Positions 1-64,000 of a stretch of DNA of 64,000 nucleotides are shown piece after piece. The notes beneath the pieces are model-generated. The model was not told the origin of the DNA. It searched no databases and saw only the letters and a program-made list of their open reading frames with translations. Positions within the stretch are counted from its first letter, which is position 1. Every line of letters begins with the position of its first letter. Both the position numbers and the translations under genes were made by a program. The stretch lies in the NCBI RefSeq assembly GCF_050920415.1, contig NZ_CP169309.1, one strand, 5' to 3'. The stretch comes from Escherichia coli (lineage in GTDB: Bacteria; Pseudomonadota; Gammaproteobacteria; Enterobacterales; Enterobacteriaceae).

Positions 1-440
1 ATGACAGCTGGTTTGCCCGTCTGGCGGCGTTGACCGGGCTGGTCGGGCGCGTTTCGGCAATGATCGGCGTATTGATGGTGGCGGCAGTGTTCCTCGTCAT
101 CGGTAACAGTGTGCGTCTGAGCATCTTTGCTCGCCGTGACTCCATTAACGTACAGAAACTGATTGGTGCGACAGATGGTTTCATCCTGCGCCCATTCCTG
201 TACGGTGGCGCATTGCTGGGATTTTCTGGCGCATTGCTGTCATTAATTTTGTCGGAAATTCTGGTCCTGCGTTTGTCTTCGGCGGTTGCGGAAGTGGCAC
301 AGGTTTTCGGAACGAGGTTTGATATCAATGGCTTATCTTTTGATGAATGCCTGCTATTGCTGCTGGTATGCTCGATGATTGGCTGGGTGGCAGCCTGGCT
401 TGCCACGGTACAACATTTACGCCACTTTACGCCTGAATAA
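1..440 (+). CDS. ftsX: Cell-division ABC transporter permease FtsX, C-terminal part (5' end lies outside the window)
   Basis: ORF 30..440 is open to the window start; translation ends ...[12 protein letters not shown], recognised as the FtsX C-terminus; rpoH follows as in E. coli. Confidence 0.85.
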
Positions 441-684
441 TAAAAGCGTGTTATACTCTTTCCCTGCAATGGGTTCCGTAGCAGGGAAAGAGACCCCGTT
501 GTCTCTTCCCGGTATTTCATCTCTATGTCACATTTTGTGCGTAATTTATTCACAGCGTTGCATTGAACTTGTGGATAAAATCACGGTCTGATAAAACAGT
601 GAATGATAACCTCGTTGCTCTTAAGCTCTGGCACAGTTGTTGCTACCACTGAAGCGCCAGAAGATATCGATTGAGAGGATTTGA

Positions 685-1539
685 ATGACTGACAAAATGC
701 AAAGTTTAGCTTTAGCCCCTGTTGGCAACCTGGATTCCTACATCCGGGCAGCTAACGCGTGGCCGATGTTGTCGGCTGACGAGGAGCGGGCGCTGGCTGA
801 AAAGCTGCATTACCATGGCGATCTGGAAGCAGCAAAAACGCTGATCCTGTCTCACCTGCGGTTTGTTGTTCATATTGCTCGTAATTATGCGGGCTATGGC
901 CTGCCACAGGCGGATTTGATTCAGGAAGGTAACATCGGCCTGATGAAAGCAGTGCGCCGTTTTAACCCGGAAGTGGGTGTGCGCCTGGTCTCCTTCGCCG
1001 TTCACTGGATCAAAGCAGAGATCCACGAATACGTTCTGCGCAACTGGCGTATCGTCAAAGTTGCGACCACCAAAGCGCAGCGCAAACTGTTCTTCAACCT
1101 GCGTAAAACCAAGCAGCGTCTGGGCTGGTTTAATCAGGATGAAGTCGAAATGGTGGCCCGTGAACTGGGCGTAACCAGCAAAGACGTACGTGAGATGGAA
1201 TCGCGTATGGCGGCACAGGACATGACCTTTGACCTGTCTTCCGACGACGATTCCGACAGCCAGCCGATGGCTCCGGTGCTCTATCTGCAGGATAAATCGT
1301 CCAACTTTGCCGACGGCATTGAAGATGATAACTGGGAAGAGCAGGCGGCAAACCGTCTGACCGACGCGATGCAGGGTCTGGATGAGCGTAGCCAGGACAT
1401 TATCCGCGCACGCTGGTTGGACGAAGACAACAAGTCCACGTTGCAGGAACTGGCTGACCGTTACGGTGTTTCCGCTGAGCGTGTGCGCCAGCTGGAAAAG
1501 AACGCGATGAAAAAACTTCGCGCTGCTATTGAAGCGTAA
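685..1539 (+). CDS. rpoH: RNA polymerase sigma-32 (heat-shock sigma factor)
   Basis: 284-aa ORF starting [29 protein letters not shown], recognised as full-length RpoH. Confidence 0.97.
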
Positions 1540-1550
1540 TTACCGCTGTT

Positions 1551-1590
1551 AAGCAGAGAACCCTGGATGAGAGTCCGGGGTTTTTGTTTT
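1551..1590 (+). terminator. Rho-independent terminator after rpoH
   Basis: GC-rich hairpin (ccctggatgagagtccgggg) followed by tttttgtttttt immediately 3' of the rpoH stop. Confidence 0.6.
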
Positions 1591-1810
1591 TTGGACCTCT
1601 ACAATAATCAATTACCCCCTCCGACAAAACGCCAATCCCCACGCAGATTGTTAATAAACTGTCAAAATAGCTATTCCAATATCATAAAAATCGGGTATGT
1701 TTTAGCAGAGTATGCTGCTAAAGCACGGGTAGTCATGCATAAAACGAAATAAAGTGCTGAACAACAACATCACAACACACGTAATAACCAGATGAATGGG
1801 GATTCTCAGG

Positions 1811-2914
1811 ATGAATATAAAGGGTAAAGCGTTACTGGCAGGATGTATCGCGCTGGCATTCAGCAATATGGCTCTGGCAGAAGATATTAAAGTCGCGGTC
1901 GTGGGCGCAATGTCAGGTCCGGTGGCCCAGTACGGTGACCAGGAGTTTACTGGCGCAGAGCAGGCGGTTGCGGATATCAATGCTAAAGGTGGTATCAAAG
2001 GCAATAAACTGCAAATCGTAAAATATGACGATGCCTGTGACCCGAAACAGGCGGTCGCGGTGGCGAACAAAGTCGTTAACGACGGCATTAAATATGTGAT
2101 TGGTCACCTCTGCTCTTCATCAACGCAGCCAGCGTCTGACATCTACGAAGACGAAGGCATTTTAATGATCACCCCAGCAGCAACCGCACCAGAGCTGACC
2201 GCCCGTGGCTATCAGCTGATCCTGCGCACCACCGGCCTGGACTCCGACCAGGGACCGACGGCGGCGAAATATATTCTTGAGAAAGTGAAACCGCAACGCA
2301 TTGCTATCGTTCACGACAAACAGCAGTACGGCGAAGGTCTGGCGCGTGCAGTGCAGGACGGCCTGAAGAAAGGCAATGCTAACGTGGTGTTCTTTGACGG
2401 CATCACCGCCGGGGAAAAAGATTTCTCAACGCTGGTGGCGCGTCTGAAAAAAGAGAATATCGACTTCGTTTACTACGGCGGTTATCACCCGGAAATGGGG
2501 CAGATCCTGCGTCAGGCACGCGCGGCAGGGCTGAAAACTCAGTTTATGGGGCCAGAAGGCGTGGCTAACGTCTCGCTGTCTAACATTGCGGGCGAGTCAG
2601 CTGAAGGGTTGCTGGTAACCAAGCCGAAGAACTACGATCAGGTTCCGGCGAACAAACCAATTGTTGACGCGATCAAAGCGAAAAAACAGGACCCAAGCGG
2701 CGCGTTCGTCTGGACCACCTACGCCGCGCTGCAATCTTTGCAGGCGGGCCTGAATCAGTCTGACGATCCGGCTGAAATCGCCAAATACCTGAAAGCGAAC
2801 TCCGTGGATACCGTGATGGGGCCGCTGACCTGGGATGAGAAAGGCGATCTGAAAGGCTTTGAGTTCGGCGTATTTGACTGGCACGCCAACGGCACGGCGA
2901 CCGATGCGAAGTAA
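1811..2914 (+). CDS. livJ: Leu/Ile/Val periplasmic binding protein
   Basis: ORF 1796..2914; the internal Met at 1811 gives [23 protein letters not shown], a signal peptide followed by a LivJ-type binding domain. Confidence 0.93.
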
Positions 2915-2974
2915 TCATTAATCGGCAACTTTGGGTTGCCGCCAAATTGCTAATATCGAGTACGCATGCTTCAT

Positions 2975-3073
<99 letters not shown>

Positions 3074-3114
3074 AATTTCTCGTTGGTCATCACTTTTGAA
3101 ATCAAACTTGACGA

Positions 3115-3498
3115 TTAACGCTTCTCCCAGCCGCCCTGTTGTGCCGTAAACCCCAGCGCCTGCATAAACGCCGTCATCACGCCGCGATCTTCCACGCCTG
3201 CATCCGCCATCCACCAGCCTGAAACGCCAGGATTGTTACGCAAAACCTCTTCCAGCAGATATTGCCCCACACCGCGACGTCGGGTGACTTCCCGCACGCG
3301 CAGGGAATCCAGTGCCCCCTCGGTGCCGTTTAAGGTTACCCGCACGGCCGCGAGCAGGCGCTCGTTAAAACGCGCGGCGTAGATGCGGTGGTTATCGTCA
3401 ACCTGTAAAGAGGAAGGGGAGTACTCCGGCCAGATCTTTTGCAGATCAATCCGGTCCTGGTCGCTAAAGTGTTCTAAACGAATGATGGTCAGCTTCAT
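3115..3498 (-). CDS. panM: PanD maturation factor (GNAT-like), PanM/PanZ
   Basis: 127-aa ORF starting MKLTIIRLEHFSDQDRIDLQKIWPEYSP, recognised as YhhK/PanM; sits between livJ and livK as in E. coli. Confidence 0.88.
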   Translation of the reverse strand: MKLTIIRLEHFSDQDRIDLQKIWPEYSPSSLQVDDNHRIYAARFNERLLAAVRVTLNGTEGALDSLRVREVTRRRGVGQYLLEEVLRNNPGVSGWWMADAGVEDRGVMTAFMQALGFTAQQGGWEKR

Positions 3499-3921
3499 GG
3501 GAAACCCGTGTAAATCACAAAAGTGGAACCAGTGTAGCGAAATAATTTAATCGGAGGCTTTCTCTTTTTTATTTCTTTTGGCAGGTGATTAATTTTTTAA
3601 CAGCAATAATTACAAATTAAAAACATTAGAGAATGAAAAATGTCCAGCATAATCCCCTGAATGGTAGTGAATTATTCCGCCCTTTGTACCGTTATTTTAT
3701 GCTGACAACGGCGCTTTTTTCTGTTTATCTATCAATAAATTCAGAATATTATCTGTTCTTAATCGACTGAAAAATAGGGATTTTAATCGCTATTATCACA
3801 AAACACTGCGCTAAACCCTTAATCAGACAGGCAAAAACAGTGCAGTATAAAAAAAGTACAGTCTGATTTGTTAACACATAAAAACAAAGCAACACAACAT
3901 CACGAATGGGGATTTTTGACT

Positions 3922-5031
3922 ATGAAACGGAATGCGAAAACTATCATCGCAGGGATGATTGCACTGACAATTTCACACACCGCTATGGCCGACGATATTA
4001 AAGTTGCCGTTGTCGGCGCGATGTCCGGTCCGATTGCCCAGTGGGGCGATATGGAATTTAACGGCGCGCGTCAGGCGATTAAAGACATTAATGCCAAAGG
4101 GGGAATTAAAGGCGATAAGCTGGTGGGCGTGGAATATGACGACGCCTGCGACCCGAAACAAGCCGTTGCGGTCGCCAACAAAATCGTTAACGACGGCATT
4201 AAATACGTTATTGGTCATCTGTGTTCCTCCTCTACTCAGCCTGCTTCAGATATCTACGAAGACGAAGGTATTTTGATGATCTCGCCGGGGGCGACCAACC
4301 CGGAGCTGACCCAACGCGGTTATCAACACATCATGCGGACTGCCGGGCTGGACTCTTCCCAGGGGCCAACAGCGGCAAAATACATTCTTGAGACGGTGAA
4401 GCCCCAGCGCATCGCCATCATTCACGACAAACAACAGTATGGCGAAGGGCTGGCGCGTTCGGTGCAGGACGGATTGAAAGCAGCCAATGCCAACGTCGTC
4501 TTCTTCGACGGTATTACCGCTGGTGAGAAAGATTTCTCCGCGCTGATCGCCCGCCTGAAAAAAGAAAACATCGACTTCGTTTACTACGGCGGTTACTACC
4601 CGGAAATGGGGCAGATGCTGCGCCAGGCCCGTTCCGTTGGCCTGAAAACTCAGTTTATGGGGCCGGAAGGGGTGGGTAATGCGTCGCTGTCGAACATTGC
4701 CGGTGATGCCGCCGAAGGTATGTTGGTCACTATGCCAAAACGCTATGACCAGGACCCGGCAAACAAAGGCATCGTTGATGCGCTGAAAGCAGACAAAAAA
4801 GATCCGTCCGGACCTTATGTCTGGATCACCTACGCGGCGGTGCAATCTCTGGCGACTGCCCTTGAGCGTACCGGCAGCGATGAGCCGCTGGCGCTGGTGA
4901 AAGATTTAAAAGCTAACGGTGCAAACACCGTGATTGGGCCGCTGAACTGGGATGAAAAAGGCGATCTTAAGGGATTTGATTTTGGTGTCTTCCAGTGGCA
5001 CGCCGACGGTTCATCGACGGCAGCCAAGTGA
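3922..5031 (+). CDS. livK: Leucine-specific periplasmic binding protein
   Basis: ORF 3868..5031; internal start [23 protein letters not shown]; paralog of livJ and first gene of the livKHMGF operon. Confidence 0.93.
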
Positions 5032-5078
5032 TCATCCCACCGCCCGTGAAATGCGGGCGGTTTTAGAAAGGTTACCTT

Positions 5079-6005
5079 ATGTCTGAGCAGTTTTTGTATT
5101 TCTTGCAGCAGATGTTTAACGGCGTCACGCTGGGCAGTACCTACGCGCTGATAGCCATCGGCTACACCATGGTTTACGGCATTATCGGCATGATCAACTT
5201 CGCCCATGGCGAGGTTTATATGATCGGCAGCTACGTCTCTTTTATGATCATCGCCGCACTGATGATGCTGGGCATTGATACCGGCTGGCTGCTGGTGGCG
5301 GCGGGATTCGTCGGCGCAATCGTCATTGCCAGCGCCTATGGCTGGAGTATCGAACGTGTGGCTTACCGCCCGGTGCGTAACTCTAAGCGCCTGATTGCGC
5401 TCATCTCGGCAATCGGCATGTCTATCTTCCTGCAAAACTACGTCAGCCTGACTGAAGGTTCGCGCGACGTGGCGCTACCCAGCCTGTTTAACGGTCAGTG
5501 GGTTGTGGGCCATAGTGAAAACTTCTCTGCCTCTATTACCACCATGCAGGCGGTGATCTGGATTGTTACCTTCCTCGCCATGTTGGCGCTGACAATTTTC
5601 ATCCGCTATTCCCGCATGGGGCGCGCCTGTCGTGCTTGCGCGGAAGACCTGAAAATGGCGAGCCTGCTTGGCATCAACACTGACCGGGTGATTGCGCTGA
5701 CCTTTGTGATTGGCGCGGCGATGGCGGCGGTGGCAGGTGTGCTGCTCGGTCAGTTCTATGGCGTAATTAACCCCTACATCGGCTTTATGGCCGGGATGAA
5801 AGCCTTTACTGCTGCGGTACTCGGTGGGATTGGCAGTATTCCGGGAGCGATGATTGGCGGCCTGATCCTGGGGATTGCGGAAGCGCTCTCTTCTGCCTAT
5901 CTGAGTACGGAATATAAGGATGTGGTTTCATTTGCCCTGCTGATTCTGGTGCTGCTGGTGATGCCGACCGGTATTCTGGGTCGCCCGGAGGTAGAGAAAG
6001 TATGA
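5079..6005 (+). CDS. livH: Branched-chain amino acid ABC transporter permease
   Basis: 308-aa multi-TM ORF, recognised as LivH; its stop overlaps the livM start (ATGA). Confidence 0.95.
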
Positions 6006-7279
6006 AACCGATGCATATTGCAATGGCGCTGCTCTCTGCCGCCATGTTCTTTGTTCTCGCGGGCGTCTTTATGGGAGTGCAACTGGAGCTGGACGGCACC
6101 AAACTGGTGGTCGATACGGCTTCAGACATCCGATGGCAGTGGGTGTTTATTGGCACTGCGGTGGTCTTTTTCTTCCAGCTTGTGCGACCTGCGTTTCAGA
6201 AAGGGCTAAAAAGCGTTTCCGGGCCGAAGTTTATTCTGCCCGCGATTGATGGCTCCACGGTGAAGCAGAAACTGTTCCTCGTGGCCCTGCTGGTGCTTGC
6301 GGTGGCGTGGCCGTTTATGGTGTCGCGTGGGACGGTGGATATCGCCACCCTGACCATGATCTACATTATCCTCGGCCTCGGGCTGAACGTGGTGGTGGGG
6401 CTGTCTGGCTTACTGGTACTGGGTTACGGTGGTTTTTACGCCATCGGCGCTTACACCTTTGCCTTGCTCAATCACTATTACGGTCTTGGCTTCTGGACCT
6501 GTTTGCCGATTGCCGGGTTGATGGCGGCGGCGGCGGGATTCCTGCTCGGCTTCCCGGTGTTGCGTTTACGTGGCGACTATCTGGCGATCGTTACTCTCGG
6601 TTTCGGCGAAATTGTGCGCATATTGCTGCTCAATAACACGGAAATCACCGGCGGTCCGAACGGAATCAGTCAGATCCCGAAACCGACTCTCTTCGGACTC
6701 GAGTTCAGTCGCACCGCCCGCGAAGGCGGCTGGGATACGTTCAGCAATTTCTTTGGCCTGAAATACGACCCGTCCGATCGCGTCATCTTCCTCTACCTGG
6801 TGGCGTTACTGTTGGTGGTGTTAAGCCTGTTTGTCATTAACCGCTTACTGCGAATGCCGCTGGGCCGCGCGTGGGAAGCGTTGCGTGAAGATGAAATCGC
6901 CTGTCGTTCGCTGGGCTTAAGTCCGCGTCGTATCAAGCTGACCGCCTTTACCATCAGCGCCGCGTTTGCGGGTTTTGCCGGAACGCTGTTCGCGGCACGT
7001 CAGGGATTTGTCAGCCCGGAATCCTTCACCTTTGCCGAATCGGCGTTTGTGCTGGCGATAGTGGTGCTCGGTGGTATGGGCTCGCAATTTGCGGTGATTC
7101 TGGCTGCAATTTTGCTGGTGGTGTCGCGAGAGTTGATGCGTGATTTCAACGAATACAGCATGTTAATGCTCGGTGGTTTGATGGTGCTGATGATGATCTG
7201 GCGTCCGCAGGGCTTGCTGCCCATGACGCGCCCGCAACTCAAGCTGAAAAACGGCGCAGCGAAAGGAGAGCAGGCATGA
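6002..7279 (+). CDS. livM: Branched-chain amino acid ABC transporter permease
   Basis: 425-aa multi-TM ORF, recognised as LivM; translationally coupled to livH and livG. Confidence 0.95.
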
Positions 7280-8043
7280 GTCAGCCATTATTATCTGTTA
7301 ACGGCCTGATGATGCGCTTCGGCGGCCTGCTGGCGGTGAATAACGTCAATCTTGAACTGTACCCGCAGGAGATCGTCTCGTTAATCGGCCCTAACGGTGC
7401 CGGAAAAACCACGGTTTTTAACTGCCTGACCGGTTTCTACAAACCCACCGGCGGCACTATTTTACTGCGCGATCAGCATCTGGAAGGTTTGCCCGGCCAG
7501 CAAATCGCCCGCATGGGCGTGGTGCGCACCTTCCAGCATGTGCGTCTGTTCCGTGAAATGACGGTGATTGAAAACTTGCTGGTGGCGCAGCATCAGCAAC
7601 TGAAAACCGGGCTGTTCTCCGGCCTGTTGAAAACGCCTTCTTTCCGCCGCGCCCAGAGCGAAGCCCTCGACCGTGCCGCAACCTGGCTTGAGCGCATTGG
7701 TTTGCTCGAACACGCTAACCGTCAGGCGAGTAACCTGGCCTACGGTGACCAGCGCCGTCTGGAGATCGCCCGCTGCATGGTAACGCAGCCGGAGATTTTA
7801 ATGCTCGACGAACCAGCGGCAGGTCTTAACCCGAAAGAAACCAAAGAGCTGGATGAGCTGATTGCCGAACTGCGTAACCATCACAACACCACTATTTTGT
7901 TGATTGAACACGATATGAAACTGGTGATGGGGATTTCAGACAGAATTTACGTGGTCAATCAGGGGACGCCACTGGCAAACGGTACGCCTGAGCAAATCCG
8001 TAATAACCCGGACGTGATCCGTGCCTATTTAGGTGAGGCATAA
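7276..8043 (+). CDS. livG: Branched-chain amino acid ABC transporter ATPase
   Basis: 255 aa; Walker [10 protein letters not shown] and ABC signature; recognised as LivG. Confidence 0.95.
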
Positions 8044-8044
8044 G

Positions 8045-8758
8045 ATGGAAAAAGTCATGTTGTCCTTTGACAAAGTCAGTGCCCACTACGGCAAAATCCA
8101 GGCGCTGCATGAGGTGAGCCTGCATATCAATCAGGGCGAAATTGTCACGCTGATTGGCGCGAACGGGGCGGGGAAAACCACCTTGCTCGGCACGTTATGT
8201 GGCGACCCGCGCGCCACCAGCGGGCGAATTGTGTTTGATGATAAAGACATTACCGACTGGCAGACGGCGAAAATCATGCGCGAAGCGGTGGCGATTGTCC
8301 CGGAAGGACGTCGCGTCTTCTCACGCATGACGGTGGAAGAGAATCTGGCGATGGGCGGCTTTTTTGCTGAACGCGACCAGTTCCAGGAGCGCATAAAGTG
8401 GGTCTATGAACTGTTTCCACGTCTGCATGAGCGCCGTGTTCAGCGGGCGGGCACCATGTCCGGCGGTGAGCAGCAGATGCTGGCGATTGGTCGCGCGCTG
8501 ATGAGCAACCCGCGTTTATTGTTGCTTGATGAGCCATCGCTCGGTCTTGCGCCGATTATCATCCAGCAAATTTTCGACACCATCGAGCAACTGCGCGAGC
8601 AGGGGATGACTATCTTCCTCGTCGAGCAGAACGCCAACCAGGCGCTAAAGCTGGCAGATCGCGGCTATGTGCTGGAAAACGGTCATGTCGTGCTTTCCGA
8701 TACCGGCGACGCGCTACTGGCGAATGAAGCGGTGAGAAGTGCGTATTTAGGCGGGTAA
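8045..8758 (+). CDS. livF: Branched-chain amino acid ABC transporter ATPase
   Basis: Internal start MEKVMLSFDKVSAHYG within ORF 8033..8758; Walker A GANGAGKTT; 237 aa. Confidence 0.93.
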   Translation: MEKVMLSFDKVSAHYGKIQALHEVSLHINQGEIVTLIGANGAGKTTLLGTLCGDPRATSGRIVFDDKDITDWQTAKIMREAVAIVPEGRRVFSRMTVEENLAMGGFFAERDQFQERIKWVYELFPRLHERRVQRAGTMSGGEQQMLAIGRALMSNPRLLLLDEPSLGLAPIIIQQIFDTIEQLREQGMTIFLVEQNANQALKLADRGYVLENGHVVLSDTGDALLANEAVRSAYLGG

Positions 8759-8774
8759 TAACACGTTGATTGAT

Positions 8775-8797
8775 AAGGAGTCAAAAGACTCCTTTGA
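8775..8797 (+). terminator. Rho-independent terminator after livF
   Basis: Hairpin ggagtcaaaagactcc followed by ttt directly after the livF stop. Confidence 0.55.
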
Positions 8798-8819
8798 GAC
8801 AGGTTACAAATGTAAAATT

Positions 8820-8919
<100 letters not shown>

Positions 8920-9017
8920 TGAAACGATGAGCAATCTGTAGAGTTTGATTCAGACCTTCTATTTTTCCCGCTTATCCGTGCCCCATCTCCCAATTTCCCT
9001 CACCTACGCCGTCACTG

Positions 9018-9100
9018 CCTTGTCATCTTTCTGACACCTTACTATCTTACAAATGTAACAAAAAAGTTATTTTTCTGTAATTCGAGCATGTCATGTTACC
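9018..9100 (+). promoter_or_regulatory. ugpB promoter region with Pho-box-like repeats (PhoB-dependent)
   Basis: ttgtcatctttctgacac and further tgtaa/tgtca repeats upstream of ugpB; ugp is a known Pho-regulon operon. Confidence 0.5.
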
Positions 9101-9155
9101 CCGCGAGCATAAAACGCGTGAATTCGCGCATTCGGTACAACAAGAGAGATAAACG

Positions 9156-10472
9156 ATGAAACCGTTACATTATACAGCTTCAGCACTGGCGCTCGGACTG
9201 GCGTTAATGGGGAATGCACAGGCAGTGACGACCATTCCGTTCTGGCATTCTATGGAAGGGGAACTGGGTAAAGAGGTGGATTCTCTGGCCCAACGTTTTA
9301 ACGCCGAAAACCCGGATTACAAAATTGTACCGACCTATAAAGGCAACTACGAACAGAATTTAAGTGCGGGGATTGCCGCATTTCGTACCGGCAACGCGCC
9401 TGCTATTTTGCAGGTTTATGAAGTTGGCACCGCCACCATGATGGCGTCGAAAGCCATTAAACCGGTGTATGACGTGTTTAAAGAGGCGGGGATTCAATTC
9501 GATGAGTCGCAGTTTGTGCCGACGGTTTCAGGTTACTACTCCGACAGCAAAACCGGTCACTTACTCTCCCAGCCGTTCAACAGCTCGACTCCCGTTCTCT
9601 ATTACAACAAAGACGCCTTCAAGAAAGCGGGGTTAGACCCGGAACAGCCGCCGAAAACCTGGCAGGATCTGGCAGACTATGCCGCGAAACTGAAAGCCTC
9701 TGGTATGAAGTGCGGCTACGCCAGCGGCTGGCAGGGCTGGATCCAACTGGAAAACTTTAGCGCCTGGAACGGTCTGCCGTTTGCCAGCAAAAACAACGGC
9801 TTTGACGGCACGGACGCGGTGCTTGAGTTCAACAAGCCGGAGCAGGTGAAACACATCGCCATGCTCGAAGAGATGAACAAGAAGGGCGATTTCAGTTACG
9901 TAGGGCGTAAGGATGAATCTACCGAGAAGTTCTATAACGGTGATTGCGCGATGACGACCGCCTCTTCGGGTTCTCTTGCCAACATTCGCGAGTACGCCAA
10001 ATTCAACTACGGCGTAGGCATGATGCCATACGACGCCGACGCGAAAGATGCGCCACAAAACGCCATTATCGGCGGAGCCAGCCTGTGGGTGATGCAGGGC
10101 AAAGATAAAGAAACTTACACCGGCGTGGCGAAGTTCCTCGACTTCCTCGCGAAGCCAGAAAACGCTGCCGAGTGGCATCAGAAAACCGGTTATCTGCCAA
10201 TCACCAAAGCGGCGTATGACCTGACCCGTGAGCAGGGCTTTTACGAGAAAAACCCAGGGGCGGATACCGCGACGCGTCAGATGCTGAACAAGCCGCCGTT
10301 GCCGTTCACCAAAGGGCTGCGTCTGGGCAATATGCCGCAGATCCGCGTGATTGTGGATGAAGAGCTGGAAAGCGTGTGGACCGGTAAGAAGACGCCACAG
10401 CAGGCGCTGGATACCGCTGTTGAGCGTGGGAACCAGTTACTGCGCCGCTTTGAGAAATCTACGAAGTCTTAA
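9156..10472 (+). CDS. ugpB: sn-glycerol-3-phosphate ABC transporter periplasmic binding protein
   Basis: 438-aa ORF with signal peptide [23 protein letters not shown]; recognised as UgpB. Confidence 0.95.
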
Positions 10473-10518
10473 CCAGTGAAATGTCGGATGCGTTTCGCTT
10501 ATCTGACCTGGCATCGCG

Positions 10519-10548
10519 TGTAGGCCGGATAAGCGAAGCGCATCCGGC
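10519..10548. repeat. REP element
   Basis: gtaggccggataagcgaagcgcatccggca between ugpB and ugpA. Confidence 0.7.
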
Positions 10549-10569
10549 ACAGTTCAGGAATTAACCGTA

Positions 10570-11457
10570 ATGTCATCATCCCGTCCGGTGTTCCGCTCGC
10601 GCTGGCTGCCTTATTTGCTGGTCGCGCCGCAGCTTATCATCACCGTTATCTTTTTTATCTGGCCTGCGGGCGAAGCGTTGTGGTACTCGCTACAAAGCGT
10701 CGATCCGTTTGGCTTTTCCAGCCAGTTTGTCGGCCTGGATAACTTCGTCACGCTGTTTCATGACAGCTACTATCTCGACTCCTTCTGGACGACGATAAAA
10801 TTCAGCACCTTTGTCACGGTCAGCGGTTTGCTGGTGTCGCTGTTCTTCGCGGCGCTGGTGGAGTATATCGTGCGCGGCAGCCGTTTCTATCAAACCTTAA
10901 TGCTGCTGCCGTATGCCGTGGCTCCCGCCGTTGCCGCCGTATTGTGGATCTTCCTGTTTAACCCTGGTCGCGGGCTGATCACTCATTTTCTCGCTGAGTT
11001 CGGCTACGACTGGAACCATGCGCAAAACAGCGGTCAGGCAATGTTCCTGGTGGTGTTTGCCTCAGTATGGAAGCAAATCAGCTACAACTTTCTGTTCTTC
11101 TATGCCGCGCTGCAATCCATTCCCCGTTCGTTGATTGAAGCCGCAGCCATCGACGGTGCAGGCCCGATTCGCCGCTTCTTTAAGATTGCGCTGCCGCTTA
11201 TCGCCCCGGTGAGCTTCTTCCTGCTGGTGGTGAACCTGGTGTACGCCTTCTTCGATACCTTCCCGGTGATCGACGCCGCCACGTCCGGCGGGCCAGTACA
11301 GGCCACCACGACGCTGATTTATAAGATCTACCGCGAAGGCTTTACCGGACTGGATTTGGCTTCATCTGCCGCGCAGTCGGTGGTGTTGATGTTCCTCGTC
11401 ATCGTGCTGACGGTGGTGCAGTTCCGCTATGTTGAAAGCAAGGTGCGTTACCAATGA
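10570..11457 (+). CDS. ugpA: sn-glycerol-3-phosphate ABC transporter permease
   Basis: 295-aa multi-TM ORF, recognised as UgpA. Confidence 0.95.
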
Positions 11458-12299
11458 TTGAGAACCGTCCGTGGCTGACAATATTCAGCCATACCATGCT
11501 GATCCTCGGGATCGCGGTGATCCTCTTCCCGCTGTACGTGGCGTTTGTCGCGGCGACGCTGGATAAACAGGCCGTCTACGCCGCGCCGATGACGCTCATC
11601 CCCGGCACGCATCTGCTGGAAAATATCCACAACATCTGGGTGAACGGGGTAGGCACAAATAGCGCGCCGTTCTGGCGGATGTTGCTTAACAGCTTCGTGA
11701 TGGCGTTCAGCATTACGCTCGGCAAAATTACCGTCTCGATGCTCTCGGCATTTGCCATTGTCTGGTTTCGTTTTCCGCTGCGTAACCTCTTCTTCTGGAT
11801 GATTTTTATCACCCTTATGCTGCCGGTTGAAGTGCGTATCTTCCCGACAGTAGAAGTCATCGCCAACCTGAAAATGCTTGACAGCTACGCTGGTTTAACG
11901 CTGCCGCTGATGGCCTCTGCGACCGCTACTTTCTTGTTCCGCCAGTTCTTTATGACGCTGCCGGATGAGCTGGTGGAAGCGGCGCGGATCGACGGTGCAT
12001 CACCAATGCGTTTCTTTTGCGACATCGTTTTTCCGCTGTCGAAAACCAATCTGGCGGCGCTGTTTGTGATCACTTTTATTTACGGCTGGAACCAGTATTT
12101 GTGGCCGTTGTTGATTATTACCGATGTTGATCTCGGCACCACCGTGGCAGGAATCAAAGGGATGATCGCTACAGGCGAAGGCACCACGGAATGGAATTCG
12201 GTGATGGCGGCGATGTTGTTAACGCTTATCCCTCCGGTGGTGATTGTTTTAGTGATGCAGCGTGCCTTCGTGCGCGGCCTGGTCGATAGTGAGAAATAA
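11454..12299 (+). CDS. ugpE: sn-glycerol-3-phosphate ABC transporter permease
   Basis: 281-aa multi-TM ORF overlapping the ugpA stop; recognised as UgpE. Confidence 0.95.
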
Positions 12300-12300
12300 G

Positions 12301-13371
12301 ATGGCAGGACTGAAATTACAGGCAGTAACCAAAAGCTGGGATGGCAAAACCCAGGTCATTAAACCGCTGACCCTTGATGTGGCGGATGGCGAATTTATCG
12401 TGATGGTCGGGCCGTCTGGCTGCGGGAAATCCACGCTGCTGCGCATGGTTGCCGGGCTGGAGCGGGTCACCGAAGGCGATATCTGGATTAACGACCAACG
12501 CGTGACCGAAATGGAGCCGAAAGATCGCGGGATTGCGATGGTGTTCCAGAACTACGCGCTTTATCCGCATATGAGTGTCGAAGAAAACATGGCGTGGGGG
12601 CTGAAAATTCGCGGCATGGGCAAGCAACAAATTGCCGAGCGTGTTAAAGAAGCGGCGCGCATTCTGGAGCTGGACGACCTGCTCAAGCGCCGTCCGCGTG
12701 AGCTTTCTGGCGGTCAGCGTCAGCGTGTAGCGATGGGCCGCGCGATTGTGCGCGATCCGGCGGTGTTCCTGTTTGATGAGCCGCTCTCTAACCTCGATGC
12801 CAAGCTGCGCGTGCAGATGCGCCTTGAGCTGCAACAACTGCACCGTCGCCTGAAAACGACTTCACTCTACGTTACTCACGATCAGGTTGAGGCGATGACG
12901 CTCGCTCAGCGGGTTATGGTGATGAACGGCGGCGTTGCCGAACAGATTGGCACGCCAGTTGAAGTCTACGAAAAGCCCGCCACTCTGTTTGTGGCGAGTT
13001 TTATCGGCAGTCCGGCGATGAACCTGCTGACAGGCCGCGTGAATAACGAAGGCACGCATTTCGAACTGGATGGCGGTATCGCGCTACCGCTAAACGGTGG
13101 CTACCGTCAGTATGCCGGGCGTAAAATGACTCTTGGCATTCGCCCGGAACATATTGCGTTAAGCTCGCAGGCAGAAGGCGGCATACCGCTGGTGATGGAC
13201 ACGCTGGAGATCCTCGGCGCAGATAACCTGGCGCACGGACGCTGGGGCGAACAGAAGCTGGTGGTGCGACTGGCGCATCAGGAGCGCCCGACGACAGGCA
13301 GCACGCTGTGGCTGCATCTGCCGGAAAATCAGCTGCATCTTTTTGATGGTGAAACAGGACAACGAGTATGA
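12301..13371 (+). CDS. ugpC: sn-glycerol-3-phosphate ABC transporter ATPase
   Basis: Internal start [13 protein letters not shown] within ORF 12262..13371; Walker [10 protein letters not shown]; 356 aa. Confidence 0.93.
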
Positions 13372-14111
13372 GTAACTGGCCTTATCCCCGCATCGTCGCC
13401 CACCGTGGCGGCGGTAAACTGGCCCCGGAAAACACCCTGGCGGCAATCGACGTTGGGGCAAAATACGGTCATAAGATGATCGAATTTGACGCGAAGTTAT
13501 CGAAAGATGGTGAGATCTTCCTGCTTCATGACGACAATCTCGAACGCACCAGCAACGGCTGGGGCGTCGCGGGCGATCTGAACTGGCAGGATTTACTGCG
13601 CGTGGATGCAGGCAGTTGGTACAGCAAAGCGTTTAAAGGTGAGCCGCTGCCGTTGCTTTCGCAGGTGGCGGAACGCTGCCGTGAACATGGGATGATGGCA
13701 AATATTGAAATCAAACCCACCACTGGCACTGGTCCATTAACGGGCAAAATGGTATCGCTGGCGGCGCGCGAACTGTGGGCTGGTATGACGCCGCCGCTGC
13801 TGTCATCGTTTGAGATTGATGCTTTAGAAGCCGCACACCAGGCTGCACCGGAACTGCCGCGCGGTTTGTTGCTGGATGAGTGGCGCGACGACTGGCGCGA
13901 ACTGACCACGCGGCTGGGCTGCGTCTCTATTCATCTCAATCATAAGTTGCTCGATAAAGCGCGAGTGATGCAGTTGAAAGACGCTGGATTACGGATTCTG
14001 GTTTATACCGTCAACAAACCCCAGCGTGCGGCAGAGTTGCTGCGCTGGGGCGTGGATTGCATCTGTACCGATGCGATTGATGTGATTGGCCCGAACTTTA
14101 CGGCCCAATAG
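13368..14111 (+). CDS. ugpQ: Glycerophosphodiester phosphodiesterase (cytoplasmic)
   Basis: 247-aa ORF starting [16 protein letters not shown], the GDPD-family motif; overlaps the ugpC stop. Confidence 0.95.
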
Positions 14112-14538
14112 TTTTCAACGGAATATCAGGCTGCGGCGTGCTGGGCTGATTCAGCATGTCGCCGTTTCTCCTCTCCGGCAACATATGCTGCTGATTCAAC
14201 GAACTATCCGGATTACGGTTGCTGTTTAACATCCCGCCGTTGGTGTTGGGCAGCATTTGCTGCCGGGCGGGATTTAGCTCCCCCGGCTGTGACTGCAATA
14301 CCCGCTGCGAGTTGCTATTAAGCTGATTTTCTAAATGCTGCTGTTGTAATTGCGTCTGAGTTTTCAGTTGCTGATTCAGCATCCCTTTTTGCTGGATTTG
14401 CTGCGTTTGCATTTGAGTTTGCATCCGCTGCTGGCTGGGGATCTGATACCCCGGCTGGTTAGGGTTGTTCAGAGTATTAATGGGCTGTGCAAAGCCGACA
14501 AAAGGCAGGAGTGCCGTCAAAAGCAGAAGTCGTTTCAT
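14098..14538 (-). CDS. yhhA: Secreted Gln-rich protein YhhA (DUF2756)
   Basis: 146-aa ORF with signal peptide [17 protein letters not shown] and a Q-rich low-complexity body; convergent with ugpQ. Confidence 0.85.
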
Positions 14539-14657
14539 CGCGTATCCTCCTCTGAAGATATTCTTTAAGTTTACTCCTTTCCTGCAATCATCAGGATTAA
14601 TTCAGAGTTATATACCAGGCTTAGCTGGGGTTGCCCCTTAATCTCTGGAGTATAACG

Positions 14658-16403
14658 ATGATAAAACCGACGTTTTTACGCCGGGTGGCTATTGCTGCTC
14701 TGCTCACAGGAAGTTGTTTTAGTGCTGTCGCCGCGCCACCTGCGCCGCCGCCAGTCTCGTATGGCGTGGAGGAGGATGTCTTCCATCCGGTACGCGCGAA
14801 GCAGGGGATGGTAGCATCTGTGGACGCCACTGCCACTCAGGTGGGGGTAGATATCCTTAAGCAGGGCGGGAATGCCGTTGATGCTGCCGTGGCAGTGGGC
14901 TACGCGCTGGCGGTAACACATCCGCAGGCAGGGAATCTGGGCGGCGGCGGTTTTATGCTGATCCGCACTAAAGATGGCAATACCACCGCCATCGATTTCC
15001 GCGAAATGGCACCCGCCAAAGCGACCCGCGATATGTTCCTTGATGATCAGGGCAACCCGGACAGCAAAAAATCTCTCACTTCGCATCTTGCTTCTGGCAC
15101 ACCCGGTACGGTAGCGGGCTTCTCGTTGGCGCTGGAGAAATACGGCACCATGCCGCTGAACAAAGTTGTGCAGCCTGCGTTTAAACTGGCACGCGATGGT
15201 TTTATCGTTAACGATGCGCTGGCAGACGATCTCAAAACCTACGGCAGTGAAGTGCTACCAAATCACGAAAACAGCAAAGCTATCTTCTGGAAAGAGGGCG
15301 AACCGCTGAAAAAGGGCGACAAGCTGGTACAGACGAATCTGGCAAAGAGCCTGGAGATGATTGCCGAAAACGGCCCGGATGAATTCTACAAAGGCACGAT
15401 AGCGGAACAGATCGCCCTGGAGATGCAGAAAAACGGTGGCTTGATCACTAAAGAAGATTTAGCGGCCTATAAAGCGGTCGAACGTACACCAATAAGTGGC
15501 GATTATCGCGGGTATCAGATTTACTCCATGCCACCGCCATCCTCCGGCGGGATCCATATCGTACAGATCCTCAATATTCTGGAAAACTTCGATATGCAGA
15601 AATACGGCTTTGGCAGCGCCGATGCGATGCAAATCATGGCAGAAGCGGAGAAATACGCCTACGCCGACCGCTCGGAATATCTTGGCGACCCGGATTTTGT
15701 CAAAGTACCGTGGCAGGCGCTGACCAATAAAGCCTATGCCAAATCTATTGCTGATCAAATCGATATCAATAAAGCGAAGCCATCCAGCGAAATTCGCCCC
15801 GGCAAGCTTGCGCCTTATGAGAGTAATCAAACTACCCATTACTCTGTAGTGGATAAAGACGGTAACGCGGTGGCGGTGACCTATACGCTGAACACCACCT
15901 TCGGTACGGGTATTGTCGCGGGTGAGAGCGGTATTCTGCTTAATAATCAGATGGATGATTTCTCCGCCAAACCGGGCGTACCGAACGTTTACGGGCTGGT
16001 GGGTGGTGATGCTAACGCTGTCGGGCCGAATAAACGCCCGCTGTCGTCGATGTCACCAACCATTGTGGTCAAGGATGGTAAAACCTGGCTGGTCACCGGA
16101 AGCCCAGGTGGTAGCCGGATTATCACCACTGTGCTGCAAATGGTGGTGAACAGCATCGATTATGGCATGAATGTCGCCGAAGCGACCAATGCGCCGCGTT
16201 TCCACCATCAGTGGTTGCCGGACGAGCTGCGTGTCGAGAAAGGATTTAGCCCGGATACGCTCAAGCTGCTGGAAGCAAAAGGTCAGAAAGTGGCGCTAAA
16301 AGAGGCGATGGGCAGTACACAAAGCATTATGGTTGGGCCGGACGGCGAATTGTATGGCGCTTCCGACCCACGTTCGGTAGATGATTTAACGGCGGGGTAT
16401 TAA
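14658..16403 (+). CDS. ggt: Gamma-glutamyltranspeptidase
   Basis: Internal start MIKPTFLRRVAIAALLTGS within ORF 14631..16403; recognised as periplasmic GGT with the Thr-autoprocessing region. Confidence 0.95.
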   Translation: MIKPTFLRRVAIAALLTGSCFSAVAAPPAPPPVSYGVEEDVFHPVRAKQGMVASVDATATQVGVDILKQGGNAVDAAVAVGYALAVTHPQAGNLGGGGFMLIRTKDGNTTAIDFREMAPAKATRDMFLDDQGNPDSKKSLTSHLASGTPGTVAGFSLALEKYGTMPLNKVVQPAFKLARDGFIVNDALADDLKTYGSEVLPNHENSKAIFWKEGEPLKKGDKLVQTNLAKSLEMIAENGPDEFYKGTIAEQIALEMQKNGGLITKEDLAAYKAVERTPISGDYRGYQIYSMPPPSSGGIHIVQILNILENFDMQKYGFGSADAMQIMAEAEKYAYADRSEYLGDPDFVKVPWQALTNKAYAKSIADQIDINKAKPSSEIRPGKLAPYESNQTTHYSVVDKDGNAVAVTYTLNTTFGTGIVAGESGILLNNQMDDFSAKPGVPNVYGLVGGDANAVGPNKRPLSSMSPTIVVKDGKTWLVTGSPGGSRIITTVLQMVVNSIDYGMNVAEATNAPRFHHQWLPDELRVEKGFSPDTLKLLEAKGQKVALKEAMGSTQSIMVGPDGELYGASDPRSVDDLTAGY

Positions 16404-16410
16404 TATCTTA

Positions 16411-16440
16411 AGCCCTCTCCCGGTAGGTGAGGGCTTTTAG
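16411..16440 (+). terminator. Rho-independent terminator after ggt
   Basis: Hairpin agccctctcccggtaggtgagggct followed by ttt. Confidence 0.6.
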
Positions 16441-16452
16441 ATTACAAATTCT

Positions 16453-16941
16453 CTATTTCACCCGCGCCATATAATACGCATCGACATATTCGCCATTACG
16501 AAAAGCGTAATTTTTGCCGGTACCTTCTATGAGAAATCCGAATTTTTTATAGACTGCGATTGCCGGGGCGTTATCCGCAAACACCGTCAACTCAATACGA
16601 TCTATCCGTAACCAGTTGTCGCACATTTCAATCAATTCGCGGATCAGGGCGCTGGCGATGCCACGGTTGTGCCAGCGGGAGTCAACACAGATACCAAAAG
16701 TTGCAACATGACTGCGACGTGGGCCTTGATAAGCTTCCACGAAAAGATGACCCACCACGATACTATCAATGCAGGCAACCAGTTGTTTAAATCCCTGGCG
16801 ATCTTTCAATCTTTCTGGCCACCAGCCTTCCGAAGGATGAGGTAGTTGTAGCGTGTTGTAATACACCTCCGGCTGGGCGTGAATTTGCCTGATGGCCTCG
16901 TAATCCCGTGTTTCTGCGTGGCGTATTACTATCTCACTCAT
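16453..16941 (-). CDS. yhhY: GNAT family N-acetyltransferase
   Basis: Internal start MSEIVIRHAETRDYEAIRQIH within ORF 16453..17019; 162 aa; recognised as YhhY. Confidence 0.88.
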   Translation of the reverse strand: MSEIVIRHAETRDYEAIRQIHAQPEVYYNTLQLPHPSEGWWPERLKDRQGFKQLVACIDSIVVGHLFVEAYQGPRRSHVATFGICVDSRWHNRGIASALIRELIEMCDNWLRIDRIELTVFADNAPAIAVYKKFGFLIEGTGKNYAFRNGEYVDAYYMARVK

Positions 16942-17035
16942 TCCTTTGTCCTCTTTGGGGTAAATGTCCCTTTCAACATCATTGACTTTCAAATGCGAGT
17001 CAAATGCATTTTTTTGCAAAAAGTGTTGGACAAGT

Positions 17036-17058
17036 GCGAATGAGAATGATTATTATTG
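17036..17058 (+). promoter_or_regulatory. Fur box overlapping the ryhB promoter
   Basis: gcgaatgagaatgattattattg resembles the Fur consensus gataatgataatcattatc, immediately 5' of ryhB. Confidence 0.6.
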
Positions 17059-17062
17059 TCTC

Positions 17063-17152
17063 GCGATCAGGAAGACCCTCGCGGAGAACCTGAAAGCACG
17101 ACATTGCTCACATTGCTTCCAGTATTACTTAGCCAGCCGGGTGCTGGCTTTT
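17063..17152 (+). ncRNA. ryhB: RyhB small RNA (iron-sparing, Fur-repressed)
   Basis: gcgatcaggaagaccctcgcggagaacctgaaagcacgacattgctcacattgcttccagtattacttagccagccgggtgctggctttt recognised as RyhB, with intrinsic terminator hairpin gccagccgggtgctggc plus T-run; lies between yhhY and yhhX as in E. coli. Confidence 0.92.
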
Positions 17153-17274
17153 TTTTTGATCTTTCGTTTTCAATTTATCCACGGGAAGTGCTTGTGATCG
17201 TTATGCGCACTCCAGTAGGAACCACGTCCGCTTTGCGCTAAGGTGTAAATAATCACCTTAAAAAGGACGAAATC

Positions 17275-18312
17275 ATGGTCATCAACTGCGCCTTTATTGG
17301 CTTCGGCAAAAGCACCACCCGTTACCATCTGCCGTATGTACTTAACCGCAAGGATAGCTGGCATGTCGCGCATATTTTTCGCCGCCATGCGAAGCCGGAA
17401 GAACAGGCCCCCATTTACTCTCATATCCATTTCACCAGCGATCTCGACGAAGTACTAAACGATCCCGATGTTAAGCTGGTTGTTGTCTGCACCCATGCGG
17501 ACAGCCACTTCGAGTACGCGAAGCGCGCGCTGGAGGCTGGGAAAAATGTGCTGGTCGAAAAACCGTTTACTCCGACGCTTGCCCAGGCGAAAGAACTTTT
17601 TGCGCTGGCGAAAAGTAAAGGGCTGACCGTCACGCCGTATCAGAATCGTCGCTTTGATTCCTGTTTTCTGACGGCGAAAAAAGCGATTGAAAGCGGCAAG
17701 CTGGGAGAGATTGTTGAAGTGGAAAGCCATTTTGACTATTACCGCCCAGTGGCAGAAACCAAACCTGGACTGCCGCAGGATGGCGCGTTCTATGGCCTTG
17801 GTGTGCATACGATGGACCAGATTATCTCGCTGTTCGGTCGCCCGGATCACGTCGCTTATGACATCCGCAGCCTGCGTAATAAAGCCAATCCTGACGACAC
17901 CTTTGAAGCGCAGCTATTTTATGGCGATCTAAAAGCCATCGTCAAAACCAGCCATCTGGTGAAAATCGATTATCCGAAATTTATCGTTCATGGGAAGAAA
18001 GGTTCGTTTATTAAATACGGTATCGACCAGCAGGAAACCAGCCTGAAGGCTAACATTATGCCCGGCGAACCGGGATTCGCGGCGGATGATTCGGTCGGTG
18101 TGCTGGAGTATGTCAATGACGAGGGCGTGACGGTCAGAGAAGAGATGAAGCCAGAGATGGGCGATTACGGACGCGTTTATGATGCGTTGTACCAAACCAT
18201 CACCAGCGGGGCGCCAAATTACGTCAAGGAATCTGAAGTTCTTACCAATCTGGAAATCCTTGAACGCGGTTTTGAGCAAGCCTCTCCCTCCACAGTGACT
18301 CTTGCGAAGTAA
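17275..18312 (+). CDS. yhhX: Gfo/Idh/MocA-family NAD(P)-dependent oxidoreductase
   Basis: 345-aa ORF starting MVINCAFIGFGKSTTRYHLPYV, recognised as YhhX. Confidence 0.9.
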   Translation: MVINCAFIGFGKSTTRYHLPYVLNRKDSWHVAHIFRRHAKPEEQAPIYSHIHFTSDLDEVLNDPDVKLVVVCTHADSHFEYAKRALEAGKNVLVEKPFTPTLAQAKELFALAKSKGLTVTPYQNRRFDSCFLTAKKAIESGKLGEIVEVESHFDYYRPVAETKPGLPQDGAFYGLGVHTMDQIISLFGRPDHVAYDIRSLRNKANPDDTFEAQLFYGDLKAIVKTSHLVKIDYPKFIVHGKKGSFIKYGIDQQETSLKANIMPGEPGFAADDSVGVLEYVNDEGVTVREEMKPEMGDYGRVYDALYQTITSGAPNYVKESEVLTNLEILERGFEQASPSTVTLAK

Positions 18313-18434
18313 GTTTGATGACCTCTCGAATAGTTCAATTTTTTTGAACAGAGGGGTCAATTTTCACCCTCTATCATCCCAGGCGGATCGGGTCCACACT
18401 AAGCCCATCGAAATCATTCAGGGGGCGAATACAA

Positions 18435-19130
18435 ATGATCTACTTACGCAAAGCAAATGAACGTGGTCATGCAAATCATGGCTGGCTGGACTCCTGGCAT
18501 ACTTTCTCTTTTGCCAACTATTACGACCCGAACTTTATGGGCTTCTCCGCGCTGCGCGTGATTAACGACGACGTGATTGAAGCAGGGCAGGGCTTCGGCA
18601 CTCACCCGCATAAAGATATGGAAATTTTGACCTACGTGCTGGAAGGTACTGTTGAGCATCAGGACAGCATGGGCAATAAAGAGCAGGTTCCGGCGGGCGA
18701 GTTCCAGATTATGAGTGCGGGTACGGGTATTCGTCACTCAGAGTACAACCCAAGCAGCACCGAGCGTCTGCATCTGTATCAGATCTGGATCATGCCAGAA
18801 GAAAACGGTATTACGCCGCGTTATGAACAGCGTCGCTTTGATGCCGTACAGGGCAAACAACTGGTGCTCTCGCCGGATGCGCGTGATGGTTCATTGAAAG
18901 TGTATCAGGATATGGAACTGTACCGCTGGGCGCTGGTAAAAGATGAGCAGTCGGTGCATCAGATTGCCGCTGAACGCCGCGTCTGGATTCAGGTAGTGAA
19001 AGGTAATGTCACCATTAACGGCGTAAAAGCTTCGACCAGCGATGGTCTGGCAATCTGGGATGAGCAGGCAATCTCCATCCACGCTGACAGCGACAGCGAA
19101 GTGTTACTGTTCGATCTGCCTCCGGTTTAA
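18435..19130 (+). CDS. yhhW: Pirin-like quercetin 2,3-dioxygenase
   Basis: 231-aa cupin ORF with His-rich metal-site motifs (GFGTHPHKDME); recognised as YhhW. Confidence 0.9.
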   Translation: MIYLRKANERGHANHGWLDSWHTFSFANYYDPNFMGFSALRVINDDVIEAGQGFGTHPHKDMEILTYVLEGTVEHQDSMGNKEQVPAGEFQIMSAGTGIRHSEYNPSSTERLHLYQIWIMPEENGITPRYEQRRFDAVQGKQLVLSPDARDGSLKVYQDMELYRWALVKDEQSVHQIAAERRVWIQVVKGNVTINGVKASTSDGLAIWDEQAISIHADSDSEVLLFDLPPV

Positions 19131-19353
19131 AACTTAACGGCATTTTTGAAGCCTGCCTTTTTGCGGGCTTCATCGCTCGCCCCGGTCGCGTGCTGATGTA
19201 CGCGACCGGGGTTTTGTCGCGTCTTTAGCACAATGCGATGCAATTGATTTAGTGTATATCTAATAATTATAAACAAGCACTGTTTTCTCCGGGAAGGTTC
19301 TGATGCGTCCGTGTTAAACTAAGAGAATCTATCTCTTTTGTACCTTCAGGACG

Positions 19354-20349
19354 ATGAAAAAGAAAAGACCCGTACTTCAGGATGTGGCTGACCGTGTTGG
19401 CGTGACCAAAATGACGGTCAGCCGTTTTTTACGCAACCCGGAGCAGGTTTCCGTCGCTCTACGTGGCAAGATTGCCGCCGCTCTTGATGAACTGGGTTAT
19501 ATTCCCAATCGCGCACCCGATATCCTCTCTAACGCCACCAGCCGGGCGATTGGAGTCCTGTTACCTTCACTCACCAACCAGGTTTTCGCTGAAGTATTAC
19601 GCGGTATCGAAAGCGTCACGGACGCACACGGTTATCAGACGATGCTGGCGCACTACGGTTATAAACCGGAAATGGAGCAAGAACGCCTCGAATCAATGCT
19701 TTCCTGGAATATCGACGGACTTATTCTCACCGAACGTACCCACACGCCCCGCACCTTAAAGATGATTGAAGTAGCGGGTATTCCGGTGGTGGAGCTGATG
19801 GACAGTAAGTCGCCGTGCCTCGATATCGCCGTCGGTTTTGATAACTTTGAAGCGGCACGCCAGATGACCACCGCCATTATTGCTCGCGGGCATTGTCACA
19901 TTGCCTATCTCGGCGCACGCCTCGACGAACGTACTATCATCAAACAGAAGGGATATGAGCAGGCGATGCTGGATGCAGGCCTGGTGCCGTATAGCGTGAT
20001 GGTCGAGCAATCTTCTTCTTACTCTTCCGGTATTGAACTGATTCGCCAGGCGCGGCGGGAATATCCGCAGTTGGATGGCGTATTTTGTACTAATGATGAC
20101 CTGGCGGTCGGCGCGGCGTTTGAATGTCAGCGTCTGGGGCTGAAAGTTCCTGACGATATGGCGATTGCCGGTTTCCACGGTCATGACATTGGTCAGGTGA
20201 TGGAGCCACGGCTGGCGAGCGTGCTGACGCCGCGTGAGCGGATGGGCAGCATTGGCGCTGAGCGCCTGCTGGCGCGTATTCGTGGCGAATCTGTGACACC
20301 GAAAATGTTAGATTTAGGTTTCACCTTGTCACCGGGCGGATCTATTTAA
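19354..20349 (+). CDS. gntR: Gluconate repressor (LacI family)
   Basis: 331-aa ORF with N-terminal HTH (VTLQDVADRVGVTKMTVSRFL); recognised as GntR. Confidence 0.93.
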   Translation: MKKKRPVLQDVADRVGVTKMTVSRFLRNPEQVSVALRGKIAAALDELGYIPNRAPDILSNATSRAIGVLLPSLTNQVFAEVLRGIESVTDAHGYQTMLAHYGYKPEMEQERLESMLSWNIDGLILTERTHTPRTLKMIEVAGIPVVELMDSKSPCLDIAVGFDNFEAARQMTTAIIARGHCHIAYLGARLDERTIIKQKGYEQAMLDAGLVPYSVMVEQSSSYSSGIELIRQARREYPQLDGVFCTNDDLAVGAAFECQRLGLKVPDDMAIAGFHGHDIGQVMEPRLASVLTPRERMGSIGAERLLARIRGESVTPKMLDLGFTLSPGGSI

Positions 20350-20426
20350 GCTCACAAATTTGAAGTAGCTCACACTTATACACTTAAGGCACGGATGGAT
20401 ATTGCTTCTGTTTTTGTCCGGCTGGA

Positions 20427-20458
20427 CAATGTTACCGATAACAGTTACCCGTAACATT
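20427..20458 (+). promoter_or_regulatory. GntR operator sites in the gntKU promoter
   Basis: aatgttaccgataacag and ttacccgtaacatt (palindromic ATGTTAC..GTAACAT-type half-sites) just upstream of gntK. Confidence 0.6.
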
Positions 20459-20488
20459 TTCTGATTCTTGTATTGTGGGGGCACCACT

Positions 20489-21016
20489 TTGAGCACGACT
20501 AACCATGATCACCACATTTACGTCTTGATGGGCGTATCGGGCAGCGGCAAATCTGCAGTCGCCAGTGAAGTGGCGCATCAACTTCATGCCGCGTTTCTTG
20601 ATGGCGATTTCCTCCATCCGCGCTGCAATATCGAAAAAATGGCGTCTGGCGAACCGCTGAACGACGACGATCGCAAACCATGGTTACAGGCGCTTAACGA
20701 CGCCGCGTTTGCCATGCAGCGCACCAATAAAGTGTCGCTGATCGTCTGTTCTGCACTGAAAAAGCACTATCGCGACCTGCTGCGTGAAGGTAATCCGAAT
20801 CTCTCTTTCATCTACCTGAAAGGCGATTTTGATGTAATTGAAAGCCGTCTGAAAGCGCGCAAAGGCCATTTCTTTAAAACCCAAATGCTGGTGACGCAGT
20901 TTGAAACGCTGCAGGAGCCGGGTGCGGACGAAACCGATGTACTGGTGGTGGATATCGATCAACCGCTGGAAGGTGTTGTGGCAAGCACCATTGAGGTTAT
21001 TAATAAAGGCAAATAA
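20489..21016 (+). CDS. gntK: Thermoresistant gluconokinase
   Basis: ORF 20468..21016; product recognised from STTNHDHHIYVLMGVSGSGKSAV (P-loop); apparent TTG start at 20489; 175 aa. Confidence 0.9.
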   Translation: MSTTNHDHHIYVLMGVSGSGKSAVASEVAHQLHAAFLDGDFLHPRCNIEKMASGEPLNDDDRKPWLQALNDAAFAMQRTNKVSLIVCSALKKHYRDLLREGNPNLSFIYLKGDFDVIESRLKARKGHFFKTQMLVTQFETLQEPGADETDVLVVDIDQPLEGVVASTIEVINKGK

Positions 21017-21019
21017 GTA

Positions 21020-22354
21020 GTGACTACATTAACGCTTGTTTTAACAGCAGTAGGGTCTGTTTTACTGCTGCTGTTTTTAGTCATGAAGGCGCGTATGCAC
21101 GCTTTCCTGGCTTTGATGGTGGTGTCTATGGGGGCTGGCCTTTTTTCCGGTATGCCGCTCGATAAAATCGCAGCGACGATGGAAAAAGGGATGGGAGGCA
21201 CCCTCGGCTTCCTGGCGGTAGTTGTCGCCCTGGGAGCCATGTTTGGCAAGATCTTACATGAAACCGGCGCAGTCGATCAGATTGCCGTCAAAATGCTCAA
21301 ATCCTTCGGTCACAGTCGTGCGCATTATGCCATTGGCCTTGCGGGTCTGGTCTGTGCGCTACCGCTGTTCTTTGGAGTGGCGATTGTTCTGCTGATTAGC
21401 GTTGCTTTCTCAATGGCGCGCCACACCGGTACGAACCTGGTGAAACTGGTAATCCCATTATTCGCAGGCGTGGCGGCAGCGGCGGCGTTCCTGGTGCCGG
21501 GGCCTGCGCCAATGCTATTGGCATCGCAGATGAACGCTGACTTTGGCTGGATGATCCTGATTGGCCTGTGTGCGGCAATCCCGGGAATGATTATTGCCGG
21601 GCCGCTGTGGGGTAATTTCATCAGCCGCTACGTGGAGCTGCATATTCCTGACGATATCAGCGAACCGCATCTCGGCGAAGGCAAAATGCCGTCCTTCGGA
21701 TTCAGCCTGTCGCTGATCCTGCTGCCGCTGGTGGGGCTGAAAACCATTGCCGCGCGTTTTGTGCCGGAAGGCTCTACCGCTTACGAATGGTTCGAGTTTA
21801 TCGGTCATCCGTTTACCGCAATTCTGGTCGCTTGCCTGGTAGCAATTTACGGCCTGGCGATGCGTCAGGGTATGCCGAAAGACAAAGTGATGGAGATTTG
21901 CGGTCACGCGCTGCAACCGGCGGGGATTATTCTGCTGGTGATTGGTGCAGGCGGCGTGTTCAAACAGGTGCTGGTTGACTCTGGCGTAGGTCCGGCGCTG
22001 GGCGAAGCGTTAACCGGCATGGGCCTGCCGATTGCCATCACCTGCTTCGTGCTGGCAGCTGCAGTGCGCATCATTCAGGGTTCTGCCACCGTTGCCTGTT
22101 TAACGGCGGTAGGACTGGTGATGCCGGTTATTGAACAACTGAACTACTCCGGTGCGCAAATGGCGGCGCTGTCGATTTGTATCGCCGGTGGTTCGATTGT
22201 TGTCAGCCACGTTAACGACGCCGGTTTCTGGTTGTTCGGTAAATTTACCGGCGCGACCGAAGCCGAAACGCTGAAAACCTGGACCATGATGGAAACCATC
22301 CTCGGCACCGTTGGTGCCATCGTCGGGATGATTGCGTTCCAGCTGTTGAGTTAA
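21020..22354 (+). CDS. gntU: Low-affinity gluconate transporter (GntP family)
   Basis: 444-aa multi-TM ORF with a GTG start 4 bp after the gntK stop; recognised as GntU. Confidence 0.9.
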   Translation: MTTLTLVLTAVGSVLLLLFLVMKARMHAFLALMVVSMGAGLFSGMPLDKIAATMEKGMGGTLGFLAVVVALGAMFGKILHETGAVDQIAVKMLKSFGHSRAHYAIGLAGLVCALPLFFGVAIVLLISVAFSMARHTGTNLVKLVIPLFAGVAAAAAFLVPGPAPMLLASQMNADFGWMILIGLCAAIPGMIIAGPLWGNFISRYVELHIPDDISEPHLGEGKMPSFGFSLSLILLPLVGLKTIAARFVPEGSTAYEWFEFIGHPFTAILVACLVAIYGLAMRQGMPKDKVMEICGHALQPAGIILLVIGAGGVFKQVLVDSGVGPALGEALTGMGLPIAITCFVLAAAVRIIQGSATVACLTAVGLVMPVIEQLNYSGAQMAALSICIAGGSIVVSHVNDAGFWLFGKFTGATEAETLKTWTMMETILGTVGAIVGMIAFQLLS

Positions 22355-22410
22355 GTTTGTTCGCCCGGTAGTTGTGACGCTACCGGGCTCTTTTCGAAAA
22401 ACTCTCCTCG

Positions 22411-23004
22411 TTACCCCTTCATCCACATTCGAATGCCGTCAAGGAACATCTGAGTTGCCATCATCACCAGAATCAATCCCATCAGGCGTTCAAGTGCATT
22501 CACCCCTTTCTCGCCCAGCAGACGTAAAAATAGCGAAGACTGTAGCAGGATGACAAAGGTGCCACCCCAGGCCAGCAGCAGAGCAATTACCAGATGTCCC
22601 ATCTGATTCGGGTACTGATGAGACAGCAACATCAGCGTGGCGAGAATAGTCGGCCCGGCGACTAACGGAATTGCCAACGGCACGATAAACGGCTCTTCAC
22701 CTGCCGGAAGCCCGCTGCTATTTCCTGAAGCACTGGGGAAAATCATCTTAATGGCGATCAGAAACAGAATGATGCCGCCAGAAATGGAGACGGTTTCTGC
22801 CCGCAGGCTAAGAAATGCCAGAATTTTCTCACCCGCAAACAGGAACACCAGCATCACCAGGAGAGCAATAAGCAACTCTCGCACCATGATTGCCCGCCGT
22901 CTTTTCGGTTCAGTATGTTTCAGTACGGACATGAAAATAGGTAGGTTTCCGAGCGGATCCATAATCAGGATCAATAAAACTGCTGCAGAAATGATTTCAT
23001 TCAT
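22411..23004 (-). CDS. yhgN: MarC-family inner membrane protein
   Basis: 197-aa multi-TM ORF starting MNEIISAAVLLILIMDPLGNLPIF, recognised as YhgN. Confidence 0.9.
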   Translation of the reverse strand: MNEIISAAVLLILIMDPLGNLPIFMSVLKHTEPKRRRAIMVRELLIALLVMLVFLFAGEKILAFLSLRAETVSISGGIILFLIAIKMIFPSASGNSSGLPAGEEPFIVPLAIPLVAGPTILATLMLLSHQYPNQMGHLVIALLLAWGGTFVILLQSSLFLRLLGEKGVNALERLMGLILVMMATQMFLDGIRMWMKG

Positions 23005-23196
23005 AACTCAAATTCCCTGATAATTGCCGCGGACTTTCTGCGTGCTAACAAAGCAGGATAAGTCGCATTACTGATGGCTTCGCTATCATTGATTAATTTC
23101 ACTTGCGACTTTGGCTGCTTTTTGTATGGTGAAAGATGTGCCACGAGGAGACCGGCACATTTATACAGCACACATCTTTGCAGGAAAAAAACGCTT

Positions 23197-24300
23197 ATGA
23201 AAAATGTTGGTTTTATCGGCTGGCGCGGTATGGTCGGCTCCGTTCTCATGCAACGCATGGTTGAAGAGCGCGACTTCGACGCCATTCGCCCTGTCTTCTT
23301 TTCTACTTCTCAGCTTGGTCAGGCTGCGCCGTCTTTTGGCGGAACCACTGACACACTTCAGGATGCCTTTGATCTGGAGGCGCTAAAGGCCCTCGATATC
23401 ATTGTGACCTGTCAGGGCGGCGATTATACCAACGAAATCTATCCAAAGCTTCGTGAAAGCGGATGGCAAGGTTACTGGATTGACGCAGCATCATCTCTGC
23501 GCATGAAAGATGACGCCATCATCATTCTTGACCCCGTCAATCAGGACGTCATTACCGACGGATTAAATAATGGCATCAGGACTTTTGTTGGCGGTAACTG
23601 TACCGTAAGCCTGATGTTGATGTCGTTGGGTGGTTTATTCGCCAATGATCTTGTTGATTGGGTGTCCGTTGCAACCTACCAGGCCGCTTCCGGCGGTGGT
23701 GCGCGACATATGCGTGAGTTATTAACCCAGATGGGCCATCTGTATGGCCATGTGGCAGATGAACTCGCGACCCCGTCCTCTGCTATTCTCGATATCGAAC
23801 GCAAAGTCACAACTTTAACCCGTAGCGGTGAGCTGCCGGTGGATAACTTTGGCGTGCCGCTGGCAGGAAGTCTGATTCCGTGGATCGACAAACAGCTCGA
23901 TAACGGTCAGAGCCGCGAAGAATGGAAAGGGCAGGCGGAAACTAACAAGATCCTCAACACATCTTCCGTAATTCCGGTAGATGGTTTATGTGTGCGTGTC
24001 GGGGCATTGCGCTGCCACAGCCAGGCATTCACTATTAAATTGAAAAAAGATGTGTCTATTCCGACCGTGGAAGAACTGCTGGCTGCGCACAACCCGTGGG
24101 CGAAAGTCGTTCCGAACGATCGGGAAATCACTATGCGTGAGCTAACCCCAGCTGCCGTTACCGGCACGCTGACCACGCCGGTAGGCCGCCTGCGTAAGCT
24201 GAATATGGGACCGGAGTTCCTGTCAGCCTTTACCGTGGGCGACCAGCTGCTGTGGGGGGCCGCGGAGCCGCTGCGTCGGATGCTTCGTCAACTGGCGTAA
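23197..24300 (+). CDS. asd: Aspartate-semialdehyde dehydrogenase
   Basis: Internal start [21 protein letters not shown] within ORF 23074..24300; 367 aa; recognised as Asd. Confidence 0.95.
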
Positions 24301-24572
24301 TCTTTATTCATTAAATCTGGGGCGCGTTGCCGCCCCTGTTAGTGCGTAATACAGGAGTAAGCGCAGATGTTTCATGATTTACCGGGAGTTAAATAGAGCA
24401 TTGGCTATTCTTTAAGGGTGGCGGAATACAAGAGTATTTACAGCCTTACCTGAAGTGAGGACGACGCAGAGAGGATGCACAGAGTGCTGCGCCGTTCAGG
24501 TCAAAAAAATGTCACAACCAGAAGTCAAAAATCCAGTTGGATGGGGTGACACAATAAAACAGGAAGACAAGC

Positions 24573-26759
24573 ATGTCCGATCGTATCGATAGAGACGTGA
24601 TTAACGCGCTAATTGCAGGCCATTTTGCGGATCCTTTTTCCGTACTGGGAATGCATAAAACCACCGCGGGACTGGAAGTCCGTGCCCTTTTACCCGACGC
24701 TACCGATGTGTGGGTGATTGAACCGAAAACCGGGCGCAAACTCGCAAAACTGGAGTGTCTCGACTCACGTGGATTCTTTAGCGGCGTCATTCCGCGGCGT
24801 AAGAATTTTTTCCGCTATCAGTTGGCTGTTGTCTGGCATGGTCAGCAAAACCTGATTGATGATCCTTACCGTTTTGGTCCGCTAATCCAGGAAATGGATG
24901 CCTGGCTATTATCTGAAGGTACTCACCTGCGCCCGTATGAAACTTTAGGCGCGCATGCAGATACTATGGATGGCGTCACGGGTACGCGTTTTTCTGTCTG
25001 GGCTCCAAACGCCCGCCGGGTCTCGGTAGTCGGTCAATTCAACTACTGGGACGGTCGCCGTCACCCGATGCGCCTGCGTAAAGAGAGCGGCATCTGGGAA
25101 CTGTTTATCCCTGGGGCGCATAACGGTCAGCTCTATAAATACGAGATGATTGATGCCAATGGCAACTTGCGTCTGAAGTCCGACCCTTATGCTTTCGAAG
25201 CGCAAATGCGCCCGGAAACCGCGTCTCTTATTTGCGGGCTGCCGGAAAAGGTTGTGCAGACTGAAGAGCGCAAAAAAGCGAATCAGTTTGATGCGCCAAT
25301 CTCTATTTATGAAGTTCACCTGGGCTCCTGGCGTCGCCACACCGACAACAATTTCTGGTTGAGCTACCGCGAGCTGGCCGATCAACTGGTGCCTTATGCT
25401 AAATGGATGGGCTTTACCCACCTCGAACTGCTGCCCATTAACGAGCATCCGTTCGATGGTAGTTGGGGTTATCAGCCAACCGGCCTGTATGCGCCGACCC
25501 GCCGTTTTGGTACCCGCGACGACTTCCGTTATTTCATTGATGCCGCACACGCAGCTGGTCTGAACGTGATTCTCGACTGGGTGCCAGGCCACTTCCCGAC
25601 CGATGACTTTGCGCTTGCCGAATTTGATGGCACGAACTTGTATGAACACAGCGATCCGCGCGAAGGCTACCATCAGGACTGGAATACGCTGATCTACAAC
25701 TATGGTCGCCGTGAAGTCAGTAACTTCCTTGTCGGTAATGCACTTTACTGGATCGAACGTTTTGGTATTGATGCGCTGCGCGTCGATGCTGTGGCATCAA
25801 TGATTTATCGCGACTACAGCCGCAAAGAGGGGGAGTGGATCCCGAACGAATTTGGCGGGCGCGAGAATCTTGAAGCGATTGAATTCTTGCGTAATACCAA
25901 CCGTATTCTTGGTGAGCAGGTTTCCGGTGCGGTGACAATGGCTGAGGAGTCTACCGATTTCCCTGGCGTTTCTCGTCCGCAGGACATGGGCGGTCTGGGC
26001 TTCTGGTACAAGTGGAATCTCGGCTGGATGCATGACACCCTGGACTATATGAAGCTCGACCCGATTTATCGTCAGTATCATCACGGTAAGCTCACCTTCG
26101 GGATGCTCTACAACTACACTGAAAATTTCGTCCTGCCGTTGTCGCATGATGAAGTGGTCCACGGTAAAAAATCGATTCTCGACAGGATGCCAGGCGACGC
26201 ATGGCAGAAATTCGCTAACCTGCGCGCGTACTATGGCTGGATGTGGGCATTCCCGGGCAAGAAACTGCTGTTCATGGGGAACGAATTTGCCCAGGGCCGC
26301 GAGTGGAACCATGACGCCAGCCTCGACTGGCATCTGCTGGAAGGCGGCGATAACTGGCACCACGGTGTCCAGCGTCTGGTGCGCGATCTGAACCTCACCT
26401 ACCGCCACCATAAAGCGATGCATGAACTGGATTTTGACCCGTACGGTTTTGAATGGCTGGTGGTGGATGACAAAGAACGCTCGGTGCTGATCTTTGTGCG
26501 TCGCGATAAAGAGGGTAACGAAATCATCGTTGCCAGTAACTTTACTCCGGTGCCGCGTCATGATTATCGCTTTGGCATTAACCAGCCGGGTAAATGGCGT
26601 GAGATCCTCAATACCGATTCCATGCACTATCACGGCAGTAATGCAGGCAATGGCGGCACGGTACACAGCGATGAGATTGCCAGCCACGGTCGTCAGCATT
26701 CACTAAGCCTGACACTACCACCGCTGGCCACTATCTGGCTGGTTCGGGAGGCAGAATGA
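24573..26759 (+). CDS. glgB: 1,4-alpha-glucan branching enzyme
   Basis: 728-aa ORF starting [28 protein letters not shown], recognised as GlgB. Confidence 0.97.
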
Positions 26760-28729
26760 CACAACTCGCCATTGGCAAACCCGCACCCCTCGGCGCGCAT
26801 TACGACGGTCAGGGCGTCAACTTCACACTTTTCTCCGCTCATGCCGAGCGGGTAGAACTGTGTATCTTTGACGCCAATGGCCAGGAACATCGCTATGACT
26901 TGCCAGGGCACAGTGGCGACATTTGGCACGGTTATCTGCCGGATGCGCGTCCGGGTTTGCGTTATGGTTATCGCGTTCATGGCCCCTGGCGACCCGCCGA
27001 GGGACATCGCTTTAACCCGGCGAAGTTGTTGATTGATCCTTGCGCGCGGCAAATTGACGGGGAGTTTAAAGATAACCCGCTGCTGCACGCAGGTCATAAT
27101 GAACCTGACTATCGCGACAACGCCGCCATTGCGCCGAAATGTGTAGTGGTGGTTGATCACTATGACTGGGAGGATGATGCCCCGCCGCGCACGCCGTGGG
27201 GCAGCACTATCATTTATGAAGCCCATGTCAAAGGATTAACGTATCTGCACCCGGAGATCCCCGTCGATATCCGCGGCACTTATAAAGCCCTGGGGCATCC
27301 GGTGATGATCAACTATTTGAAACAGTTGGGCATTACTGCGCTGGAGTTGCTGCCGGTGGCACAATTTGCCAGCGAACCACGCCTGCAACGTATGGGGTTA
27401 AGTAACTACTGGGGCTATAACCCGGTAGCGATGTTTGCGCTGCATCCGGCGTATGCCTGCTCGCCAGAAACGGCGCTGAATGAGTTTCGCGATGCAATCA
27501 AAGCACTGCATAAAGCGGGTATCGAAGTCATTCTTGATATCGTGCTTAACCATAGTGCGGAACTGGACCTCGACGGTCCGTTATTCTCTCTGCGTGGGAT
27601 CGACAACCGTAGCTATTATTGGATAAGAGAAGACGGTGATTATCACAATTGGACAGGCTGTGGCAACACGCTCAATTTGAGTCATCCGGCGGTGGTGGAT
27701 TATGCCAGCGCCTGCCTGCGTTATTGGGTAGAAACCTGCCACGTCGATGGTTTCCGTTTTGATCTGGCAGCAGTCATGGGCCGTACGCCTGAGTTTCGTC
27801 AGGATGCGCCGTTGTTTACCGCAATTCAGAACTGCCCGGTGCTCTCGCAGGTGAAGTTAATTGCCGAACCGTGGGATATTGCGCCTGGTGGTTATCAGGT
27901 GGGAAATTTCCCGCCATTGTTTGCTGAGTGGAACGATCATTTCCGTGATGCTGCCCGTCGTTTCTGGCTGCATTATGATTTGCCTCTGGGGGCGTTTGCC
28001 GGGCGTTTTGCTGCCTCCAGCGATGTTTTTAAACGTAATGGTCGTCTGCCGAGTGCCGCGATTAATCTCGTCACCGCGCATGACGGTTTTACGCTTCGCG
28101 ACTGCGTTTGCTTCAACCATAAACACAATGAAGCAAACGGAGAAGAAAATCGCGACGGGACCAACAACAATTACAGTAACAATCATGGTAAAGAAGGATT
28201 AGGCGGTACTCTTGACCTGGTTGAACGGCGGCGCGACAGCATTCACGCCCTGTTAACAACGTTGTTGCTCTCCCAGGGTACGCCGATGTTACTGGCCGGT
28301 GACGAACATGGTCATAGCCAGCATGGCAATAACAATGCCTACTGTCAGGATAATCAATTAACCTGGTTGGACTGGTCGCAGGCAAGCAGTGGTTTAACCG
28401 CATTTACCGCCGCGTTAATCCATCTGCGCAAGCGCATTCCCGCTTTGGTGGAGAATCGCTGGTGGGAAGAAGGCGACGGCAATGTCCGTTGGCTAAATCG
28501 ATATGCTCAACCTTTAAGCACGGATGAGTGGCAAAACGGGCCGAAACAGCTGCAAATTCTGCTCTCGGATCGCTTTTTGATCGCAATTAACGCCACGCTT
28601 GAGGTAACAGAGATTGTTTTACCTGCTGGGGAGTGGCACGCCATTCCCCCATTCGCTGGAGAGGATAACCCAGTGATTACGGCTGTCTGGCAGGGACCTG
28701 CACACGGATTGTGTGTGTTCCAGAGATGA
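26756..28729 (+). CDS. glgX: Glycogen debranching enzyme
   Basis: 657-aa ORF overlapping the glgB stop; GH13 motifs; recognised as GlgX. Confidence 0.96.
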
Positions 28730-28746
28730 TAAAAAAGGAGTTAGTC

Positions 28747-30042
28747 ATGGTTAGTTTAGAGAAGAACGATCACTTAATGTTGGCGCGCCAGCTGCCATTG
28801 AAATCTGTTGCCCTGATACTGGCGGGAGGACGTGGTACCCGCCTGAAGGATTTAACCAATAAGCGAGCAAAACCGGCCGTACACTTCGGCGGTAAGTTCC
28901 GCATTATCGACTTTGCACTGTCTAACTGCATCAACTCCGGGATCCGTCGTATGGGCGTGATCACCCAGTACCAGTCCCATACTCTGGTGCAGCACATTCA
29001 GCGCGGCTGGTCATTCTTCAATGAAGAAATGAACGAGTTTGTCGATCTGTTGCCAGCGCAGCAGAGAATGAAAGGGGAAAACTGGTATCGCGGCACCGCA
29101 GATGCGGTCACGCAAAACCTCGACATTATTCGCCGTTACAAAGCGGAATATGTGGTGATCCTGGCGGGCGACCATATCTACAAGCAAGACTACTCGCGTA
29201 TGCTTATCGACCACGTCGAAAAAGGCGCACGTTGCACCGTCGCTTGTATGCCTGTACCGATTGAAGAAGCCTCCGCATTTGGCGTTATGGCGGTTGATGA
29301 GAACGATAAAATTATCGAATTCGTTGAAAAACCCGCTAACCCGCCGTCAATGCCGAACGATCCGAGCAAATCTCTGGCGAGCATGGGTATCTACGTCTTT
29401 GACGCCGACTATCTGTATGAACTGCTGGAAGAAGACGATCGCGATGAGAACTCCAGCCACGACTTTGGTAAAGATTTGATTCCCAAAATCACCGAAGCCG
29501 GTCTGGCCTATGCGCACCCGTTCCCGCTCTCTTGCGTACAATCCGACCCGGATGCCGAGCCGTACTGGCGCGATGTGGGTACGCTTGAAGCTTACTGGAA
29601 AGCGAACCTCGATCTGGCATCAGTGGTGCCGGAACTGGATATGTACGATCGCAATTGGCCAATTCGCACCTACAATGAATCATTACCGCCAGCGAAATTC
29701 GTGCAAGATCGCTCCGGTAGCCACGGGATGACCCTTAACTCACTGGTTTCCGGCGGTTGTGTGATCTCCGGTTCGGTGGTGGTGCAGTCCGTTCTGTTCT
29801 CGCGCGTTCGCGTGAATTCATTCTGCAACATTGATTCCGCCGTATTGTTACCGGAAGTATGGGTAGGTCGCTCGTGCCGTCTGCGCCGCTGCGTCATTGA
29901 TCGTGCTTGTGTTATTCCGGAAGGCATGGTGATTGGTGAAAACGCAGAGGAAGATGCACGTCGTTTCTATCGTTCAGAAGAAGGCATCGTGCTGGTAACG
30001 CGCGAAATGCTACGGAAGTTAGGGCATAAACAGGAGCGATAA
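28747..30042 (+). CDS. glgC: Glucose-1-phosphate adenylyltransferase
   Basis: Internal start [33 protein letters not shown] within ORF 28711..30042; 431 aa. Confidence 0.96.
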
Positions 30043-31475
30043 TGCAGGTTTTACATGTATGTTCAGAGATGTTCCCGCTGCTTAAAACCGGCGGTCTGGC
30101 TGATGTTATTGGGGCATTACCCGCAGCACAAATCGCAGACGGCGTTGACGCTCGCGTACTGTTGCCTGCATTTCCCGATATTCGCCGTGGCGTAACCGAT
30201 GCGCAGGTGGTATCTCGCCGTGATACCTTCGCAGGGCATATCACGCTGTTGTTCGGCCATTACAACGGGGTTGGCATTTACCTGATTGACGCGCCGCATC
30301 TCTATGATCGTCCGGGAAGCCCGTATCACGATACCAACTTATTTGCCTACACTGACAACGTATTGCGTTTTGCGCTGCTTGGGTGGGTTGGGGCAGAAAT
30401 GGCCAGCGGGCTTGACCCATTCTGGCGCCCTGATGTGGTGCATGCGCACGACTGGCATGCGGGCCTTGCGCCTGCGTATCTGGCGGCGCGCGGGCGTCCG
30501 GCGAAGTCGGTGTTTACTGTGCACAACCTGGCCTATCAAGGCATGTTTTATGCACATCACATGAATGACATCCAATTGCCATGGTCATTCTTTAATATTC
30601 ATGGGCTGGAATTCAACGGACAAATCTCTTTCCTGAAGGCTGGTCTGTACTATGCCGATCATATTACGGCGGTCAGCCCGACCTACGCTCGCGAGATCAC
30701 CGAACCGCAGTTTGCCTACGGTATGGAAGGTCTGTTGCAGCAGCGTCACCGTGAAGGGCGTCTTTCCGGCGTACTAAACGGCGTGGACGAAAAAATCTGG
30801 AGTCCAGAGACGGACTTACTGTTGGCCTCGCGTTACACCCGCGATACGTTGGAAGATAAAGCGGAGAATAAGCGCCAGTTACAAATCGCAATGGGGCTTA
30901 AGGTTGACGATAAAGTGCCGCTTTTTGCAGTGGTGAGCCGTCTGACCAGCCAGAAAGGTCTCGACCTGGTGCTGGAAGCCTTACCAGGCCTTCTGGAGCA
31001 GGGCGGACAGCTGGCGCTACTCGGCGCGGGTGATCCGGTGTTGCAGGAAGGTTTCCTTGCCGCGGCTGCGGAATATCCCGGACAAGTGGGCGTTCAGATT
31101 GGCTATCACGAAGCATTTTCGCATCGCATTATGGGCGGCGCGGACGTCATTCTGGTGCCCAGCCGTTTTGAACCGTGCGGCTTAACGCAACTTTATGGAT
31201 TGAAGTACGGTACGCTGCCGTTAGTGCGGCGCACCGGTGGGCTTGCTGATACGGTTTCTGACTGTTCTCTTGAGAACCTTGCAGATGGCGTCGCCAGTGG
31301 GTTTGTCTTTGAAGATAGTAATGCCTGGTCGCTGTTACGGGCTATTCGACGTGCTTTTGTACTGTGGTCTCGTCCTTCACTGTGGCGGTTTGTGCAACGT
31401 CAGGCTATGGCAATGGATTTTAGCTGGCAGGTCGCGGCGAAGTCGTACCGTGAGCTTTACTATCGCTTGAAATAG
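30042..31475 (+). CDS. glgA: Glycogen synthase
   Basis: 477-aa ORF starting [22 protein letters not shown], recognised as GlgA. Confidence 0.97.
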
Positions 31476-33941
<2,466 letters not shown>

Positions 33942-33959
33942 GTTCACTAAAAAATAGAA

Positions 33960-33986
33960 CGGGGCCAAATCGGTCCCGTTTTTTTT
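33960..33986 (+). terminator. Rho-independent terminator after glgP
   Basis: Hairpin cggggccaaatcggtcccg (7-bp stem) followed by tttttttt. Confidence 0.7.
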
Positions 33987-34058
33987 CGCCTTTATTTCGG
34001 AGAAGTGTCCAGAGGGGCAAGGGGACTCGGGGGAGTATAATTTCGCCATTCAGAAAGA

Positions 34059-35576
34059 ATGGAAAGAATAATGCAAAACAAAAAATGGATTTTGACCTCG
34101 CTGGTAATGGCTTTTTTCGGCATCCCCATACTGGCGCAATTTTTGGCAGCGGTTATTGCCATGCTGGGGGCCGGGCTTGCCGCTATTCTTGAGGCTTGCA
34201 ATTTACTCTTTACGCCAACAATTTATCTTCTACTCAACGTCTTTATGCTGACGCTGGGGGCGATAATCCTATTTTTCTCTGGTCGCGTGTGGGCCGGTGA
34301 TAGCGCACCAGAAAACAGAGAAATAGCCGTCTGGCGGCAATGCTTTTTTCTTTTACCTGCACTGTTAACTCTGGTTGGCTGGATAATCACGCTACATCTG
34401 GCAGATTATCAATTTCGCCAAATGGGAGCAGGTTGGTTGGCAGAGCTTATGCTCCCCTGGCTGGGAGTTTTGTTAGTCTCATTAGTCGGAGGTGAGTTCT
34501 GGTGGATAGTCATTATACCCGTTGGTGCGCATATTAGTTTTTCACTGGGGTATGGCTGGCCGACCAGATATCCTTTAACCGGCACGTACGGGTTACGTTG
34601 CCGTAATTCCCTCCTGTTTATCCTTCTCATGCTTGGTTTTATCGCTGGTTATCAGGCTTATTTATATAAACAGATTAATCCCGGCGTCGGTGTGCGTGAA
34701 AATATTGATATCTGGGCCTGGCGACCCGATAAACTCAATAATCAACTGCCGCCACTGCGTGGTAAACCGCAAATTCAGTTTACACAAAACTGGCCGCGAC
34801 TCGATGGTGCTACAGCGGCGTACCCAATTTATGCTTCTGCCTTTTATGCGTTGAGCGTTATACCGGAAGATTTCCACACTTGGGAATATCTGGAGAACTC
34901 TCGTACCCCCGATGCATATAACAGGATTGTTAAAGGTGATGCCGATATTATTTTTGTGGCGCAACCTTCCGGTGGGCAGAAAAAACGCGCAGAGGAATCG
35001 GGCGTCACTTTGAACTACACTCCTTTCGCCCGTGAAGCATTCGTTTTCATCGTCAATGCGGATAACCCGGTTAATTCCCTGACTGACCAACAGGTGCGTG
35101 ACATCTTCAGTGGCGCAATTACCAACTGGCGCACGGTTGGCGGTAACGATCAGGAGATCCAGACCTGGCAACGCCCGGAAGACTCTGGCAGCCAGACAGT
35201 GATGCAATCGCAGGTCATGAAAAATGTCCGCATGATCTCGCCGCAGGAAACCGAAGTGGCAAGCATGATGGAGGGAATGATTAAAGTTGTTGCCGAATAC
35301 CGTAATACAAACAACTCAATAGGCTACACCTTCCGCTATTACGCAACACAAATGAACGCCGATAAAAATATAAAACTGCTAGCTATTAACGGTATTGCAC
35401 CGACTGCGGAAAATATTCGTAACGGCAAATATCCGTATATCGTCGATGCCTTTATGGTAACGCGGGAAAATACTACGTCAGAAACACAAAAACTGGTCGA
35501 ATGGTTTTTAACGCCGCAGGGGCAGAGTCTGGTGGAAGATGTGGGTTATGTACCGTTGCATACAACAATGAAATAA
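34059..35576 (+). CDS. Uncharacterized membrane protein: N-terminal polytopic membrane domain fused to a C-terminal PstS/PBP-like substrate-binding domain
   Basis: 505-aa ORF; residues ~1-200 are hydrophobic multi-TM; the C-terminal half (DGATAAYPIYASAFYAL...IIFVAQPSGGQKKRAEESG...WQRPEDSGSQTVM) looks like a phosphate-binding-protein (PstS-like) fold; no equivalent intact gene recalled at this position in K-12 (where the yzgL pseudogene sits); start may instead be the Met at 34071. Confidence 0.7.
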   Translation: MERIMQNKKWILTSLVMAFFGIPILAQFLAAVIAMLGAGLAAILEACNLLFTPTIYLLLNVFMLTLGAIILFFSGRVWAGDSAPENREIAVWRQCFFLLPALLTLVGWIITLHLADYQFRQMGAGWLAELMLPWLGVLLVSLVGGEFWWIVIIPVGAHISFSLGYGWPTRYPLTGTYGLRCRNSLLFILLMLGFIAGYQAYLYKQINPGVGVRENIDIWAWRPDKLNNQLPPLRGKPQIQFTQNWPRLDGATAAYPIYASAFYALSVIPEDFHTWEYLENSRTPDAYNRIVKGDADIIFVAQPSGGQKKRAEESGVTLNYTPFAREAFVFIVNADNPVNSLTDQQVRDIFSGAITNWRTVGGNDQEIQTWQRPEDSGSQTVMQSQVMKNVRMISPQETEVASMMEGMIKVVAEYRNTNNSIGYTFRYYATQMNADKNIKLLAINGIAPTAENIRNGKYPYIVDAFMVTRENTTSETQKLVEWFLTPQGQSLVEDVGYVPLHTTMK

Positions 35577-35601
35577 CTTTTGAGAGAACGGAATCAGCGC
35601 G

Positions 35602-36594
35602 ATGAATAAATTCATAGGCGTTTTACTGCTAGGTGCGGTTTTACTGGCGGGATGTGTCGACCGGGAAGGGTACTATAACAGCGTCAGGGAAGAAGAAAGC
35701 CATGGACTGACGTCTCTGCGGGGGCAACCAGAATTACGTTACAGCGATGATTGGTCAAGATGGCCGAGAGTGTACGGCGCTACAGCCTTATACCCGCTGT
35801 ATGCTTCCGCGTATTATGAATTAGTACCCGAGCCAAAAGATAAGGATCGAACCTCGCTGGCCTGGCAGGCGTATGGTTTGCAACAAACCCGAACAGCTGA
35901 AGCCTACGATAGTCTGATCAAGGTTACCGCGACGGTTATTTTTGTTGCACAACCGTCGGAAGGACAGAAAAAACGTGCAGAAGAAGCAGGCGTTAAACTG
36001 AAATATACCGCTTTCGCCCGCGAAGCCTTTGTCTTTATCGTTGATATCAAAAACCCGGTTAATTCACTTAGCGAACAGCAGGTCAAAGACATTTTTAGCG
36101 GTAAAGTGAGTCGCTGGAATAAAGTGGGCGGCGGTGACGAAAGTATAAAAGTCTGGCAGCGGCCAGAAGATTCTGGAAGCCAAACGGTTATGAAGGGACT
36201 GGTTATGCAAGATACTCCAATGCTGCCAGCCAAAAAATCCACTGTTATCGATCTTATGGGCAGTTTAATTACCGAAGTCGCCGACTACCAAAACACAACA
36301 TCTTCCATTGGATACACCTTCCACTATTACGTCACGCGTATGAATGACAATATGCTCAAAATGCGCAAACAGATCAAACTGCTGGCTATAAATGGCGTTG
36401 CACCTACAGAGGAAAATATCCGTAACGGCACTTATCCGTACATAATTGATGCTTATATGGTGACGCACGAAAACCCTACGCTGGAAACGCAGAAATTCGT
36501 CGACTGGTTTTTAAGCCCGCAGGGACAGCAATTGGTAGAGGATGTGGGCTATGTGCCGATTCATGACGCATCATACGAATCATCAGTGCAATAA
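35602..36594 (+). CDS. Uncharacterized lipoprotein with PstS/PBP-like substrate-binding domain (paralog of the C-terminal domain of the upstream gene)
   Basis: 330-aa ORF; lipoprotein signal MNKFIGVLLLGAVLLAGC (lipobox LAGC); long near-identical stretches with the previous gene (VIFVAQPSEGQKKRAEEAGV...FAREAFVFIV...WQRPEDSGSQTVM). Confidence 0.75.
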   Translation: MNKFIGVLLLGAVLLAGCVDREGYYNSVREEESHGLTSLRGQPELRYSDDWSRWPRVYGATALYPLYASAYYELVPEPKDKDRTSLAWQAYGLQQTRTAEAYDSLIKVTATVIFVAQPSEGQKKRAEEAGVKLKYTAFAREAFVFIVDIKNPVNSLSEQQVKDIFSGKVSRWNKVGGGDESIKVWQRPEDSGSQTVMKGLVMQDTPMLPAKKSTVIDLMGSLITEVADYQNTTSSIGYTFHYYVTRMNDNMLKMRKQIKLLAINGVAPTEENIRNGTYPYIIDAYMVTHENPTLETQKFVDWFLSPQGQQLVEDVGYVPIHDASYESSVQ

Positions 36595-37196
36595 TGATGA
36601 ATAAAATCAGACTTTATATTCCTCCGTTAATTCTTGGTTTTTTTATTGTGCCGTTGTTGGTGTGGCCGACGGTGGTTGCGCTGGCTGCTTCTGTTATCAC
36701 GCTGAGTTTTCTGGGAGAGATACTGTTCTCTATCCCGCTCATGATCAGGCATATTTCGCTTCTGCAATTACAACTATGGTTATCGGCTGAATATGCGCTT
36801 TTCTGCTGTGCAATGGTGGGCGTTGGTTGGCAATTTGCGCGCAGAACGCCACCTGAATCGAAAAGCAGACTGCATTGTTGGCTGGTATTTGCACCGGTTT
36901 ATTTCTGGTTGCTCCTGTGGAATATCATTTTCTATGTCGCGCCAGCGAATATTGCGTTGCTGGAGAATATGCGCAGTTTCTTTCTGACAGTTGTCTGGCT
37001 CCCACTAAATTTTTCACCATTTTGGTCCCAACCGTGGATTGACTTTGTCGGTCCAATAAGCGCACAGCTTGGTTTTGCGTTGGGATATTATTGCCAGTGG
37101 CGTAGCAAAAATAGAAGCCAGATACGGAAGTGGAGTGAGTGGGGAACGTGCCTGAGTTTTGTTACGTTGGGTATGATGGCGTGGGCTTTGCGGTAA
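36594..37196 (+). CDS. Uncharacterized polytopic inner membrane protein (resembles the N-terminal membrane domain of the 505-aa protein)
   Basis: 200-aa hydrophobic ORF whose start overlaps the upstream stop; segment VGPISAQLGFALGYYCQWR resembles VGAHISFSLGYGWPTRY in the first island protein. Confidence 0.6.
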   Translation: MMNKIRLYIPPLILGFFIVPLLVWPTVVALAASVITLSFLGEILFSIPLMIRHISLLQLQLWLSAEYALFCCAMVGVGWQFARRTPPESKSRLHCWLVFAPVYFWLLLWNIIFYVAPANIALLENMRSFFLTVVWLPLNFSPFWSQPWIDFVGPISAQLGFALGYYCQWRSKNRSQIRKWSEWGTCLSFVTLGMMAWALR

Positions 37197-37247
37197 TTCC
37201 CTGACTCAAAAAGTAGGTCAGATTGTTGACAAAGTGCGCTTTGTTCA

Positions 37248-38626
<1,379 letters not shown>

Positions 38627-38687
38627 TTTTTTGTTTATCATCAGTCTCAGGTCAGATTGAAATCTGACCTGGCCACATTACGTTAAT

Positions 38688-40193
38688 TTACGACGCCAGC
38701 GACAACCTCTGCTGCGTATACTCCCCTAGCCACTGACTCACACGGGATTGTTGCTGCGCATTCAGCCACATGCCTTGTTTTGTGCGACGCCACAGGGCAT
38801 CGTCGGCGCGGCGGACCCATTCGTGATCCACAAGGTATTTCAGCTCCGCTTCGTAGAACTCATGACCGAAATCCTCCCCAAGATCGCTTACCGCCCCCGC
38901 ATTGCCGAGCAGCAGCTCGCTGTTGCTGCCGTAAGTGCGCGCGTAGTGACGTGCCAGCGATTCAGTCAGGAACGGGTAACGGCGGCGCAGGCGGGCGGCA
39001 TAATCGTCGCGATCGCCTTCAATGGCACCACCCGGCAGCACGCTCTCTTTCGTCCACGCCGGGCCAATGCCCTGATAATACGGCGTCAGTTTTTCCAGCG
39101 CGTGCTCCGCCAGTTTGCGGTAGGTGGTCAGCTTACCGCCGAATACCGATAACAGCGGAGCTTTGCCGTTTTCATCATGGATATCAAGGGTGTAATCACG
39201 GGTAATGGCCTGCGGCGAATCAGATTCATCATCACACAGCGGACGCACACCGGAGTAGGTCCAGACGATATCGTCCCGGCTTAACTGCTTTTTAAAGTGC
39301 GTGTTATACACTTTCAGCAGGTAATTGATTTCACTCTCTTCAATCTTCACTGCTTTTGGATCACCTTTGTATTCCACATCGGTGGTGCCGATGATGGAAA
39401 ACTCGTCCATCCACGGGATCACGAAGACAATACGTTTATCTTCGTTTTGCAGAATGTAGGCTTGCTTCTGGGTATGCACACGCGGCACGACAATATGGCT
39501 GCCTTTGATCAGGCGAATGCCATAAGGTGAGGGTAGATGCATCCCGTCGTCGAAGAACTGCTTCACCCACGGGCCGGTGGCGTTCACGAGGCCGCGCGCT
39601 TGCCAGCTATATTTTTTGCCGGTATCGATATCTTCCGCTTCCACAATCCACAGGCCGTTTTCGCGGCGAGCAGAAGTGGCACGAGTACGGGTAAGCACTT
39701 CACCGCCTTTACGCACCACCATCTGGGCGTTGGCGAGTACCAGACGGGCGTCGTCTACCCAACAGTCGGAATATTCGAATCCGCGCTTAATTTCCGGTTT
39801 TAACACTGAATTTGCGCCAAAACGCAAACCGGTTGATCCCGGCAGGCTGGTGCGTTTACCCAGATGATCGTACATAAACAGACCAATACGGATCATCCAC
39901 GCCGGACGCAGATGCGGGCGATGCGGCAGGCGAAAACGCATCGGGAAAGCGATATGGGGAGCCATTTTCAGCAACACTTCACGTTCAGCCAGCGCCTCGC
40001 TGACCAGGCGGAATTCATAGTGCTCAAGGTAGCGCAGGCCACCATGAATGAGTTTTGAACTGGCGGAAGAGGTCGCACAAGCGAGATCCTGCGCCTCCAG
40101 CATCAGCACGGATAAACCGCGTCCAGCGGCGTCTGCCGCGATACCAGCACCATTGATGCCGCCACCTATCACAATCAGATCTTTGGTTTCCAT
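38688..40193 (-). CDS. glpD: Aerobic sn-glycerol-3-phosphate dehydrogenase
   Basis: Internal start METKDLIVIGGGINGAGIAADAAGRG (FAD-binding motif) within ORF 38688..40208; 501 aa. Confidence 0.96.
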   Translation of the reverse strand: METKDLIVIGGGINGAGIAADAAGRGLSVLMLEAQDLACATSSASSKLIHGGLRYLEHYEFRLVSEALAEREVLLKMAPHIAFPMRFRLPHRPHLRPAWMIRIGLFMYDHLGKRTSLPGSTGLRFGANSVLKPEIKRGFEYSDCWVDDARLVLANAQMVVRKGGEVLTRTRATSARRENGLWIVEAEDIDTGKKYSWQARGLVNATGPWVKQFFDDGMHLPSPYGIRLIKGSHIVVPRVHTQKQAYILQNEDKRIVFVIPWMDEFSIIGTTDVEYKGDPKAVKIEESEINYLLKVYNTHFKKQLSRDDIVWTYSGVRPLCDDESDSPQAITRDYTLDIHDENGKAPLLSVFGGKLTTYRKLAEHALEKLTPYYQGIGPAWTKESVLPGGAIEGDRDDYAARLRRRYPFLTESLARHYARTYGSNSELLLGNAGAVSDLGEDFGHEFYEAELKYLVDHEWVRRADDALWRRTKQGMWLNAQQQSRVSQWLGEYTQQRLSLAS

Positions 40194-40226
40194 GCTGCCC
40201 TCATTCACTTTCGTTAAAGCTCATAA

Positions 40227-40244
40227 ATGTTCGTTATCGAACAT
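40227..40244. promoter_or_regulatory. GlpR operator (palindrome) in the glpD/glpE divergent control region
   Basis: atgttcgttatcgaacat, a perfect inverted repeat of the TGTTCG..CGAACA type, about 35 bp upstream of the glpD start. Confidence 0.65.
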
Positions 40245-40304
40245 ATTAGCAAAGAATCGCGCTTTGGGTAACATTGAAAAAACATTTTAGAGTGATATGT
40301 ATAA

Positions 40305-40709
<405 letters not shown>

Positions 40710-40741
40710 CGCTTTATACTGTCCCCTTTTGTGTGGAATAA

Positions 40742-41584
<843 letters not shown>

Positions 41585-41600
41585 TTCCAGGGATTTATAA

Positions 41601-42359
41601 ATGAAACAAACACAACGTCACAACGGTATTATTGAACTGGTTAAACAGCAGGGTTATGTCAGCACCGAAGAACTGGTGGAACACTTCTCCGTCAGTCCGC
41701 AGACTATTCGTCGTGACCTCAACGAGCTGGCGGAGCAAAACCTGATCCTGCGTCACCATGGCGGCGCGGCACTGCCTTCCAGTTCAGTTAACACGCCGTG
41801 GCACGATCGTAAGGCCACCCAGACCGAAGAAAAAGAGCGTATTGCCCGCAAAGTGGCGGAGCAAATTCCTAACGGCTCGACGCTATTTATTGATATCGGC
41901 ACCACGCCGGAAGCGGTGGCGCACGCGCTGCTTAATCACAGCAATTTGCGCATTGTGACCAACAATCTCAACGTCGCTAACACGCTGATGGTAAAAGAAG
42001 ATTTTCGCATCATTCTTGCAGGTGGCGAATTACGCAGCCGCGATGGTGGGATCATTGGCGAAGCGACGCTCGATTTTATCTCCCAGTTCCGCCTTGATTT
42101 CGGGATTCTGGGGATCAGCGGCATCGATAGCGACGGCTCGCTGCTGGAGTTCGATTACCACGAAGTTCGCACCAAACGCGCTATTATTGAAAACTCGCGC
42201 CACGTTATGCTGGTTGTCGATCACTCGAAATTTGGCCGTAATGCGATGGTCAATATGGGCAGCATCAGCATGGTCGATGCCGTCTACACCGACGCCCCGC
42301 CACCAGCGAGCGTGATGCAGGTGCTGACAGACCATCATATTCAGCTGGAGCTGTGCTGA
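41601..42359 (+). CDS. glpR: Glycerol-3-phosphate regulon repressor (DeoR family)
   Basis: 252-aa ORF starting MKQTQRHNGIIELVKQQGYVSTEELVEHFSVSPQTIRRDL. Confidence 0.95.
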   Translation: MKQTQRHNGIIELVKQQGYVSTEELVEHFSVSPQTIRRDLNELAEQNLILRHHGGAALPSSSVNTPWHDRKATQTEEKERIARKVAEQIPNGSTLFIDIGTTPEAVAHALLNHSNLRIVTNNLNVANTLMVKEDFRIILAGGELRSRDGGIIGEATLDFISQFRLDFGILGISGIDSDGSLLEFDYHEVRTKRAIIENSRHVMLVVDHSKFGRNAMVNMGSISMVDAVYTDAPPPASVMQVLTDHHIQLELC

Positions 42360-43929
42360 TCCTGCACGGCTTCCCACGTCAGACCAAAACGCGCCAGGTA
42401 TTTGCGTAGCCGATCCGCGTCGTTGACGCTGGCTTTGCCCTGGCGCGAAACATCAAAGAGTTCACGCCCGGCAGCGGAAAGCGATTTTGCCTGACGGCAG
42501 ATAGCGATAACGTGTTCCAGTTGCAGCCGATCAAAGAGGTCGATGTTTTCCGCTTCAGCGCCCAGTAGCTGTGTAAGCACGGAAGGGCGGCTCTCCTGCC
42601 AGTTATAGCGCAGACGGTTTATCTCATCTTCTACGGTTTCAAGGGTGATACGCCCACTATCGGCAAACGTCGCCATGCGTGTGACGCTGGCAGAAAGCTC
42701 GCGAAAGTTACCGCGCCATGTTGCCTGGGGAGATGTCGCAAAGGCCAGCCAGGCGCGCCTCGCTTCGGTGTTAAAACGCACGCTGTCGCCGGTGAGTGAG
42801 GCGTGGCGCTCCACTTCATAATCCAGGTTCGGTTCAATATCTTCCTGGCGCTGGCGTAGCCCCGGCAGGGTGAAGGTCCAGAGATTGATCCGCGCGTACA
42901 GGTCTTCGCGAAATTTGCCTTCGGCAACCAGCTGACGCAAATCGCGCACCGTTCCGGCGATCAGCTGAAAATCACTGCTCACCTGGCGATCGCTACCAAA
43001 CGGGTAAAAGGTTTTCTCTTCAATGGCTTTCAGCAACATCGCCTGTTCGTCTGCGCCCAGTTCGCCAATCTCATCAAGAAACAACATGCCACCGTTGGCG
43101 CTGCGTAATAATCCTTCACGAGATTCCCGCGCCCCGGTGAACGCGCCTTTCACATGACCAAACAGCGCGGACATGGCGGTATCGCCACGCAGAGTGGCGC
43201 AGTTCACTTCCACAAACTCGCCGCTAAACTGATGCCTCGCCTGTTTTAACTCGAAGATGCGTCGTGCCAGAAACGACTTTCCCGCACCGGTTGGGCCGTT
43301 GAGCAGGATCGGCGCGCGGGATCTAATCGCCACTTTTTCGATCTGCTCAATCATGCGGTTGAAATGGGAGTTACGCGTGGCAATGCCGGATTTGAGGAAA
43401 TCGAGGGTTTGCTGGCGTTCTTCGGCAAAGCGGCTGGCAATAGCGTTATAACGGCTTAAATCGAGATCGATAATCGTCACCGCACCAGGGCTGTTGGGCT
43501 GTTCTTTTTTACGCGGTGGCGAAGATTGTATTAACCTGGCGGGCAGGTAACGCGCTTCCGCCAGCAGAAACCAGCAAATCTGCGCGACGTGGGTACCGGT
43601 GGTGATGTGAATTAAATAGTCTTCTTTATCAGGTTCGAACGCGTAACCACGGGCGAAATCATGCAGGCAGGCGTAAACCTCCTCGAAATCCCACGGGTTA
43701 TGCAGTTCAATCTCAACGCTCACCACTTCTGTTTCTGGCGAAACATTGGCGATATCGCGTTTAAGCGTTTCAAACAGCGAGCGTCGTGCAACAATTCCAG
43801 TCGATTGATGACTAACGATTCTTGCTGACATAGACAGAGTGACGGACGCCATTTCGACCATCGCTGACTGCCGCGCCCGGCATAATCCAGTACGGTGCCG
43901 ACAAAGCCAAAAGCCACTGTTTTACGCAT
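42341..43929 (-). pseudogene. rtcR: Sigma-54-dependent activator RtcR, apparently frameshifted near codon 50
   Basis: A 69-aa ORF (43720..43929, MRKTVAFGFVGTVLDYAGRGSQRW...LELLHDAR) carries the RtcR N-terminus; the rest (…RSLFETLKRDIANVSPE…, AAA+ GPTGAGKS, C-terminal HTH) continues in another frame as ORF 42341..43861. Confidence 0.7.
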
Positions 43930-44063
43930 CTTAGATATCCTTATAAAAGACGATATTTCATTATCGGTAAATTGGCTTCGTGGAAAATCTCCGTTTACGG
44001 ACTGGAAGATTTTATCTATTTAAAAACAATGAATTAAAAAATTAATCTGCTTATTTAATTTTC

Positions 44064-44079
44064 TGGCACGACGGTTGCA
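44064..44079 (+). promoter_or_regulatory. Sigma-54 (-24/-12) promoter of rtcBA
   Basis: TGGCACgacggTTGCA matches the RpoN consensus TGGCAC-N5-TTGCA, about 40 bp upstream of rtcB. Confidence 0.8.
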
Positions 44080-44117
44080 ATTATCAGGACAGCAAACAAC
44101 GAAAAGAGAAAAACAAA

Positions 44118-45344
44118 ATGAATTACGAATTACTGACCACTGAAAATGCCCCGGTAAAAATGTGGACCAAAGGCGTGCCGGTAGAGGCCGATGCGCGTCA
44201 GCAACTTATTAATACGGCGAAGATGCCGTTTATTTTCAAACATATTGCGGTAATGCCGGATGTACACCTGGGTAAAGGTTCCACCATTGGTAGCGTGATC
44301 CCAACCAAAGGAGCGATTATTCCGGCGGCGGTGGGGGTAGATATCGGTTGTGGAATGAACGCACTGCGAACTGCGTTAACGGCGGCTGACCTGCCTGAAA
44401 ACCTGGCGGAGCTGCGTCAGGCGATTGAAACTGCCGTGCCGCACGGACGTTCCAATAATCGTAGCCGTCGTGATAAAGGCGCATGGGAGCATCCGCCTGT
44501 TAACGTCGATGCTAAATGGGCCGAGCTGGAAGCTGGTTATCAGTGGTTAACGCAAAAATATCCGCGTTTCCTTAACACTAATAACTATAAACATCTGGGA
44601 ACGCTGGGAACGGGTAACCACTTTATTGAAATCTGCCTTGATGAGTCGGACCAGGTGTGGATTATGCTGCACTCCGGTTCACGCGGAATTGGTAATGCCA
44701 TCGGGACTTACTTTATCGATCTGGCACAAAAAGAGATGCAGGAAACGCTTGAAACGTTGCCATCGCGTGACCTGGCGTACTTTATGGAAGGTACGGAATA
44801 CTTTGATGATTACCTGAAAGCGGTGGCCTGGGCGCAGCTTTTTGCCAGCCTTAACCGCGATGCGATGATGGAAAATGTGGTAACGGCGTTGCAGAGCGTT
44901 ACGCAGAAAACGGTAAGACAGCCACAAACGCTGGCGATGGAAGAGATCAACTGTCACCACAACTATGTGCAAAAAGAACAGCACTTTGGCGAAGAGATCT
45001 ATGTGACGCGTAAAGGCGCGGTGTCTGCGCGTGCTGGTCAATATGGAATTATTCCCGGTTCGATGGGGGCGAAAAGCTTTATTGTCCGTGGGCTGGGAAA
45101 TGAAGAGTCGTTCTGTTCGTGCAGCCACGGTGCCGGGCGGGTAATGAGCCGTACTAAAGCGAAAAAACTGTTCAGCGTGGAAGATCAAATTCGTGCCACC
45201 GCGCATGTGGAATGCCGTAAAGATGCCGAAGTGATCGACGAAATCCCGATGGCGTATAAAGATATCGACGCGGTGATGGCGGCACAAAGCGATCTGGTGG
45301 AAGTTATCTACACCCTGCGTCAGGTGGTGTGTGTAAAAGGATAA
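44118..45344 (+). CDS. rtcB: RNA-splicing ligase RtcB
   Basis: 408-aa ORF starting MNYELLTTENAPVKMWTKGVP, recognised as RtcB. Confidence 0.96.
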   Translation: MNYELLTTENAPVKMWTKGVPVEADARQQLINTAKMPFIFKHIAVMPDVHLGKGSTIGSVIPTKGAIIPAAVGVDIGCGMNALRTALTAADLPENLAELRQAIETAVPHGRSNNRSRRDKGAWEHPPVNVDAKWAELEAGYQWLTQKYPRFLNTNNYKHLGTLGTGNHFIEICLDESDQVWIMLHSGSRGIGNAIGTYFIDLAQKEMQETLETLPSRDLAYFMEGTEYFDDYLKAVAWAQLFASLNRDAMMENVVTALQSVTQKTVRQPQTLAMEEINCHHNYVQKEQHFGEEIYVTRKGAVSARAGQYGIIPGSMGAKSFIVRGLGNEESFCSCSHGAGRVMSRTKAKKLFSVEDQIRATAHVECRKDAEVIDEIPMAYKDIDAVMAAQSDLVEVIYTLRQVVCVKG

Positions 45345-46364
<1,020 letters not shown>

Positions 46365-46376
46365 TGCAGAGATGTA

Positions 46377-46402
46377 AGCCGGATCCGACGTATTATCCGG
46401 CT
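46377..46402. terminator. Hairpin between the convergent rtcA and malT genes (putative bidirectional terminator)
   Basis: agccggat-ccgacgtatt-atccggct, an 8-bp stem, in the 42-bp gap between the two stop codons. Confidence 0.45.
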
Positions 46403-46406
46403 AAAC

Positions 46407-49118
<2,712 letters not shown>

Positions 49119-49654
49119 TCACTTCACTGTGGAAAATGAGGAAATATTATTTTTTTTGCGCTTCGTAATTAATGGTTATAAGGTCGGCCAGAAACCCTTC
49201 TAATGCAAGCGATGACGTTTTTTTATGTGTCTGAATTTGCACTGTGTCACAATTCCAAATGTTTATTAACAACTCACCTAATAACGACGCTGATGCAGCG
49301 AGAATACTGGGTTTTACGGTATTTTCCTCATGTTCATCAGTTTCATTTAAGCAAGGGAGTCTTCTCAATTCCTGATGAAAGAGCCATCTAAAAAGAGGAT
49401 CTTAATAAACCTATTAAGAATGAGATGGAGCAAACTGGATGTTTTACTTATGAAACTGTTTCACTCCTTTACTTAATTTATAGAGTTACCTTCCGCCTTT
49501 TGAAAATACACAACGGCCATTTTTTGCACTTAGATACAGATTTTCTGCGCTGTATGGCATTGATTTGCTGCTAATCCTGTGGATTGCACTAGGTTTAAGT
49601 GGTCGAGATCACATTTCCTTGCTCATCCCCGCAACTCCTCCCTGCCTAATCCCC

Positions 49655-49668
49655 CGCAGGATGAGGAA
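49655..49668 (+). promoter_or_regulatory. MalT box in the malPQ promoter
   Basis: gcaggatgaggaag contains GGATGA (MalT box consensus GGA[T/G]GA), about 75 bp upstream of malP. Confidence 0.45.
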
Positions 49669-49711
49669 GGTCAACATCGAGCCTGGCAAACTAGCGATAA
49701 CGTTGTGTTGA

Positions 49712-52129
<2,418 letters not shown>

Positions 52130-52138
52130 GGAAGCTCG

Positions 52139-54223
52139 ATGGAAAGCAAACGTCTGGATAATGCCGCGCTGGCGGCGGGGATCAGCCCCAATTACATCAA
52201 TGCCCACGGTAAACCGCAGTCGATTAGCGCCGAAACCAAACGGCGTTTGCTTGACGCGATGCATCAACGTATCGCCACGAAAGTGGCGGTAACGCCAGTC
52301 CCGAATGTCATGGTCTATATCAGCGGCAAAAAAATGCCGATGGCGGTGGAGGGCAGCGGCGAGTATAGCTGGCTGCTGACCACTGAAGAAGGAACGCAGT
52401 ACAAAGGCCATGTAACGGGGGGCAAAGCGTTCAATTTACCGACGAAGTTGCCGGAAGGTTATCACACGTTGACACTCACCCAGGACGACCAGCGCGCGCA
52501 TTGTCGGGTGATTGTCGCCCCGAAACGCTGTTACGAACCGCAGGCGTTGCTGAATAAACAAAAACTGTGGGGCGCCTGCGTCCAGCTTTATACGCTGCGA
52601 TCGGAAAAAAACTGGGGTATTGGGGATTTTGGCGATCTCAAAGTGATGCTGGTGGATGTGGCAAAACGTGGCGGGGCTTTCATCGGTCTGAACCCGATTC
52701 ATGCGCTCTATCCGGCAAATCCGGAAAGTGCCAGTCCGTATAGCCCGTCTTCTCGTCGCTGGCTAAATGTGGTTTATATCGACGTTAACGCCGTCGAAGA
52801 TTTCCATCTTAGCGAAGAGGCTCAGGCCTGGTGGCAGTTACCGACCACGCAACAGACGCTGCAACAGGCACGGGATGCCGACTGGGTCGATTACTCCACC
52901 GTTACTGCGCTGAAAATGACAGCATTGCGGATGGCGTGGAAAGGTTTTGCGCAACGTGATGATGAGCAGATGGCCGCGTTTCGCCAGTTTGTTGCAGAGC
53001 AGGGCGACAGCCTGTTCTGGCAGGCGGCGTTTGACGCGTTACATGCCCAGCAAGTGAAAGAAGACGAAATGCGCTGGGGCTGGCCTGCATGGCCAGAGAT
53101 GTATCAGAACGTGGATTCACCAGAAGTGCGTCAGTTCTGCGAAGAACATCGTGATGACGTCGATTTTTATCTCTGGTTGCAGTGGCTGGCTTACTGCCAG
53201 TTTGCCGCCTGCTGGGAGATAAGCCAGGGCCATGAAATGCCGATTGGCTTGTACCGTGATCTGGCGGTTGGCGTAGCAGAGGGTGGAGCAGAAACCTGGT
53301 GCGACCGGGAGTTGTATTGCCTGAAAGCGTCGGTGGGCGCACCGCCGGATATCCTCGGCCCGTTGGGGCAGAACTGGGGATTGCCGCCGATGGATCCGCA
53401 TATCATCACCGCGCGTGCCTATGAACCGTTTATCGAGCTGTTGCGTGCCAATATGCAAAACTGCGGCGCGTTGCGAATTGACCATGTGATGTCGATGCTG
53501 CGTTTGTGGTGGATACCGTATGGCGAGACGGCAGATCAGGGCGCGTATGTTCACTATCCGGTAGATGATCTGCTCTCGATTCTGGCACTCGAAAGTAAGC
53601 GCCATCGCTGCATGGTGATTGGTGAAGACCTCGGCACTGTACCGGTAGAGATTGTCGGTAAACTGCGCAGCAGCGGTGTGTACTCCTACAAAGTGCTCTA
53701 TTTCGAAAGTGACCACGAGAAGACATTCCGCGCGCCGAAAGCGTATCCGGAGCAGTCGATGGCGGTTGCGGCGACACACGACCTGCCTACACTGCGTGGC
53801 TACTGGGAGAGCGGGGATTTAACACTGGGCAAAACGCTGGGGCTGTACCCGGATGAAGTGGTATTGCGCGGTCTGTATCAGGATCGCGAACTGGCGAAGC
53901 AAGGGTTACTGGATGCACTGCATAAACATGGTTGCCTGCCAAAACGTGCGGGGCATAAGGCATCGTTAATGTCGATGACGCCGATGCTTAATCGTGGTTT
54001 GCAACGTTATATCGCTGATAGTAACAGTGCTCTGTTAGGGCTACAGCCAGAAGACTGGCTGGATATGGCCGAACCGGTAAATATTCCCGGAACCAGTTAC
54101 CAGTATAAAAACTGGCGACGTAAGCTTTCTGCAACGCTTGAGTCGATGTTTGCCGATGATGGCGTGAACAAGTTGCTGAAGGATTTGGACAGACGGCGCA
54201 GAGCGGCTGCGAAGAAGCAGTAG
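52139..54223 (+). CDS. malQ: 4-alpha-glucanotransferase (amylomaltase)
   Basis: 694-aa ORF starting MESKRLDNAALAAGISPNYINAHGK, recognised as MalQ. Confidence 0.97.
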   Translation: MESKRLDNAALAAGISPNYINAHGKPQSISAETKRRLLDAMHQRIATKVAVTPVPNVMVYISGKKMPMAVEGSGEYSWLLTTEEGTQYKGHVTGGKAFNLPTKLPEGYHTLTLTQDDQRAHCRVIVAPKRCYEPQALLNKQKLWGACVQLYTLRSEKNWGIGDFGDLKVMLVDVAKRGGAFIGLNPIHALYPANPESASPYSPSSRRWLNVVYIDVNAVEDFHLSEEAQAWWQLPTTQQTLQQARDADWVDYSTVTALKMTALRMAWKGFAQRDDEQMAAFRQFVAEQGDSLFWQAAFDALHAQQVKEDEMRWGWPAWPEMYQNVDSPEVRQFCEEHRDDVDFYLWLQWLAYCQFAACWEISQGHEMPIGLYRDLAVGVAEGGAETWCDRELYCLKASVGAPPDILGPLGQNWGLPPMDPHIITARAYEPFIELLRANMQNCGALRIDHVMSMLRLWWIPYGETADQGAYVHYPVDDLLSILALESKRHRCMVIGEDLGTVPVEIVGKLRSSGVYSYKVLYFESDHEKTFRAPKAYPEQSMAVAATHDLPTLRGYWESGDLTLGKTLGLYPDEVVLRGLYQDRELAKQGLLDALHKHGCLPKRAGHKASLMSMTPMLNRGLQRYIADSNSALLGLQPEDWLDMAEPVNIPGTSYQYKNWRRKLSATLESMFADDGVNKLLKDLDRRRRAAAKKQ

Positions 54224-54267
54224 AGAGCGGTTGATGCCGGATGCGATGCATCCGGCAGTCAGTGTTA

Positions 54268-55584
54268 TCAAATCACCATATTCAGCAGCAGACAGCCTAC
54301 CAGACCGCACACCGAGATAATGGTTTCCAGCATCGACCAGGACTTGATGGTCTCGCCGATAGTCAGGTTAAAGTACTCTTTGAACAGCCAGAAGCCCGGA
54401 TCGTTCACGTGAGAGAAAATCACACTACCGGAACCAACCGCAATAACCATCAGTTCCGGGCTAACACCCGTCGTTGCAATTAGTGGTGCCGCGATACCCC
54501 CCGCAGTGATTGCCGCAACGGTTGCGGAACCCAGCGCGATACGCAGTACGGCGGCAATCGACCAGGCCATCAGCAGCGGAGAAATGTTGGTTTCGTGCAT
54601 CATGGAAGCAATGTATTTGTCCACGCCGCTGTCTACCAGCACCTGCTTGAACGCACCGCCACCACCGATGATCAACAGCATCATCGCGATGATTTTGATG
54701 GAAGAAACCAGCGTGTCGTTAATCTGATCCATTGAACGACCACGGTTCAGACCAAAGGTGAACATCGCAATCAGCACGGCAATCAGCGTTGCCATTACCG
54801 GGTCACCGAGGAACTCCGCCACCGGCAGGAAAGCGTGACCTTTCGGCAGGATCATTTCGGCAATTGCACGCATCGCCATCAGCACAACCGGCACCAGAGA
54901 AGTCCAGACGCTGACGCCAAAGCTTGGCATCTCTTCTTCGCTGAAGGTTTTCGCGCTGTACAGACCTTCCGGGATTGGCTTATCGATACCTTTCAGCACG
55001 CGAGCGTAAACCGGACCCGCGAGAATAACGGTCGGGATTGCCAGAATAGTTCCGTACAGCAGGGTCTTACCCATATCGGCATTGAAAATGGTGGCAATCG
55101 CAGTTGGGCCCGGATGTGGCGGCAGGAAGCCGTGGGTCACAGACAGCGCAGCCGCCATTGGTACACCAACATACAGCAGCGGAATATTCGCGGAAGCCGC
55201 GATGGTAAACACCAGCGGCAGCATTAGCACGAAGCCCACTTCATAGAACAGGGCAAAACCGACAGTAAAACCGGTTAAAACTACCGCCCATTGGATGTGT
55301 TTTTTACCAAATTTGGCAATCAGCGTGGTGGCGATACGTTGTGCACCACCGCAGTCTGCCAGCATTTTGCCCAGCATCGCGCCAAAACCCATGATCAGGG
55401 CAAGGCTACCGAGCGTCCCGCCGACACCAGCTTTGATGGAGCCAATAACTTTATCCAGCGGCATTCCCTGCATTAATCCAACAGCAAGCGCCACGAGGAC
55501 GAGAGCGATGAATCCGTTCATTTTGAAGCGGATCATCAGGAGCAACAACAAGATTACACCGATAGCAACAATGACTAATGGCAT
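54268..55584 (-). CDS. gntT: High-affinity gluconate transporter (GntP family)
   Basis: 438-aa multi-TM ORF starting MPLVIVAIGVILLLLLMIRFKMNGF, recognised as GntT. Confidence 0.95.
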   Translation of the reverse strand: MPLVIVAIGVILLLLLMIRFKMNGFIALVLVALAVGLMQGMPLDKVIGSIKAGVGGTLGSLALIMGFGAMLGKMLADCGGAQRIATTLIAKFGKKHIQWAVVLTGFTVGFALFYEVGFVLMLPLVFTIAASANIPLLYVGVPMAAALSVTHGFLPPHPGPTAIATIFNADMGKTLLYGTILAIPTVILAGPVYARVLKGIDKPIPEGLYSAKTFSEEEMPSFGVSVWTSLVPVVLMAMRAIAEMILPKGHAFLPVAEFLGDPVMATLIAVLIAMFTFGLNRGRSMDQINDTLVSSIKIIAMMLLIIGGGGAFKQVLVDSGVDKYIASMMHETNISPLLMAWSIAAVLRIALGSATVAAITAGGIAAPLIATTGVSPELMVIAVGSGSVIFSHVNDPGFWLFKEYFNLTIGETIKSWSMLETIISVCGLVGCLLLNMVI

Positions 55585-55725
55585 GATTTACCTGGCCTTT
55601 CATTTGTTATGGGTAACGTCAATTTTCTGACGACAAACTCTAATTATCCCAATCGGGAACAGAGATATTGCGGCACCACGACTGATACCCACTAAAACTA
55701 ATTATTGTAGTCAGATGTCAGGAGT

Positions 55726-55760
55726 ATGTTTGGTACCCACGTGAATGATACGGGTAACAT
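55726..55760. promoter_or_regulatory. GntR operator(s) in the gntT promoter
   Basis: atgtttggtacccacgtgaatgatacgggtaacat contains inverted ATGTTAC / GTAACAT-type half-sites like those upstream of gntK. Confidence 0.55.
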
Positions 55761-55881
55761 CTGGCGTTTGAGAATCACCAGAGCGGGGTAAATTTAAATT
55801 ATGAGAGGTTGGTCATATTATCGCGGGGAAACGTATGGACTGGATTTGCCGAGGCAATGTAGCGCCAACGCCTGGCAGACG

Positions 55882-55913
55882 GCCCGATAAGACGCTTTAG
55901 CGTCGCATCGGGC
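55882..55913. repeat. REP-like element
   Basis: gcccgataagacgctttagcgtcgcatcgggca, a REP variant with the same inverted-repeat architecture. Confidence 0.55.
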
Positions 55914-55935
55914 AATCTATAAAAGAGAGGATAAC

Positions 55936-56511
55936 TTAGTAGTAAGAGTGTTCGCCGCGCTGGTGTTCGGTGAGATCGCGTACACCTTTCAGCTCCGGGA
56001 ATTCGTTCAGCAGCTGCTTTTCGATCCCTTCTTTCAGCGTCACATCGACCATTGAACAACCGTTACAACCGCCGCCAAATTGCAGAATGGCGTAACCGTC
56101 TTCGGTGATTTCCATCAGCGAAACGCGACCACCGTGACCGGCAAGCTGTGGGTTGATCTGCGACTGCAGCATATACTCCACGCGCTCCATCAGCGGCGCA
56201 TCGTCAGCTACTTTGCGCATTTTGGCGTTTGGGGCTTTCAGCGTCAGCTGAGAACCCAACTGGTCGGTAACAAAGTCGATCTCTGCATCTTCCAGGTAAG
56301 GCGCGCTTAACTCATCAACATACGCGGTCAGCAGGTCAAATTTCAGGGCAGTGTCGGTGGCTTCCACAGCGTCCGGCGGACAATAAGAAACACCACATTC
56401 AGCGTTAGGCGTGCCAGGGTTAATCACAAATACGCGGATTTGTGTCCCTTCTTCCTGATTTGCCAGCAGTTTGGCAAAGTGCGCTTGTGCAGCATCGGAA
56501 ATACGGATCAT
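55936..56511 (-). CDS. nfuA: Fe-S cluster carrier protein NfuA
   Basis: 191-aa ORF starting [16 protein letters not shown] with C-terminal CxxC (GGGCNGCSM); recognised as NfuA. Confidence 0.95.
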
Positions 56512-56569
56512 AGTAATGGCCTAATAGTTGACTATTTTAGTTGGTTATAATACGCCCATCATCGAGGCT

Positions 56570-57271
<702 letters not shown>

Positions 57272-57272
57272 A

Positions 57273-58061
<789 letters not shown>

Positions 58062-58089
58062 ACAGCTGTTGAAATGGCGAGACAGAACT

Positions 58090-58968
58090 TTACTGGCTCG
58101 CCGCAGCCAACTCCTCTTCTGACACCCCGGTAAAACGCATGATGTCCGCAAGAGGGACTCCGGATTCAAGCATTATTTTGGCTATATGCAAGGCTTTGGA
58201 TTGTTCCCCTTCTTGCCGCAATCTTTCCGCAATAGTCATTAAACTCTCCTTGTGTTTCGGTGAACGTTCGGCCACACCATCGATAAAATCATTAAAACGT
58301 ACTGCATCGCCAGTTTGCAGTATGTAATTAAACAGCCCTTTGATTTGTCTGTCATTAGCGTATCCACTACTTAATAAGCAGGCCATTTGCTCTACCAGCC
58401 CCATCAGGTCGCGTTGACGTATATGTTTTTGGATTAACTCCAGCAGCGCCATACGTCGGTGCTGCATGATTTCATCATCAGGCATGACAGTGACATCAAT
58501 CAGCGGGAATGCAGAGGCATAAAGCTGTCTGGCCAGTTTGGGATCGGCGAAACAATCCAGCCAACACAGTGAATAGGGATATGGGCTTTCAATGCCGTGG
58601 TAAAACAACAATGGCACCACCATCGGCAACGTTTTGTATCCGGCATCCAGGTGATTTTGCATTGCGGCAATGGCGTAACGCATCATGCGAAATGCGATCA
58701 GTTTGTTTGAGGTGCTTTGATGTTCAATCAGACAATAGATATATCCCGGTCCTTGTTCCGTTTTCACCGACCACAGCACGTCGGAATAGCTTTCACGCAG
58801 ATCGTCATCAATAAAGCTGCTCGACTCCAGCTTGAGGGTTTTCATATCACAGAGCGCGTGAATAGGTGCCGGTAAATGGAACGCAAGAAAATCGCGCGCC
58901 GTCTCCGGTTGGCGTAAAAAGAGTTTGAACAGCGCATCGTGTGGGGTGGAACTCTGCTTTTTGCTCAT
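58090..58968 (-). CDS. rpnA: Rpn-family recombination-promoting nuclease (YhgA/RpnA; PD-(D/E)XK transposase_31-like)
   Basis: 292-aa ORF starting [33 protein letters not shown], recognised as YhgA. Confidence 0.88.
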
Positions 58969-59112
58969 GGCGTTCCTTCACCTGTTGTTTGAATGCCGCG
59001 ACTCTACGCGCCACTCCACACCTGTGCATTAGCGAGTTTTCATCCCTGCGAGACGCTTTCAGAGGAACTTACGTTGTACTGCAAGAGTTGCATTTTTATG
59101 GAAAGCCGCACG

Positions 59113-59146
59113 CAAAAAAGCCCGGTTGCAAACGCATACCGGGCTT
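59113..59146 (-). terminator. Rho-independent terminator after feoC
   Basis: On the minus strand: agcccggtatgcgtttgcaaccgggct hairpin followed by tttttt. Confidence 0.65.
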
Positions 59147-59169
59147 TCAAAACAGGTAGTAAAACAAGG

Positions 59170-59406
59170 TTAACGTAACGCCCACCACTCACGCAGACAG
59201 GCTTTGCCTTCCGGGCAGCTTTTACAACTGCCAGAGAGGCAGCCGTCAGGTTCTTCCTGAATCCGCACGGCTTTGCCCATACTTTCCAGCTGTTGCAGCA
59301 TGGCGTTAATCATTGGCTGCGGGGTGTTCAGTGTCTGGCTTATCTGGGCCGCTTCCATACGGCCCCGTAATGCCAGCAAATCACGCACCTGAATGAGCGA
59401 AGCCAT
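59170..59406 (-). CDS. feoC: Ferrous iron transport protein C (putative Fe-S transcriptional regulator)
   Basis: Internal start [23 protein letters not shown] within ORF 59170..59448; 78 aa with C-terminal Cys cluster. Confidence 0.9.
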
Positions 59407-59416
59407 TGCTGTATCC

Positions 59417-61738
59417 TTAGTGGCAATCGCCAGTGGTGCTGGCTGCACAGCAACTGCTTACCGATTTGCGTGTTGCCAGCAGTTCGATATCGACCCGGCT
59501 ACGTGCGCGACGCAGCAAACCGATGACCACGATGTTAAACAGGATAACCGCCAGAATGCATACCAGACTGTAAGTTGGATGCTGGCTGTAGCTGGCGACC
59601 TGGTAGAACAATGTTGCCAACGAGTAAGCGATATTTAGCCCCCACAGGATGGAGAAGCCCATCCAGCCACGGCTTGATTCACGGGCGATGGCCCCCATCA
59701 CCGAGATACACGGTACATACAGCAGAACGAAAATCAGGTAGCTGTAAGCAGCTGCTGCGCTTCCAAATTTCTGATCCATCACGCCCATCGCTCCGGTACC
59801 CATTTCACCGTCGCCTTTGCTCGCTTCAATGGGGTTCATCAGTACGCTAAGACTGAAGGTGTCTTTCAGACTCTGCCAGGTTTCATCTACCGCGCTGAAT
59901 AGCTCTTCACCGAGGTTAAATTCCGCCGGATTGAACTCTTCGTCCTGAATATTTTCTGCGGTGTAGAGGGTGTTGAGCGTACCCACCACCACTTCTTTCG
60001 CCATTGCGCCCGTGAACAGGCCAACCGTTGCCTGCCAGTTATCTTCATGTACACCAATCGGCTTGAAAACTGGGGTGATCACCCGGCTGACAGAAGCCAG
60101 TGCCGAGTCGTTGATGTTATCGACGATTTTCCCGCTCAGAGAGAAGCTGTTGAAAGCGCTCAGGAAAATGCTGACGATGATAATCACTTTACCAGCACGC
60201 AGAACGAAGCCTTTCAGACGCTGCCAGGTCTGGATAATCAGGCTTTTAACGTGTGGTACATGGTAGACCGGTAGCTCCATGACAAACGGCGTCGCTTCAC
60301 CGCGCATGATGGTGTACTTGAGCATCAGGCCAGTCAGCACCGCCATCACAATACCGAGCATATACAGCGAGAAGACCGCCAGCGCACCGTTCTGCCCGAA
60401 GAAGGCAGCCGCGAATACGGCGAAGATAGCCAGACGCGCGCCGCAGGACATAAACGGTGCCATCATGATGGTCATCAGACGTTCACGCGGTGCATCAAGC
60501 GTACGTGCGCCCATTACCGACGGTACGTTACAACCGAAACCAACGATCAGCGGTACAAAGGATTTCCCGGGCAAGCCCAGCGCCTGCATCAGACGGTCCA
60601 TCACAAACGCCGCACGCGCCATATAGCCGGAGTCCTCGAGGAAGGAGAGGAACAGGTACATCATGCCGATCTGTGGCACCAGTGGCAGAACGGTGTTAAT
60701 ACCGCCACCCAAGCCCTGGGCGAGGAAGATAGTCAGCCAGTCCGGGAAGTGGAGCGTGTAGCCAATCCACTGAATACCATGCACAAATAGCGCCACGGAG
60801 CCGACGTCAAACAGCGGCTGTAACGCCCCGCCGATGTTGATAGCCAGCAGGAACATCAGGTACATCACAAAGAGGAAAATCGGCAGACCGAGGAAACGGT
60901 TGAGCACGATTTTATCTACCGCAGTGGTGAAACGGCTGGGTTCTGCCGTCAGGGTGTTGCTTACCACATCACAGATGGCAGCAATGCACTGGTAACGCGC
61001 ATCGGCAATGTGCAGCGCCGGATCGTCCATCTCATTACGCAGACGGGCGAGGGCGGCATCAAGATGCTGCGACGCTTCACCGGCGTAGGCGCGGCTGTAG
61101 ATATCGCCTTCCAGCATTTGCAGGCCCAGCCAGCGACGTTGTTTGAGCGGGATGTCGGAAGGCATCACTTTTGCCAGTGAATCTGCTTCGTTGAGCAGCG
61201 GCTGTGCGTAATGCACCAGTTCCACATTCTCGTTAGCTTTATAGCGATCAATCGCCAGCTTGAGCGCTTCAATACCGCGACCACGAGTTGAAACCAGCGG
61301 GATCACCGGGCAGCCAAGACGCGCCGACAGAGCATCAATTTCAATGCGAATATTTTGCTTCTCGGCAATGTCGAGCATGTTCAGCGCCACGATGCAGGGA
61401 ATGCCGAGTTCCAGCAGTTGTAGCGTCAGGTACAGGTTACGCTCAAGGTTAGACGCATCCACCACGTTAATCAGCAGGTCAGCGTCGCCACTCAAAATGT
61501 AGTGACAGGCGATTTGCTCATCGAGCGAGGTCTGCGATGAGATGGTGGTCAGAGAATAGGTGCCGGGGAGGTCCACCAGCGTGACCTGATGATCGGTGGT
61601 GGAGAATTGCCCTTCTTTACGTTCGACGGTAACGCCAGCCCAGTTACCTACACGCTGACGTGCGCCAGTGAGCTGGTTAAATAAGGTTGTCTTGCCAGAA
61701 TTTGGATTACCAATTAAGCCAATGGTTAATTTTTTCAT
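59417..61738 (-). CDS. feoB: Ferrous iron transporter FeoB (GTPase plus permease)
   Basis: Internal start [25 protein letters not shown] (G-protein P-loop) within ORF 59417..61750, followed by a polytopic membrane domain. Confidence 0.96.
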
Positions 61739-61754
61739 TGTTGTTATCACCGTA

Positions 61755-61982
61755 TTAACAGGAAACCGCTTCCACTTCTAATAAGGCCAGATCTTTTTTG
61801 CGTAATACCAGGCTCACACGACGGGTTTCGATATGAATGGGGTCGCCAAGTGGAGCGACGCGCACCACATTAAAAGAGGAGCCAGGTAACATGCCAAGAG
61901 AAAGCAGTTTTTGGCGATATGCCGGGCTGATTTCACGGGAAAAGCCAGTGATTTTCCACGCAGTATCTGGAGTGTATTGCAT
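61755..61982 (-). CDS. feoA: Ferrous iron transport protein A
   Basis: 75-aa ORF starting [30 protein letters not shown], recognised as FeoA. Confidence 0.95.
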
Positions 61983-62090
61983 AGGTGCCTACTTGTTTCT
62001 CATTAACTGGATAACTACCTCATGGGGCGTTTGACAGCGACATGAGACCAGATGATTTGCCAACGAAGGAGAGATTAAATAATCAACAAC

Positions 62091-62117
62091 ACAATGATAA
62101 TGAGAATGGTTTCTATC
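62091..62117. promoter_or_regulatory. Fur-box-like sequence in the feoABC promoter region
   Basis: caatgataatgagaatggtttctatc contains tgataatgagaat, resembling the Fur consensus; ~110 bp upstream of feoA. Confidence 0.45.
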
Positions 62118-62311
62118 AGCAATACTTAAAATGTGTGCGAATGTTGGTTTAGATAATAATCTGCGTGAATGTTGATGTGGCTCAAGGTTATATCGCAGCG
62201 AAAATATAATTCGAATGGCGAATTATCAGGGCGGGTTAATGTTTAATTAAGGTTTCATTTGTTAATGAAGTGATAAATATTGACGAAATATAGTGTGAGT
62301 TTGGTTGTGGA

Positions 62312-62345
62312 ATAAAAATGCCGGAGATATTCTCCGGCATTTTTA
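62312..62345 (-). terminator. Rho-independent terminator after tex (symmetric, possibly bidirectional)
   Basis: tgccggagatattctccggca perfect hairpin flanked by A-run on one side and T-run on the other. Confidence 0.7.
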
Positions 62346-62365
62346 TGTCAGGCATGGCGTTCGTT

Positions 62366-62397
62366 GCCAGATGCGGCGTGAACGCCTTATCTGGCAG
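62366..62397. repeat. REP-like element
   Basis: tgccagatgcggcgtgaacgccttatctggca, a REP variant. Confidence 0.55.
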
Positions 62398-62421
62398 GTT
62401 TACGTTTGTCTATCAGGGCGT

Positions 62422-64000
62422 TTAACGTTTTTTGCCCATTGCTGCCGCCAGCGCATCCATCATTGCGCTATTACCGGCAGGCTGCGCTTCACGCCCGCGC
62501 GGTTTGGCTGCCGGGCGGTTGTTTTGCGGGCGTTCATTACCGCCCCCGCGACGGGCGTTGGTTTCGCCAGGCTGCTCGTCCAGACGCATAGTCAGGGCGA
62601 TACGTTTACGCTGAAGATCCACTTCCAGCACTTTCACCTTCACAATGTCGCCCGCTTTCACCACGGTATGCGGATCTTCCACAAACTTGTTCGACAATGA
62701 AGAGATGTGAACCAGGCCGTCCTGATGTACGCCAATATCAACAAAAGCACCAAAATTGGTGACGTTGGTCACCGCACCTTCGAGGATCATACCCGGTTGC
62801 AGGTCGTTCATTGTCTCGACGCCATCGGCAAACTGGGCGGTTTTAAATTCCGGACGCGGATCGCGACCCGGTTTTTCCAGCTCTTTGATGATGTCAGTTA
62901 CCGTCGGCACACCGAATTTCTCATCAGTAAAGTCAGACGCTTTCAGGTTACGCAGTTCGCTGCTGTTACCCATCAGATCTTTCAGTGCCTGCTGTGTTGC
63001 TGCCAGAATGCGTTCCACCACCGGATAGGCTTCCGGGTGAACAGTAGAGGCGTCCAGCGGGTTGTCACCGTGGTTAATGCGCAAGAAGCCTGCGCACTGC
63101 TCGAAGGCTTTTGGCCCCAGGCGGCTCACTTTTAACAGTTGCTGGCGGTTCTGGAACTGGCCGTTCTCATCGCGCCAGGCCACAATGTTTTGCGCCATCA
63201 TGCGCGTCAGGCCCGCCACTCGGGTTAACAGCGGAACGGAAGCGGTGTTGAGATCGACGCCAACGGCGTTTACGCAGTCTTCTACTACTGCATCCAGTTT
63301 GCGGGCCAGCTGCGTCTGGCTGACGTCATGCTGATACTGACCTACGCCGATAGATTTCGGATCGATTTTCACCAGCTCCGCCAGCGGATCCTGCAAACGA
63401 CGGGCGATAGACACCGCGCCACGCAGCGAAACATCGAGATCCGGGAACTCCTGCGCCGCCAGTTCGGAAGCCGAGTAAACCGACGCGCCTGCTTCGCTGA
63501 CGATCACTTTCTGTGCGGTCACTTTCGGAAACTGCTTCTGAACGTCGAGATAGAAACGCTCGGTTTCGCGGGAAGCCGTACCGTTACCGATTGCCACCAG
63601 TTCAACGTTATGTTTTTCACACAAGGCAGCAACGGTCATCGCTGCTTTTGCGGCTTGTCCGGTGTGCGGATAAATGGTGTCGGTCGCCACCAGTTTACCC
63701 GTCGCATCGACTACCGCTACTTTTACCCCGGTACGCAGACCCGGATCGAGGCCCATCGTTGCACGCAGTCCGGCAGGGGCCGCCATCAGAAGATCGTGCA
63801 GGTTACGGGCAAAGACGTTGATTGCTTCATCTTCCGCGCGTTCACGCACTGTGCCCATCAGTTCGGTTTCCAGATGCATCAGCACCTTGATGCGCCACGT
63901 CCAGCTCACCACGCCTTTGCGCCAGCTATCCGCCGGGGCATTGTTCAGGCGCAGGCCAAGGTGATCCATGATGATTTGCTCGCAGTAGCTCTCTTTTGGC
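62422..64000 (-). CDS. tex: Transcription accessory protein Tex (YhgF), C-terminal part (N-terminus lies beyond the window end)
   Basis: ORF open to the window edge; YqgF/HhH/S1 domain content and C-terminal ...[14 protein letters not shown], recognised as Tex. Confidence 0.9.

Follow-up and report, generated by a model that had tools for sequence, protein, structure and literature searches.

An empty and probably ancestral ggt-yhhY junction beside a divergent yhhY allele in Escherichia coli

The window analysed here is a stretch of 64,000 nucleotides of Escherichia coli DNA, in which an intact ggt gene encoding gamma-glutamyltransferase (14658..16403, + strand, 581-codon ORF) faces an intact yhhY gene encoding a GNAT N-acetyltransferase (16453..16941, − strand, 162-codon ORF, 162 aa). 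The two genes form the left and right flanks of a convergent junction. According to the ORF list and the RefSeq annotation of the 100%-identical genome NZ_CP169399.1, the ggt stop codon TAA lies at 16401-16403, and the yhhY stop codon TAG reads CTA on the + strand at 16453-16455. The gap between these stop codons (16404-16452) is exactly 49 bp long, TATCTTAAGCCCTCTCCCGGTAGGTGAGGGCTTTTAGATTACAAATTCT, as an earlier reading of this DNA made from the letters alone (the sequence-only reading) had stated. The ggt gene shares 93.9% nucleotide identity with its K-12 counterpart, and YhhY (RefSeq WP_001355005.1) matches the Pfam family Acetyltransf_1 (E 1.9e-16).

The gap contains a single hairpin (16410..16438), which consists of a stem (16410-16420 / 16426-16436), the loop CGGTA and, on the ggt strand, a TTTT run at 16435-16438. 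The letters of 16410-16436 are AAGCCCTC-T-CC / CGGTA / GG-T-GAGGGCTT, and the 3' stem arm ends in the first two T of the run. Folding was predicted at -20.9 kcal/mol for the + strand and -18.5 kcal/mol for the − strand (z -3.1 and -3.4, respectively), a stability that none of 200 shuffled spacers matched, so the hairpin noticed in the earlier reading is present and stable on both strands. Based on its position and stability, it is presumed to serve both genes as a terminator, one on each strand; most likely it terminates ggt, and yhhY less efficiently. A GC-rich stem-loop after the stop codon, as expected of an intrinsic terminator, is in place, while a U run (at least 5 T in the 8 nt directly after the stem) was found on neither strand, the tail being only TTTT on the + strand and the T-poor TTAAGATA on the − strand. 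With only 4 T after the stem, the hairpin was left uncalled by a consensus terminator scan, and in the 60-bp ancestral spacer described below the tail is poorer still (CTTAA). Like the bidirectional intrinsic terminators found between convergent genes, the junction has one GC-rich hairpin stable on both strands, offset by 6 nt from the ggt stop and by 16 nt from the yhhY stop; unlike them, it has a short U-tract on the ggt strand (4 T) and a poor one on the yhhY strand. The only match of the terminator scan, at 17131-17149, was the terminator of the small RNA RyhB.

In K-12 MG1655, 3,454 bp separate the two genes, and the order is yhhY (3581138-3581626), yhhZ, yrhA split by IS1E, yrhD, yrhB and ggt (from 3585081). 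The sequence-only reading had placed yhhZ, yrhA, IS1 and yrhB between yhhY and ggt in K-12, which is correct apart from the omission of yrhD, and the case that it had named against itself, adjacency of yhhY and ggt in K-12 as well, does not apply. Comparison of window positions 13000-20500 with K-12 (blastn) gave two collinear blocks of 94.2% and 94.3% identity, and this alignment, which had been proposed as a check, shows homology ending exactly at the ggt stop codon and restarting exactly at the yhhY stop codon; even the final sense codons, like the stop codon of yhhY, are not the same in the window and in K-12. The sole likeness of the K-12 insert to the 49-bp spacer is the ggt-proximal hairpin core (GCCCTCTTCGTGGGAAGAGGGC). 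Its arms, GCCCTCT / AGAGGGC, are as far from the ggt stop in genomes with an occupied site as they are in the window, and they were all that a short-word blastn search recovered of the ancestral spacer from occupied loci. No cassette protein, cassette DNA or IS1 was detected within the 64-kb window by tblastn and blastn (nothing below E = 0.05).

The segment missing from the window is an already known accessory toxin-immunity islet. The yhhZ-yrhAB segment has been described as genomic island Gist34 (PMC3309015). According to previous studies, YhhZ is an "evolved Hcp" with a degenerate HNH domain (PMC2907695) and a T6SS effector of His-Me finger group 32 (PMC5714182); Hcp-HNH fusions are T6SS-delivered DNase effectors, and YhhZ was placed alongside the Hcp-ET1 HNH-DNase effectors (PMC6730261). 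In strain MB06234, YhhZ matches PF05638 (T6SS_HCP, E 1.6e-11) over residues 27-139, and its HNH match over residues 322-343 is weak (17.4 bits, under the cutoff of 21.4). YhhZ accordingly has the architecture of Hcp-ET or evolved Hcp proteins, an N-terminal Hcp fused to a C-terminal toxin domain, with the HNH part below threshold. YrhB belongs to the Imm35 family (E 4e-23). Its gene is not immediately downstream of yhhZ; the gene that overlaps the yhhZ stop codon is yrhA, and neither YrhA nor YrhD has a Pfam match. The K-12 islet yhhZ-yrhA-yrhD-yrhB, which is of the type that pairs an orphan evolved-Hcp effector with putative immunity genes, occupies exactly this site, for which the window has the pre-insertion allele.

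Junction- and cargo-specific probes were run on 5,426 complete E. coli genomes, of which 5,425 match the flanks; the collection is a biased sample, so the percentages that follow are not population frequencies. The site is empty in 985 of the 5,426 genomes (18%), a count obtained identically from two overlapping probes. The yhhZ-yrhA-yrhD-yrhB cassette, at a coverage of at least 80% and including copies with IS1, IS3 or IS421, is found in 3,758 of 5,426 (~69%), and cassette remnants, such as yrhB alone in IH5 or IS1-truncated copies, in a further 336 (~6%). An O157-type cassette with a DUF4225 gene is present in 343 genomes, mostly O157:H7 and O55:H7. These four states add up to 5,422 of the 5,425 flank-matching genomes. 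A higher figure of 1,238 "adjacent" genomes was rejected as a count of empty sites, as that search joined pieces up to ~1 kb apart and took in small-insert forms such as the IS1 case MB53. In MB53 (NZ_CP073939.1), which has an empty site, an IS1A at 2113-2810 lies in the 3' part of yhhY and truncates the gene, and IS1 therefore strikes this neighbourhood independently of the K-12 cassette.

The O157-type cargo, seen in O157:H7 Z1833 (1803-3657) and also in O55:H7, is a different AT-rich segment of 1.86 kb with one DUF4225 gene and ~730 bp without an annotated gene adjoining ggt. Only the first 36 nt past the ggt stop are common to this cassette and the K-12-type cassette. A RecQ-helicase/DprA islet was considered as a fifth cargo type and rejected, because its place within the 14-kb segment around the junction is outside the ggt-yhhY interval. 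This islet, with a RecQ-family helicase and DprA on ~3.3 kb, is carried by many E. coli in the region homologous to window positions 9400-23400 (e.g., NZ_CP015834.1, NZ_CP195976.1 and O157:H7 genomes) and is absent from the window.

The GC contents of the cassettes (33.7% and 31.7%) are far from the 52.3% of the window. The annotated cargo (tssD/yhhZ, yrhA, yrhD and yrhB, or the DUF4225 protein) includes no integrase or recombinase, and the Pfam matches on it are limited to Hcp, HNH (weak), Imm35 and DUF4225. At the boundaries of the occupied locus, a search for direct repeats returned only short AT-rich chance matches. Both hallmarks of integrase-type islands, a recombinase and flanking direct repeats, are thus lacking. 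Five occupied sequences (K-12, MB06234, H9, IH5 and O157) were compared base by base. The 30 nt nearest to ggt, GGTTAGCGGCCCTCTTxGTGGGAAGAGGGC, are present in all five, with a single mismatch in H9 and none in the other four, and the sequences diverge on the yhhY side. The same ggt-side junction in all five suggests a single insertion just past the ggt hairpin, which would have been followed by replacement or truncation of the cargo.

The ggt-yhhY site is a real multi-allelic variable spot. Variable "hotspot" intervals between core genes of E. coli hold alternative small cargo without integrases. The present site resembles them in its four structural alleles, AT-rich cargo, IS insertions and conserved flanks, but differs in its small repertoire (two unrelated cassettes plus remnants) and its one ggt-side junction, and it looks like the outcome of a few insertions followed by recombinational shuffling rather than of repeated capture of new DNA. 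The description of this point as a recombination hotspot in the sequence-only reading therefore holds in part: four structural states, several IS insertions and an adjacent yhhY that contains the most divergent 500 bp of the window speak for it, while the single ggt-side junction of the occupied forms and the lack of scars or repeats in the window do not. No paper describing the ggt-yhhY interval as a hotspot was found in the literature.

The polarity of these states was read from outgroups. One genome per species (GTDB representatives) was scanned with the window YhhY, which gave 40 loci, 38 of them in Enterobacteriaceae. The yhhY and ggt matches are convergent with their ends 45-98 nt apart in 33 of these 38 loci (tblastn), including those of E. 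albertii, E. whittamii, Escherichia sp. E1V33 and the divergent "E. coli" E69 and SCPM-O-B-8794, as well as Citrobacter, Enterobacter, Lelliottia, Pluralibacter, Huaxiibacter and Klebsiella. Larger gaps occur in Franconibacter pulveris, one Pluralibacter MAG, one mislabelled contig and a disrupted Leclercia locus, and one short contig carries no ggt. In Franconibacter pulveris, ~2.9 kb (~9486-12352) lies between yhhY and ggt, and the interval may be used independently outside Escherichia.

Twelve outgroup loci, among them those of E. albertii, E. whittamii, other Escherichia, Citrobacter, Enterobacter, Klebsiella, Lelliottia and Pluralibacter, were compared base by base; ggt and yhhY are adjacent and convergent in them, with spacers of 36-122 bp. 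A 60-bp spacer with the hairpin of the window is common to E69, E1V33, E. coli 042 and MS6198 (consensus TATCTTAAGCCCTCT(C/T)CCGGTAGGTGAGGGCTTAA...GATT(G/A)CAAAT(T/C)CT), and the spacer of E. albertii is 62 bp long, with identical stem arms and a different loop and first bases. The window spacer is collinear with the outgroup spacers, base for base, apart from an 11-bp gap, which argues for a shortened ancestral spacer and against a deletion scar. The missing bases, AA(G/A)TGAC(A/C)AAC, map to 16436..16437, where the deletion was placed by eye in an alignment of the 49-bp and 60-bp spacers, and their loss results in the TTTT after the stem. The 49-bp form is found in the window, EC42405 and MFDS1022581, and the 60-bp form in 042, MS6198, MB53, E69 and E1V33. 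Judging from these outgroups, the empty ggt-yhhY junction is the ancestral arrangement, and the window would have lost nothing. The K-12 segment had been called absent here; read as a loss, that wording is at odds with the empty arrangement common to the 12 outgroup loci and with the collinear spacers.

It is highly unlikely that the 49-bp spacer is instead the scar of a cassette deleted in place, whether by an IS1-mediated adjacent deletion or by site-specific excision. IS1 does lie inside the cassette in K-12 and many other strains and also in yhhY of MB53, IS1-truncated remnants exist (e.g., in 1916D6), and the window spacer lacks 11 bp of the usual empty form. Against this, apart from that 11-bp gap, the spacer is collinear with outgroup spacers that never held the cassette, the ggt hairpin and junction of the occupied type are absent from the window, the cassette encodes no recombinase, and the window holds no remnant of an IS, of cassette DNA or of a cassette protein. 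The scars or repeats that the earlier reading had proposed to look for did not appear: a repeat search over 16300-16560 found no direct repeats at the junction and one 16-nt inverted pair in the coding flanks, which is irrelevant to it, and the spacer itself contains no scar, repeat or IS remnant. An artefact, in which a collapsed or mis-joined assembly created the adjacency of ggt and yhhY, has next to no probability, and nothing was found in its favour: MFDS1022581 and EC42405, two complete genomes assembled independently of each other, have identical 49-bp junctions, the 1,051-bp span is seen again in RMDEC465, and the empty arrangement recurs in all the empty-site genomes counted above.

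The whole window aligns to K-12 in four collinear blocks of 94.7-96.4% identity. For the 14-kb segment around the junction, identity was 94.9-95.4% in 58 of 58 other chromosomes of an evenly spaced sample of 60 rows, in which the remaining row was a 1% plasmid match. Over the 5,426 genomes, 4,721 fall at 95-99% identity to this segment and only one reaches at least 99%, namely NZ_CP169399.1 of strain MFDS1022581 (food, Korea), at 100%. Next in closeness at the junction come EC42405 and RMDEC465, each 97.3% identical. EC42405 is among the completely sequenced strains of cryptic clade I (PMC10100065). Because this close relative is a published clade I strain, the window probably comes from a deep-branching lineage, either Escherichia cryptic clade I or a neighbouring deep branch. 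It is this divergence, and not the empty site, that sets the window apart from K-12. The assignment to a non-K-12 lineage in the sequence-only reading is confirmed by the identity of the window to K-12, but the emptiness on which it was partly based is no lineage marker, being found in 18% of the genomes.

The yhhY gene adjoining the junction is a recombination mosaic. It contains a tract (16483..16870, − strand), termed class B here, in which ~22% of the nucleotides differ from K-12, as they do from all other Escherichia yhhY alleles examined. Mismatches amount to 2-13 per 30 bp in the tract and 0-5 per 30 bp in its flanks, and compared with K-12 they drop to 0-1 per 30 bp from 16873 through the yhhY 5' end and RyhB; the 30 bp of yhhY next to the spacer have no mismatches with MS6198. 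A conserved block (16873-17165), nearly invariant across Escherichia, bounds the variable region on the yhhY side and includes the RyhB sRNA (17092..17156, + strand; Rfam RF00057, 83.1 bits, E 8e-16), which lies between yhhY and yhhX. Relative to K-12, divergence along the window peaks at 18.2% in the 500-bp bin 16501-17000, and all other bins lie at 0.4-12%. YhhY of the window shares 82% of amino acids and 80.6% of nucleotides with K-12 and is equally far from E. albertii, E. whittamii and other Escherichia, whereas nucleotide identity among the class A alleles is 90-96%.

In the class B tract, dS is ~1.0-1.1 and dN/dS is 0.14; for comparison, dS is 0.32 between K-12 and E. albertii and 1.3-1.65 between K-12 and Lelliottia or Citrobacter. 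These values indicate an old divergence under purifying selection and not a recent adaptive burst. Positive selection as the sole cause was rejected, given a dS of ~1, near saturation, together with the low dN/dS. The class B allele (at least 90% identity) occurs in ~160 of 5,426 genomes, including 042 and APEC O2-211. A probe joining the empty spacer to class B yhhY matched 163 genomes and the tract probe matched 160-165; therefore, essentially all class B genomes have an empty site. The class B sequences of the window and 042 share 95.7% of nucleotides (4.3% different), which is similar to the genome-wide distance, so the class A/B dimorphism probably dates back to the split of the window and 042 lineages. 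Outside E. coli, no candidate donor above 83% amino acid identity was found among 100,044 species representatives (GTDB scan). Among 5.8 billion protein clusters, no named match above 83% came from outside E. coli; the clusters above that value comprised two full-length E. coli proteins (96% and 93%) and two partial proteins without an organism name (97% and 92%), and the next stood at 83%.

Deeply divergent alleles of core genes are known to adjoin variable loci, such as gnd beside the O-antigen cluster. Class B yhhY resembles gnd-type alleles in its sharp tract boundaries, its dS of ~1 with a dN/dS of 0.14 and its complete linkage to one structural state; unlike them, it has no identifiable donor lineage. 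As a speculation to which we give rather little credence, the tract may be an ancient allele under balancing selection, or an import from an unsampled enterobacterial lineage, that alters the substrate range of YhhY, and its linkage to the empty site may reflect a functional trade-off in which a strain has either the cassette or the alternative YhhY. In another reading, the linkage would reflect mere physical proximity. YhhY may have a link to aminoacyl-nucleotide antibiotics, which played no part in this analysis. A literature search on YhhY function returned only mentions in strain lists, and the PDB holds no YhhY structure, the best match being PA1377 (E 1e-31). The class B allele is the only mildly unexpected result of this work and may be of some interest to studies of recombination and balancing selection on E. 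coli core genes.

The divergent tract also bears on how the window came to be empty. Its position raises an alternative, unlikely in our judgement, that the lineage once carried the cassette and became secondarily empty when a donor segment with an empty site, reaching from the 3' part of ggt through yhhY, replaced it and imported the spacer together with the class B tract. The most divergent 500 bp of the window do lie directly beside the junction, the boundaries of the tract are sharp (~16483 and 16870), and class B yhhY is confined to empty-site genomes. Moreover, ggt is also more divergent (93.9% against 96.3% for yhhX-yhhW), and the window yhhY is 99.4% identical to that of EC42405, compared with 96-97.6% for the flanks. 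However, all outgroups and the deep Escherichia lineages are empty, so no loss is needed. The tract stops ~30 bp inside yhhY, and class A genomes, MS6198 among them, have the same type of spacer, so spacer and tract do not form a single inseparable import. In addition, the class B distance between the window and 042, close to the genome-wide distance, fits old co-inheritance.

We therefore consider it very probable that the 49-bp interval is the unoccupied ancestral ggt/yhhY junction, into which a cassette was inserted later in most E. coli. Under this reading, an AT-rich cassette would have entered just past the ggt hairpin in an ancestor of most E. coli sensu stricto, replacing the rest of the spacer and bringing in the orphan T6SS effector YhhZ (Hcp plus an HNH-like nuclease), YrhA, YrhD and the Imm35-family YrhB. 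The cassette would since have spread, been swapped and truncated, and been struck by IS elements, and its exchange between strains would most likely rely on homologous recombination within the flanking ggt and yhhY-ryhB sequences. The lineage of the window would never have received the cassette, or would have kept or re-received the ancestral allele, and its local peculiarities would be limited to the 11-bp spacer deletion and the rare, very old yhhY allele. Retention of the empty site by vertical descent and its re-acquisition by recombination may both fit the comparisons made here; the mosaic yhhY shows that recombination has acted beside the junction, which counts against the reading favoured here.

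The empty junction amounts to an ordinary difference between strains that is largely known already, with nothing mechanistically new, and matters little alone. The description of four states of the ggt/yhhY site over 5,426 genomes, with their polarity, is usable as a typing marker, and the site offers a worked example of a toxin-immunity islet without an integrase.

Another difference from K-12 in the window lies between glgP and glpD, where ~4.3 kb (~34293-38597) have no K-12 counterpart. In matching genomes, this insert carries two genes for PstS-family phosphate-binding proteins, a hypothetical gene and a transposase gene of IS621 (IS110-like). At least 80% of it is covered in only 3 of the 5,426 genomes, and MFDS1022581, otherwise identical to the window, has an additional IS3 in this insert.

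Follow-up and report, generated by a model that had tools for sequence, protein, structure and literature searches.

The ryhB small RNA gene and its Fur operator between yhhY and yhhX in an Escherichia coli chromosome

The locus between yhhY and yhhX

The stretch of DNA analysed here, referred to below as the window, comprises 64,000 nucleotides of an Escherichia coli genome (RefSeq contig NZ_CP169309.1). In the intergenic region between yhhY and yhhX it contains the small RNA gene ryhB, together with a promoter, an overlapping Fur operator and an intrinsic terminator (Table 1). A first-pass annotation, made from the sequence without database searches, had placed a 90-nt RyhB sequence at this position, had described a Fur box overlapping its promoter and a terminator at its end, and had declared two open reading frames (ORFs) covering it to be spurious. 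The interval it gave starts at 17030, which lies inside the -35 hexamer, and ends at 17152, the classical 3' end of the 90-nt RNA, with the K-12 annotation extending to 17157.

Table 1. Features of the ryhB locus and of the region upstream of feoA, in coordinates of the window.
Feature	Position	Strand	Basis
yhhY (GNAT N-acetyltransferase), divergent neighbour; ATG 121 bp from the ryhB start	16453..16941	-	K-12 alignment, Pfam
Mechanical ORF, 77 aa, over ryhB; not a gene	16964..17197	+	ORF list
-35 hexamer TGGACA	17027..17032	+	consensus scan
Second Fur-like 19-mer, 14/19, overlapping the main box with a 6-bp shift	17036..17054	strand-less	consensus match
Main Fur box GAGAATGATTATTATTGTC	17042..17060	strand-less; 16/19 to GATAATGATAATCATTATC on the - strand	consensus scan
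-10 hexamer TATTAT, ending 6 nt before the RNA 5' end (17063)	17051..17056	+	consensus scan, K-12 annotated 5' end
Mechanical ORF, 61 aa, TTG start, over ryhB; not a gene	17056..17241	+	ORF list
ryhB small RNA gene (K-12 feature b4451, 95 nt; classical 90 nt, 17063..17152)	17063..17157	+	K-12 match, Rfam
Invariant core GCACGACATTGCTCACATTGCTTCCAGT, 28 nt, stem-loop 2, region pairing with target mRNAs	17096..17123	+	exact cross-species match
Intrinsic terminator and Hfq-binding 3' module	17131..17157	+	consensus scan, fold
yhhX (GFO/IDH/MocA oxidoreductase), same-strand neighbour	17275..18312	+	K-12 alignment, Pfam
Fur-box-like sequence upstream of feoA (ATG 61982, - strand)	62090..62114	-	consensus match

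Identity of the small RNA gene

The 90-nt ryhB string of K-12 occurs in the window exactly and only once, on the plus strand, so the 90-nt RyhB sequence is borne out. Both checks proposed with the original annotation, a covariance-model search and a comparison with the K-12 gene, were passed, the latter with 100% identity. When the window was scanned with all 4227 Rfam families, RF00057 (RyhB) gave the only gathering-level match (17092..17156, plus strand), scoring 83.1 bits against a gathering score of 55 with E = 3.6e-14. The match spans positions 1-67 of the 67 model positions, is not truncated and contains no flagged non-canonical pairs. Because the model represents only the conserved 3' two-thirds of RyhB, the match begins 29 nt past the RNA 5' end.

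In the curated record of K-12 MG1655, "small regulatory RNA RyhB" (b4451, 95 nt) is placed between yhhX and yhhY. Alignment of the intergenic region 16942..17274 with MG1655 yields 329 identical positions out of 333; three substitutions and a 1-nt indel make up the four differences, every one of them 3' of the ryhB terminator, in the spacer before yhhX. The promoter, Fur operator, RNA and terminator are 100% identical to K-12, and the neighbours are the same, with yhhY divergent and yhhX downstream. The position between yhhY and yhhX is thus confirmed both by alignment with the K-12 record and by a further RefSeq genome, that of strain MFDS1022581, which is 100% identical over the region and shows the gene order ggt, yhhY, yhhX, yhhW, gntR. 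Compared to K-12, the window differs in its yhhY, a rare divergent allele, and in the absence of the yhhZ insertion.

As far as they can be judged from sequence, all defining features of RyhB are present at the locus. We are therefore nearly certain that it is the chromosomal ryhB of E. coli, encoding a Fur-repressed, Hfq-dependent, trans-acting small regulatory RNA, and that the overlapping ORFs are chance frames; no feature of the sequence speaks against this. It is a known gene in a known place with a known operator, and nothing about it is new.

Promoter and Fur operator

The ryhB promoter, in which the two hexamers are separated by an 18-nt spacer and together match the consensus at 10 of 12 positions, is the sole promoter-like site in 16850..17350. 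The main Fur box overlaps the spacer and the -10 hexamer as well as the bases leading up to the RNA start, a placement whose geometry is that of simple repression by occlusion and which would put bound Fur in the way of the polymerase. The second Fur-like copy, shifted by 6 bp, is what would be expected for a Fur operator organised as a hexamer array. The Fur-like string gaatgagaatgattattatt quoted in the first-pass annotation is found at 17038..17057.

Fur boxes have a high AT content and overlap sequence that resembles a -10 hexamer, and a consensus scan alone is no proof of binding; the AT-rich upstream sequence could be a promoter that merely resembles a Fur box, leaving the RNA without Fur control. 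Three lines of evidence make this very improbable. First, the 16/19 match is the only site in the 64 kb with at most three mismatches to the 19-bp consensus, with 0.02 such sites expected from shuffled sequences. Second, the identical K-12 sequence binds Fur: the K-12 ryhB site scores 25.2 bits, is located at -15 and was confirmed by gel shifts, and it had earlier been recovered, under the name "yhhX", by in vivo selection (PMC2189734). According to Chen et al. 2007, the ryhB Fur cluster comprises three overlapping sites, one strong and two weaker (PMC2189734). Third, the box is conserved across species. One exact-match scan of a collection of species-representative genomes with the 28-nt core of the RNA recovered at least 120 stretches of DNA, which belong to the Enterobacterales, Aeromonas and the Vibrionaceae and often come as two per genome. 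Among the matches listed, 116 of the 117 usable instances, from three orders, have a Fur-like box (at most five mismatches) in the 130 nt preceding the core, compared to 2.7% of 130-nt stretches drawn at random from these loci; among these matches the box is present even where the 5' part of RyhB has diverged so far that it is unalignable. The consensus match, the cross-species conservation and the K-12 gel-shift literature hence agree with the original claim of a Fur box overlapping the promoter, and we retain the interpretation of this sequence as a Fur operator.

A second Fur-controlled iron locus in the window, feoABC, had also been proposed. Upstream of feoA, two overlapping 19-mers within 62090..62114 each match GATAATGATAATCATTATC at 13 of 19 positions, a similarity which is equalled, at six mismatches, by 23 other 19-mers of the window when both strands are counted. 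The proximal 160 bp upstream of feoA are identical to K-12 apart from one substitution, and the Fur-like boxes are themselves identical. After the coordinate shift between genome versions is taken into account, these boxes correspond to a cluster of 10.9 and 13.4 bits which Chen et al. 2007 predicted before feoA, citing Fur binding in vivo and noting that no footprint exists (PMC2189734). The part of the proposal that stands is therefore a Fur-like sequence identical to K-12, for which the literature describes binding in vivo; the consensus match, at 13/19, is not distinctive. A feoABC Fur box is thus plausible and consistent with the literature, while sequence statistics alone do not establish it.

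Further away from feoA, the distal part of the yhgF-feoA region (62146..62421, minus strand) differs from K-12 by a 17-nt deletion beside the yhgF end and by scattered substitutions. Two substitutions fall in a distal predicted Fur-like site (about 62146..62163), which reads ATTATTATCTAAACC here and ATTATTATTCAAACC in K-12.

RNA core, fold and terminator

The 28-nt core occurs once in the window even when three mismatches are allowed, with zero occurrences expected by chance, and is invariant in our RyhB alignment (A2). It lies within C28-U68, the region that was taken for RNAhybrid analysis of RyhB target sites (PMC4666370). The predicted fold of the RNA comprises a 5' stem-loop, a central hairpin presenting the core, an A/U-rich linker and the terminator. 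In single-sequence folding, the minimum free energy (MFE) of -24.1 kcal/mol is no better than that of shuffled sequences (z = -0.59), and RNAalifold, applied to 26 Enterobacteriaceae RyhB sequences, predicted 17 pairs, of which none shows a compensatory change because the stems are invariant within the Enterobacteriaceae. Structural support was therefore taken from the Rfam model and from a wider set of terminators.

The claim of an intrinsic terminator proved correct. A 7-bp stem (AGCCAGC/GCTGGCT) with five G-C pairs and the 5-nt loop CGGGT occupies 17131..17149 and is followed by a run of eight T (17150..17157). In the consensus scan this is the sole terminator-like site in 16850..17350, and it is present in both the MFE and the centroid fold. 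Within the set of 117 sequences among the matches listed, the terminator stems vary on both sides with pairing kept (GCCAGC/GCUGGC, GCCCGC/GCGGGC, GCCGGC/GCCGGC, GCCCAC/GUGGGC and GGCCAG/CUGGCC), and the terminator loops vary freely across the species of these matches.

Conservation within E. coli

Of 5426 complete E. coli genomes, 5424 carry the 131-bp stretch from the -35 hexamer to the RNA end, 5413 of them with at least 99% identity. By comparison, the whole 333-bp intergenic region is at least 99% identical in only 258 complete genomes; thus, variation is tolerated past the terminator but not in the promoter and the RNA.

Two copies of RyhB are common in relatives of E. coli, and there is a recombination breakpoint within yhhY, at a distance of about 200 bp. 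On these grounds the stretch might be taken for a defunct remnant, or for a second copy gained by horizontal transfer, instead of the functional chromosomal gene. The window, however, holds a single ryhB copy in the canonical yhhY/yhhX position, the 131-bp stretch lies on the chromosome in all cases, the median being one copy per E. coli genome, and neither promoter, operator, RNA nor terminator carries a mutation relative to K-12. We consider the probability of a remnant or second copy to be practically negligible and continue to treat the locus as the functional chromosomal ryhB.

In the record of strain MFDS1022581, no feature is annotated between yhhY and yhhX. The same holds for the E. 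coli records of the NCBI RefSeq pipeline among the matches listed (H1-H27, e.g. NZ_CP169399.1, 338763..339095), none of which has a feature over ryhB; only curated K-12 has one. As a consequence, scans based on gene calls repeatedly flag the locus as "unannotated".

Conservation across species and related RNAs

E. coli has one RyhB copy, whereas many other Enterobacterales have two. RyhB and RyhB-2 of Klebsiella and the copies of Yersinia, Photorhabdus, Serratia, Pantoea and Pectobacterium share the 28-nt core, the type of terminator and the upstream Fur box with E. coli; for Klebsiella, repression of RyhB by Fur has been shown directly (PMC3423075). Among the matches listed, other Enterobacterales differ in the 5' third of RyhB and in the spacing between Fur box and core, which varies between 50 and 125 nt. 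RyhB of the Vibrionaceae and of Aeromonas has the same core and a Fur-like box upstream. In the Vibrionaceae no terminator directly follows the core, which fits a longer RNA, and in Aeromonas the terminator stem is a different one (GGCCAG/CUGGCC).

Two unlinked RyhB copies are found, among the matches listed, in many genomes of Yersinia, Photorhabdus, Serratia, Pantoea, Pectobacterium, Brenneria and Erwinia. In two Salinivibrio species, tandem RyhB cores lie about 307 nt apart (10919 and 11226 in locus L061; 11696 and 12002 in locus L081), each with a Fur-like box.

PrrF1/2 of Pseudomonas, FsrA of Bacillus, IsrR of Staphylococcus, HrrF of Haemophilus and BrrF of Burkholderia, which were compared through the literature, are functional analogues described there as Fur-repressed, iron-sparing small RNAs; their sequences are unrelated to RyhB and fall outside RF00057.

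The overlapping ORFs

Both ORFs named in the first-pass annotation are indeed in the mechanical ORF list and cover ryhB, with lengths of 61 and 77 aa. Readthrough of the ryhB terminator is documented, being frequent in unstressed cells, with termination enhanced under stress (PMC4509938), so that longer transcripts exist. One of the two frames could therefore be imagined to be a real small-protein gene, which would make the locus protein-coding or its product a dual-function RNA like SgrS/SgrT. The frames themselves argue against this. The 1-nt indel past the terminator alters the C-termini of both ORFs between E. coli strains, such that in K-12 the 77-aa ORF becomes 95 aa long and the 61-aa ORF 53 aa. 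Among the matches listed, the downstream stops of both frames scatter across 115-117 homologues, neither frame behaves differently from a control frame, and a start-to-stop ORF over the core is missing at 35-44 loci (44 of 115 homologues for the frame of 16964..17197); in 36 of 117 homologues, the frame of 17056..17241 closes only 35 nt past the start of the core. Pfam assigns no family to either ORF, whereas the flanking genes match GNAT and GFO/IDH/MocA strongly. Moreover, translation of the 77-aa ORF would have to begin ahead of the ryhB promoter and continue across the Fur box, and the 90-nt RNA contains neither an AUG nor a complete ORF. The small-protein reading is already largely refuted and in our view hardly credible. 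The indel, the lack of frame conservation across species and the absence of a Pfam family uphold the original judgement that both ORFs are spurious, and we regard the locus as an RNA gene.

The neighbouring genes

YhhY is reported to detoxify toxic aminoacyl-nucleotide antibiotics; our literature search on its function returned nothing of use here. The Fur box lies within the control region shared by yhhY and ryhB. Among the matches listed, 48 of 122 RyhB cores have a divergent yhhY homologue whose start lies 143-213 nt upstream of the core, and the families with such yhhY-ryhB pairs are the Enterobacteriaceae, Erwiniaceae and Yersiniaceae, along with the genus Hafnia. In only 24 cases is there a yhhX downstream on the same strand, at variable distance. 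In the window, YhhX is identical to its K-12 counterpart at 344 of 345 aa. From the T run of ryhB to the yhhX ATG extends a spacer of 117 nt (17158..17274), in which the consensus scan detected no consensus sigma-70 promoter. Co-transcription of ryhB and yhhX has been suspected but never shown (PMC4509938). For the divergent ryhB/yhhY spacer, genomic SELEX yielded a peak of a minor-sigma RNA polymerase holoenzyme with an intensity of 6.5 (PMC5493296).

Several observations concern yhhY itself. Annotated yhhY has its start codon, an ATG, at 16941 (162 aa); the mechanical ORF is 26 codons longer (188 aa), beginning with a TTG at 17019, and so reaches into the control region of ryhB. The 3' five-sixths of the allele (16453..16860, minus strand) are 82% identical to K-12 in amino acids and about 77% in nucleotides beyond codon 28, and the first 82 nt of yhhY, the ryhB region and yhhX are K-12-like. 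From the divergent 3' part beside the K-12-like 5' part it follows that a recombination breakpoint lies inside yhhY, approximately 200 bp from the ryhB start. Only 4 of the 5426 complete E. coli genomes match the segment 16380..16870 with at least 99% identity, and only 8 with at least 95%. Among the Escherichia, Citrobacter and Enterobacter loci compared as possible donors of the divergent part, no locus is closer than 79%. The convergent genes ggt and yhhY are 48 bp apart (16404..16452; 49 bp from stop to stop), as in MFDS1022581, whereas K-12 has yhhZ and further DNA there. Since the ggt-yhhY-ryhB adjacency is also found in Citrobacter, Enterobacter, Kluyvera and other loci, the K-12 state with yhhZ looks like an insertion.

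Proposed mechanism and targets

Taken together, the features of Table 1 suggest the following mode of action, which beyond the layout of the locus draws on the identity to K-12 and on established knowledge of RyhB. The sigma-70 promoter (17027..17056) would drive a transcript of about 90 nt from 17063, ending at the intrinsic terminator. The strong Fur operator, with its overlapping 6-bp-shifted copy, covers both the -10 hexamer and the start site. When iron is sufficient, Fe2+-Fur would occupy this operator and block RNA polymerase. When iron is scarce, Fur would leave and RyhB would accumulate, probably stabilised by Hfq on the terminator and the U tail. The RNA would then offer its invariant core, predicted to be single-stranded, and a U-rich 3' tail, and the core would be expected to pair with mRNAs that encode non-essential iron proteins (sodB, sdhCDAB, acnB, fumA, ftnA, bfr and others), at their ribosome-binding regions. 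Pairing would block translation and trigger RNase E-dependent decay of both RNAs, resulting in the "iron-sparing" response, and a few targets, shiA and cirA, would be activated instead. Likewise, induction by iron starvation or fur deletion, Hfq dependence, and repression of sodB and sdh with RNase E are to be expected of a gene whose RNA is 100% identical to K-12 RyhB, given the literature. There, RyhB is described as repressing mRNAs of non-essential iron proteins near their ribosome-binding sites under iron limitation, with the involvement of Hfq and RNase E (PMC4666370). The iron-sparing response so described comprises about 50 target genes, of which two, shiA and cirA, are activated (PMC4666370).

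RNAduplex gives -19.3 kcal/mol for RyhB with K-12 sodB against a null of -11.7 ± 3.0 kcal/mol, a crude measure that does not discriminate real from spurious start regions. An RNAduplex seed scan for local targets, covering 60 long-ORF start regions of the window, was dropped; as spurious antisense ORFs (-26 to -28) outscore the sodB control, such a duplex scan cannot nominate local targets.

Conclusion

In conclusion, the significance of this locus is one of annotation hygiene only: ORF-based tracks miss ryhB and list two chance ORFs over it. The finding itself touches no open biological question. The Fur operator may, however, control more than the small RNA. The divergent yhhY-ryhB pair is kept in several families of the Enterobacterales, and yhhX lies on the same strand as ryhB with no consensus promoter in the spacer, and on this basis YhhY and YhhX might join the iron-starvation response, YhhY by way of the control region that its gene shares with ryhB and YhhX by readthrough of the terminator, as for sgrS-setA. 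This extension is tentative and in our estimate rather unlikely; if it held, both proteins would be unrecognised members of the iron-starvation response of E. coli.

What the first reader, a model, noticed from the sequence alone, without database searches (positions are those of the whole stretch)
34059..37196. Three-gene accessory island of membrane-tethered PstS-like binding proteins between glgP and glpD
I recall only the small pseudogene yzgL at this position in K-12, whereas this strain has three intact, tightly linked genes: a 505-aa polytopic-membrane/PstS-like fusion, a 330-aa PstS-like lipoprotein, and a 200-aa membrane protein. No ABC permease or ATPase genes accompany them, so they are unlikely to be a conventional phosphate importer; a sensing or non-ABC transport role is possible. 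The island is bounded by the glgP terminator and a BIME-plus-IS hotspot.
Basis: partly seen in the sequence, partly recalled or inferred. Interest (0 to 1): 0.7.

Follow-up and report, generated by a model that had tools for sequence, protein, structure and literature searches.

The report
Orphan membrane-embedded PstS-like protein genes
Between the glycogen and glycerol genes this E. coli carries three intact genes for phosphate-binding-protein look-alikes built into, or paired with, an uncharacterised six-helix membrane domain; they belong to a widespread, unstudied family that is never found next to a transporter, so they are real and probably functional but not a normal phosphate uptake system.

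Summary
Three co-oriented ORFs fill 34059-37196. g1 (505 aa) is a six-helix membrane domain fused to a PstS-like binding domain. g2 (330 aa) is a PstS-like lipoprotein. g3 (200 aa) is a membrane protein. New here: g3 is a homologue of g1's membrane domain, so the locus holds one fused and one split copy of the same two-part module.

The locus is not special to this strain. g1 is in 62% and g2+g3 in 16% of complete E. coli genomes, including O157:H7 and a BL21(DE3) derivative. g1 is syntenic in Klebsiella and Salmonella. K-12 yzgL is the scar of a 2.8-kb deletion.

The fusion family spans many phyla (578 relatives in species-representative genomes). No ABC importer gene was adjacent in 77 loci examined. 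Members score below NCBI's PstS cut-off. The membrane domain has no Pfam family and no structural relative. All three genes are under purifying selection.

Most PstS phosphate-ligating positions are kept, but the Asp56 position is Ala. No Pho box is present.

Best reading: a self-contained, membrane-integrated periplasmic oxyanion receptor. The function is untested, and I found no published study. It is a new variant of a known kind, of moderate interest.

The parts
33959..33985 (+). glgP intrinsic terminator (imperfect GC hairpin ACGGGGCC-AAAT-(C)GGTCCCGT followed by T8); upstream boundary of the locus
   Evidence: Read directly from the sequence. The consensus scan did not list it because of the G-T pair.
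34036..34041 (+). Perfect -10 hexamer TATAAT, 18-30 nt upstream of the g1 start codons, with no recognisable -35; candidate g1-g2-g3 promoter (inferred)
   Evidence: Sequence. Not among the sites listed by the consensus promoter scan. No Pho box with up to 3 mismatches anywhere in the window.
34059..35576 (+). g1: 505-aa fusion protein. Residues 1-~206 form a six-helix membrane domain of no known family. Residues ~245-500 form a PstS-like type II periplasmic binding domain. PGAP starts the identical gene at 34068, giving 502 aa.
   Evidence: ORF; Pfam PBP_like_2 E 1.4e-29; AF2 pLDDT 82.7; Foldseek PDB; PGAP annotation in NZ_CP169399.1.
34059..34724 (+). Membrane domain of g1. Helices are 2-46, 53-81, 87-114, 124-144, 149-169 and 177-206. 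K/R-rich segments are the N-terminus and loops 76-92 and 168-183. Only Pro23 is invariant across phyla.
35602..36594 (+). g2: 330-aa PstS-like lipoprotein (lipobox LLAG|C, Val at +2). It is 58% identical to the binding domain of g1.
36594..37196 (+). g3: 200-aa membrane protein, a stand-alone homologue of the g1 membrane domain. Its start overlaps the g2 stop (TAATG), suggesting translational coupling.
   Evidence: hhalign A1 vs A2: probability 96.8%, E 2.3e-10, g3 residues 1-174 against g1 residues 5-167. Overlap. dN/dS 0.18-0.22.
34294..37136 (.). Segment deleted in K-12-type genomes. The deletion joins g1 codon ~78 to g3 codon ~182 at a GTGGG microhomology and leaves the pseudogene yzgL.
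   Evidence: blastn of the JM83 locus against the window; junction sequences; annotation.
37249..37284 (.). REP element (GCCGGATGCGACATGAACGTCTTATTGGCCTACAAG), the first half of the BIME downstream of g3.
   Evidence: Sequence; retained in K-12.
37321..38597 (-). IS621 (IS110 family) inserted into the second REP. It is not part of the three-gene unit. The transposase is frameshifted in this window.
   Evidence: Annotation of the identical locus; boundaries from the K-12 comparison; 1-nt deletion at ~37665.

Best explanation
g1, g2 and g3 encode one two-part module in two formats. g1 is the fused form: a six-helix inner-membrane domain followed by a periplasmic PstS-like binding domain. g2 plus g3 is the split, reordered form: a binding-domain lipoprotein, then a translationally coupled membrane domain.

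The binding domain most likely closes on a tetrahedral oxyanion, either phosphate or a phosphoryl group on a larger molecule. The site is PstS-like but lacks the Asp56-type discriminator.

The membrane domain is a fast-evolving scaffold rather than a pore or an enzyme. It holds the binding domain at the outer face of the inner membrane. It presumably passes on ligand occupancy, or the ligand itself, through contacts within the membrane.

The module works on its own. It is not the receptor of a dedicated ABC importer, and it shows no sign of being part of the Pho regulon.

Shown: gene structure, fold, homology relations, distribution, absence of ABC neighbours, purifying selection. Inferred: periplasmic location of the g1 binding domain, oxyanion ligand, scaffold or relay role.
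For: - **Fold and family.** Pfam PBP_like_2. PDB sequence hits are all phosphate-binding proteins, best 4q8r at E 1e-25. Foldseek top hits are short PstS structures.
- **Ligand site.** The GATxxxPxY motif at 250-258 matches E. coli PstS GAT10F11PAPVY. hhalign to 1ixh places Thr283 directly before the PstS Ser39 column, hence at Ser38. It also gives Arg372 = Arg135, Ser376 = Ser139, Gly377 = Gly140 and Ser378 = Thr141. Thr252, Arg372, Ser376 and Ser378 are invariant in 28 family members.
- **Two-part module.** g3 is homologous to the g1 membrane domain. g2 is 58% identical to the g1 binding domain. The g2 stop and g3 start overlap.
- **The membrane domain always goes with this binding domain.** A profile search of 1.84 billion representatives gives only 191 hits. 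They are mostly ~500-aa proteins, of which all eight inspected by sequence are fusions, or ~200-aa proteins.
- **Periplasmic side.** g2-type proteins carry lipoboxes. The K/R-rich N-terminus and loops 76-92 and 168-183 fit an N-in, C-out topology.
- **Scaffold rather than transporter.** Across 26 full-length members from several phyla, only Pro23 and Gly145 are at least 80% conserved in the membrane part, and no charged or polar intramembrane residue is. About 85 positions reach that level in the binding domain. No structural relative exists.
- **Autonomy.** Neighbours vary and no importer-type ABC gene is adjacent.
- **Functional genes.** dN/dS is 0.11-0.22.
- **No Pho box** in the window.
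Against: - No ligand, localisation or phenotype data exist, and I found no publication on the family.
- The Asp56 position of PstS is Ala301 in at least 80% of members. The neighbouring SR(D) of short PstS proteins is AQ(P). Phosphate itself is therefore not assured.
- The alignment to E. coli PstS is weak (probability 79.7%, about 20% identity) and does not cover the N-terminal motif. That motif was matched by eye and through the 4q8r alignment.
- Six predicted helices with N-in would put the binding domain in the cytoplasm. The periplasmic placement requires that the helix 4/helix 5 pair counts as one crossing, which I could not verify.
- There is no cytoplasmic output domain, so a relay partner is purely hypothetical.
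- Frequent loss (K-12 deletion, IS3 and IS66 insertions, truncated alleles) shows the genes are dispensable in many strains.
- Full-length model pTM is only 0.65, so the relative arrangement of the two domains is uncertain.
Confidence: 0.42

Rival explanations
1. Tethered spare PstS. The binding domains capture phosphate and deliver it in trans to the cell's PstCAB or another ABC permease. The membrane domain or lipid anchor only keeps them at the membrane, as lipoprotein PstS does in Gram-positive bacteria.
For: PstS-like fold and mostly retained ligating residues. TIGR02136 is the best NCBIfam match. Orphan binding proteins that use a distant permease are known in other ABC systems (general knowledge).
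Against: Scores of 114-137 bits are far below the 206.6-bit family cut-off in Proteobacteria and Firmicutes alike. No pst gene is adjacent in 77 loci. A single helix or lipid anchor would suffice for tethering, yet a six-helix domain is co-inherited across phyla. No Pho box is present. E. coli PstS belongs to a different subfamily with about 17% identity.
Confidence: 0.2
2. New binding-protein-dependent, non-ABC transporter or channel. The six-helix domain oligomerises into a pathway for the anion captured by the fused binding domain.
For: Binding domain and membrane domain are obligately coupled, fused or translationally coupled. TRAP and TTT systems show that binding proteins can serve secondary carriers (general knowledge).
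Confidence: 0.1
3. Envelope phospholipid or polyprenyl-phosphate sensor. The membrane domain holds a lipid tail while the binding domain clamps its phosphate head group, in the manner of polytopic-plus-periplasmic-domain proteins such as PbgA/YejM.
For: The architecture, a polytopic domain plus a periplasmic phosphate-recognising domain with no cytoplasmic output, resembles that class (general knowledge). The binding domain is very strongly conserved between Gram-negative and Gram-positive members, which suits a universal envelope ligand. Loss of the Asp56-type residue opens the site.
Against: This is purely analogical. There is no fold relation to those proteins, no envelope-biogenesis neighbours, and the genes are dispensable in many E. 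coli.
Confidence: 0.1
4. Immunity or defence-type genes against an envelope-acting toxin, kept as orphan immunity genes in a variable hotspot.
For: In Salmonella, two g2-like lipoproteins sit inside an Rhs/PAAR orphan toxin array, one of them directly downstream of an Rhs C-terminal fragment. At the glgP-glpD site the genes are accompanied by variable small ORFs of unknown function. Alleles are deeply diverged, with g3 dS up to 0.92.
Against: There is no toxin gene in the window and no PADLOC hit. The only distant homologue of the Salmonella Rhs tip has no PBP gene next to it. The family is a single, stand-alone gene across many phyla with about 40% identity, which is unlike immunity proteins. 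dN/dS is 0.1-0.2, not diversifying.
Confidence: 0.06
5. Decaying remnant without function.
For: Deleted in K-12. Interrupted by IS3 in the closest relative. Many truncated alleles exist.
Against: The genes are intact in this window. dN/dS is 0.11-0.22 over substantial dS. g1 is full-length in 62% of complete genomes. The family is conserved across phyla.
Confidence: 0.03

Closest known systems
Short PstS-type phosphate-binding proteins (NCBIfam TIGR02136; structures 4gd5/4q8r of Clostridium perfringens, 1twy of Vibrio cholerae, 4exl of Streptococcus pneumoniae, 9l8j Sll0540)
   Same: Same type II binding-protein fold. They are the best sequence and structure matches. They share the motifs G-x-T at the first helix, R-x-x-x-S-G-S/T, P-T-x-E-N-I-x-x-G-x-Y-P and G-Y-x-F/Y.
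   Different: g1 and g2 score 118 bits against a 206.6-bit family cut-off. They are not next to pstCAB. The family-specific motifs P-F-A-R-E-A-F-V-F and Q-R-P-x-D-S-G-S-Q define a separate clade. The A-S-R-D segment is A-Q-P-S. The binding domain is fused to, or paired with, a polytopic membrane domain.
E. coli PstS (TIGR00975; 1ixh)
   Same: Seven of the eight phosphate-ligating positions have an identical or conservative counterpart: T10, F11 (backbone), S38, R135, S139, G140 and T141.
   Different: About 17% identity. Asp56 corresponds to Ala301. No Pho box is present. The genes are not in the pst operon.
Substrate-binding domains fused to ABC permeases (GlnPQ and OpuA type; from general knowledge)
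   Same: A binding domain is covalently joined to a polytopic membrane domain.
   Different: The membrane domain here shows no similarity to ABC permease folds. No ATPase gene accompanies it.
yzgL of E. coli K-12
   Same: Same locus. yzgL contains the first 78 codons of g1.
   Different: yzgL is a deletion scar lacking everything from g1 codon ~79 to g3 codon ~181.
Polytopic membrane proteins with a periplasmic phospho-group-recognising domain and no cytoplasmic output (PbgA/YejM, LtaS/EptA class; from general knowledge)
   Same: Overall layout: about five or six helices plus a periplasmic domain.
   Different: The periplasmic fold is unrelated (alkaline-phosphatase superfamily versus type II binding protein). 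No homology was detected.

Membership tests
Pfam PBP_like_2 (PF12849), the type II periplasmic binding-protein superfamily | Significant match to the profile, and a two-lobe alpha/beta fold | tested here: met
   g1 E 1.4e-29, g2 E 1.2e-27. The AF2 model matches PstS structures at Foldseek E about 1e-14.
PstS family, the phosphate ABC transporter substrate-binding protein (NCBIfam TIGR02136 / TIGR00975) | Whole-protein score at or above the curated cut-off | tested here: not met
   118.8 and 117.8 bits against a cut-off of 206.6. TIGR00975 scores 16.5 against 205. Firmicutes relatives score 137 and 114 bits.
PstS family, the phosphate ABC transporter substrate-binding protein | Encoded with, or functionally tied to, pstC/pstA/pstB | tested here: not met
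   There are no ABC genes between glgP and glpD or in 7 inspected contexts. In 77 loci no importer-type ATPase lies within 3 genes. Use of a distant PstCAB is not excluded.
PstS family, the phosphate ABC transporter substrate-binding protein | Conserved phosphate-ligating residues (E. coli T10, F11, S38, D56, R135, S139, G140, T141) | tested here: inconclusive
   Seven positions are retained or conservatively replaced. D56 aligns to Ala301. Alignment confidence is moderate (probability 79.7%).
PstS family, the phosphate ABC transporter substrate-binding protein | Pho-regulon control (Pho box at the promoter) | tested here: not met
   The Pho-box consensus has no match with up to 3 mismatches in the whole window. 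This is a consensus scan only; expression was not tested.
PstS family, the phosphate ABC transporter substrate-binding protein | High-affinity binding of inorganic phosphate | not testable with these tools
   Needs purified protein (ITC or radioligand assay).
Bacterial lipoproteins (g2) | Signal peptide ending in a lipobox [LVI][ASTG][GAS]C | tested here: met
   MNKFIGVLLLGAVLLAG|C in g2. Most of the 23 ~330-aa relatives examined carry an AGC/SGC lipobox, and none of those has Asp at +2. The regex missed the T-A-G-C variants.
ABC importer permease domains / known transporter folds (g1 N-terminal domain, g3) | Structural or sequence similarity to a transporter family | tested here: not met
Toxin-immunity / anti-phage defence systems | Match to a defence-protein model, or a cognate toxin gene adjacent | tested here: not met
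   PADLOC gives no hits and the window has no toxin ORF. Co-location with Rhs/PAAR fragments is seen only in one Salmonella array.

The most novel reading that the evidence does not exclude
The TM-PBP proteins found a new class of binding-protein-dependent membrane device that is neither ABC, TRAP, TTT nor a sensor kinase. In this class a PstS-derived domain reads or hands over a phosphoryl-bearing envelope molecule, for example a polyprenyl phosphate or phospholipid head group, through a previously unseen six-helix membrane domain. In Enterobacteriaceae, paralogues may additionally have been recruited into T6SS/Rhs toxin-immunity arrays.
Probability: 0.15. Interest if true: 0.75.

Novelty: new variant of a known kind. 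Interest (0 to 1): 0.45.

Why it matters
Thousands of genomes label these genes 'PstS family phosphate ABC transporter substrate-binding protein'. The evidence here says that name over-reaches. The proteins fall below the family threshold and are never encoded with a transporter. They also carry a conserved but unclassified membrane domain.

If the module is a stand-alone receptor, it adds a new membrane partner to the short list of things a periplasmic binding protein can plug into. The list so far is ABC, TRAP and TTT carriers, chemoreceptors and sensor kinases.

The system is tractable. The genes are absent from K-12 but intact in BL21(DE3)-derived and O157:H7 strains, so natural null and positive backgrounds exist.

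The result also explains the K-12 pseudogene yzgL as a simple deletion scar.

Tried and rejected
- **Direct BLASTP of g1 residues 1-214 against g3** was not significant. Only the profile-profile comparison showed the homology.
- **Degraded ABC operon.** Rejected by neighbourhood inspection and by a Walker-A/LSGGQ scan of 77 loci.
- **Conserved functional neighbour.** All-against-all clustering of 1081 neighbour ORFs found none. The recurrent ones are lineage-specific synteny: glg/glp genes in Enterobacteriaceae; HtpG, formate-THF ligase, TyrS, a sporulation-type kinase and multidrug exporters in Bacillales; PhoPQ once, in Rahnella.
- **Defence system.** PADLOC gave nothing.
- **Immunity to an Rhs toxin.**
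  - The Salmonella Rhs tip upstream of a g2-like gene has no Pfam family.
  - It has only four homologues.
  - The one distant homologue is not followed by a PBP gene.
  - I kept this only as a low-probability rival.
- **Pho-regulon control.** No Pho box.
- **RNA elements in 33800-38800.** No Rfam hit.
- **Locus-specific hyper-divergence of g1.** Partly rejected.
  - The whole strain is divergent: its glgP is about 95% identical to most E. coli.
  - g1 and g2 dS is still roughly twice that of glgP.
Full report
**1. What is in the window**

The window is the E. coli glgC-glgA-glgP / glpD-glpE-glpG region. After the glgP stop at 33941 there is a hairpin plus T8 at about 33959-33985. Three co-oriented ORFs follow:
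- g1, 34059-35576, 505 aa
- g2, 35602-36594, 330 aa
- g3, 36594-37196, 200 aa

g1 and g2 are 25 nt apart. The g2 stop and g3 start overlap as TAATG, the usual signature of translational coupling.

A perfect TATAAT sits at 34036-34041 with no recognisable -35.

Downstream are two REP elements. The second is split by an IS621 copy at 37321-38597 on the minus strand. Then comes glpD on the minus strand.

GC content in the three genes (0.44-0.51) is slightly below the flanks.

**2. The proteins**

g1 residues 250-485 and g2 residues 95-306 match Pfam PBP_like_2 (E 1.4e-29 and 1.2e-27). g3 matches nothing.

g2 is 58% identical to the C-terminal 286 residues of g1. It begins with a lipoprotein signal, LLAG|C. 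Most ~330-aa relatives carry an AGC/SGC lipobox and none of those has Asp at +2.

An AlphaFold2 model of g1, built on 28 diverse homologues, has mean pLDDT 82.7. It shows six long helices (2-46, 53-81, 87-114, 124-144, 149-169, 177-206) followed by an alpha/beta domain. The best PDB matches of that domain are short PstS-type phosphate-binding proteins: 9l8j, 4n13, 4gd5, 1twy and 4exl, with Foldseek E of 1e-12 to 1e-14. Sequence-profile search of the PDB agrees; the best hit is 4q8r at E 1e-25.

**3. g3 is a copy of the g1 membrane domain**

BLASTP did not show this. A profile of 17 g3 relatives aligned to the profile of 28 g1 relatives gives probability 96.8% and E 2.3e-10. The alignment covers g3 residues 1-174 against g1 residues 5-167.

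So the locus is [membrane domain-binding domain][binding domain][membrane domain]. That is one fused and one split, reordered copy of the same pair.

In Pseudocitrobacter the gene after a g2-like lipoprotein is a membrane domain still attached to a gutted binding domain. This suggests g3 arose from a second fusion gene by loss of its binding part (inference).

**4. The membrane domain has no known relative**

Modelled alone, it reaches pLDDT 88.4 and pTM 0.85.
- Foldseek against AFDB50 gives significant hits only to members of the same family. Weaker hits go to 'PBP domain-containing' proteins of Firmicutes.
- A profile search of 1.84 billion representative proteins finds just 191 hits at E ≤ 0.001. 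They are mostly ~480-540-aa proteins or ~200-aa proteins; all eight longer ones whose sequences I inspected are membrane-domain-PBP fusions.

The domain therefore essentially always travels with this binding domain.

**5. Topology**

The N-terminus and loops 76-92 and 168-183 are K/R-rich (means 2.2, 2.4 and 4.0 per sequence). Loops 47-52, 115-125 and 145-148 are not.

Together with the lipoprotein nature of g2, this argues for an N-in, C-out topology with the binding domain in the periplasm. That needs an odd number of crossings, so helices 4 and 5 would together make one. This is an inference I could not test.

**6. Is it PstS?**

It is PstS-like in fold, but not a family member by NCBI's own criterion. 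TIGR02136 scores 118.8 and 117.8 bits against a cut-off of 206.6. Firmicutes relatives score 137 and 114 bits.

Of the eight phosphate-ligating positions of E. coli PstS (Luecke and Quiocho, established knowledge), seven have counterparts:

| E. coli PstS | g1 | How matched |
|---|---|---|
| Thr10 | Thr252 | GATxxxPxY motif, by eye and via the 4q8r alignment |
| Phe11 (backbone) | Ala253 | same motif |
| Ser38 | Thr283 | one residue before the start of the hhalign alignment to 1ixh |
| Arg135 | Arg372 | hhalign to 1ixh |
| Ser139 | Ser376 | hhalign to 1ixh |
| Gly140 | Gly377 | hhalign to 1ixh |
| Thr141 | Ser378 | hhalign to 1ixh |

I verified the 1ixh sequence. The Asp56 position is Ala301 in at least 80% of members.

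An oxyanion site is therefore likely, but its specificity is open. No Pho box is present.

**7. Distribution in E. coli**

- g1 is present at 80% coverage or more in 3346 of 5426 complete genomes.
- g2+g3 are present in 876, including O157:H7 and a BL21(DE3) derivative.
- Other strains carry g1, an unrelated 255-aa ORF without any family, and a g3 allele only 76% identical at the nucleotide level.
- K-12-type genomes have a 2,843-bp deletion (window 34294-37136) with a GTGGG microhomology at the junction. The resulting out-of-frame fusion is yzgL.
- The only genome with 100% identity across the locus has an IS3 inside g2.

The window's strain is itself a divergent lineage. The 3' half of its glgP is about 95% identical to nearly all other genomes.

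dN/dS values are 0.14-0.22 for g1, 0.11 for g2 and 0.18-0.22 for g3, against 0.01-0.03 for glgP. All three genes are under purifying selection where they are present.

**8. Distribution beyond E. coli**

g1 orthologues (about 50% identity) occupy the same glgP-glpD position in several genera:
- Klebsiella oxytoca and Salmonella.
- Pseudocitrobacter, Superficieibacter and Phytobacter (locus list, gene order).

They are followed there by unrelated small ORFs.

More distant members sit in unrelated places. One lies between ruvC and yebB in Salmonella. One lies after ruvB in Brachymonas. Others are in variable regions of Budviciaceae and Leminorella.

They occur in Beta- and Gammaproteobacteria, Bacillota, Actinomycetota, Synergistaceae, Treponema, Opitutaceae and others.

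There are two architectures. One is 485-540 aa with the six-helix domain. The other is a 380-400-aa Bacillales form with 3-4 helices.

Clustering of 1081 neighbour ORFs found no conserved partner. No importer-type ABC ATPase lies within three genes in any of 77 loci. The 'degraded ABC operon' reading is rejected.

**9. How it most likely works**

The binding domain is very strongly conserved: about 85 positions are at least 80% identical across phyla. In the membrane part only Pro23 and Gly145 reach that level, and no polar intramembrane residue does.

That pattern fits a scaffold or contact surface better than a pore or an enzyme. I therefore favour a stand-alone, membrane-integrated periplasmic oxyanion receptor. 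Its output, if any, would pass through intramembrane contacts.

Confidence in this mechanism is about 0.4. The identity of the parts is secure; the mechanism is inferred.

The rivals, in order:
1. A tethered spare PstS feeding PstCAB in trans.
2. A new binding-protein-dependent carrier.
3. A lipid-phosphate sensor.
4. An immunity-type function.
5. A decaying relic.

The immunity idea comes from a Salmonella array. There, two g2-like lipoproteins lie among Rhs core-end fragments, PAAR-like N-termini, a HExxH toxin, Ntox34 and HEAT-repeat ORFs. The pairing did not generalise.

**10. Literature**

I found no functional study of these genes.

**11. Verdict**

The locus is ancestral and widespread rather than strain-specific. 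The third gene is a copy of the membrane domain.

This is a new variant of a known kind: a PstS-derived binding domain wedded to an unclassified membrane domain and uncoupled from ABC transport. Interest is moderate (0.45). The family is real, wide and mis-named in annotation, but nothing yet shows an unusual mechanism.

Noticed in passing
window 37321-38597 (- strand): This is an IS621 (IS110-family) copy inserted in the second REP of the BIME downstream of g3. A 1-nt deletion near 37665 splits its transposase into 250-aa and 76-aa ORFs, relative to the intact copy at the same site in NZ_CP169399.1. The 5' non-coding part (about 38406-38597), where IS621 is known to encode its bridge RNA, gave no Rfam match.
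   Followed up: partly
window 32400-33941 (glgP 3' half): The strain is a divergent E. coli lineage. This core-gene segment is only about 95% identical to 5396 of 5425 complete genomes, and 99% or more identical to just 2.
   Followed up: partly
window 34294-37136 versus L096 (K-12 derivative JM83): K-12 yzgL is the scar of a 2,843-bp deletion. It joins g1 codon ~78 to g3 codon ~182 out of frame, at a 5-bp GTGGG microhomology.
   Followed up: yes
L012:2777-4152 (E. coli GN03590): This is an alternative E. coli arrangement. g1 is followed by an unrelated 255-aa ORF with no Pfam or NCBIfam family, in place of g2. Then comes a g3 allele only 76% identical at the nucleotide level (dS 0.92).
   Followed up: partly
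L013:229-9988 (Salmonella enterica); the same array in L099-L101: Two g2-like PBP_like_2 lipoproteins (335 and 330 aa) are embedded in an array. The array holds Rhs core-end fragments (YYNPEQGRYITQDPIGL), PAAR-like N-termini (MSGKPAARQNDM...), a HExxH / Peptidase_M91-like ORF, Ntox34 and HEAT_2 ORFs. It looks like a T6SS/Rhs orphan toxin-immunity island.
   Followed up: partly
L007:5449-10065 and L008:4938-7503: A distant TM-PBP paralogue lies between ruvC and yebB/ruvA in Salmonella. Another overlaps the ruvB stop in Brachymonas. This is a repeated adjacency to ruv genes in two unrelated lineages, possibly coincidental.
   Followed up: no
L002:7838-8958 and L005:7564-8109: The ORFs after the g1 orthologue in Klebsiella and Salmonella share a 45-residue N-terminal module (MED[IV]KLYV...GVDPASGADI; NCBIfam NF007301). 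They also share a YbbD_head (PF26610) lipoprotein-like part, fused in Salmonella and split in Klebsiella. Function is unknown.
   Followed up: no
L015:5001-7057 (Pseudocitrobacter cyperus): A g2-like lipoprotein gene overlaps the start of a 351-aa ORF. That ORF is a membrane domain plus a binding domain with a large internal deletion. It may be an intermediate on the way from a fusion gene to a g3-type gene.
   Followed up: partly
L039-L094 (Bacillales loci): Bacillales carry a shorter form of the family (380-400 aa, 3-4 helices aligning to helices 4-6 of g1) as a single stand-alone gene, at least one per genome surveyed, across many genera.
   Followed up: partly
window 34036-34041: A perfect -10 hexamer (TATAAT) lies just upstream of g1 without a -35 element, which hints at activator-dependent transcription. 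No Pho box was found anywhere in the window.
   Followed up: partly

Follow-up and report, generated by a model that had tools for sequence, protein, structure and literature searches.

Fused and stand-alone forms of a membrane module and a PstS-like binding module at the glgP-glpD site of Escherichia coli

Three adjacent genes between glgP and glpD in Escherichia coli belong to a single family built from two modules: gene 1 carries both in one polypeptide, with the membrane module (M) preceding the binding module (B), gene 2 consists of B and gene 3 of M, and genes 2 and 3 probably became neighbours through a cassette replacement. M is a six-helix module of about 200 residues without a described family, and B a PstS-like periplasmic domain of the PBP_like_2 type. 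The genes were analysed within a 64,000-nucleotide stretch of the E. coli contig NZ_CP169309.1, referred to here as the window.

Layout and conservation of the locus

The locus is flanked by glgP and glpD. In RefSeq, gene 1 is named 'PstS family phosphate ABC transporter substrate-binding protein', genes 1 and 2 both appear as PstS transporter components, and gene 3 has no annotation beyond 'hypothetical protein'. The genes, their modules and the putative expression signals are the following:

33957..33986, + strand: hairpin followed by a T-run, 3' of glgP, read from the sequence as gaacggggccaaatcggtcccgtttttttt
34036..34041, + strand: perfect TATAAT hexamer, a candidate -10 box
34059-35576, + strand: gene 1, an open reading frame of 505 aa with a fused membrane module and PstS-like binding module
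34059..34676, + strand: membrane module of gene 1 (aa 1-206), delimited from the AF2 secondary structure
34752..35576, + strand: PBP_like_2 (PstS-like) periplasmic binding module of gene 1 (aa 232-505; Pfam PF12849, E 1.4e-29)
35602-36594, + strand: gene 2, an open reading frame of 330 aa, a stand-alone PstS-like binding module in lipoprotein form
35602..35655, + strand: predicted type II (lipoprotein) signal peptide of gene 2, MNKFIGVLLLGAVLLAG↓C, with Val at +2
36594-37196, + strand: gene 3, an open reading frame of 200 aa, a stand-alone membrane module including the last helix

Gene 1 has an alternative start at 34071, which gives an N-terminus beginning with MQNKK. The hairpin and T-run may mark the upstream limit of the three-gene unit; a consensus scan did not have 33957..33986 among its listed sites. 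The TATAAT hexamer lies 18-30 nt 5' of the gene 1 start codons, and the consensus scan picked another, weak site (34043-34072) rather than this one. An Rfam search of positions 33900-38700 gave no match. Genes 1-3 probably form one transcript.

All three genes are intact and under purifying selection, with dN/dS values of 0.14, 0.11 and 0.18 for genes 1, 2 and 3, respectively (gene 3 compared with O157); across a deep allelic split of gene 3 (dS 0.95), the ratio is 0.20. A hypervariable locus was also considered and rejected, the dS of genes 1-3 (0.17-0.38) being close to the 0.24-0.26 of the flanking glgP and glpD in the same strain pair.

Gene 1 and the fused family

The initial annotation described gene 1 as a membrane domain joined to a PstS-like domain, and the open reading frame, the PF12849 match and the helices of the AF2 model (pLDDT 90.5, pTM 0.81) all bear this out. 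The modelled helices of the membrane module span residues 2-46, 53-81, 87-114, 119-144 (broken), 149-169 and 177-206, and P23, G75, R93, W108 and Q199 are conserved within it. The binding module is modelled as alternating beta/alpha domains with pLDDT >90, the type II periplasmic binding fold. Fused homologues of about 500 aa occur across Enterobacterales and beyond, some of them as lone genes in unrelated housekeeping contexts, and the two-module family comprises roughly 2800 members. Gene 1 represents the usual fused arrangement (M-B), which many Enterobacterales carry as a single gene and of which Firmicutes and Actinobacteria have more distant examples.

Gene 3 is a stand-alone membrane module

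Gene 3 was initially read as a membrane domain alone, similar to the N-terminus of gene 1. The similarity is upheld by profile comparisons and by a closer fused homologue, although pairwise BLASTP of gene 1 against gene 3 was not significant (best E 0.59); simple pairwise alignment alone would thus have wrongly refuted the homology. A collinear Smith-Waterman alignment of the two reached z = 4.2 against shuffles and no more. When profiles were compared, hhalign matched the gene 3 family to the fused N-domains (template, the first 215 residues of 79 fused homologues) with a probability of 98.9% and E 1.3e-17 over 169 collinear columns, pairing gene 3 residues 1-176 with gene 1 residues 4-176. 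The match was retained when the Escherichia gene 1 sequences were left out (99.0%, E 6.7e-18), and the controls gave E 0.015 (reversed template) and E 0.03-0.89 (eight column shuffles). BLASTP connects gene 3 directly to the Salmonella fused protein P0213 (29% identity over 200 aa, E 8e-9), and P0147, a distant gene 3 relative, to the Salmonella fused protein P0216 (32% identity, E 3e-15); phmmer, too, links gene 3 to Salmonella fused proteins. Among 2199 ORFs of the window and the compared loci, an HMM of the N-domain alone matched just the gene-1-type and gene-3-type ORFs and none of the other membrane proteins in the window. On these comparisons of sequence, gene 3 and the gene 1 N-domain are real homologues.

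The predicted structure agrees with this assignment. The AF2 helices of gene 3 (residues 5-45, 56-84, 92-115, 120-139, 152-172 and 174-199) follow the same six-helix plan as gene 1, and Foldseek with gene 3 matched the N-terminal parts of fused PstS-like proteins and nothing else. The fused N-domains and the gene 3 family also share motifs at equal positions: F-x-G-(V/I)-P in helix 1, G-(R/W)-x-W-A at the end of helix 2, L-L-L-P-A-L...W in helix 3, P-W in helix 4 and W...P-x-G-x-Q-x-x-F-x-L-G-Y in helix 5. Gene 3 keeps the family-conserved P23, G75, P100, W108, W148, P154, F161 and G164, and lacks Q199 and E214, which do not vary at the point where the chain leaves the last helix. That helix is the counterpart of the gene 1 helix leading into the binding domain, and gene 3 is M alone, severed exactly at its end. 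Few polar residues are conserved in the module, so a transport or signalling role for M is conjecture.

No Pfam family was found for any of 38 members of module M, the module had no match in Pfam, NCBIfam, PHROGs or PADLOC, and a solved structural relative was not found. Searches with single membrane modules stayed close to Escherichia: phmmer with gene 3 against 1.84 billion representatives returned close relatives, fragments and one 36%-identical protein (P0147), with no fused protein; when only the N-domain of gene 1 was used in a word-indexed search, Escherichia fragments were all that it yielded; and a scan of genome contigs with alignment A5 hit just three Escherichia loci. The gene 3 family is essentially confined to Escherichia, with one metagenome contig outside. 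Its kinship was judged from pairwise scores, because distances were saturated and the neighbour-joining (NJ) tree of the N-domain was a meaningless ladder. By these scores, gene 3 is nearest not to gene 1 but to the N-domain of another fused lineage, the Salmonella 507-aa clade, whose gene comes second in the tandem pair of fused genes at the Salmonella glgP-glpD site. A gene annotated as hypothetical thereby gains a family, as the membrane module of widespread and unstudied membrane-tethered PstS-like proteins.

Gene 2 is a lipoprotein form of the binding module

The description of gene 2 as a lone PstS-like lipoprotein was correct, and all the peptide strings quoted in its support are present. 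Gene 2 residues 36-321 align with gene 1 residues 230-501, in the C-terminal part of the fused protein, at 58% identity and 75% positives (E 1e-118), and of the 83 PBP-domain positions with a conservation of at least 90% among the fused proteins, gene 2 retains 79. The lipobox (LLAG↓C, residues 15-18) fits the pattern [LVI][ASTVI][GAS]C and is shared by 14 of the 16 members of the lipoprotein clade. According to the sorting rule of E. coli, Asp at +2 causes retention in the inner membrane; the +2 residue of gene 2 is Val, and Asp occupies this position in no clade member. Gene 2 is therefore predicted to be an outer-membrane lipoprotein, which would not sit beside an inner-membrane partner.

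In an NJ tree of the binding domain, gene 2 falls into a separate lipoprotein clade. The lipoproteins grouped with gene 1, to the exclusion of the distant fused lineages, in 100 of 100 bootstrap replicates, and their single origin received modest support (47/100). The clade thus appears to have arisen inside the enterobacterial fused radiation, the direction from fused to split being read from one-domain NJ trees. The likely route would be loss of helices 1-5 from a fused ancestor. The last helix, which runs in-to-out from a positively charged start to an A-G-(Y/W/C) end, could then become a type II signal peptide: in gene 1 it ends with ...LMLGFIAGYQ at the place aligned with the gene 2 signal peptide, and three fused homologues have Cys at the aligned position (LVAGC, LTAC or VVGC). 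Such a route would make gene 2 a clean natural example of a fused membrane protein turned into a lipoprotein through a last helix that was already signal-peptide-like.

Origin of the gene 2-gene 3 junction

At the junction, gtgcaaTAATGAtg, the TAA stop of gene 2 and the ATG of gene 3 have one base in common, as reported initially. A second ATG, used by most homologues, lies 3 nt downstream of the gene 3 start. The overlap had been taken as a sign of paired design; this interpretation is undermined by the source of the junction, which comes from a different gene:

36557..36594, + strand: putative recombination scar, comprising the last ~12 codons and the stop of gene 2, by DNA alignment (A3) to the 3' end of a 255-aa gene

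The gene 2 tail HDASYESSVQ-stop is homologous to the tail of this unrelated 255-aa gene, YDASSESPGK-stop, over ~36 nt plus the gene 3 start context. The 255/278-aa family is the native home of the tail ...CAM(Y/H)D(A/V)S, and the Pseudocitrobacter homologue of gene 2 is without it. Some 1100 other E. coli genomes have the 255-aa gene ahead of gene 3, as does E. whittamii, whose gene 3 is 85% identical to that of the window, and the pair is kept on the metagenome contig (L003) at 50% and 36% identity. Neither the 255-aa protein nor a 236-aa protein had a match in Pfam, NCBIfam, PHROGs or PADLOC.

Because gene 2 ends, and gene 3 has its coupled start, in sequence derived from the 255-aa gene, we propose that a cassette with gene 2 took the place of the genes that had stood from the gene 1 stop codon up to the final ~36 nt of the 255-aa gene. 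The cassette boundaries are the gene 1 stop codon on the left and, on the right, a point ~36 nt before the gene 2 stop; the cassette would thereby have taken over the translationally coupled junction of the 255-aa gene with gene 3. The adjacency of genes 2 and 3 would be secondary, a later gene swap and not the fission of a fused gene. The marks of fission are indeed missing: the genes stand in the order B then M, compared with M-B in gene 1; the two halves are not closest to their fused neighbour, since gene 3 is nearest to the Salmonella clade and gene 2 lies in a separate one; and the halves do not always co-occur, gene 3 being also found without gene 2 and gene-2-type genes without gene 3.

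The strongest alternative is the one offered initially, namely that genes 2 and 3 truly are a two-polypeptide gene 1, a coupled lipoprotein and membrane partner made in a fixed ratio as a second, split copy. We regard it as unlikely. Each of the two modules has its homologue in gene 1, gene 2 preserves the conserved binding site in full, and the pair has been retained in 876 of 5426 complete E. coli genomes with the low dN/dS given above (0.11 and 0.18). The claim that a coupled pair duplicates gene 1 is thus supported in part only: the order is reversed and neither gene is a copy of gene 1. The 1-nt overlap, which would suit coupled partners, was taken from the arrangement of the 255-aa gene with gene 3, and the 255-aa gene stands in for gene 2 in the ~1100 E. 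coli genomes and in E. whittamii. Further evidence against a true pair is that some gene-2-type lipoproteins occur without any M gene, that Val at +2 predicts sorting of gene 2 to the outer membrane, and that gene 3 is without the invariant Q199 and E214. In its favour is Pseudocitrobacter, in which a 73%-identical gene-2-like lipoprotein gene has an ATGA overlap with a gene for M plus a vestigial, internally deleted binding domain. This second, independent pair of lipoprotein and M fits selected functional pairing better than pure accident. More generally, under the cassette replacement that we favour, a translational-coupling junction can pass to an unrelated upstream gene, and a start/stop overlap alone is poor proof of functional pairing.

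Module combinations at the glgP-glpD site

The glgP-glpD site is a birth-and-death locus for the two-module family. It holds M-B, M-B in Salmonella, M-B, B, B in E. coli TA054, B followed by M with the vestigial B in Pseudocitrobacter, and M-B only in K. oxytoca; Salmonella, E. albertii and E. coli TA054 have gene-2-type lipoproteins without gene 3. O157:H7 and hundreds of further E. coli carry the locus, and in K-12 it has been deleted down to yzgL. Frameshifts or truncations affect many of the gene 3 copies in databases, which, together with the K-12 deletion, indicates that the system is dispensable. Literature searches on yzgL and the glgP-glpD region found nothing on genes 1-3, and the deletion in K-12 may explain this absence of study.

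As for function, B would bind a small phosphate-like oxyanion in the periplasm and act on or with M, in cis in gene 1, and the lipoprotein B of gene 2 may also work in trans with the M of gene 3. A bolder proposal is that M and the PstS-like module form an unrecognised binding-protein-dependent membrane device without an ABC ATPase, a small transporter or sensor of a phosphate-like ligand acting in cis (gene 1) or in trans (gene 2 on gene 3), the lipoprotein form of which was recruited beside PAAR-Rhs genes; we hold this to be quite improbable.

The neighbourhoods of related lipoproteins raise another, very unlikely explanation, that the modules are accessory or immunity parts of interbacterial competition systems (T6SS/Rhs) and that the site collects such orphans. 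In four loci a gene-2-type gene is followed, 50-130 nt downstream, by a PAAR-Rhs gene or remnant: they come from Salmonella (L007 and L018), E. albertii (L017) and E. coli EC42405 (L022); in three of the four, the lipoprotein gene directly follows one type of Rhs C-terminal toxin domain, and the glgP-glpD site contains variable genes without a known family. The locus studied here, however, has no T6SS, Rhs or PAAR gene, that toxin domain is not in the window, PADLOC gave no match, and the fused homologues include the lone genes in housekeeping contexts. An immunity function of the lipoprotein against the Rhs toxin that precedes it was also considered. EC42405 makes this less likely, as the Rhs upstream of the lipoprotein gene there comes with an overlapping 148-aa gene of its own, placed where immunity genes usually lie.

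There is as little reason to see gene 3 as the functionless, decaying remnant of a second fused gene that became the neighbour of gene 2 by chance in a recombination hot spot, a reading to which we assign scant probability. The narrow distribution of the gene 3 family, the numerous broken alleles, the retention of just yzgL in K-12 and the Pseudocitrobacter intermediate with its internally deleted binding domain would all suit decay. Decay is opposed by the dN/dS of gene 3 (0.18 and, across the deep split, 0.20), by the eight family-conserved positions from P23 to G164 that it keeps, and by an intact frame of 196-201 aa in four Escherichia species (E. coli, E. albertii, E. marmotae and E. whittamii).

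Finally, the view that gene 3 resembles gene 1 through shared membrane-protein hydrophobicity only, named initially as the refuting case and to which the insignificant pairwise BLASTP and the phmmer search without fused proteins could point, is refuted by the gap between the hhalign match and its reversed or shuffled controls, the collinear motifs, the BLASTP links to Salmonella fused proteins and the N-domain HMM that skips other membrane proteins.

Comparison with known systems

The small annotated ORF yzgL of K-12 occupies the same chromosomal site as the three-gene locus. K-12 matches short pieces of it only, including the last 60 nt of gene 3; yzgL is the leftover of a deletion, whereas the window contains the intact three-gene version.

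In their binding modules, genes 1 and 2 match the PstS family PF12849 (E 1.4e-29 for gene 1) and solved PstS chains in the PDB (down to E 8e-26 for gene 1; solved examples are 4q8r, 4gd5 and 4exl), and they have the PBP_like_2 fold. Their strictly conserved GATA, T283, AQPS and QRPEDSGSQ align with the phosphate-binding loops GSTS, GSS, ASR and REDGSGT of a solved PstS. The ligand-loop Thr (G-x-T), the Arg and the S-G-S/T loop of PstS are retained, whereas several other loop residues are changed in a way that is invariant in the family: GSTS to GATA, ASR to AQP and SGTR to SGSQ. Against the PstS model TIGR02136 (cut-off 206.6 bits), genes 1 and 2 score 118.8 and 117.8 bits, and neither pstC, pstA and pstB nor any other ABC genes occur here or in eight related loci. 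With these sub-cut-off scores, changed binding loops and no transporter genes nearby, the 'PstS' label of genes 1 and 2 is doubtful. Gene 1 also has a 200-residue membrane module, which PstS of the PstSCAB importer does not.

Substrate-binding domains fused to a transporter membrane domain are known from ABC importers of the OpuABC and GlnPQ type, and Gram-positive bacteria have lipoprotein or membrane-tethered binding proteins. Gene 1 is like the former in that its binding domain is covalently joined to a multi-helix membrane domain, and differs from ABC importers in having no recognisable permease domain (e.g. BPD_transp_1) and no ATPase gene nearby. The likeness to the latter lies in the lipid anchor of gene 2. 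As in these systems, fused and separate versions occur in one family. One fused and two single-module genes also recall a 'Rosetta stone' arrangement, which suggests that the two domains work together; the order of the modules is nevertheless reversed, the closest fused relatives of the two single-module genes differ and their junction comes from an unrelated gene, unlike in a Rosetta stone pair that arose by fission.

Organization of the glgP-glpD interval

The window is a segment of the Escherichia coli chromosome, and the feature analyzed here, a real one, lies in the 4.7-kb interval between glgP and glpD and represents a modular protein family whose fused and single-module members are neighbours here. 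The interval is filled by three open reading frames (ORFs), all on the same strand, followed by a copy of IS621. The ORF coordinates, the peptide strings quoted in the initial annotation and the TAATGA junction were all verified in the sequence.

Features of the interval
31494-33941, plus strand: glgP, left flank
34059-35576, plus strand: gene 1, ORF of 505 aa, second possible start at 34071
35602-36594, plus strand: gene 2, ORF of 330 aa
36594-37196, plus strand: gene 3, ORF of 200 aa
37426-37656 and 37653-38405, minus strand: IS621 transposase ORFs, frame broken
38688-40208, minus strand: glpD, right flank

RefSeq names the products of genes 1 and 2 'PstS family phosphate ABC transporter substrate-binding protein' and that of gene 3 'hypothetical protein'. 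The start region of gene 1 (34059-34073) reads ATG GAA AGA ATA ATG, and the 502-aa RefSeq product of an identical strain would have to begin at the ATA codon (34068), a position at which ATG ATG is found in other strains. In this strain, 34071 or 34059 is more likely to be the true start than ATA 34068.

The IS621 copy (IS110 family, ~1277 bp, 37321-38597) lies between gene 3 and glpD beside a REP-like sequence and is absent from O157. Compared with the otherwise near-identical strain MFDS1022581, its transposase frame is broken by the loss of 1 nt from a C-run near 37664, which could be a genuine frameshift or a homopolymer sequencing error.

Gene 3 is homologous to the membrane part of gene 1

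The proposed resemblance of gene 3 to the N-terminal membrane part of gene 1 failed the simple pairwise test but was upheld by profiles and closer homologues. BLASTP between the two was not significant (E 0.59), their collinear Smith-Waterman alignment gave only z = 4.2 against shuffles, and phmmer with gene 3 against 1.84 billion representative proteins returned no fused protein. The link became testable when the gene 1 family was collected: ~500-aa proteins of the same architecture occur in Klebsiella, Salmonella, Intestinirhabdus, Phytobacter, Budviciaceae, Leminorella, Leclercia and Brachymonas, and structure search revealed remoter fused relatives in Firmicutes and Actinobacteria. The gene 3 family profile matched the N-terminal 215 residues of 79 fused proteins with a probability of 98.9% (E 1.3e-17, 169 collinear columns), and equally when all Escherichia gene 1 sequences were left out (99.0%, E 6.7e-18); controls gave E 0.015 for the reversed template and E 0.03-0.89 for column shuffles (n=8). 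Among 2199 ORFs of the window and the fetched loci, an HMM built from fused N-domains alone matched only gene-1-type and gene-3-type ORFs. By BLASTP, gene 3 and P0213, a fused protein of Salmonella, share 29% identity across 200 aa (E 8e-9), and the distant gene 3 relative P0147 is 32% identical to P0216, also a Salmonella fused protein (E 3e-15).

In the joint alignment, both groups share the motifs and their order, with P20, G78, P101, W109, W148, P154, F161 and G164 (gene 3 numbering) nearly invariant. The AlphaFold models share a six-helix plan, with helices at 2-46, 53-81, 87-114, 119-144, 149-169 and 177-206 in gene 1 (pLDDT 90.5, pTM 0.81) and at 5-45, 56-84, 92-115, 120-139, 152-172 and 174-199 in gene 3 (pLDDT 78), the latter model being built on an alignment that includes fused N-domains and hence not independent. 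With the gene 3 model as query against AFDB50, Foldseek returned its own orthologue and then only N-terminal parts of fused PstS-like proteins.

For the binding module, the alignment of gene 1 residues 230-501 with gene 2 residues 36-321 (58% identity, E 1e-118) bears out the proposed relationship, and gene 2 has kept 79 of the 83 positions in this domain with a conservation of 90% or more across the fused family. Taken together, these results establish the homology of both modules between gene 1 and genes 2 and 3.

The binding module and its likely ligand

Pfam PBP_like_2 is matched by the binding module at E 1.4e-29, and solved PstS proteins at E values down to 8e-26. In alignment with one solved PstS, the anion-binding loops correspond, Thr, Arg and the S-G-S/T loop being retained, and the loop changes (GSTS to GATA, ASR to AQP, SGTR to SGSQ) introduce residues that are family-invariant. 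The ligand can reasonably be taken to be a phosphate-like oxyanion, with orthophosphate itself no more than a candidate. No ABC, kinase or other partner genes were found conserved beside fused family members in the loci examined, and a literature search found no paper on genes 1-3.

Gene 2 carries an N-terminal lipoprotein signal peptide (LLAG|C). The classical E. coli lipoprotein sorting rule relates the residue after the lipidated Cys to membrane destination; this residue is Val in gene 2 and Asp in no member of its clade, which predicts an outer-membrane location and speaks against genes 2 and 3 being a simple split version of gene 1.

Gene 2 and gene 3 are not copies of gene 1

The initial annotation suggested that genes 2 and 3 form a stoichiometric split duplicate of gene 1. 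The history of the locus does not bear this out, and several results speak against its simple form. Neither gene 2 nor gene 3 was copied from gene 1. Their order, binding module before membrane module, is the reverse of the domain order in gene 1. In a neighbor-joining tree of binding domains, gene 2 falls inside a clade of 314-337-aa lipoproteins, and this clade plus gene 1 excludes distant fused lineages in 100/100 bootstraps; therefore, the lipoproteins arose inside the fused radiation, a single origin being recovered in only 47/100. Gene 3 scores best not with gene 1 but with the Salmonella 507-aa clade, the second of two tandem fused genes at the glgP-glpD site. Gene-2-type lipoproteins occur without any membrane-module gene in Salmonella, E. 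albertii and E. coli TA054.

A functional pairing of genes 2 and 3 is nevertheless kept alive by the following observations. All three genes are under purifying selection (dN/dS versus O157 of 0.14, 0.11 and 0.18 for genes 1, 2 and 3; 0.20 for gene 3 across a deep allelic split with dS 0.95; flanking glgP 0.01 and glpD 0.03). In Pseudocitrobacter, a gene-2-like lipoprotein gene (73% identical) has an ATGA overlap with a 351-aa gene encoding a membrane module (70 bits, N-domain HMM) and, after it, a binding domain with an internal deletion. Thus, a free binding-module gene and a gene bearing the membrane module have been paired at least twice at this site.

Gene-2-type lipoprotein genes, here perhaps with an accessory, immunity or cargo role, are also closely followed by PAAR-Rhs genes or PAAR fragments in Salmonella (L007 3234-4522 and 5986-7981; L018 5290-7280), E. 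albertii (L017 4640-7521) and E. coli EC42405 (L022 1976-12367). At three loci, the lipoprotein gene directly follows one type of Rhs C-terminal domain (DPLGLDS-YLV-RDLS...THTFL...YSWGN...KKENEH), which has no Pfam match.

Variation and history of the locus

The locus is polymorphic among strains. The order gene 1, gene 2, gene 3 is found in the window, O157:H7 and Escherichia sp. E1V33; ETEC4091 carries gene 1, a 236-aa gene, a 255-aa gene and a gene 3-like gene; and K-12 has only the yzgL remnant. Genes 2 and 3 are present in 876/5426 complete E. coli genomes, and roughly 1100 match the gene 3 part only (~79% identity), labelled 'hypothetical protein (x2)'.

Arrangements at the glgP-glpD site (M, membrane module; B, binding module; M-B, fused)
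K. oxytoca: M-B alone
Salmonella: M-B, M-B
E. coli TA054: M-B, B, B
Pseudocitrobacter: B, then M with vestigial B
E. coli variants: M-B ... M
The window: M-B, B, M

The variable cassette is sharply bounded: on the left, similarity between variants stops at the gene 1 stop codon, and on the right it returns within the gene ahead of gene 3, whichever that is, ~36 nt from its stop. The gene 2 tail (HDASYESSVQ-stop) is the counterpart of that of the 255-aa protein (YDASSESPGK-stop). On metagenome contig L003, a 278-aa homologue of the latter (50% identical) ends ...CAMHDVS... and is itself coupled to a gene 3 homologue (36% identical). The tail is native to the 255-aa family, and gene 2 therefore replaced the body of the 255-aa gene, inheriting its coupling junction with gene 3.

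The two families of this slot (L006 4647-5357 and 5360-6127; L003 121-957; L009 7838-8542) have no match in Pfam, NCBIfam, PHROGs or PADLOC. The 236-aa protein is 55% identical to a Klebsiella protein with a faint DUF4279 match; the 255/278-aa protein is cytoplasmic-looking and translationally coupled to gene 3 homologues. A 142-aa secreted repeat protein (..YRD.NGN..G..), not in the window, flanks module genes in several variants (L015 8231-8659; L003 1686-2114; L021 2987-3412 and 8636-9064), with 55% identity between L015 and L003 and two copies in E. coli TA054.

The locus decays via internal deletions between paralogous modules. In deletion derivatives (the 208-aa P0083; K-12 loci H15-H18 and H29-H31), the first ~34 gene 1 codons, a binding-domain fragment and the 3' half of gene 3 are joined in a single ORF; K-12 yzgL keeps the last 60 nt of gene 3. 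The glgP-glpD site is most likely a birth-and-death locus for the two-module family.

The last helix of fused proteins is hydrophobic, with Arg/Lys at its start and A-(G/A)-(W/Y) at its end; an invariant Gln comes next. Gene 3 stops exactly where this helix ends, and Q199 and E214, the invariant residues on the way into the binding domain, are missing from it. In three Budviciaceae/Leminorella fused members (P0246, P0248 and P0249), the aromatic residue is replaced by Cys (column of gene 1 residue 198 in alignment A1), creating perfect lipoboxes, LVAGC, LTAC and VVGC, at the periplasmic end of the helix. Given this signal-peptide-like helix and the natural lipoboxes, loss of helices 1-5 would leave behind a segment that could serve directly as a type II signal peptide, a plausible way for a fused protein to become a lipoprotein. 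With such lipoboxes, some 'fused' proteins might also undergo internal cleavage and lipidation, freeing the binding domain.

Topology and comparison with known systems

In the inferred topology, the binding domain has to lie in the periplasm, since gene 2 is exported. Gene 1 loops 76-93 and 166-183 are strongly positive and fit a cytoplasmic location; therefore, the number of full membrane crossings should be odd, and the fourth helix (119-144), which is broken, probably re-enters the membrane or lies at its surface. The high pTM (0.81) suggests a defined arrangement of the gene 1 domains, and the fused architecture would be consistent with the binding module capturing a periplasmic ligand and docking on the membrane module.

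The binding module of genes 1 and 2 is related to PstS and would work like it, but of four features that mark the PstS family two are lacking: the TIGR02136 score (119 bits) is well under the curated cut-off (206.6 bits), and linkage to pstCAB is missing. A third, the ligand residues, gives a mixed picture, some being kept and others replaced. Therefore, the name should go no further than 'PstS-like'. ABC importers include examples of a binding domain fused to a membrane domain; unlike the membrane domains of these importers, the membrane module of gene 1 and gene 3 is not a recognisable permease. The family consists of tethered binding proteins, a known kind, here in a variant whose membrane module is undescribed.

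Follow-up and report, generated by a model that had tools for sequence, protein, structure and literature searches.

A 10-base deletion frameshifts rtcR, the gene of the sigma-54 activator of rtcBA, in one Escherichia clone

[quoted passage not shown] This repression is lifted by tRNA halves ending in a 2',3'-cyclic phosphate (PMC7790460, PMC9650030). A variant of RtcR that is reduced to residues 187-532, and hence has no CARF domain, shows constitutive activity both in vitro and in vivo (PMC9650030; PMC5175333), and a CARF domain supplied in trans still represses the AAA+ core (PMC9650030). In Salmonella, transposon insertions in rtcR at or before nucleotide 48 (codon 16) turn the operon on (PMC7790460, Table S1). 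The UAS and IHF sites in the rtcR-rtcB intergenic region are also known (PMC9650030, PMC5175333).

In the window, i.e. the whole stretch of 64,000 nucleotides of Escherichia coli DNA that was analysed, rtcR lies on the minus strand in the neighbourhood glpEGR - rtcR <> rtcBA - malT (ORF list), which is the same locus as in E. coli K-12 (glpR - rtcR <> rtcBA - malT). It is transcribed divergently from rtcBA, which has the same -24/-12 sigma-54 promoter as in K-12. This promoter (44064..44079, plus strand; TGGCAC-N5-TTGCA, sequence TGGCACGACGGTTGCA) had been described as intact in the original prediction, and indeed it is the single exact match to the motif across the whole window and shows no differences from the K-12-type sequence. 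Both enzymes are encoded by intact genes on the plus strand, rtcB (408 aa, 44118..45344; ORF list), whose exact protein the public collection contains in 834 blocks, and rtcA (338 aa, 45348..46364; ORF list and comparison with annotated genomes). The divergent rtcR-rtcB intergenic region upstream of the promoter (43930..44063), where the RtcR enhancer and the IHF sites are expected, is identical to that of strain 2017-02-2CC, whose rtcR is intact. A scan for sigma-70 promoters and terminators from 43300 to 44130 found none, and an Rfam scan gave no match in the rtc region. The AAA+ domain with its GAFTGA motif and the C-terminal region are likewise shared with K-12 RtcR, and the part of the gene behind the junction described below shows ordinary allelic divergence from K-12, with a dN/dS of 0.067. 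In contrast to K-12 RtcR, the ORF in the window is split at codons 49-52, and no ORF encodes a complete CARF domain.

On the other side of rtcR, glpR (41601..42359) is an intact ORF of 252 codons, the copy of which is flagged as 'frameshifted' in the K-12-type comparison genome; the 3' ends of glpR and rtcR are convergent and overlap by 19 bases. Between glgP and glpD, the window carries an insertion (34059..38405) with genes for two PstS-family phosphate-binding paralogues of 505 aa (34059..35576) and 330 aa (35602..36594). The insertion also contains a hypothetical gene of 200 aa (36594..37196) and a transposase region that is IS110/IS621-like. In the complete genome MFDS1022581, an IS3 splits the second PstS gene, of which the window has an intact copy, and this explains a difference of 1.3 kb in length between the two. 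The sole Rfam match in the window that reaches the gathering threshold is the small RNA RyhB (17092..17156, plus strand; RF00057, 83 bits).

The 10-base deletion and the two reading frames

In the original prediction, rtcR was regarded as frameshifted near codon 50 (43760-43800), with the conserved RtcR N-terminus in one frame and the remainder in another around a short ctcgct repeat. This was examined in an alignment of the window with four other genomes, in which three intact alleles from a K-12-type strain and two nearer relatives were included. According to this alignment, 10 bases (CGCCCGCTCA) of the intact rtcR alleles are missing from the window, since the intact sequence CACGA[CGCCCGCTCA]CGCTCGCTG corresponds to CACGACGCTCGCTG in the window. 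The frameshift is thus confirmed and defined as one 10-base deletion with its junction at 43781..43785 (minus strand), the exact position being ambiguous within the ACGC microhomology. The junction string of the carriers is TTGCACGACGCTCGCTGTTTG. The deletion takes the last base of codon 49 together with codons 50-52; the frame read from the native start (frame A) by coincidence keeps D49-A50-R51 and then leaves the native frame. The lost 10-mer matches the next 10-mer (CGCTCGCTGT) at 7 of 10 positions, and because of this similarity replication slippage between imperfect tandem 10-base repeats would be the obvious origin of the deletion, with the repeat that had been noticed at the break as its substrate. 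Two apparent gaps in the rtcR of some intact alleles were rejected as candidates for further indels, as they were clustered substitutions that had been misaligned.

Instead of one continuous ORF of about 532 codons, the window contains two ORFs of 69 and 506 codons in different frames. The 5' fragment (frame A, 43720..43929, minus strand) starts at the native ATG 43929, reads MRKTVAFGFVGTVLDYAGRGSQRWSKWRPSLCLCQQESLVINRLELLHDAR followed by 18 unrelated residues, and ends at the TGA at 43722-43720, which is codon 70. Its 69-aa product (MRKTVAFGFVGT...LELLHDAR, then CLKRLNAISPMFRQKQKW up to the stop) consists of native residues 1-51 and the 18 out-of-frame residues, and it matches positions 1-58 of NF038308 in a profile search. 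The 506-aa ORF (frame B, 43861..42341, minus strand) begins with an out-of-frame leader of 26 foreign residues from ATG 43861 (43784..43861, minus strand; ORF list) and has native RtcR sequence from RSLFETLKRD on, carrying RSLFETLKRDIANVSPE... and then the AAA+ and C-terminal domains. ATG 43861 stems from a synonymous CGC>CGA change, which is also present in the intact allele of strain 2013C-4282. The native part of this ORF (residues 53-532; 42341..43783, minus strand) comprises CARF strands 3-6, the AAA+ domain with GAFTGA, and the C-terminal DNA-binding region, and contains no second stop or indel. Together, the two ORFs encode all native RtcR residues but S52. With an indel that is not divisible by three and a premature stop, the gene has the hallmarks of a frameshift pseudogene. 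When compared with thousands of intact orthologues, the lesion is a defined mutation and no chance pattern.

Domains severed by the break

The identification of the gene as rtcR in the original prediction is supported by profile searches. The long ORF scores 785.4 bits on the NCBIfam RtcR equivalog NF038308, for which the cut-off is 650, and the alignment reaches position 529 of 530 and includes the DNA-binding region. The AAA+ domain is represented by a match to PF00158 (Sigma54_activat) with an E-value of 1.5e-50 over model positions 2-165 of 168, and both the Walker A motif GPTGAGKS and the GAFTGA motif are present in the translation. The match to Pfam PF06956 covers positions 51-183 only of 183, positions 1-50 being absent, and no polypeptide in the window joins a complete CARF domain (PF06956) to the AAA+ domain.

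A sequence search of the PDB found AAA+ relatives only and no solved RtcR N-terminal domain. For this reason, an AlphaFold model was predicted from an alignment of 37 sequences, consisting of the intact E. coli domain and 36 full-length sequences out of 836 collected relatives of the N-terminal domain. The model (pLDDT 91.8) has a six-stranded alpha/beta fold, in which strand 1 (residues 3-9) is followed by two short helices within residues 20-35, strand 2 (43-48), a helix (50-66), and strands 3-6. The top Foldseek matches of the model are Csm6, Card1, Can2, Csa3, Cam1, and ring nucleases, with E-values down to 3e-7, and together with the six strands they place the N-terminal domain of intact RtcR in the CARF superfamily. 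Two motifs form the ligand pocket of CARF domains, one at the end of strand 1 and the other behind strand 4 (PMC4012209). In the model, the break falls right after strand 2, at the start of helix 50-66, and the frameshift would thus cut off two core CARF strands, along with half of the predicted pocket, from the remaining protein. The severed segment also holds three of the four columns that are invariant in the 37-sequence alignment (D15, W27, and P29; the fourth is G115) as well as the near-invariant G11 and R28. According to Pfam, NF038308, the alignment, and the model, the CARF domain is disabled in the remnant and the AAA+ and HTH regions are kept.

The high profile score has consequences for genome annotation. 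As 785 bits exceed the NF038308 cut-off of 650, the remnant is called a normal RtcR by PGAP, which in the closest complete genome (MFDS1022581) uses ATG 43861 as the rtcR start for a normal 506-aa RtcR and raises no pseudogene flag for the frameshifted rtcR in NZ_CP169399.1. The PGAP label on the 506-aa remnant is an annotation trap that hides the rtcR lesion. In GCA_000194175.2, the same gene is annotated as a 461-aa CDS starting at a GTGGTGA sequence and a 69-aa CDS with PF06956, and in GCA_024148645.1 no CDS is called at the frameshifted rtcR.

Start signals and the fate of RtcR

A null or near-null RtcR is the most likely outcome of the deletion in the strain of the window and its close relatives, and this reading is regarded as probable. 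In this scenario, strand slippage between imperfect 10-base repeats would have removed 10 bases and frameshifted rtcR after codon 49. Ribosomes would load at the strong native start, make a 69-residue peptide and stop, and 480 codons, encoding the rest of the CARF domain, the AAA+ motor, and the DNA-binding domain, would be left without an effective start. Because of this, little or no working RtcR would be present. Damaged tRNA could then not bring about the opening of the rtcBA sigma-54 promoter, itself intact, and rtcBA would therefore stay at a basal, non-inducible level. As far as can be judged from the sequence, probably no active RtcR is made, and rtcBA would consequently be silent.

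This reading is based on the start signals around the break. The Shine-Dalgarno duplex of the native rtcR start at 43929 has an energy of -6.0 kcal/mol, compared with only -3.5 kcal/mol for ATG 43861. From position 43861 up to where the AAA+ domain begins, the in-frame ATG and GTG codons all have values of -3.5 kcal/mol or weaker, the background mean of the gene being -2.1, and by these duplex energies no restart codon with a ribosome-binding site above background is found downstream up to the AAA+ domain. Three upstream in-frame ATGs sit inside the translated 69-codon ORF. At the end of this ORF, the sequence GTGGTGA (43720..43726, minus strand) places two in-frame GTG codons (native V72 and V73) over the TGA stop and is a possible termination-reinitiation site; the GTG codons have no Shine-Dalgarno match, with a duplex energy of +0.2 kcal/mol.

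Several points speak against complete loss of function. The GTGGTGA overlap of stop and start is an arrangement able to support low-level reinitiation, and since engineered RtcR without CARF is constitutively active, even little truncated product could matter. Furthermore, the 480 native codons are still open and free of a second lesion, rtcB and rtcA are also intact, and the changes private to the lineage as well as the dN/dS values resemble those of intact alleles. The private changes of the remnant are 5 synonymous to 2 nonsynonymous, compared with ratios of 8:2 and 7:2 in intact alleles, and in a pairwise comparison with the nearest intact allele, dN/dS is 0.14 for the rtcR remnant and 0.12 for rtcB. 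Neither secondary lesions nor a raised dN/dS, as expected of relaxed selection, were found in the remnant. The open frame fits a very young pseudogene and equally well continued function. The lack of decay would fit a very recent deletion and offers no positive evidence of decay. As the carriers are near-clonal and their values are like those of intact alleles, the selection tests (pairwise dN/dS and private changes) were set aside as uninformative; with carriers that are almost identical, they say only that the deletion is recent.

An attempt to date the deletion by a near-identical intact allele failed, as no close intact ancestor was found. Three loci with an intact rtcR (L012, L014, and L016) encode the exact RtcB of the window and differ from it by about 30-65 substitutions in rtcR and 38-52 in rtcA. 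In L014, rtcB is identical at the nucleotide level (0 differences), but rtcA differs at 52 nucleotides and rtcR at about 65. Judging from this pattern, in which an identical RtcB goes along with tens of substitutions in rtcA and in an intact rtcR, the rtc locus is a recombination mosaic. Compared with K-12, synonymous divergence amounts to 0.26-0.32 in rtcA and rtcR vs 0.11 in the nearby glpG.

The main alternative is a truncated, deregulated RtcR, made from ATG 43861 (506 aa) or by reinitiation at a GTG (461 aa), which would activate rtcBA without a ligand; it is considered unlikely. As CARF is the repressive module, a truncated RtcR would be expected to be constitutive, as are RtcR 187-532 and, in Salmonella, the operon in the rtcR insertion mutants mentioned above. 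The remnant resembles these variants (RtcR-deltaN or RtcR-deltaCARF, residues 187-532, and the codon 16 insertions) in that the integrity of CARF is lost and the AAA+ and DNA-binding regions are kept. The fully open downstream ORF with complete AAA+ and C-terminal regions, the GTGGTGA overlap, and the lack of drift in rtcR, rtcB, and rtcA are also in line with a truncated activator. In contrast to the constructs, which were expressed from plasmid promoters with ribosome-binding sites or, in the case of the Salmonella insertions, with the transposon driving expression, the remnant in the window has no recognisable start signal. No candidate start has a Shine-Dalgarno sequence above background, the GTG codons being at +0.2 kcal/mol, and the upstream ATGs would be occluded by ribosomes on the 69-codon ORF, which has a much stronger site. 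ATG 43861 is older than the deletion, as it occurs in the intact allele of 2013C-4282, and hence is no adaptation to it. A further difference from the constructs is that the remnant keeps two thirds of CARF, which is probably unable to fold; without two of its six core strands, the domain may misfold and be degraded with the protein rather than just free the AAA+ domain. Finally, the intact ORFs say little about selection, as the carriers are near-clonal.

The more far-reaching proposal that the deletion represents a natural 'always-on' RtcR, with the GTG or ATG 43861 start driving constitutive rtcBA expression, is rather improbable; it would follow from published precedent, and no signal in the window sequence speaks for it. 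If it were true, a clade I lineage would have a permanently raised RNA-repair capacity and possibly a changed tolerance to antibiotics that target the ribosome or to toxins that cleave tRNA. The allele would then be the first natural constitutive RtcR allele, a counterpart of the laboratory RtcR-deltaN, and a ready tool for Rtc biology. The loss of the activator and a truncated activator without the full sensor domain had both been foreseen in the original prediction, and these are the readings left by the evidence. A null RtcR is favoured over a truncated activator because the remnant has no positive expression signal and its partial CARF domain may misfold.

It is very improbable that the 69-aa and 506-aa products reassemble non-covalently into a ligand-responsive CARF domain. 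Such a split RtcR would be in accordance with the two ORFs encoding all native residues but S52, with the position of the break in the model just past strand 2 at the start of helix 50-66, and with the repression of the AAA+ core by CARF in trans (PMC9650030). However, it would need an efficient start at ATG 43861, which has no ribosome-binding site and lies inside another translated frame, and the two pieces would bear 18 and 26 foreign residues at the very break.

Spread of the deletion and Rtc loss in E. coli

The 5' region of rtcR is fully matched in 4,794 of 5,426 complete E. coli genomes, and among the matches listed the other full-length matches span 451 bases vs 441 in the window. With a 70-base query centred on the junction, an ungapped span was found in one complete genome only, MFDS1022581, among the matches listed, and the 269 other full-length matches to this query all need a 10-base gap. 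Of about 4,800 complete E. coli genomes in which this region is present, a single one carries the deletion among the matches listed. Exact copies of the 506-aa product are present on 36 contigs (54 index blocks) of the wider public collection, and one of these accessions is E. coli M863, a strain classed as Escherichia clade I (PMC4182557). The deletion was found in ten fetched loci (L001, L005-L007, L013, L015, L017-L020), which come from at least eight assemblies or runs; over 6.3-7.2 kb, each of them is 0-1 SNP away from the window. The carriers are GCF_050920435.1, GCA_000194175.2, GCA_001264195.1, GCA_024148645.1, GCA_030295195.1, GCA_036681285.1, GCA_054591655.1, and run ERR10854069. The deletion probably dates to a recent ancestor of one Escherichia clone, to which M863 of clade I and the complete genome MFDS1022581 belong. 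In a literature search for an rtcR frameshift, no description of this allele was found.

The lesion is reproducible across separate sequence records, and because separate assemblies share the identical rtcR deletion, it is a real mutation and no artefact; it is fixed in a single clone that is young and geographically spread. A sequencing or assembly error in a strain that truly has an intact 532-codon rtcR is scarcely conceivable and was rejected, as the identical 10-base deletion recurs in at least eight separate assemblies or runs, the deposition of which spans more than a decade, the window assembly is structurally distinct from its closest carrier genome MFDS1022581, which has an extra IS3, and a loss of 10 bases outside a homopolymer is an atypical platform error.

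One further metagenome locus, L008 (ERZ27316997 k141_134722), was left out as evidence. Its sequence equals that of the window from glpG over glpR to rtcR, the deletion included, and shows 5-7% divergence in rtcB, rtcA, and malT past an intergenic breakpoint near window position 44087. The contig stems either from a recombinant strain or from a chimeric assembly of the metagenome.

A programmed -1 ribosomal frameshift that restores full-length RtcR would in theory bring the frames together again if it took place past the junction and ahead of the stop, but its probability is practically nil and it was rejected, as frame A contains no slippery heptamer (X XXY YYZ) upstream of the stop, orthologues are single ORFs in which no frame change is conserved, and the other full-length matches listed from about 4,800 genomes span the extra 10 bases, so that there is no conserved recoding site.

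Losses of the Rtc system are frequent in E. coli. A 2025 pan-genome study puts rtcR and rtcB among the 'extended-core' loci (PMC12595684). Some match to the rtcR-rtcB-rtcA unit is present in 5,424 complete genomes, of which 4,837 keep at least 80% of it and the remaining 587 (about 11%) less than 80%; sampled genomes below 80% keep about 20% of the unit as stubs. In Ecol_448 (L010), a large deletion has left only 3' stubs of rtcR and rtcA, strain ES7 (L011) carries an IS1 in rtcB, and strain 2013C-4282 (L004, NZ_CP027579.1) has a frameshift in rtcB. The deletion in the window resembles these natural losses as an independent inactivation of a dispensable locus and differs from them in that only the regulator is hit, both enzymes being intact, and in that it is confined to one near-clonal lineage. 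Accordingly, the clone-specific rtcR frameshift is an ordinary lineage-specific loss in a well-known system that E. coli often discards. The lineage with M863 and MFDS1022581 is hereby flagged as one in which the RtcBA response is probably not inducible, which matters for the use of these strains in work on Rtc-dependent tolerance to ribosome-targeting antibiotics or tRNA damage.
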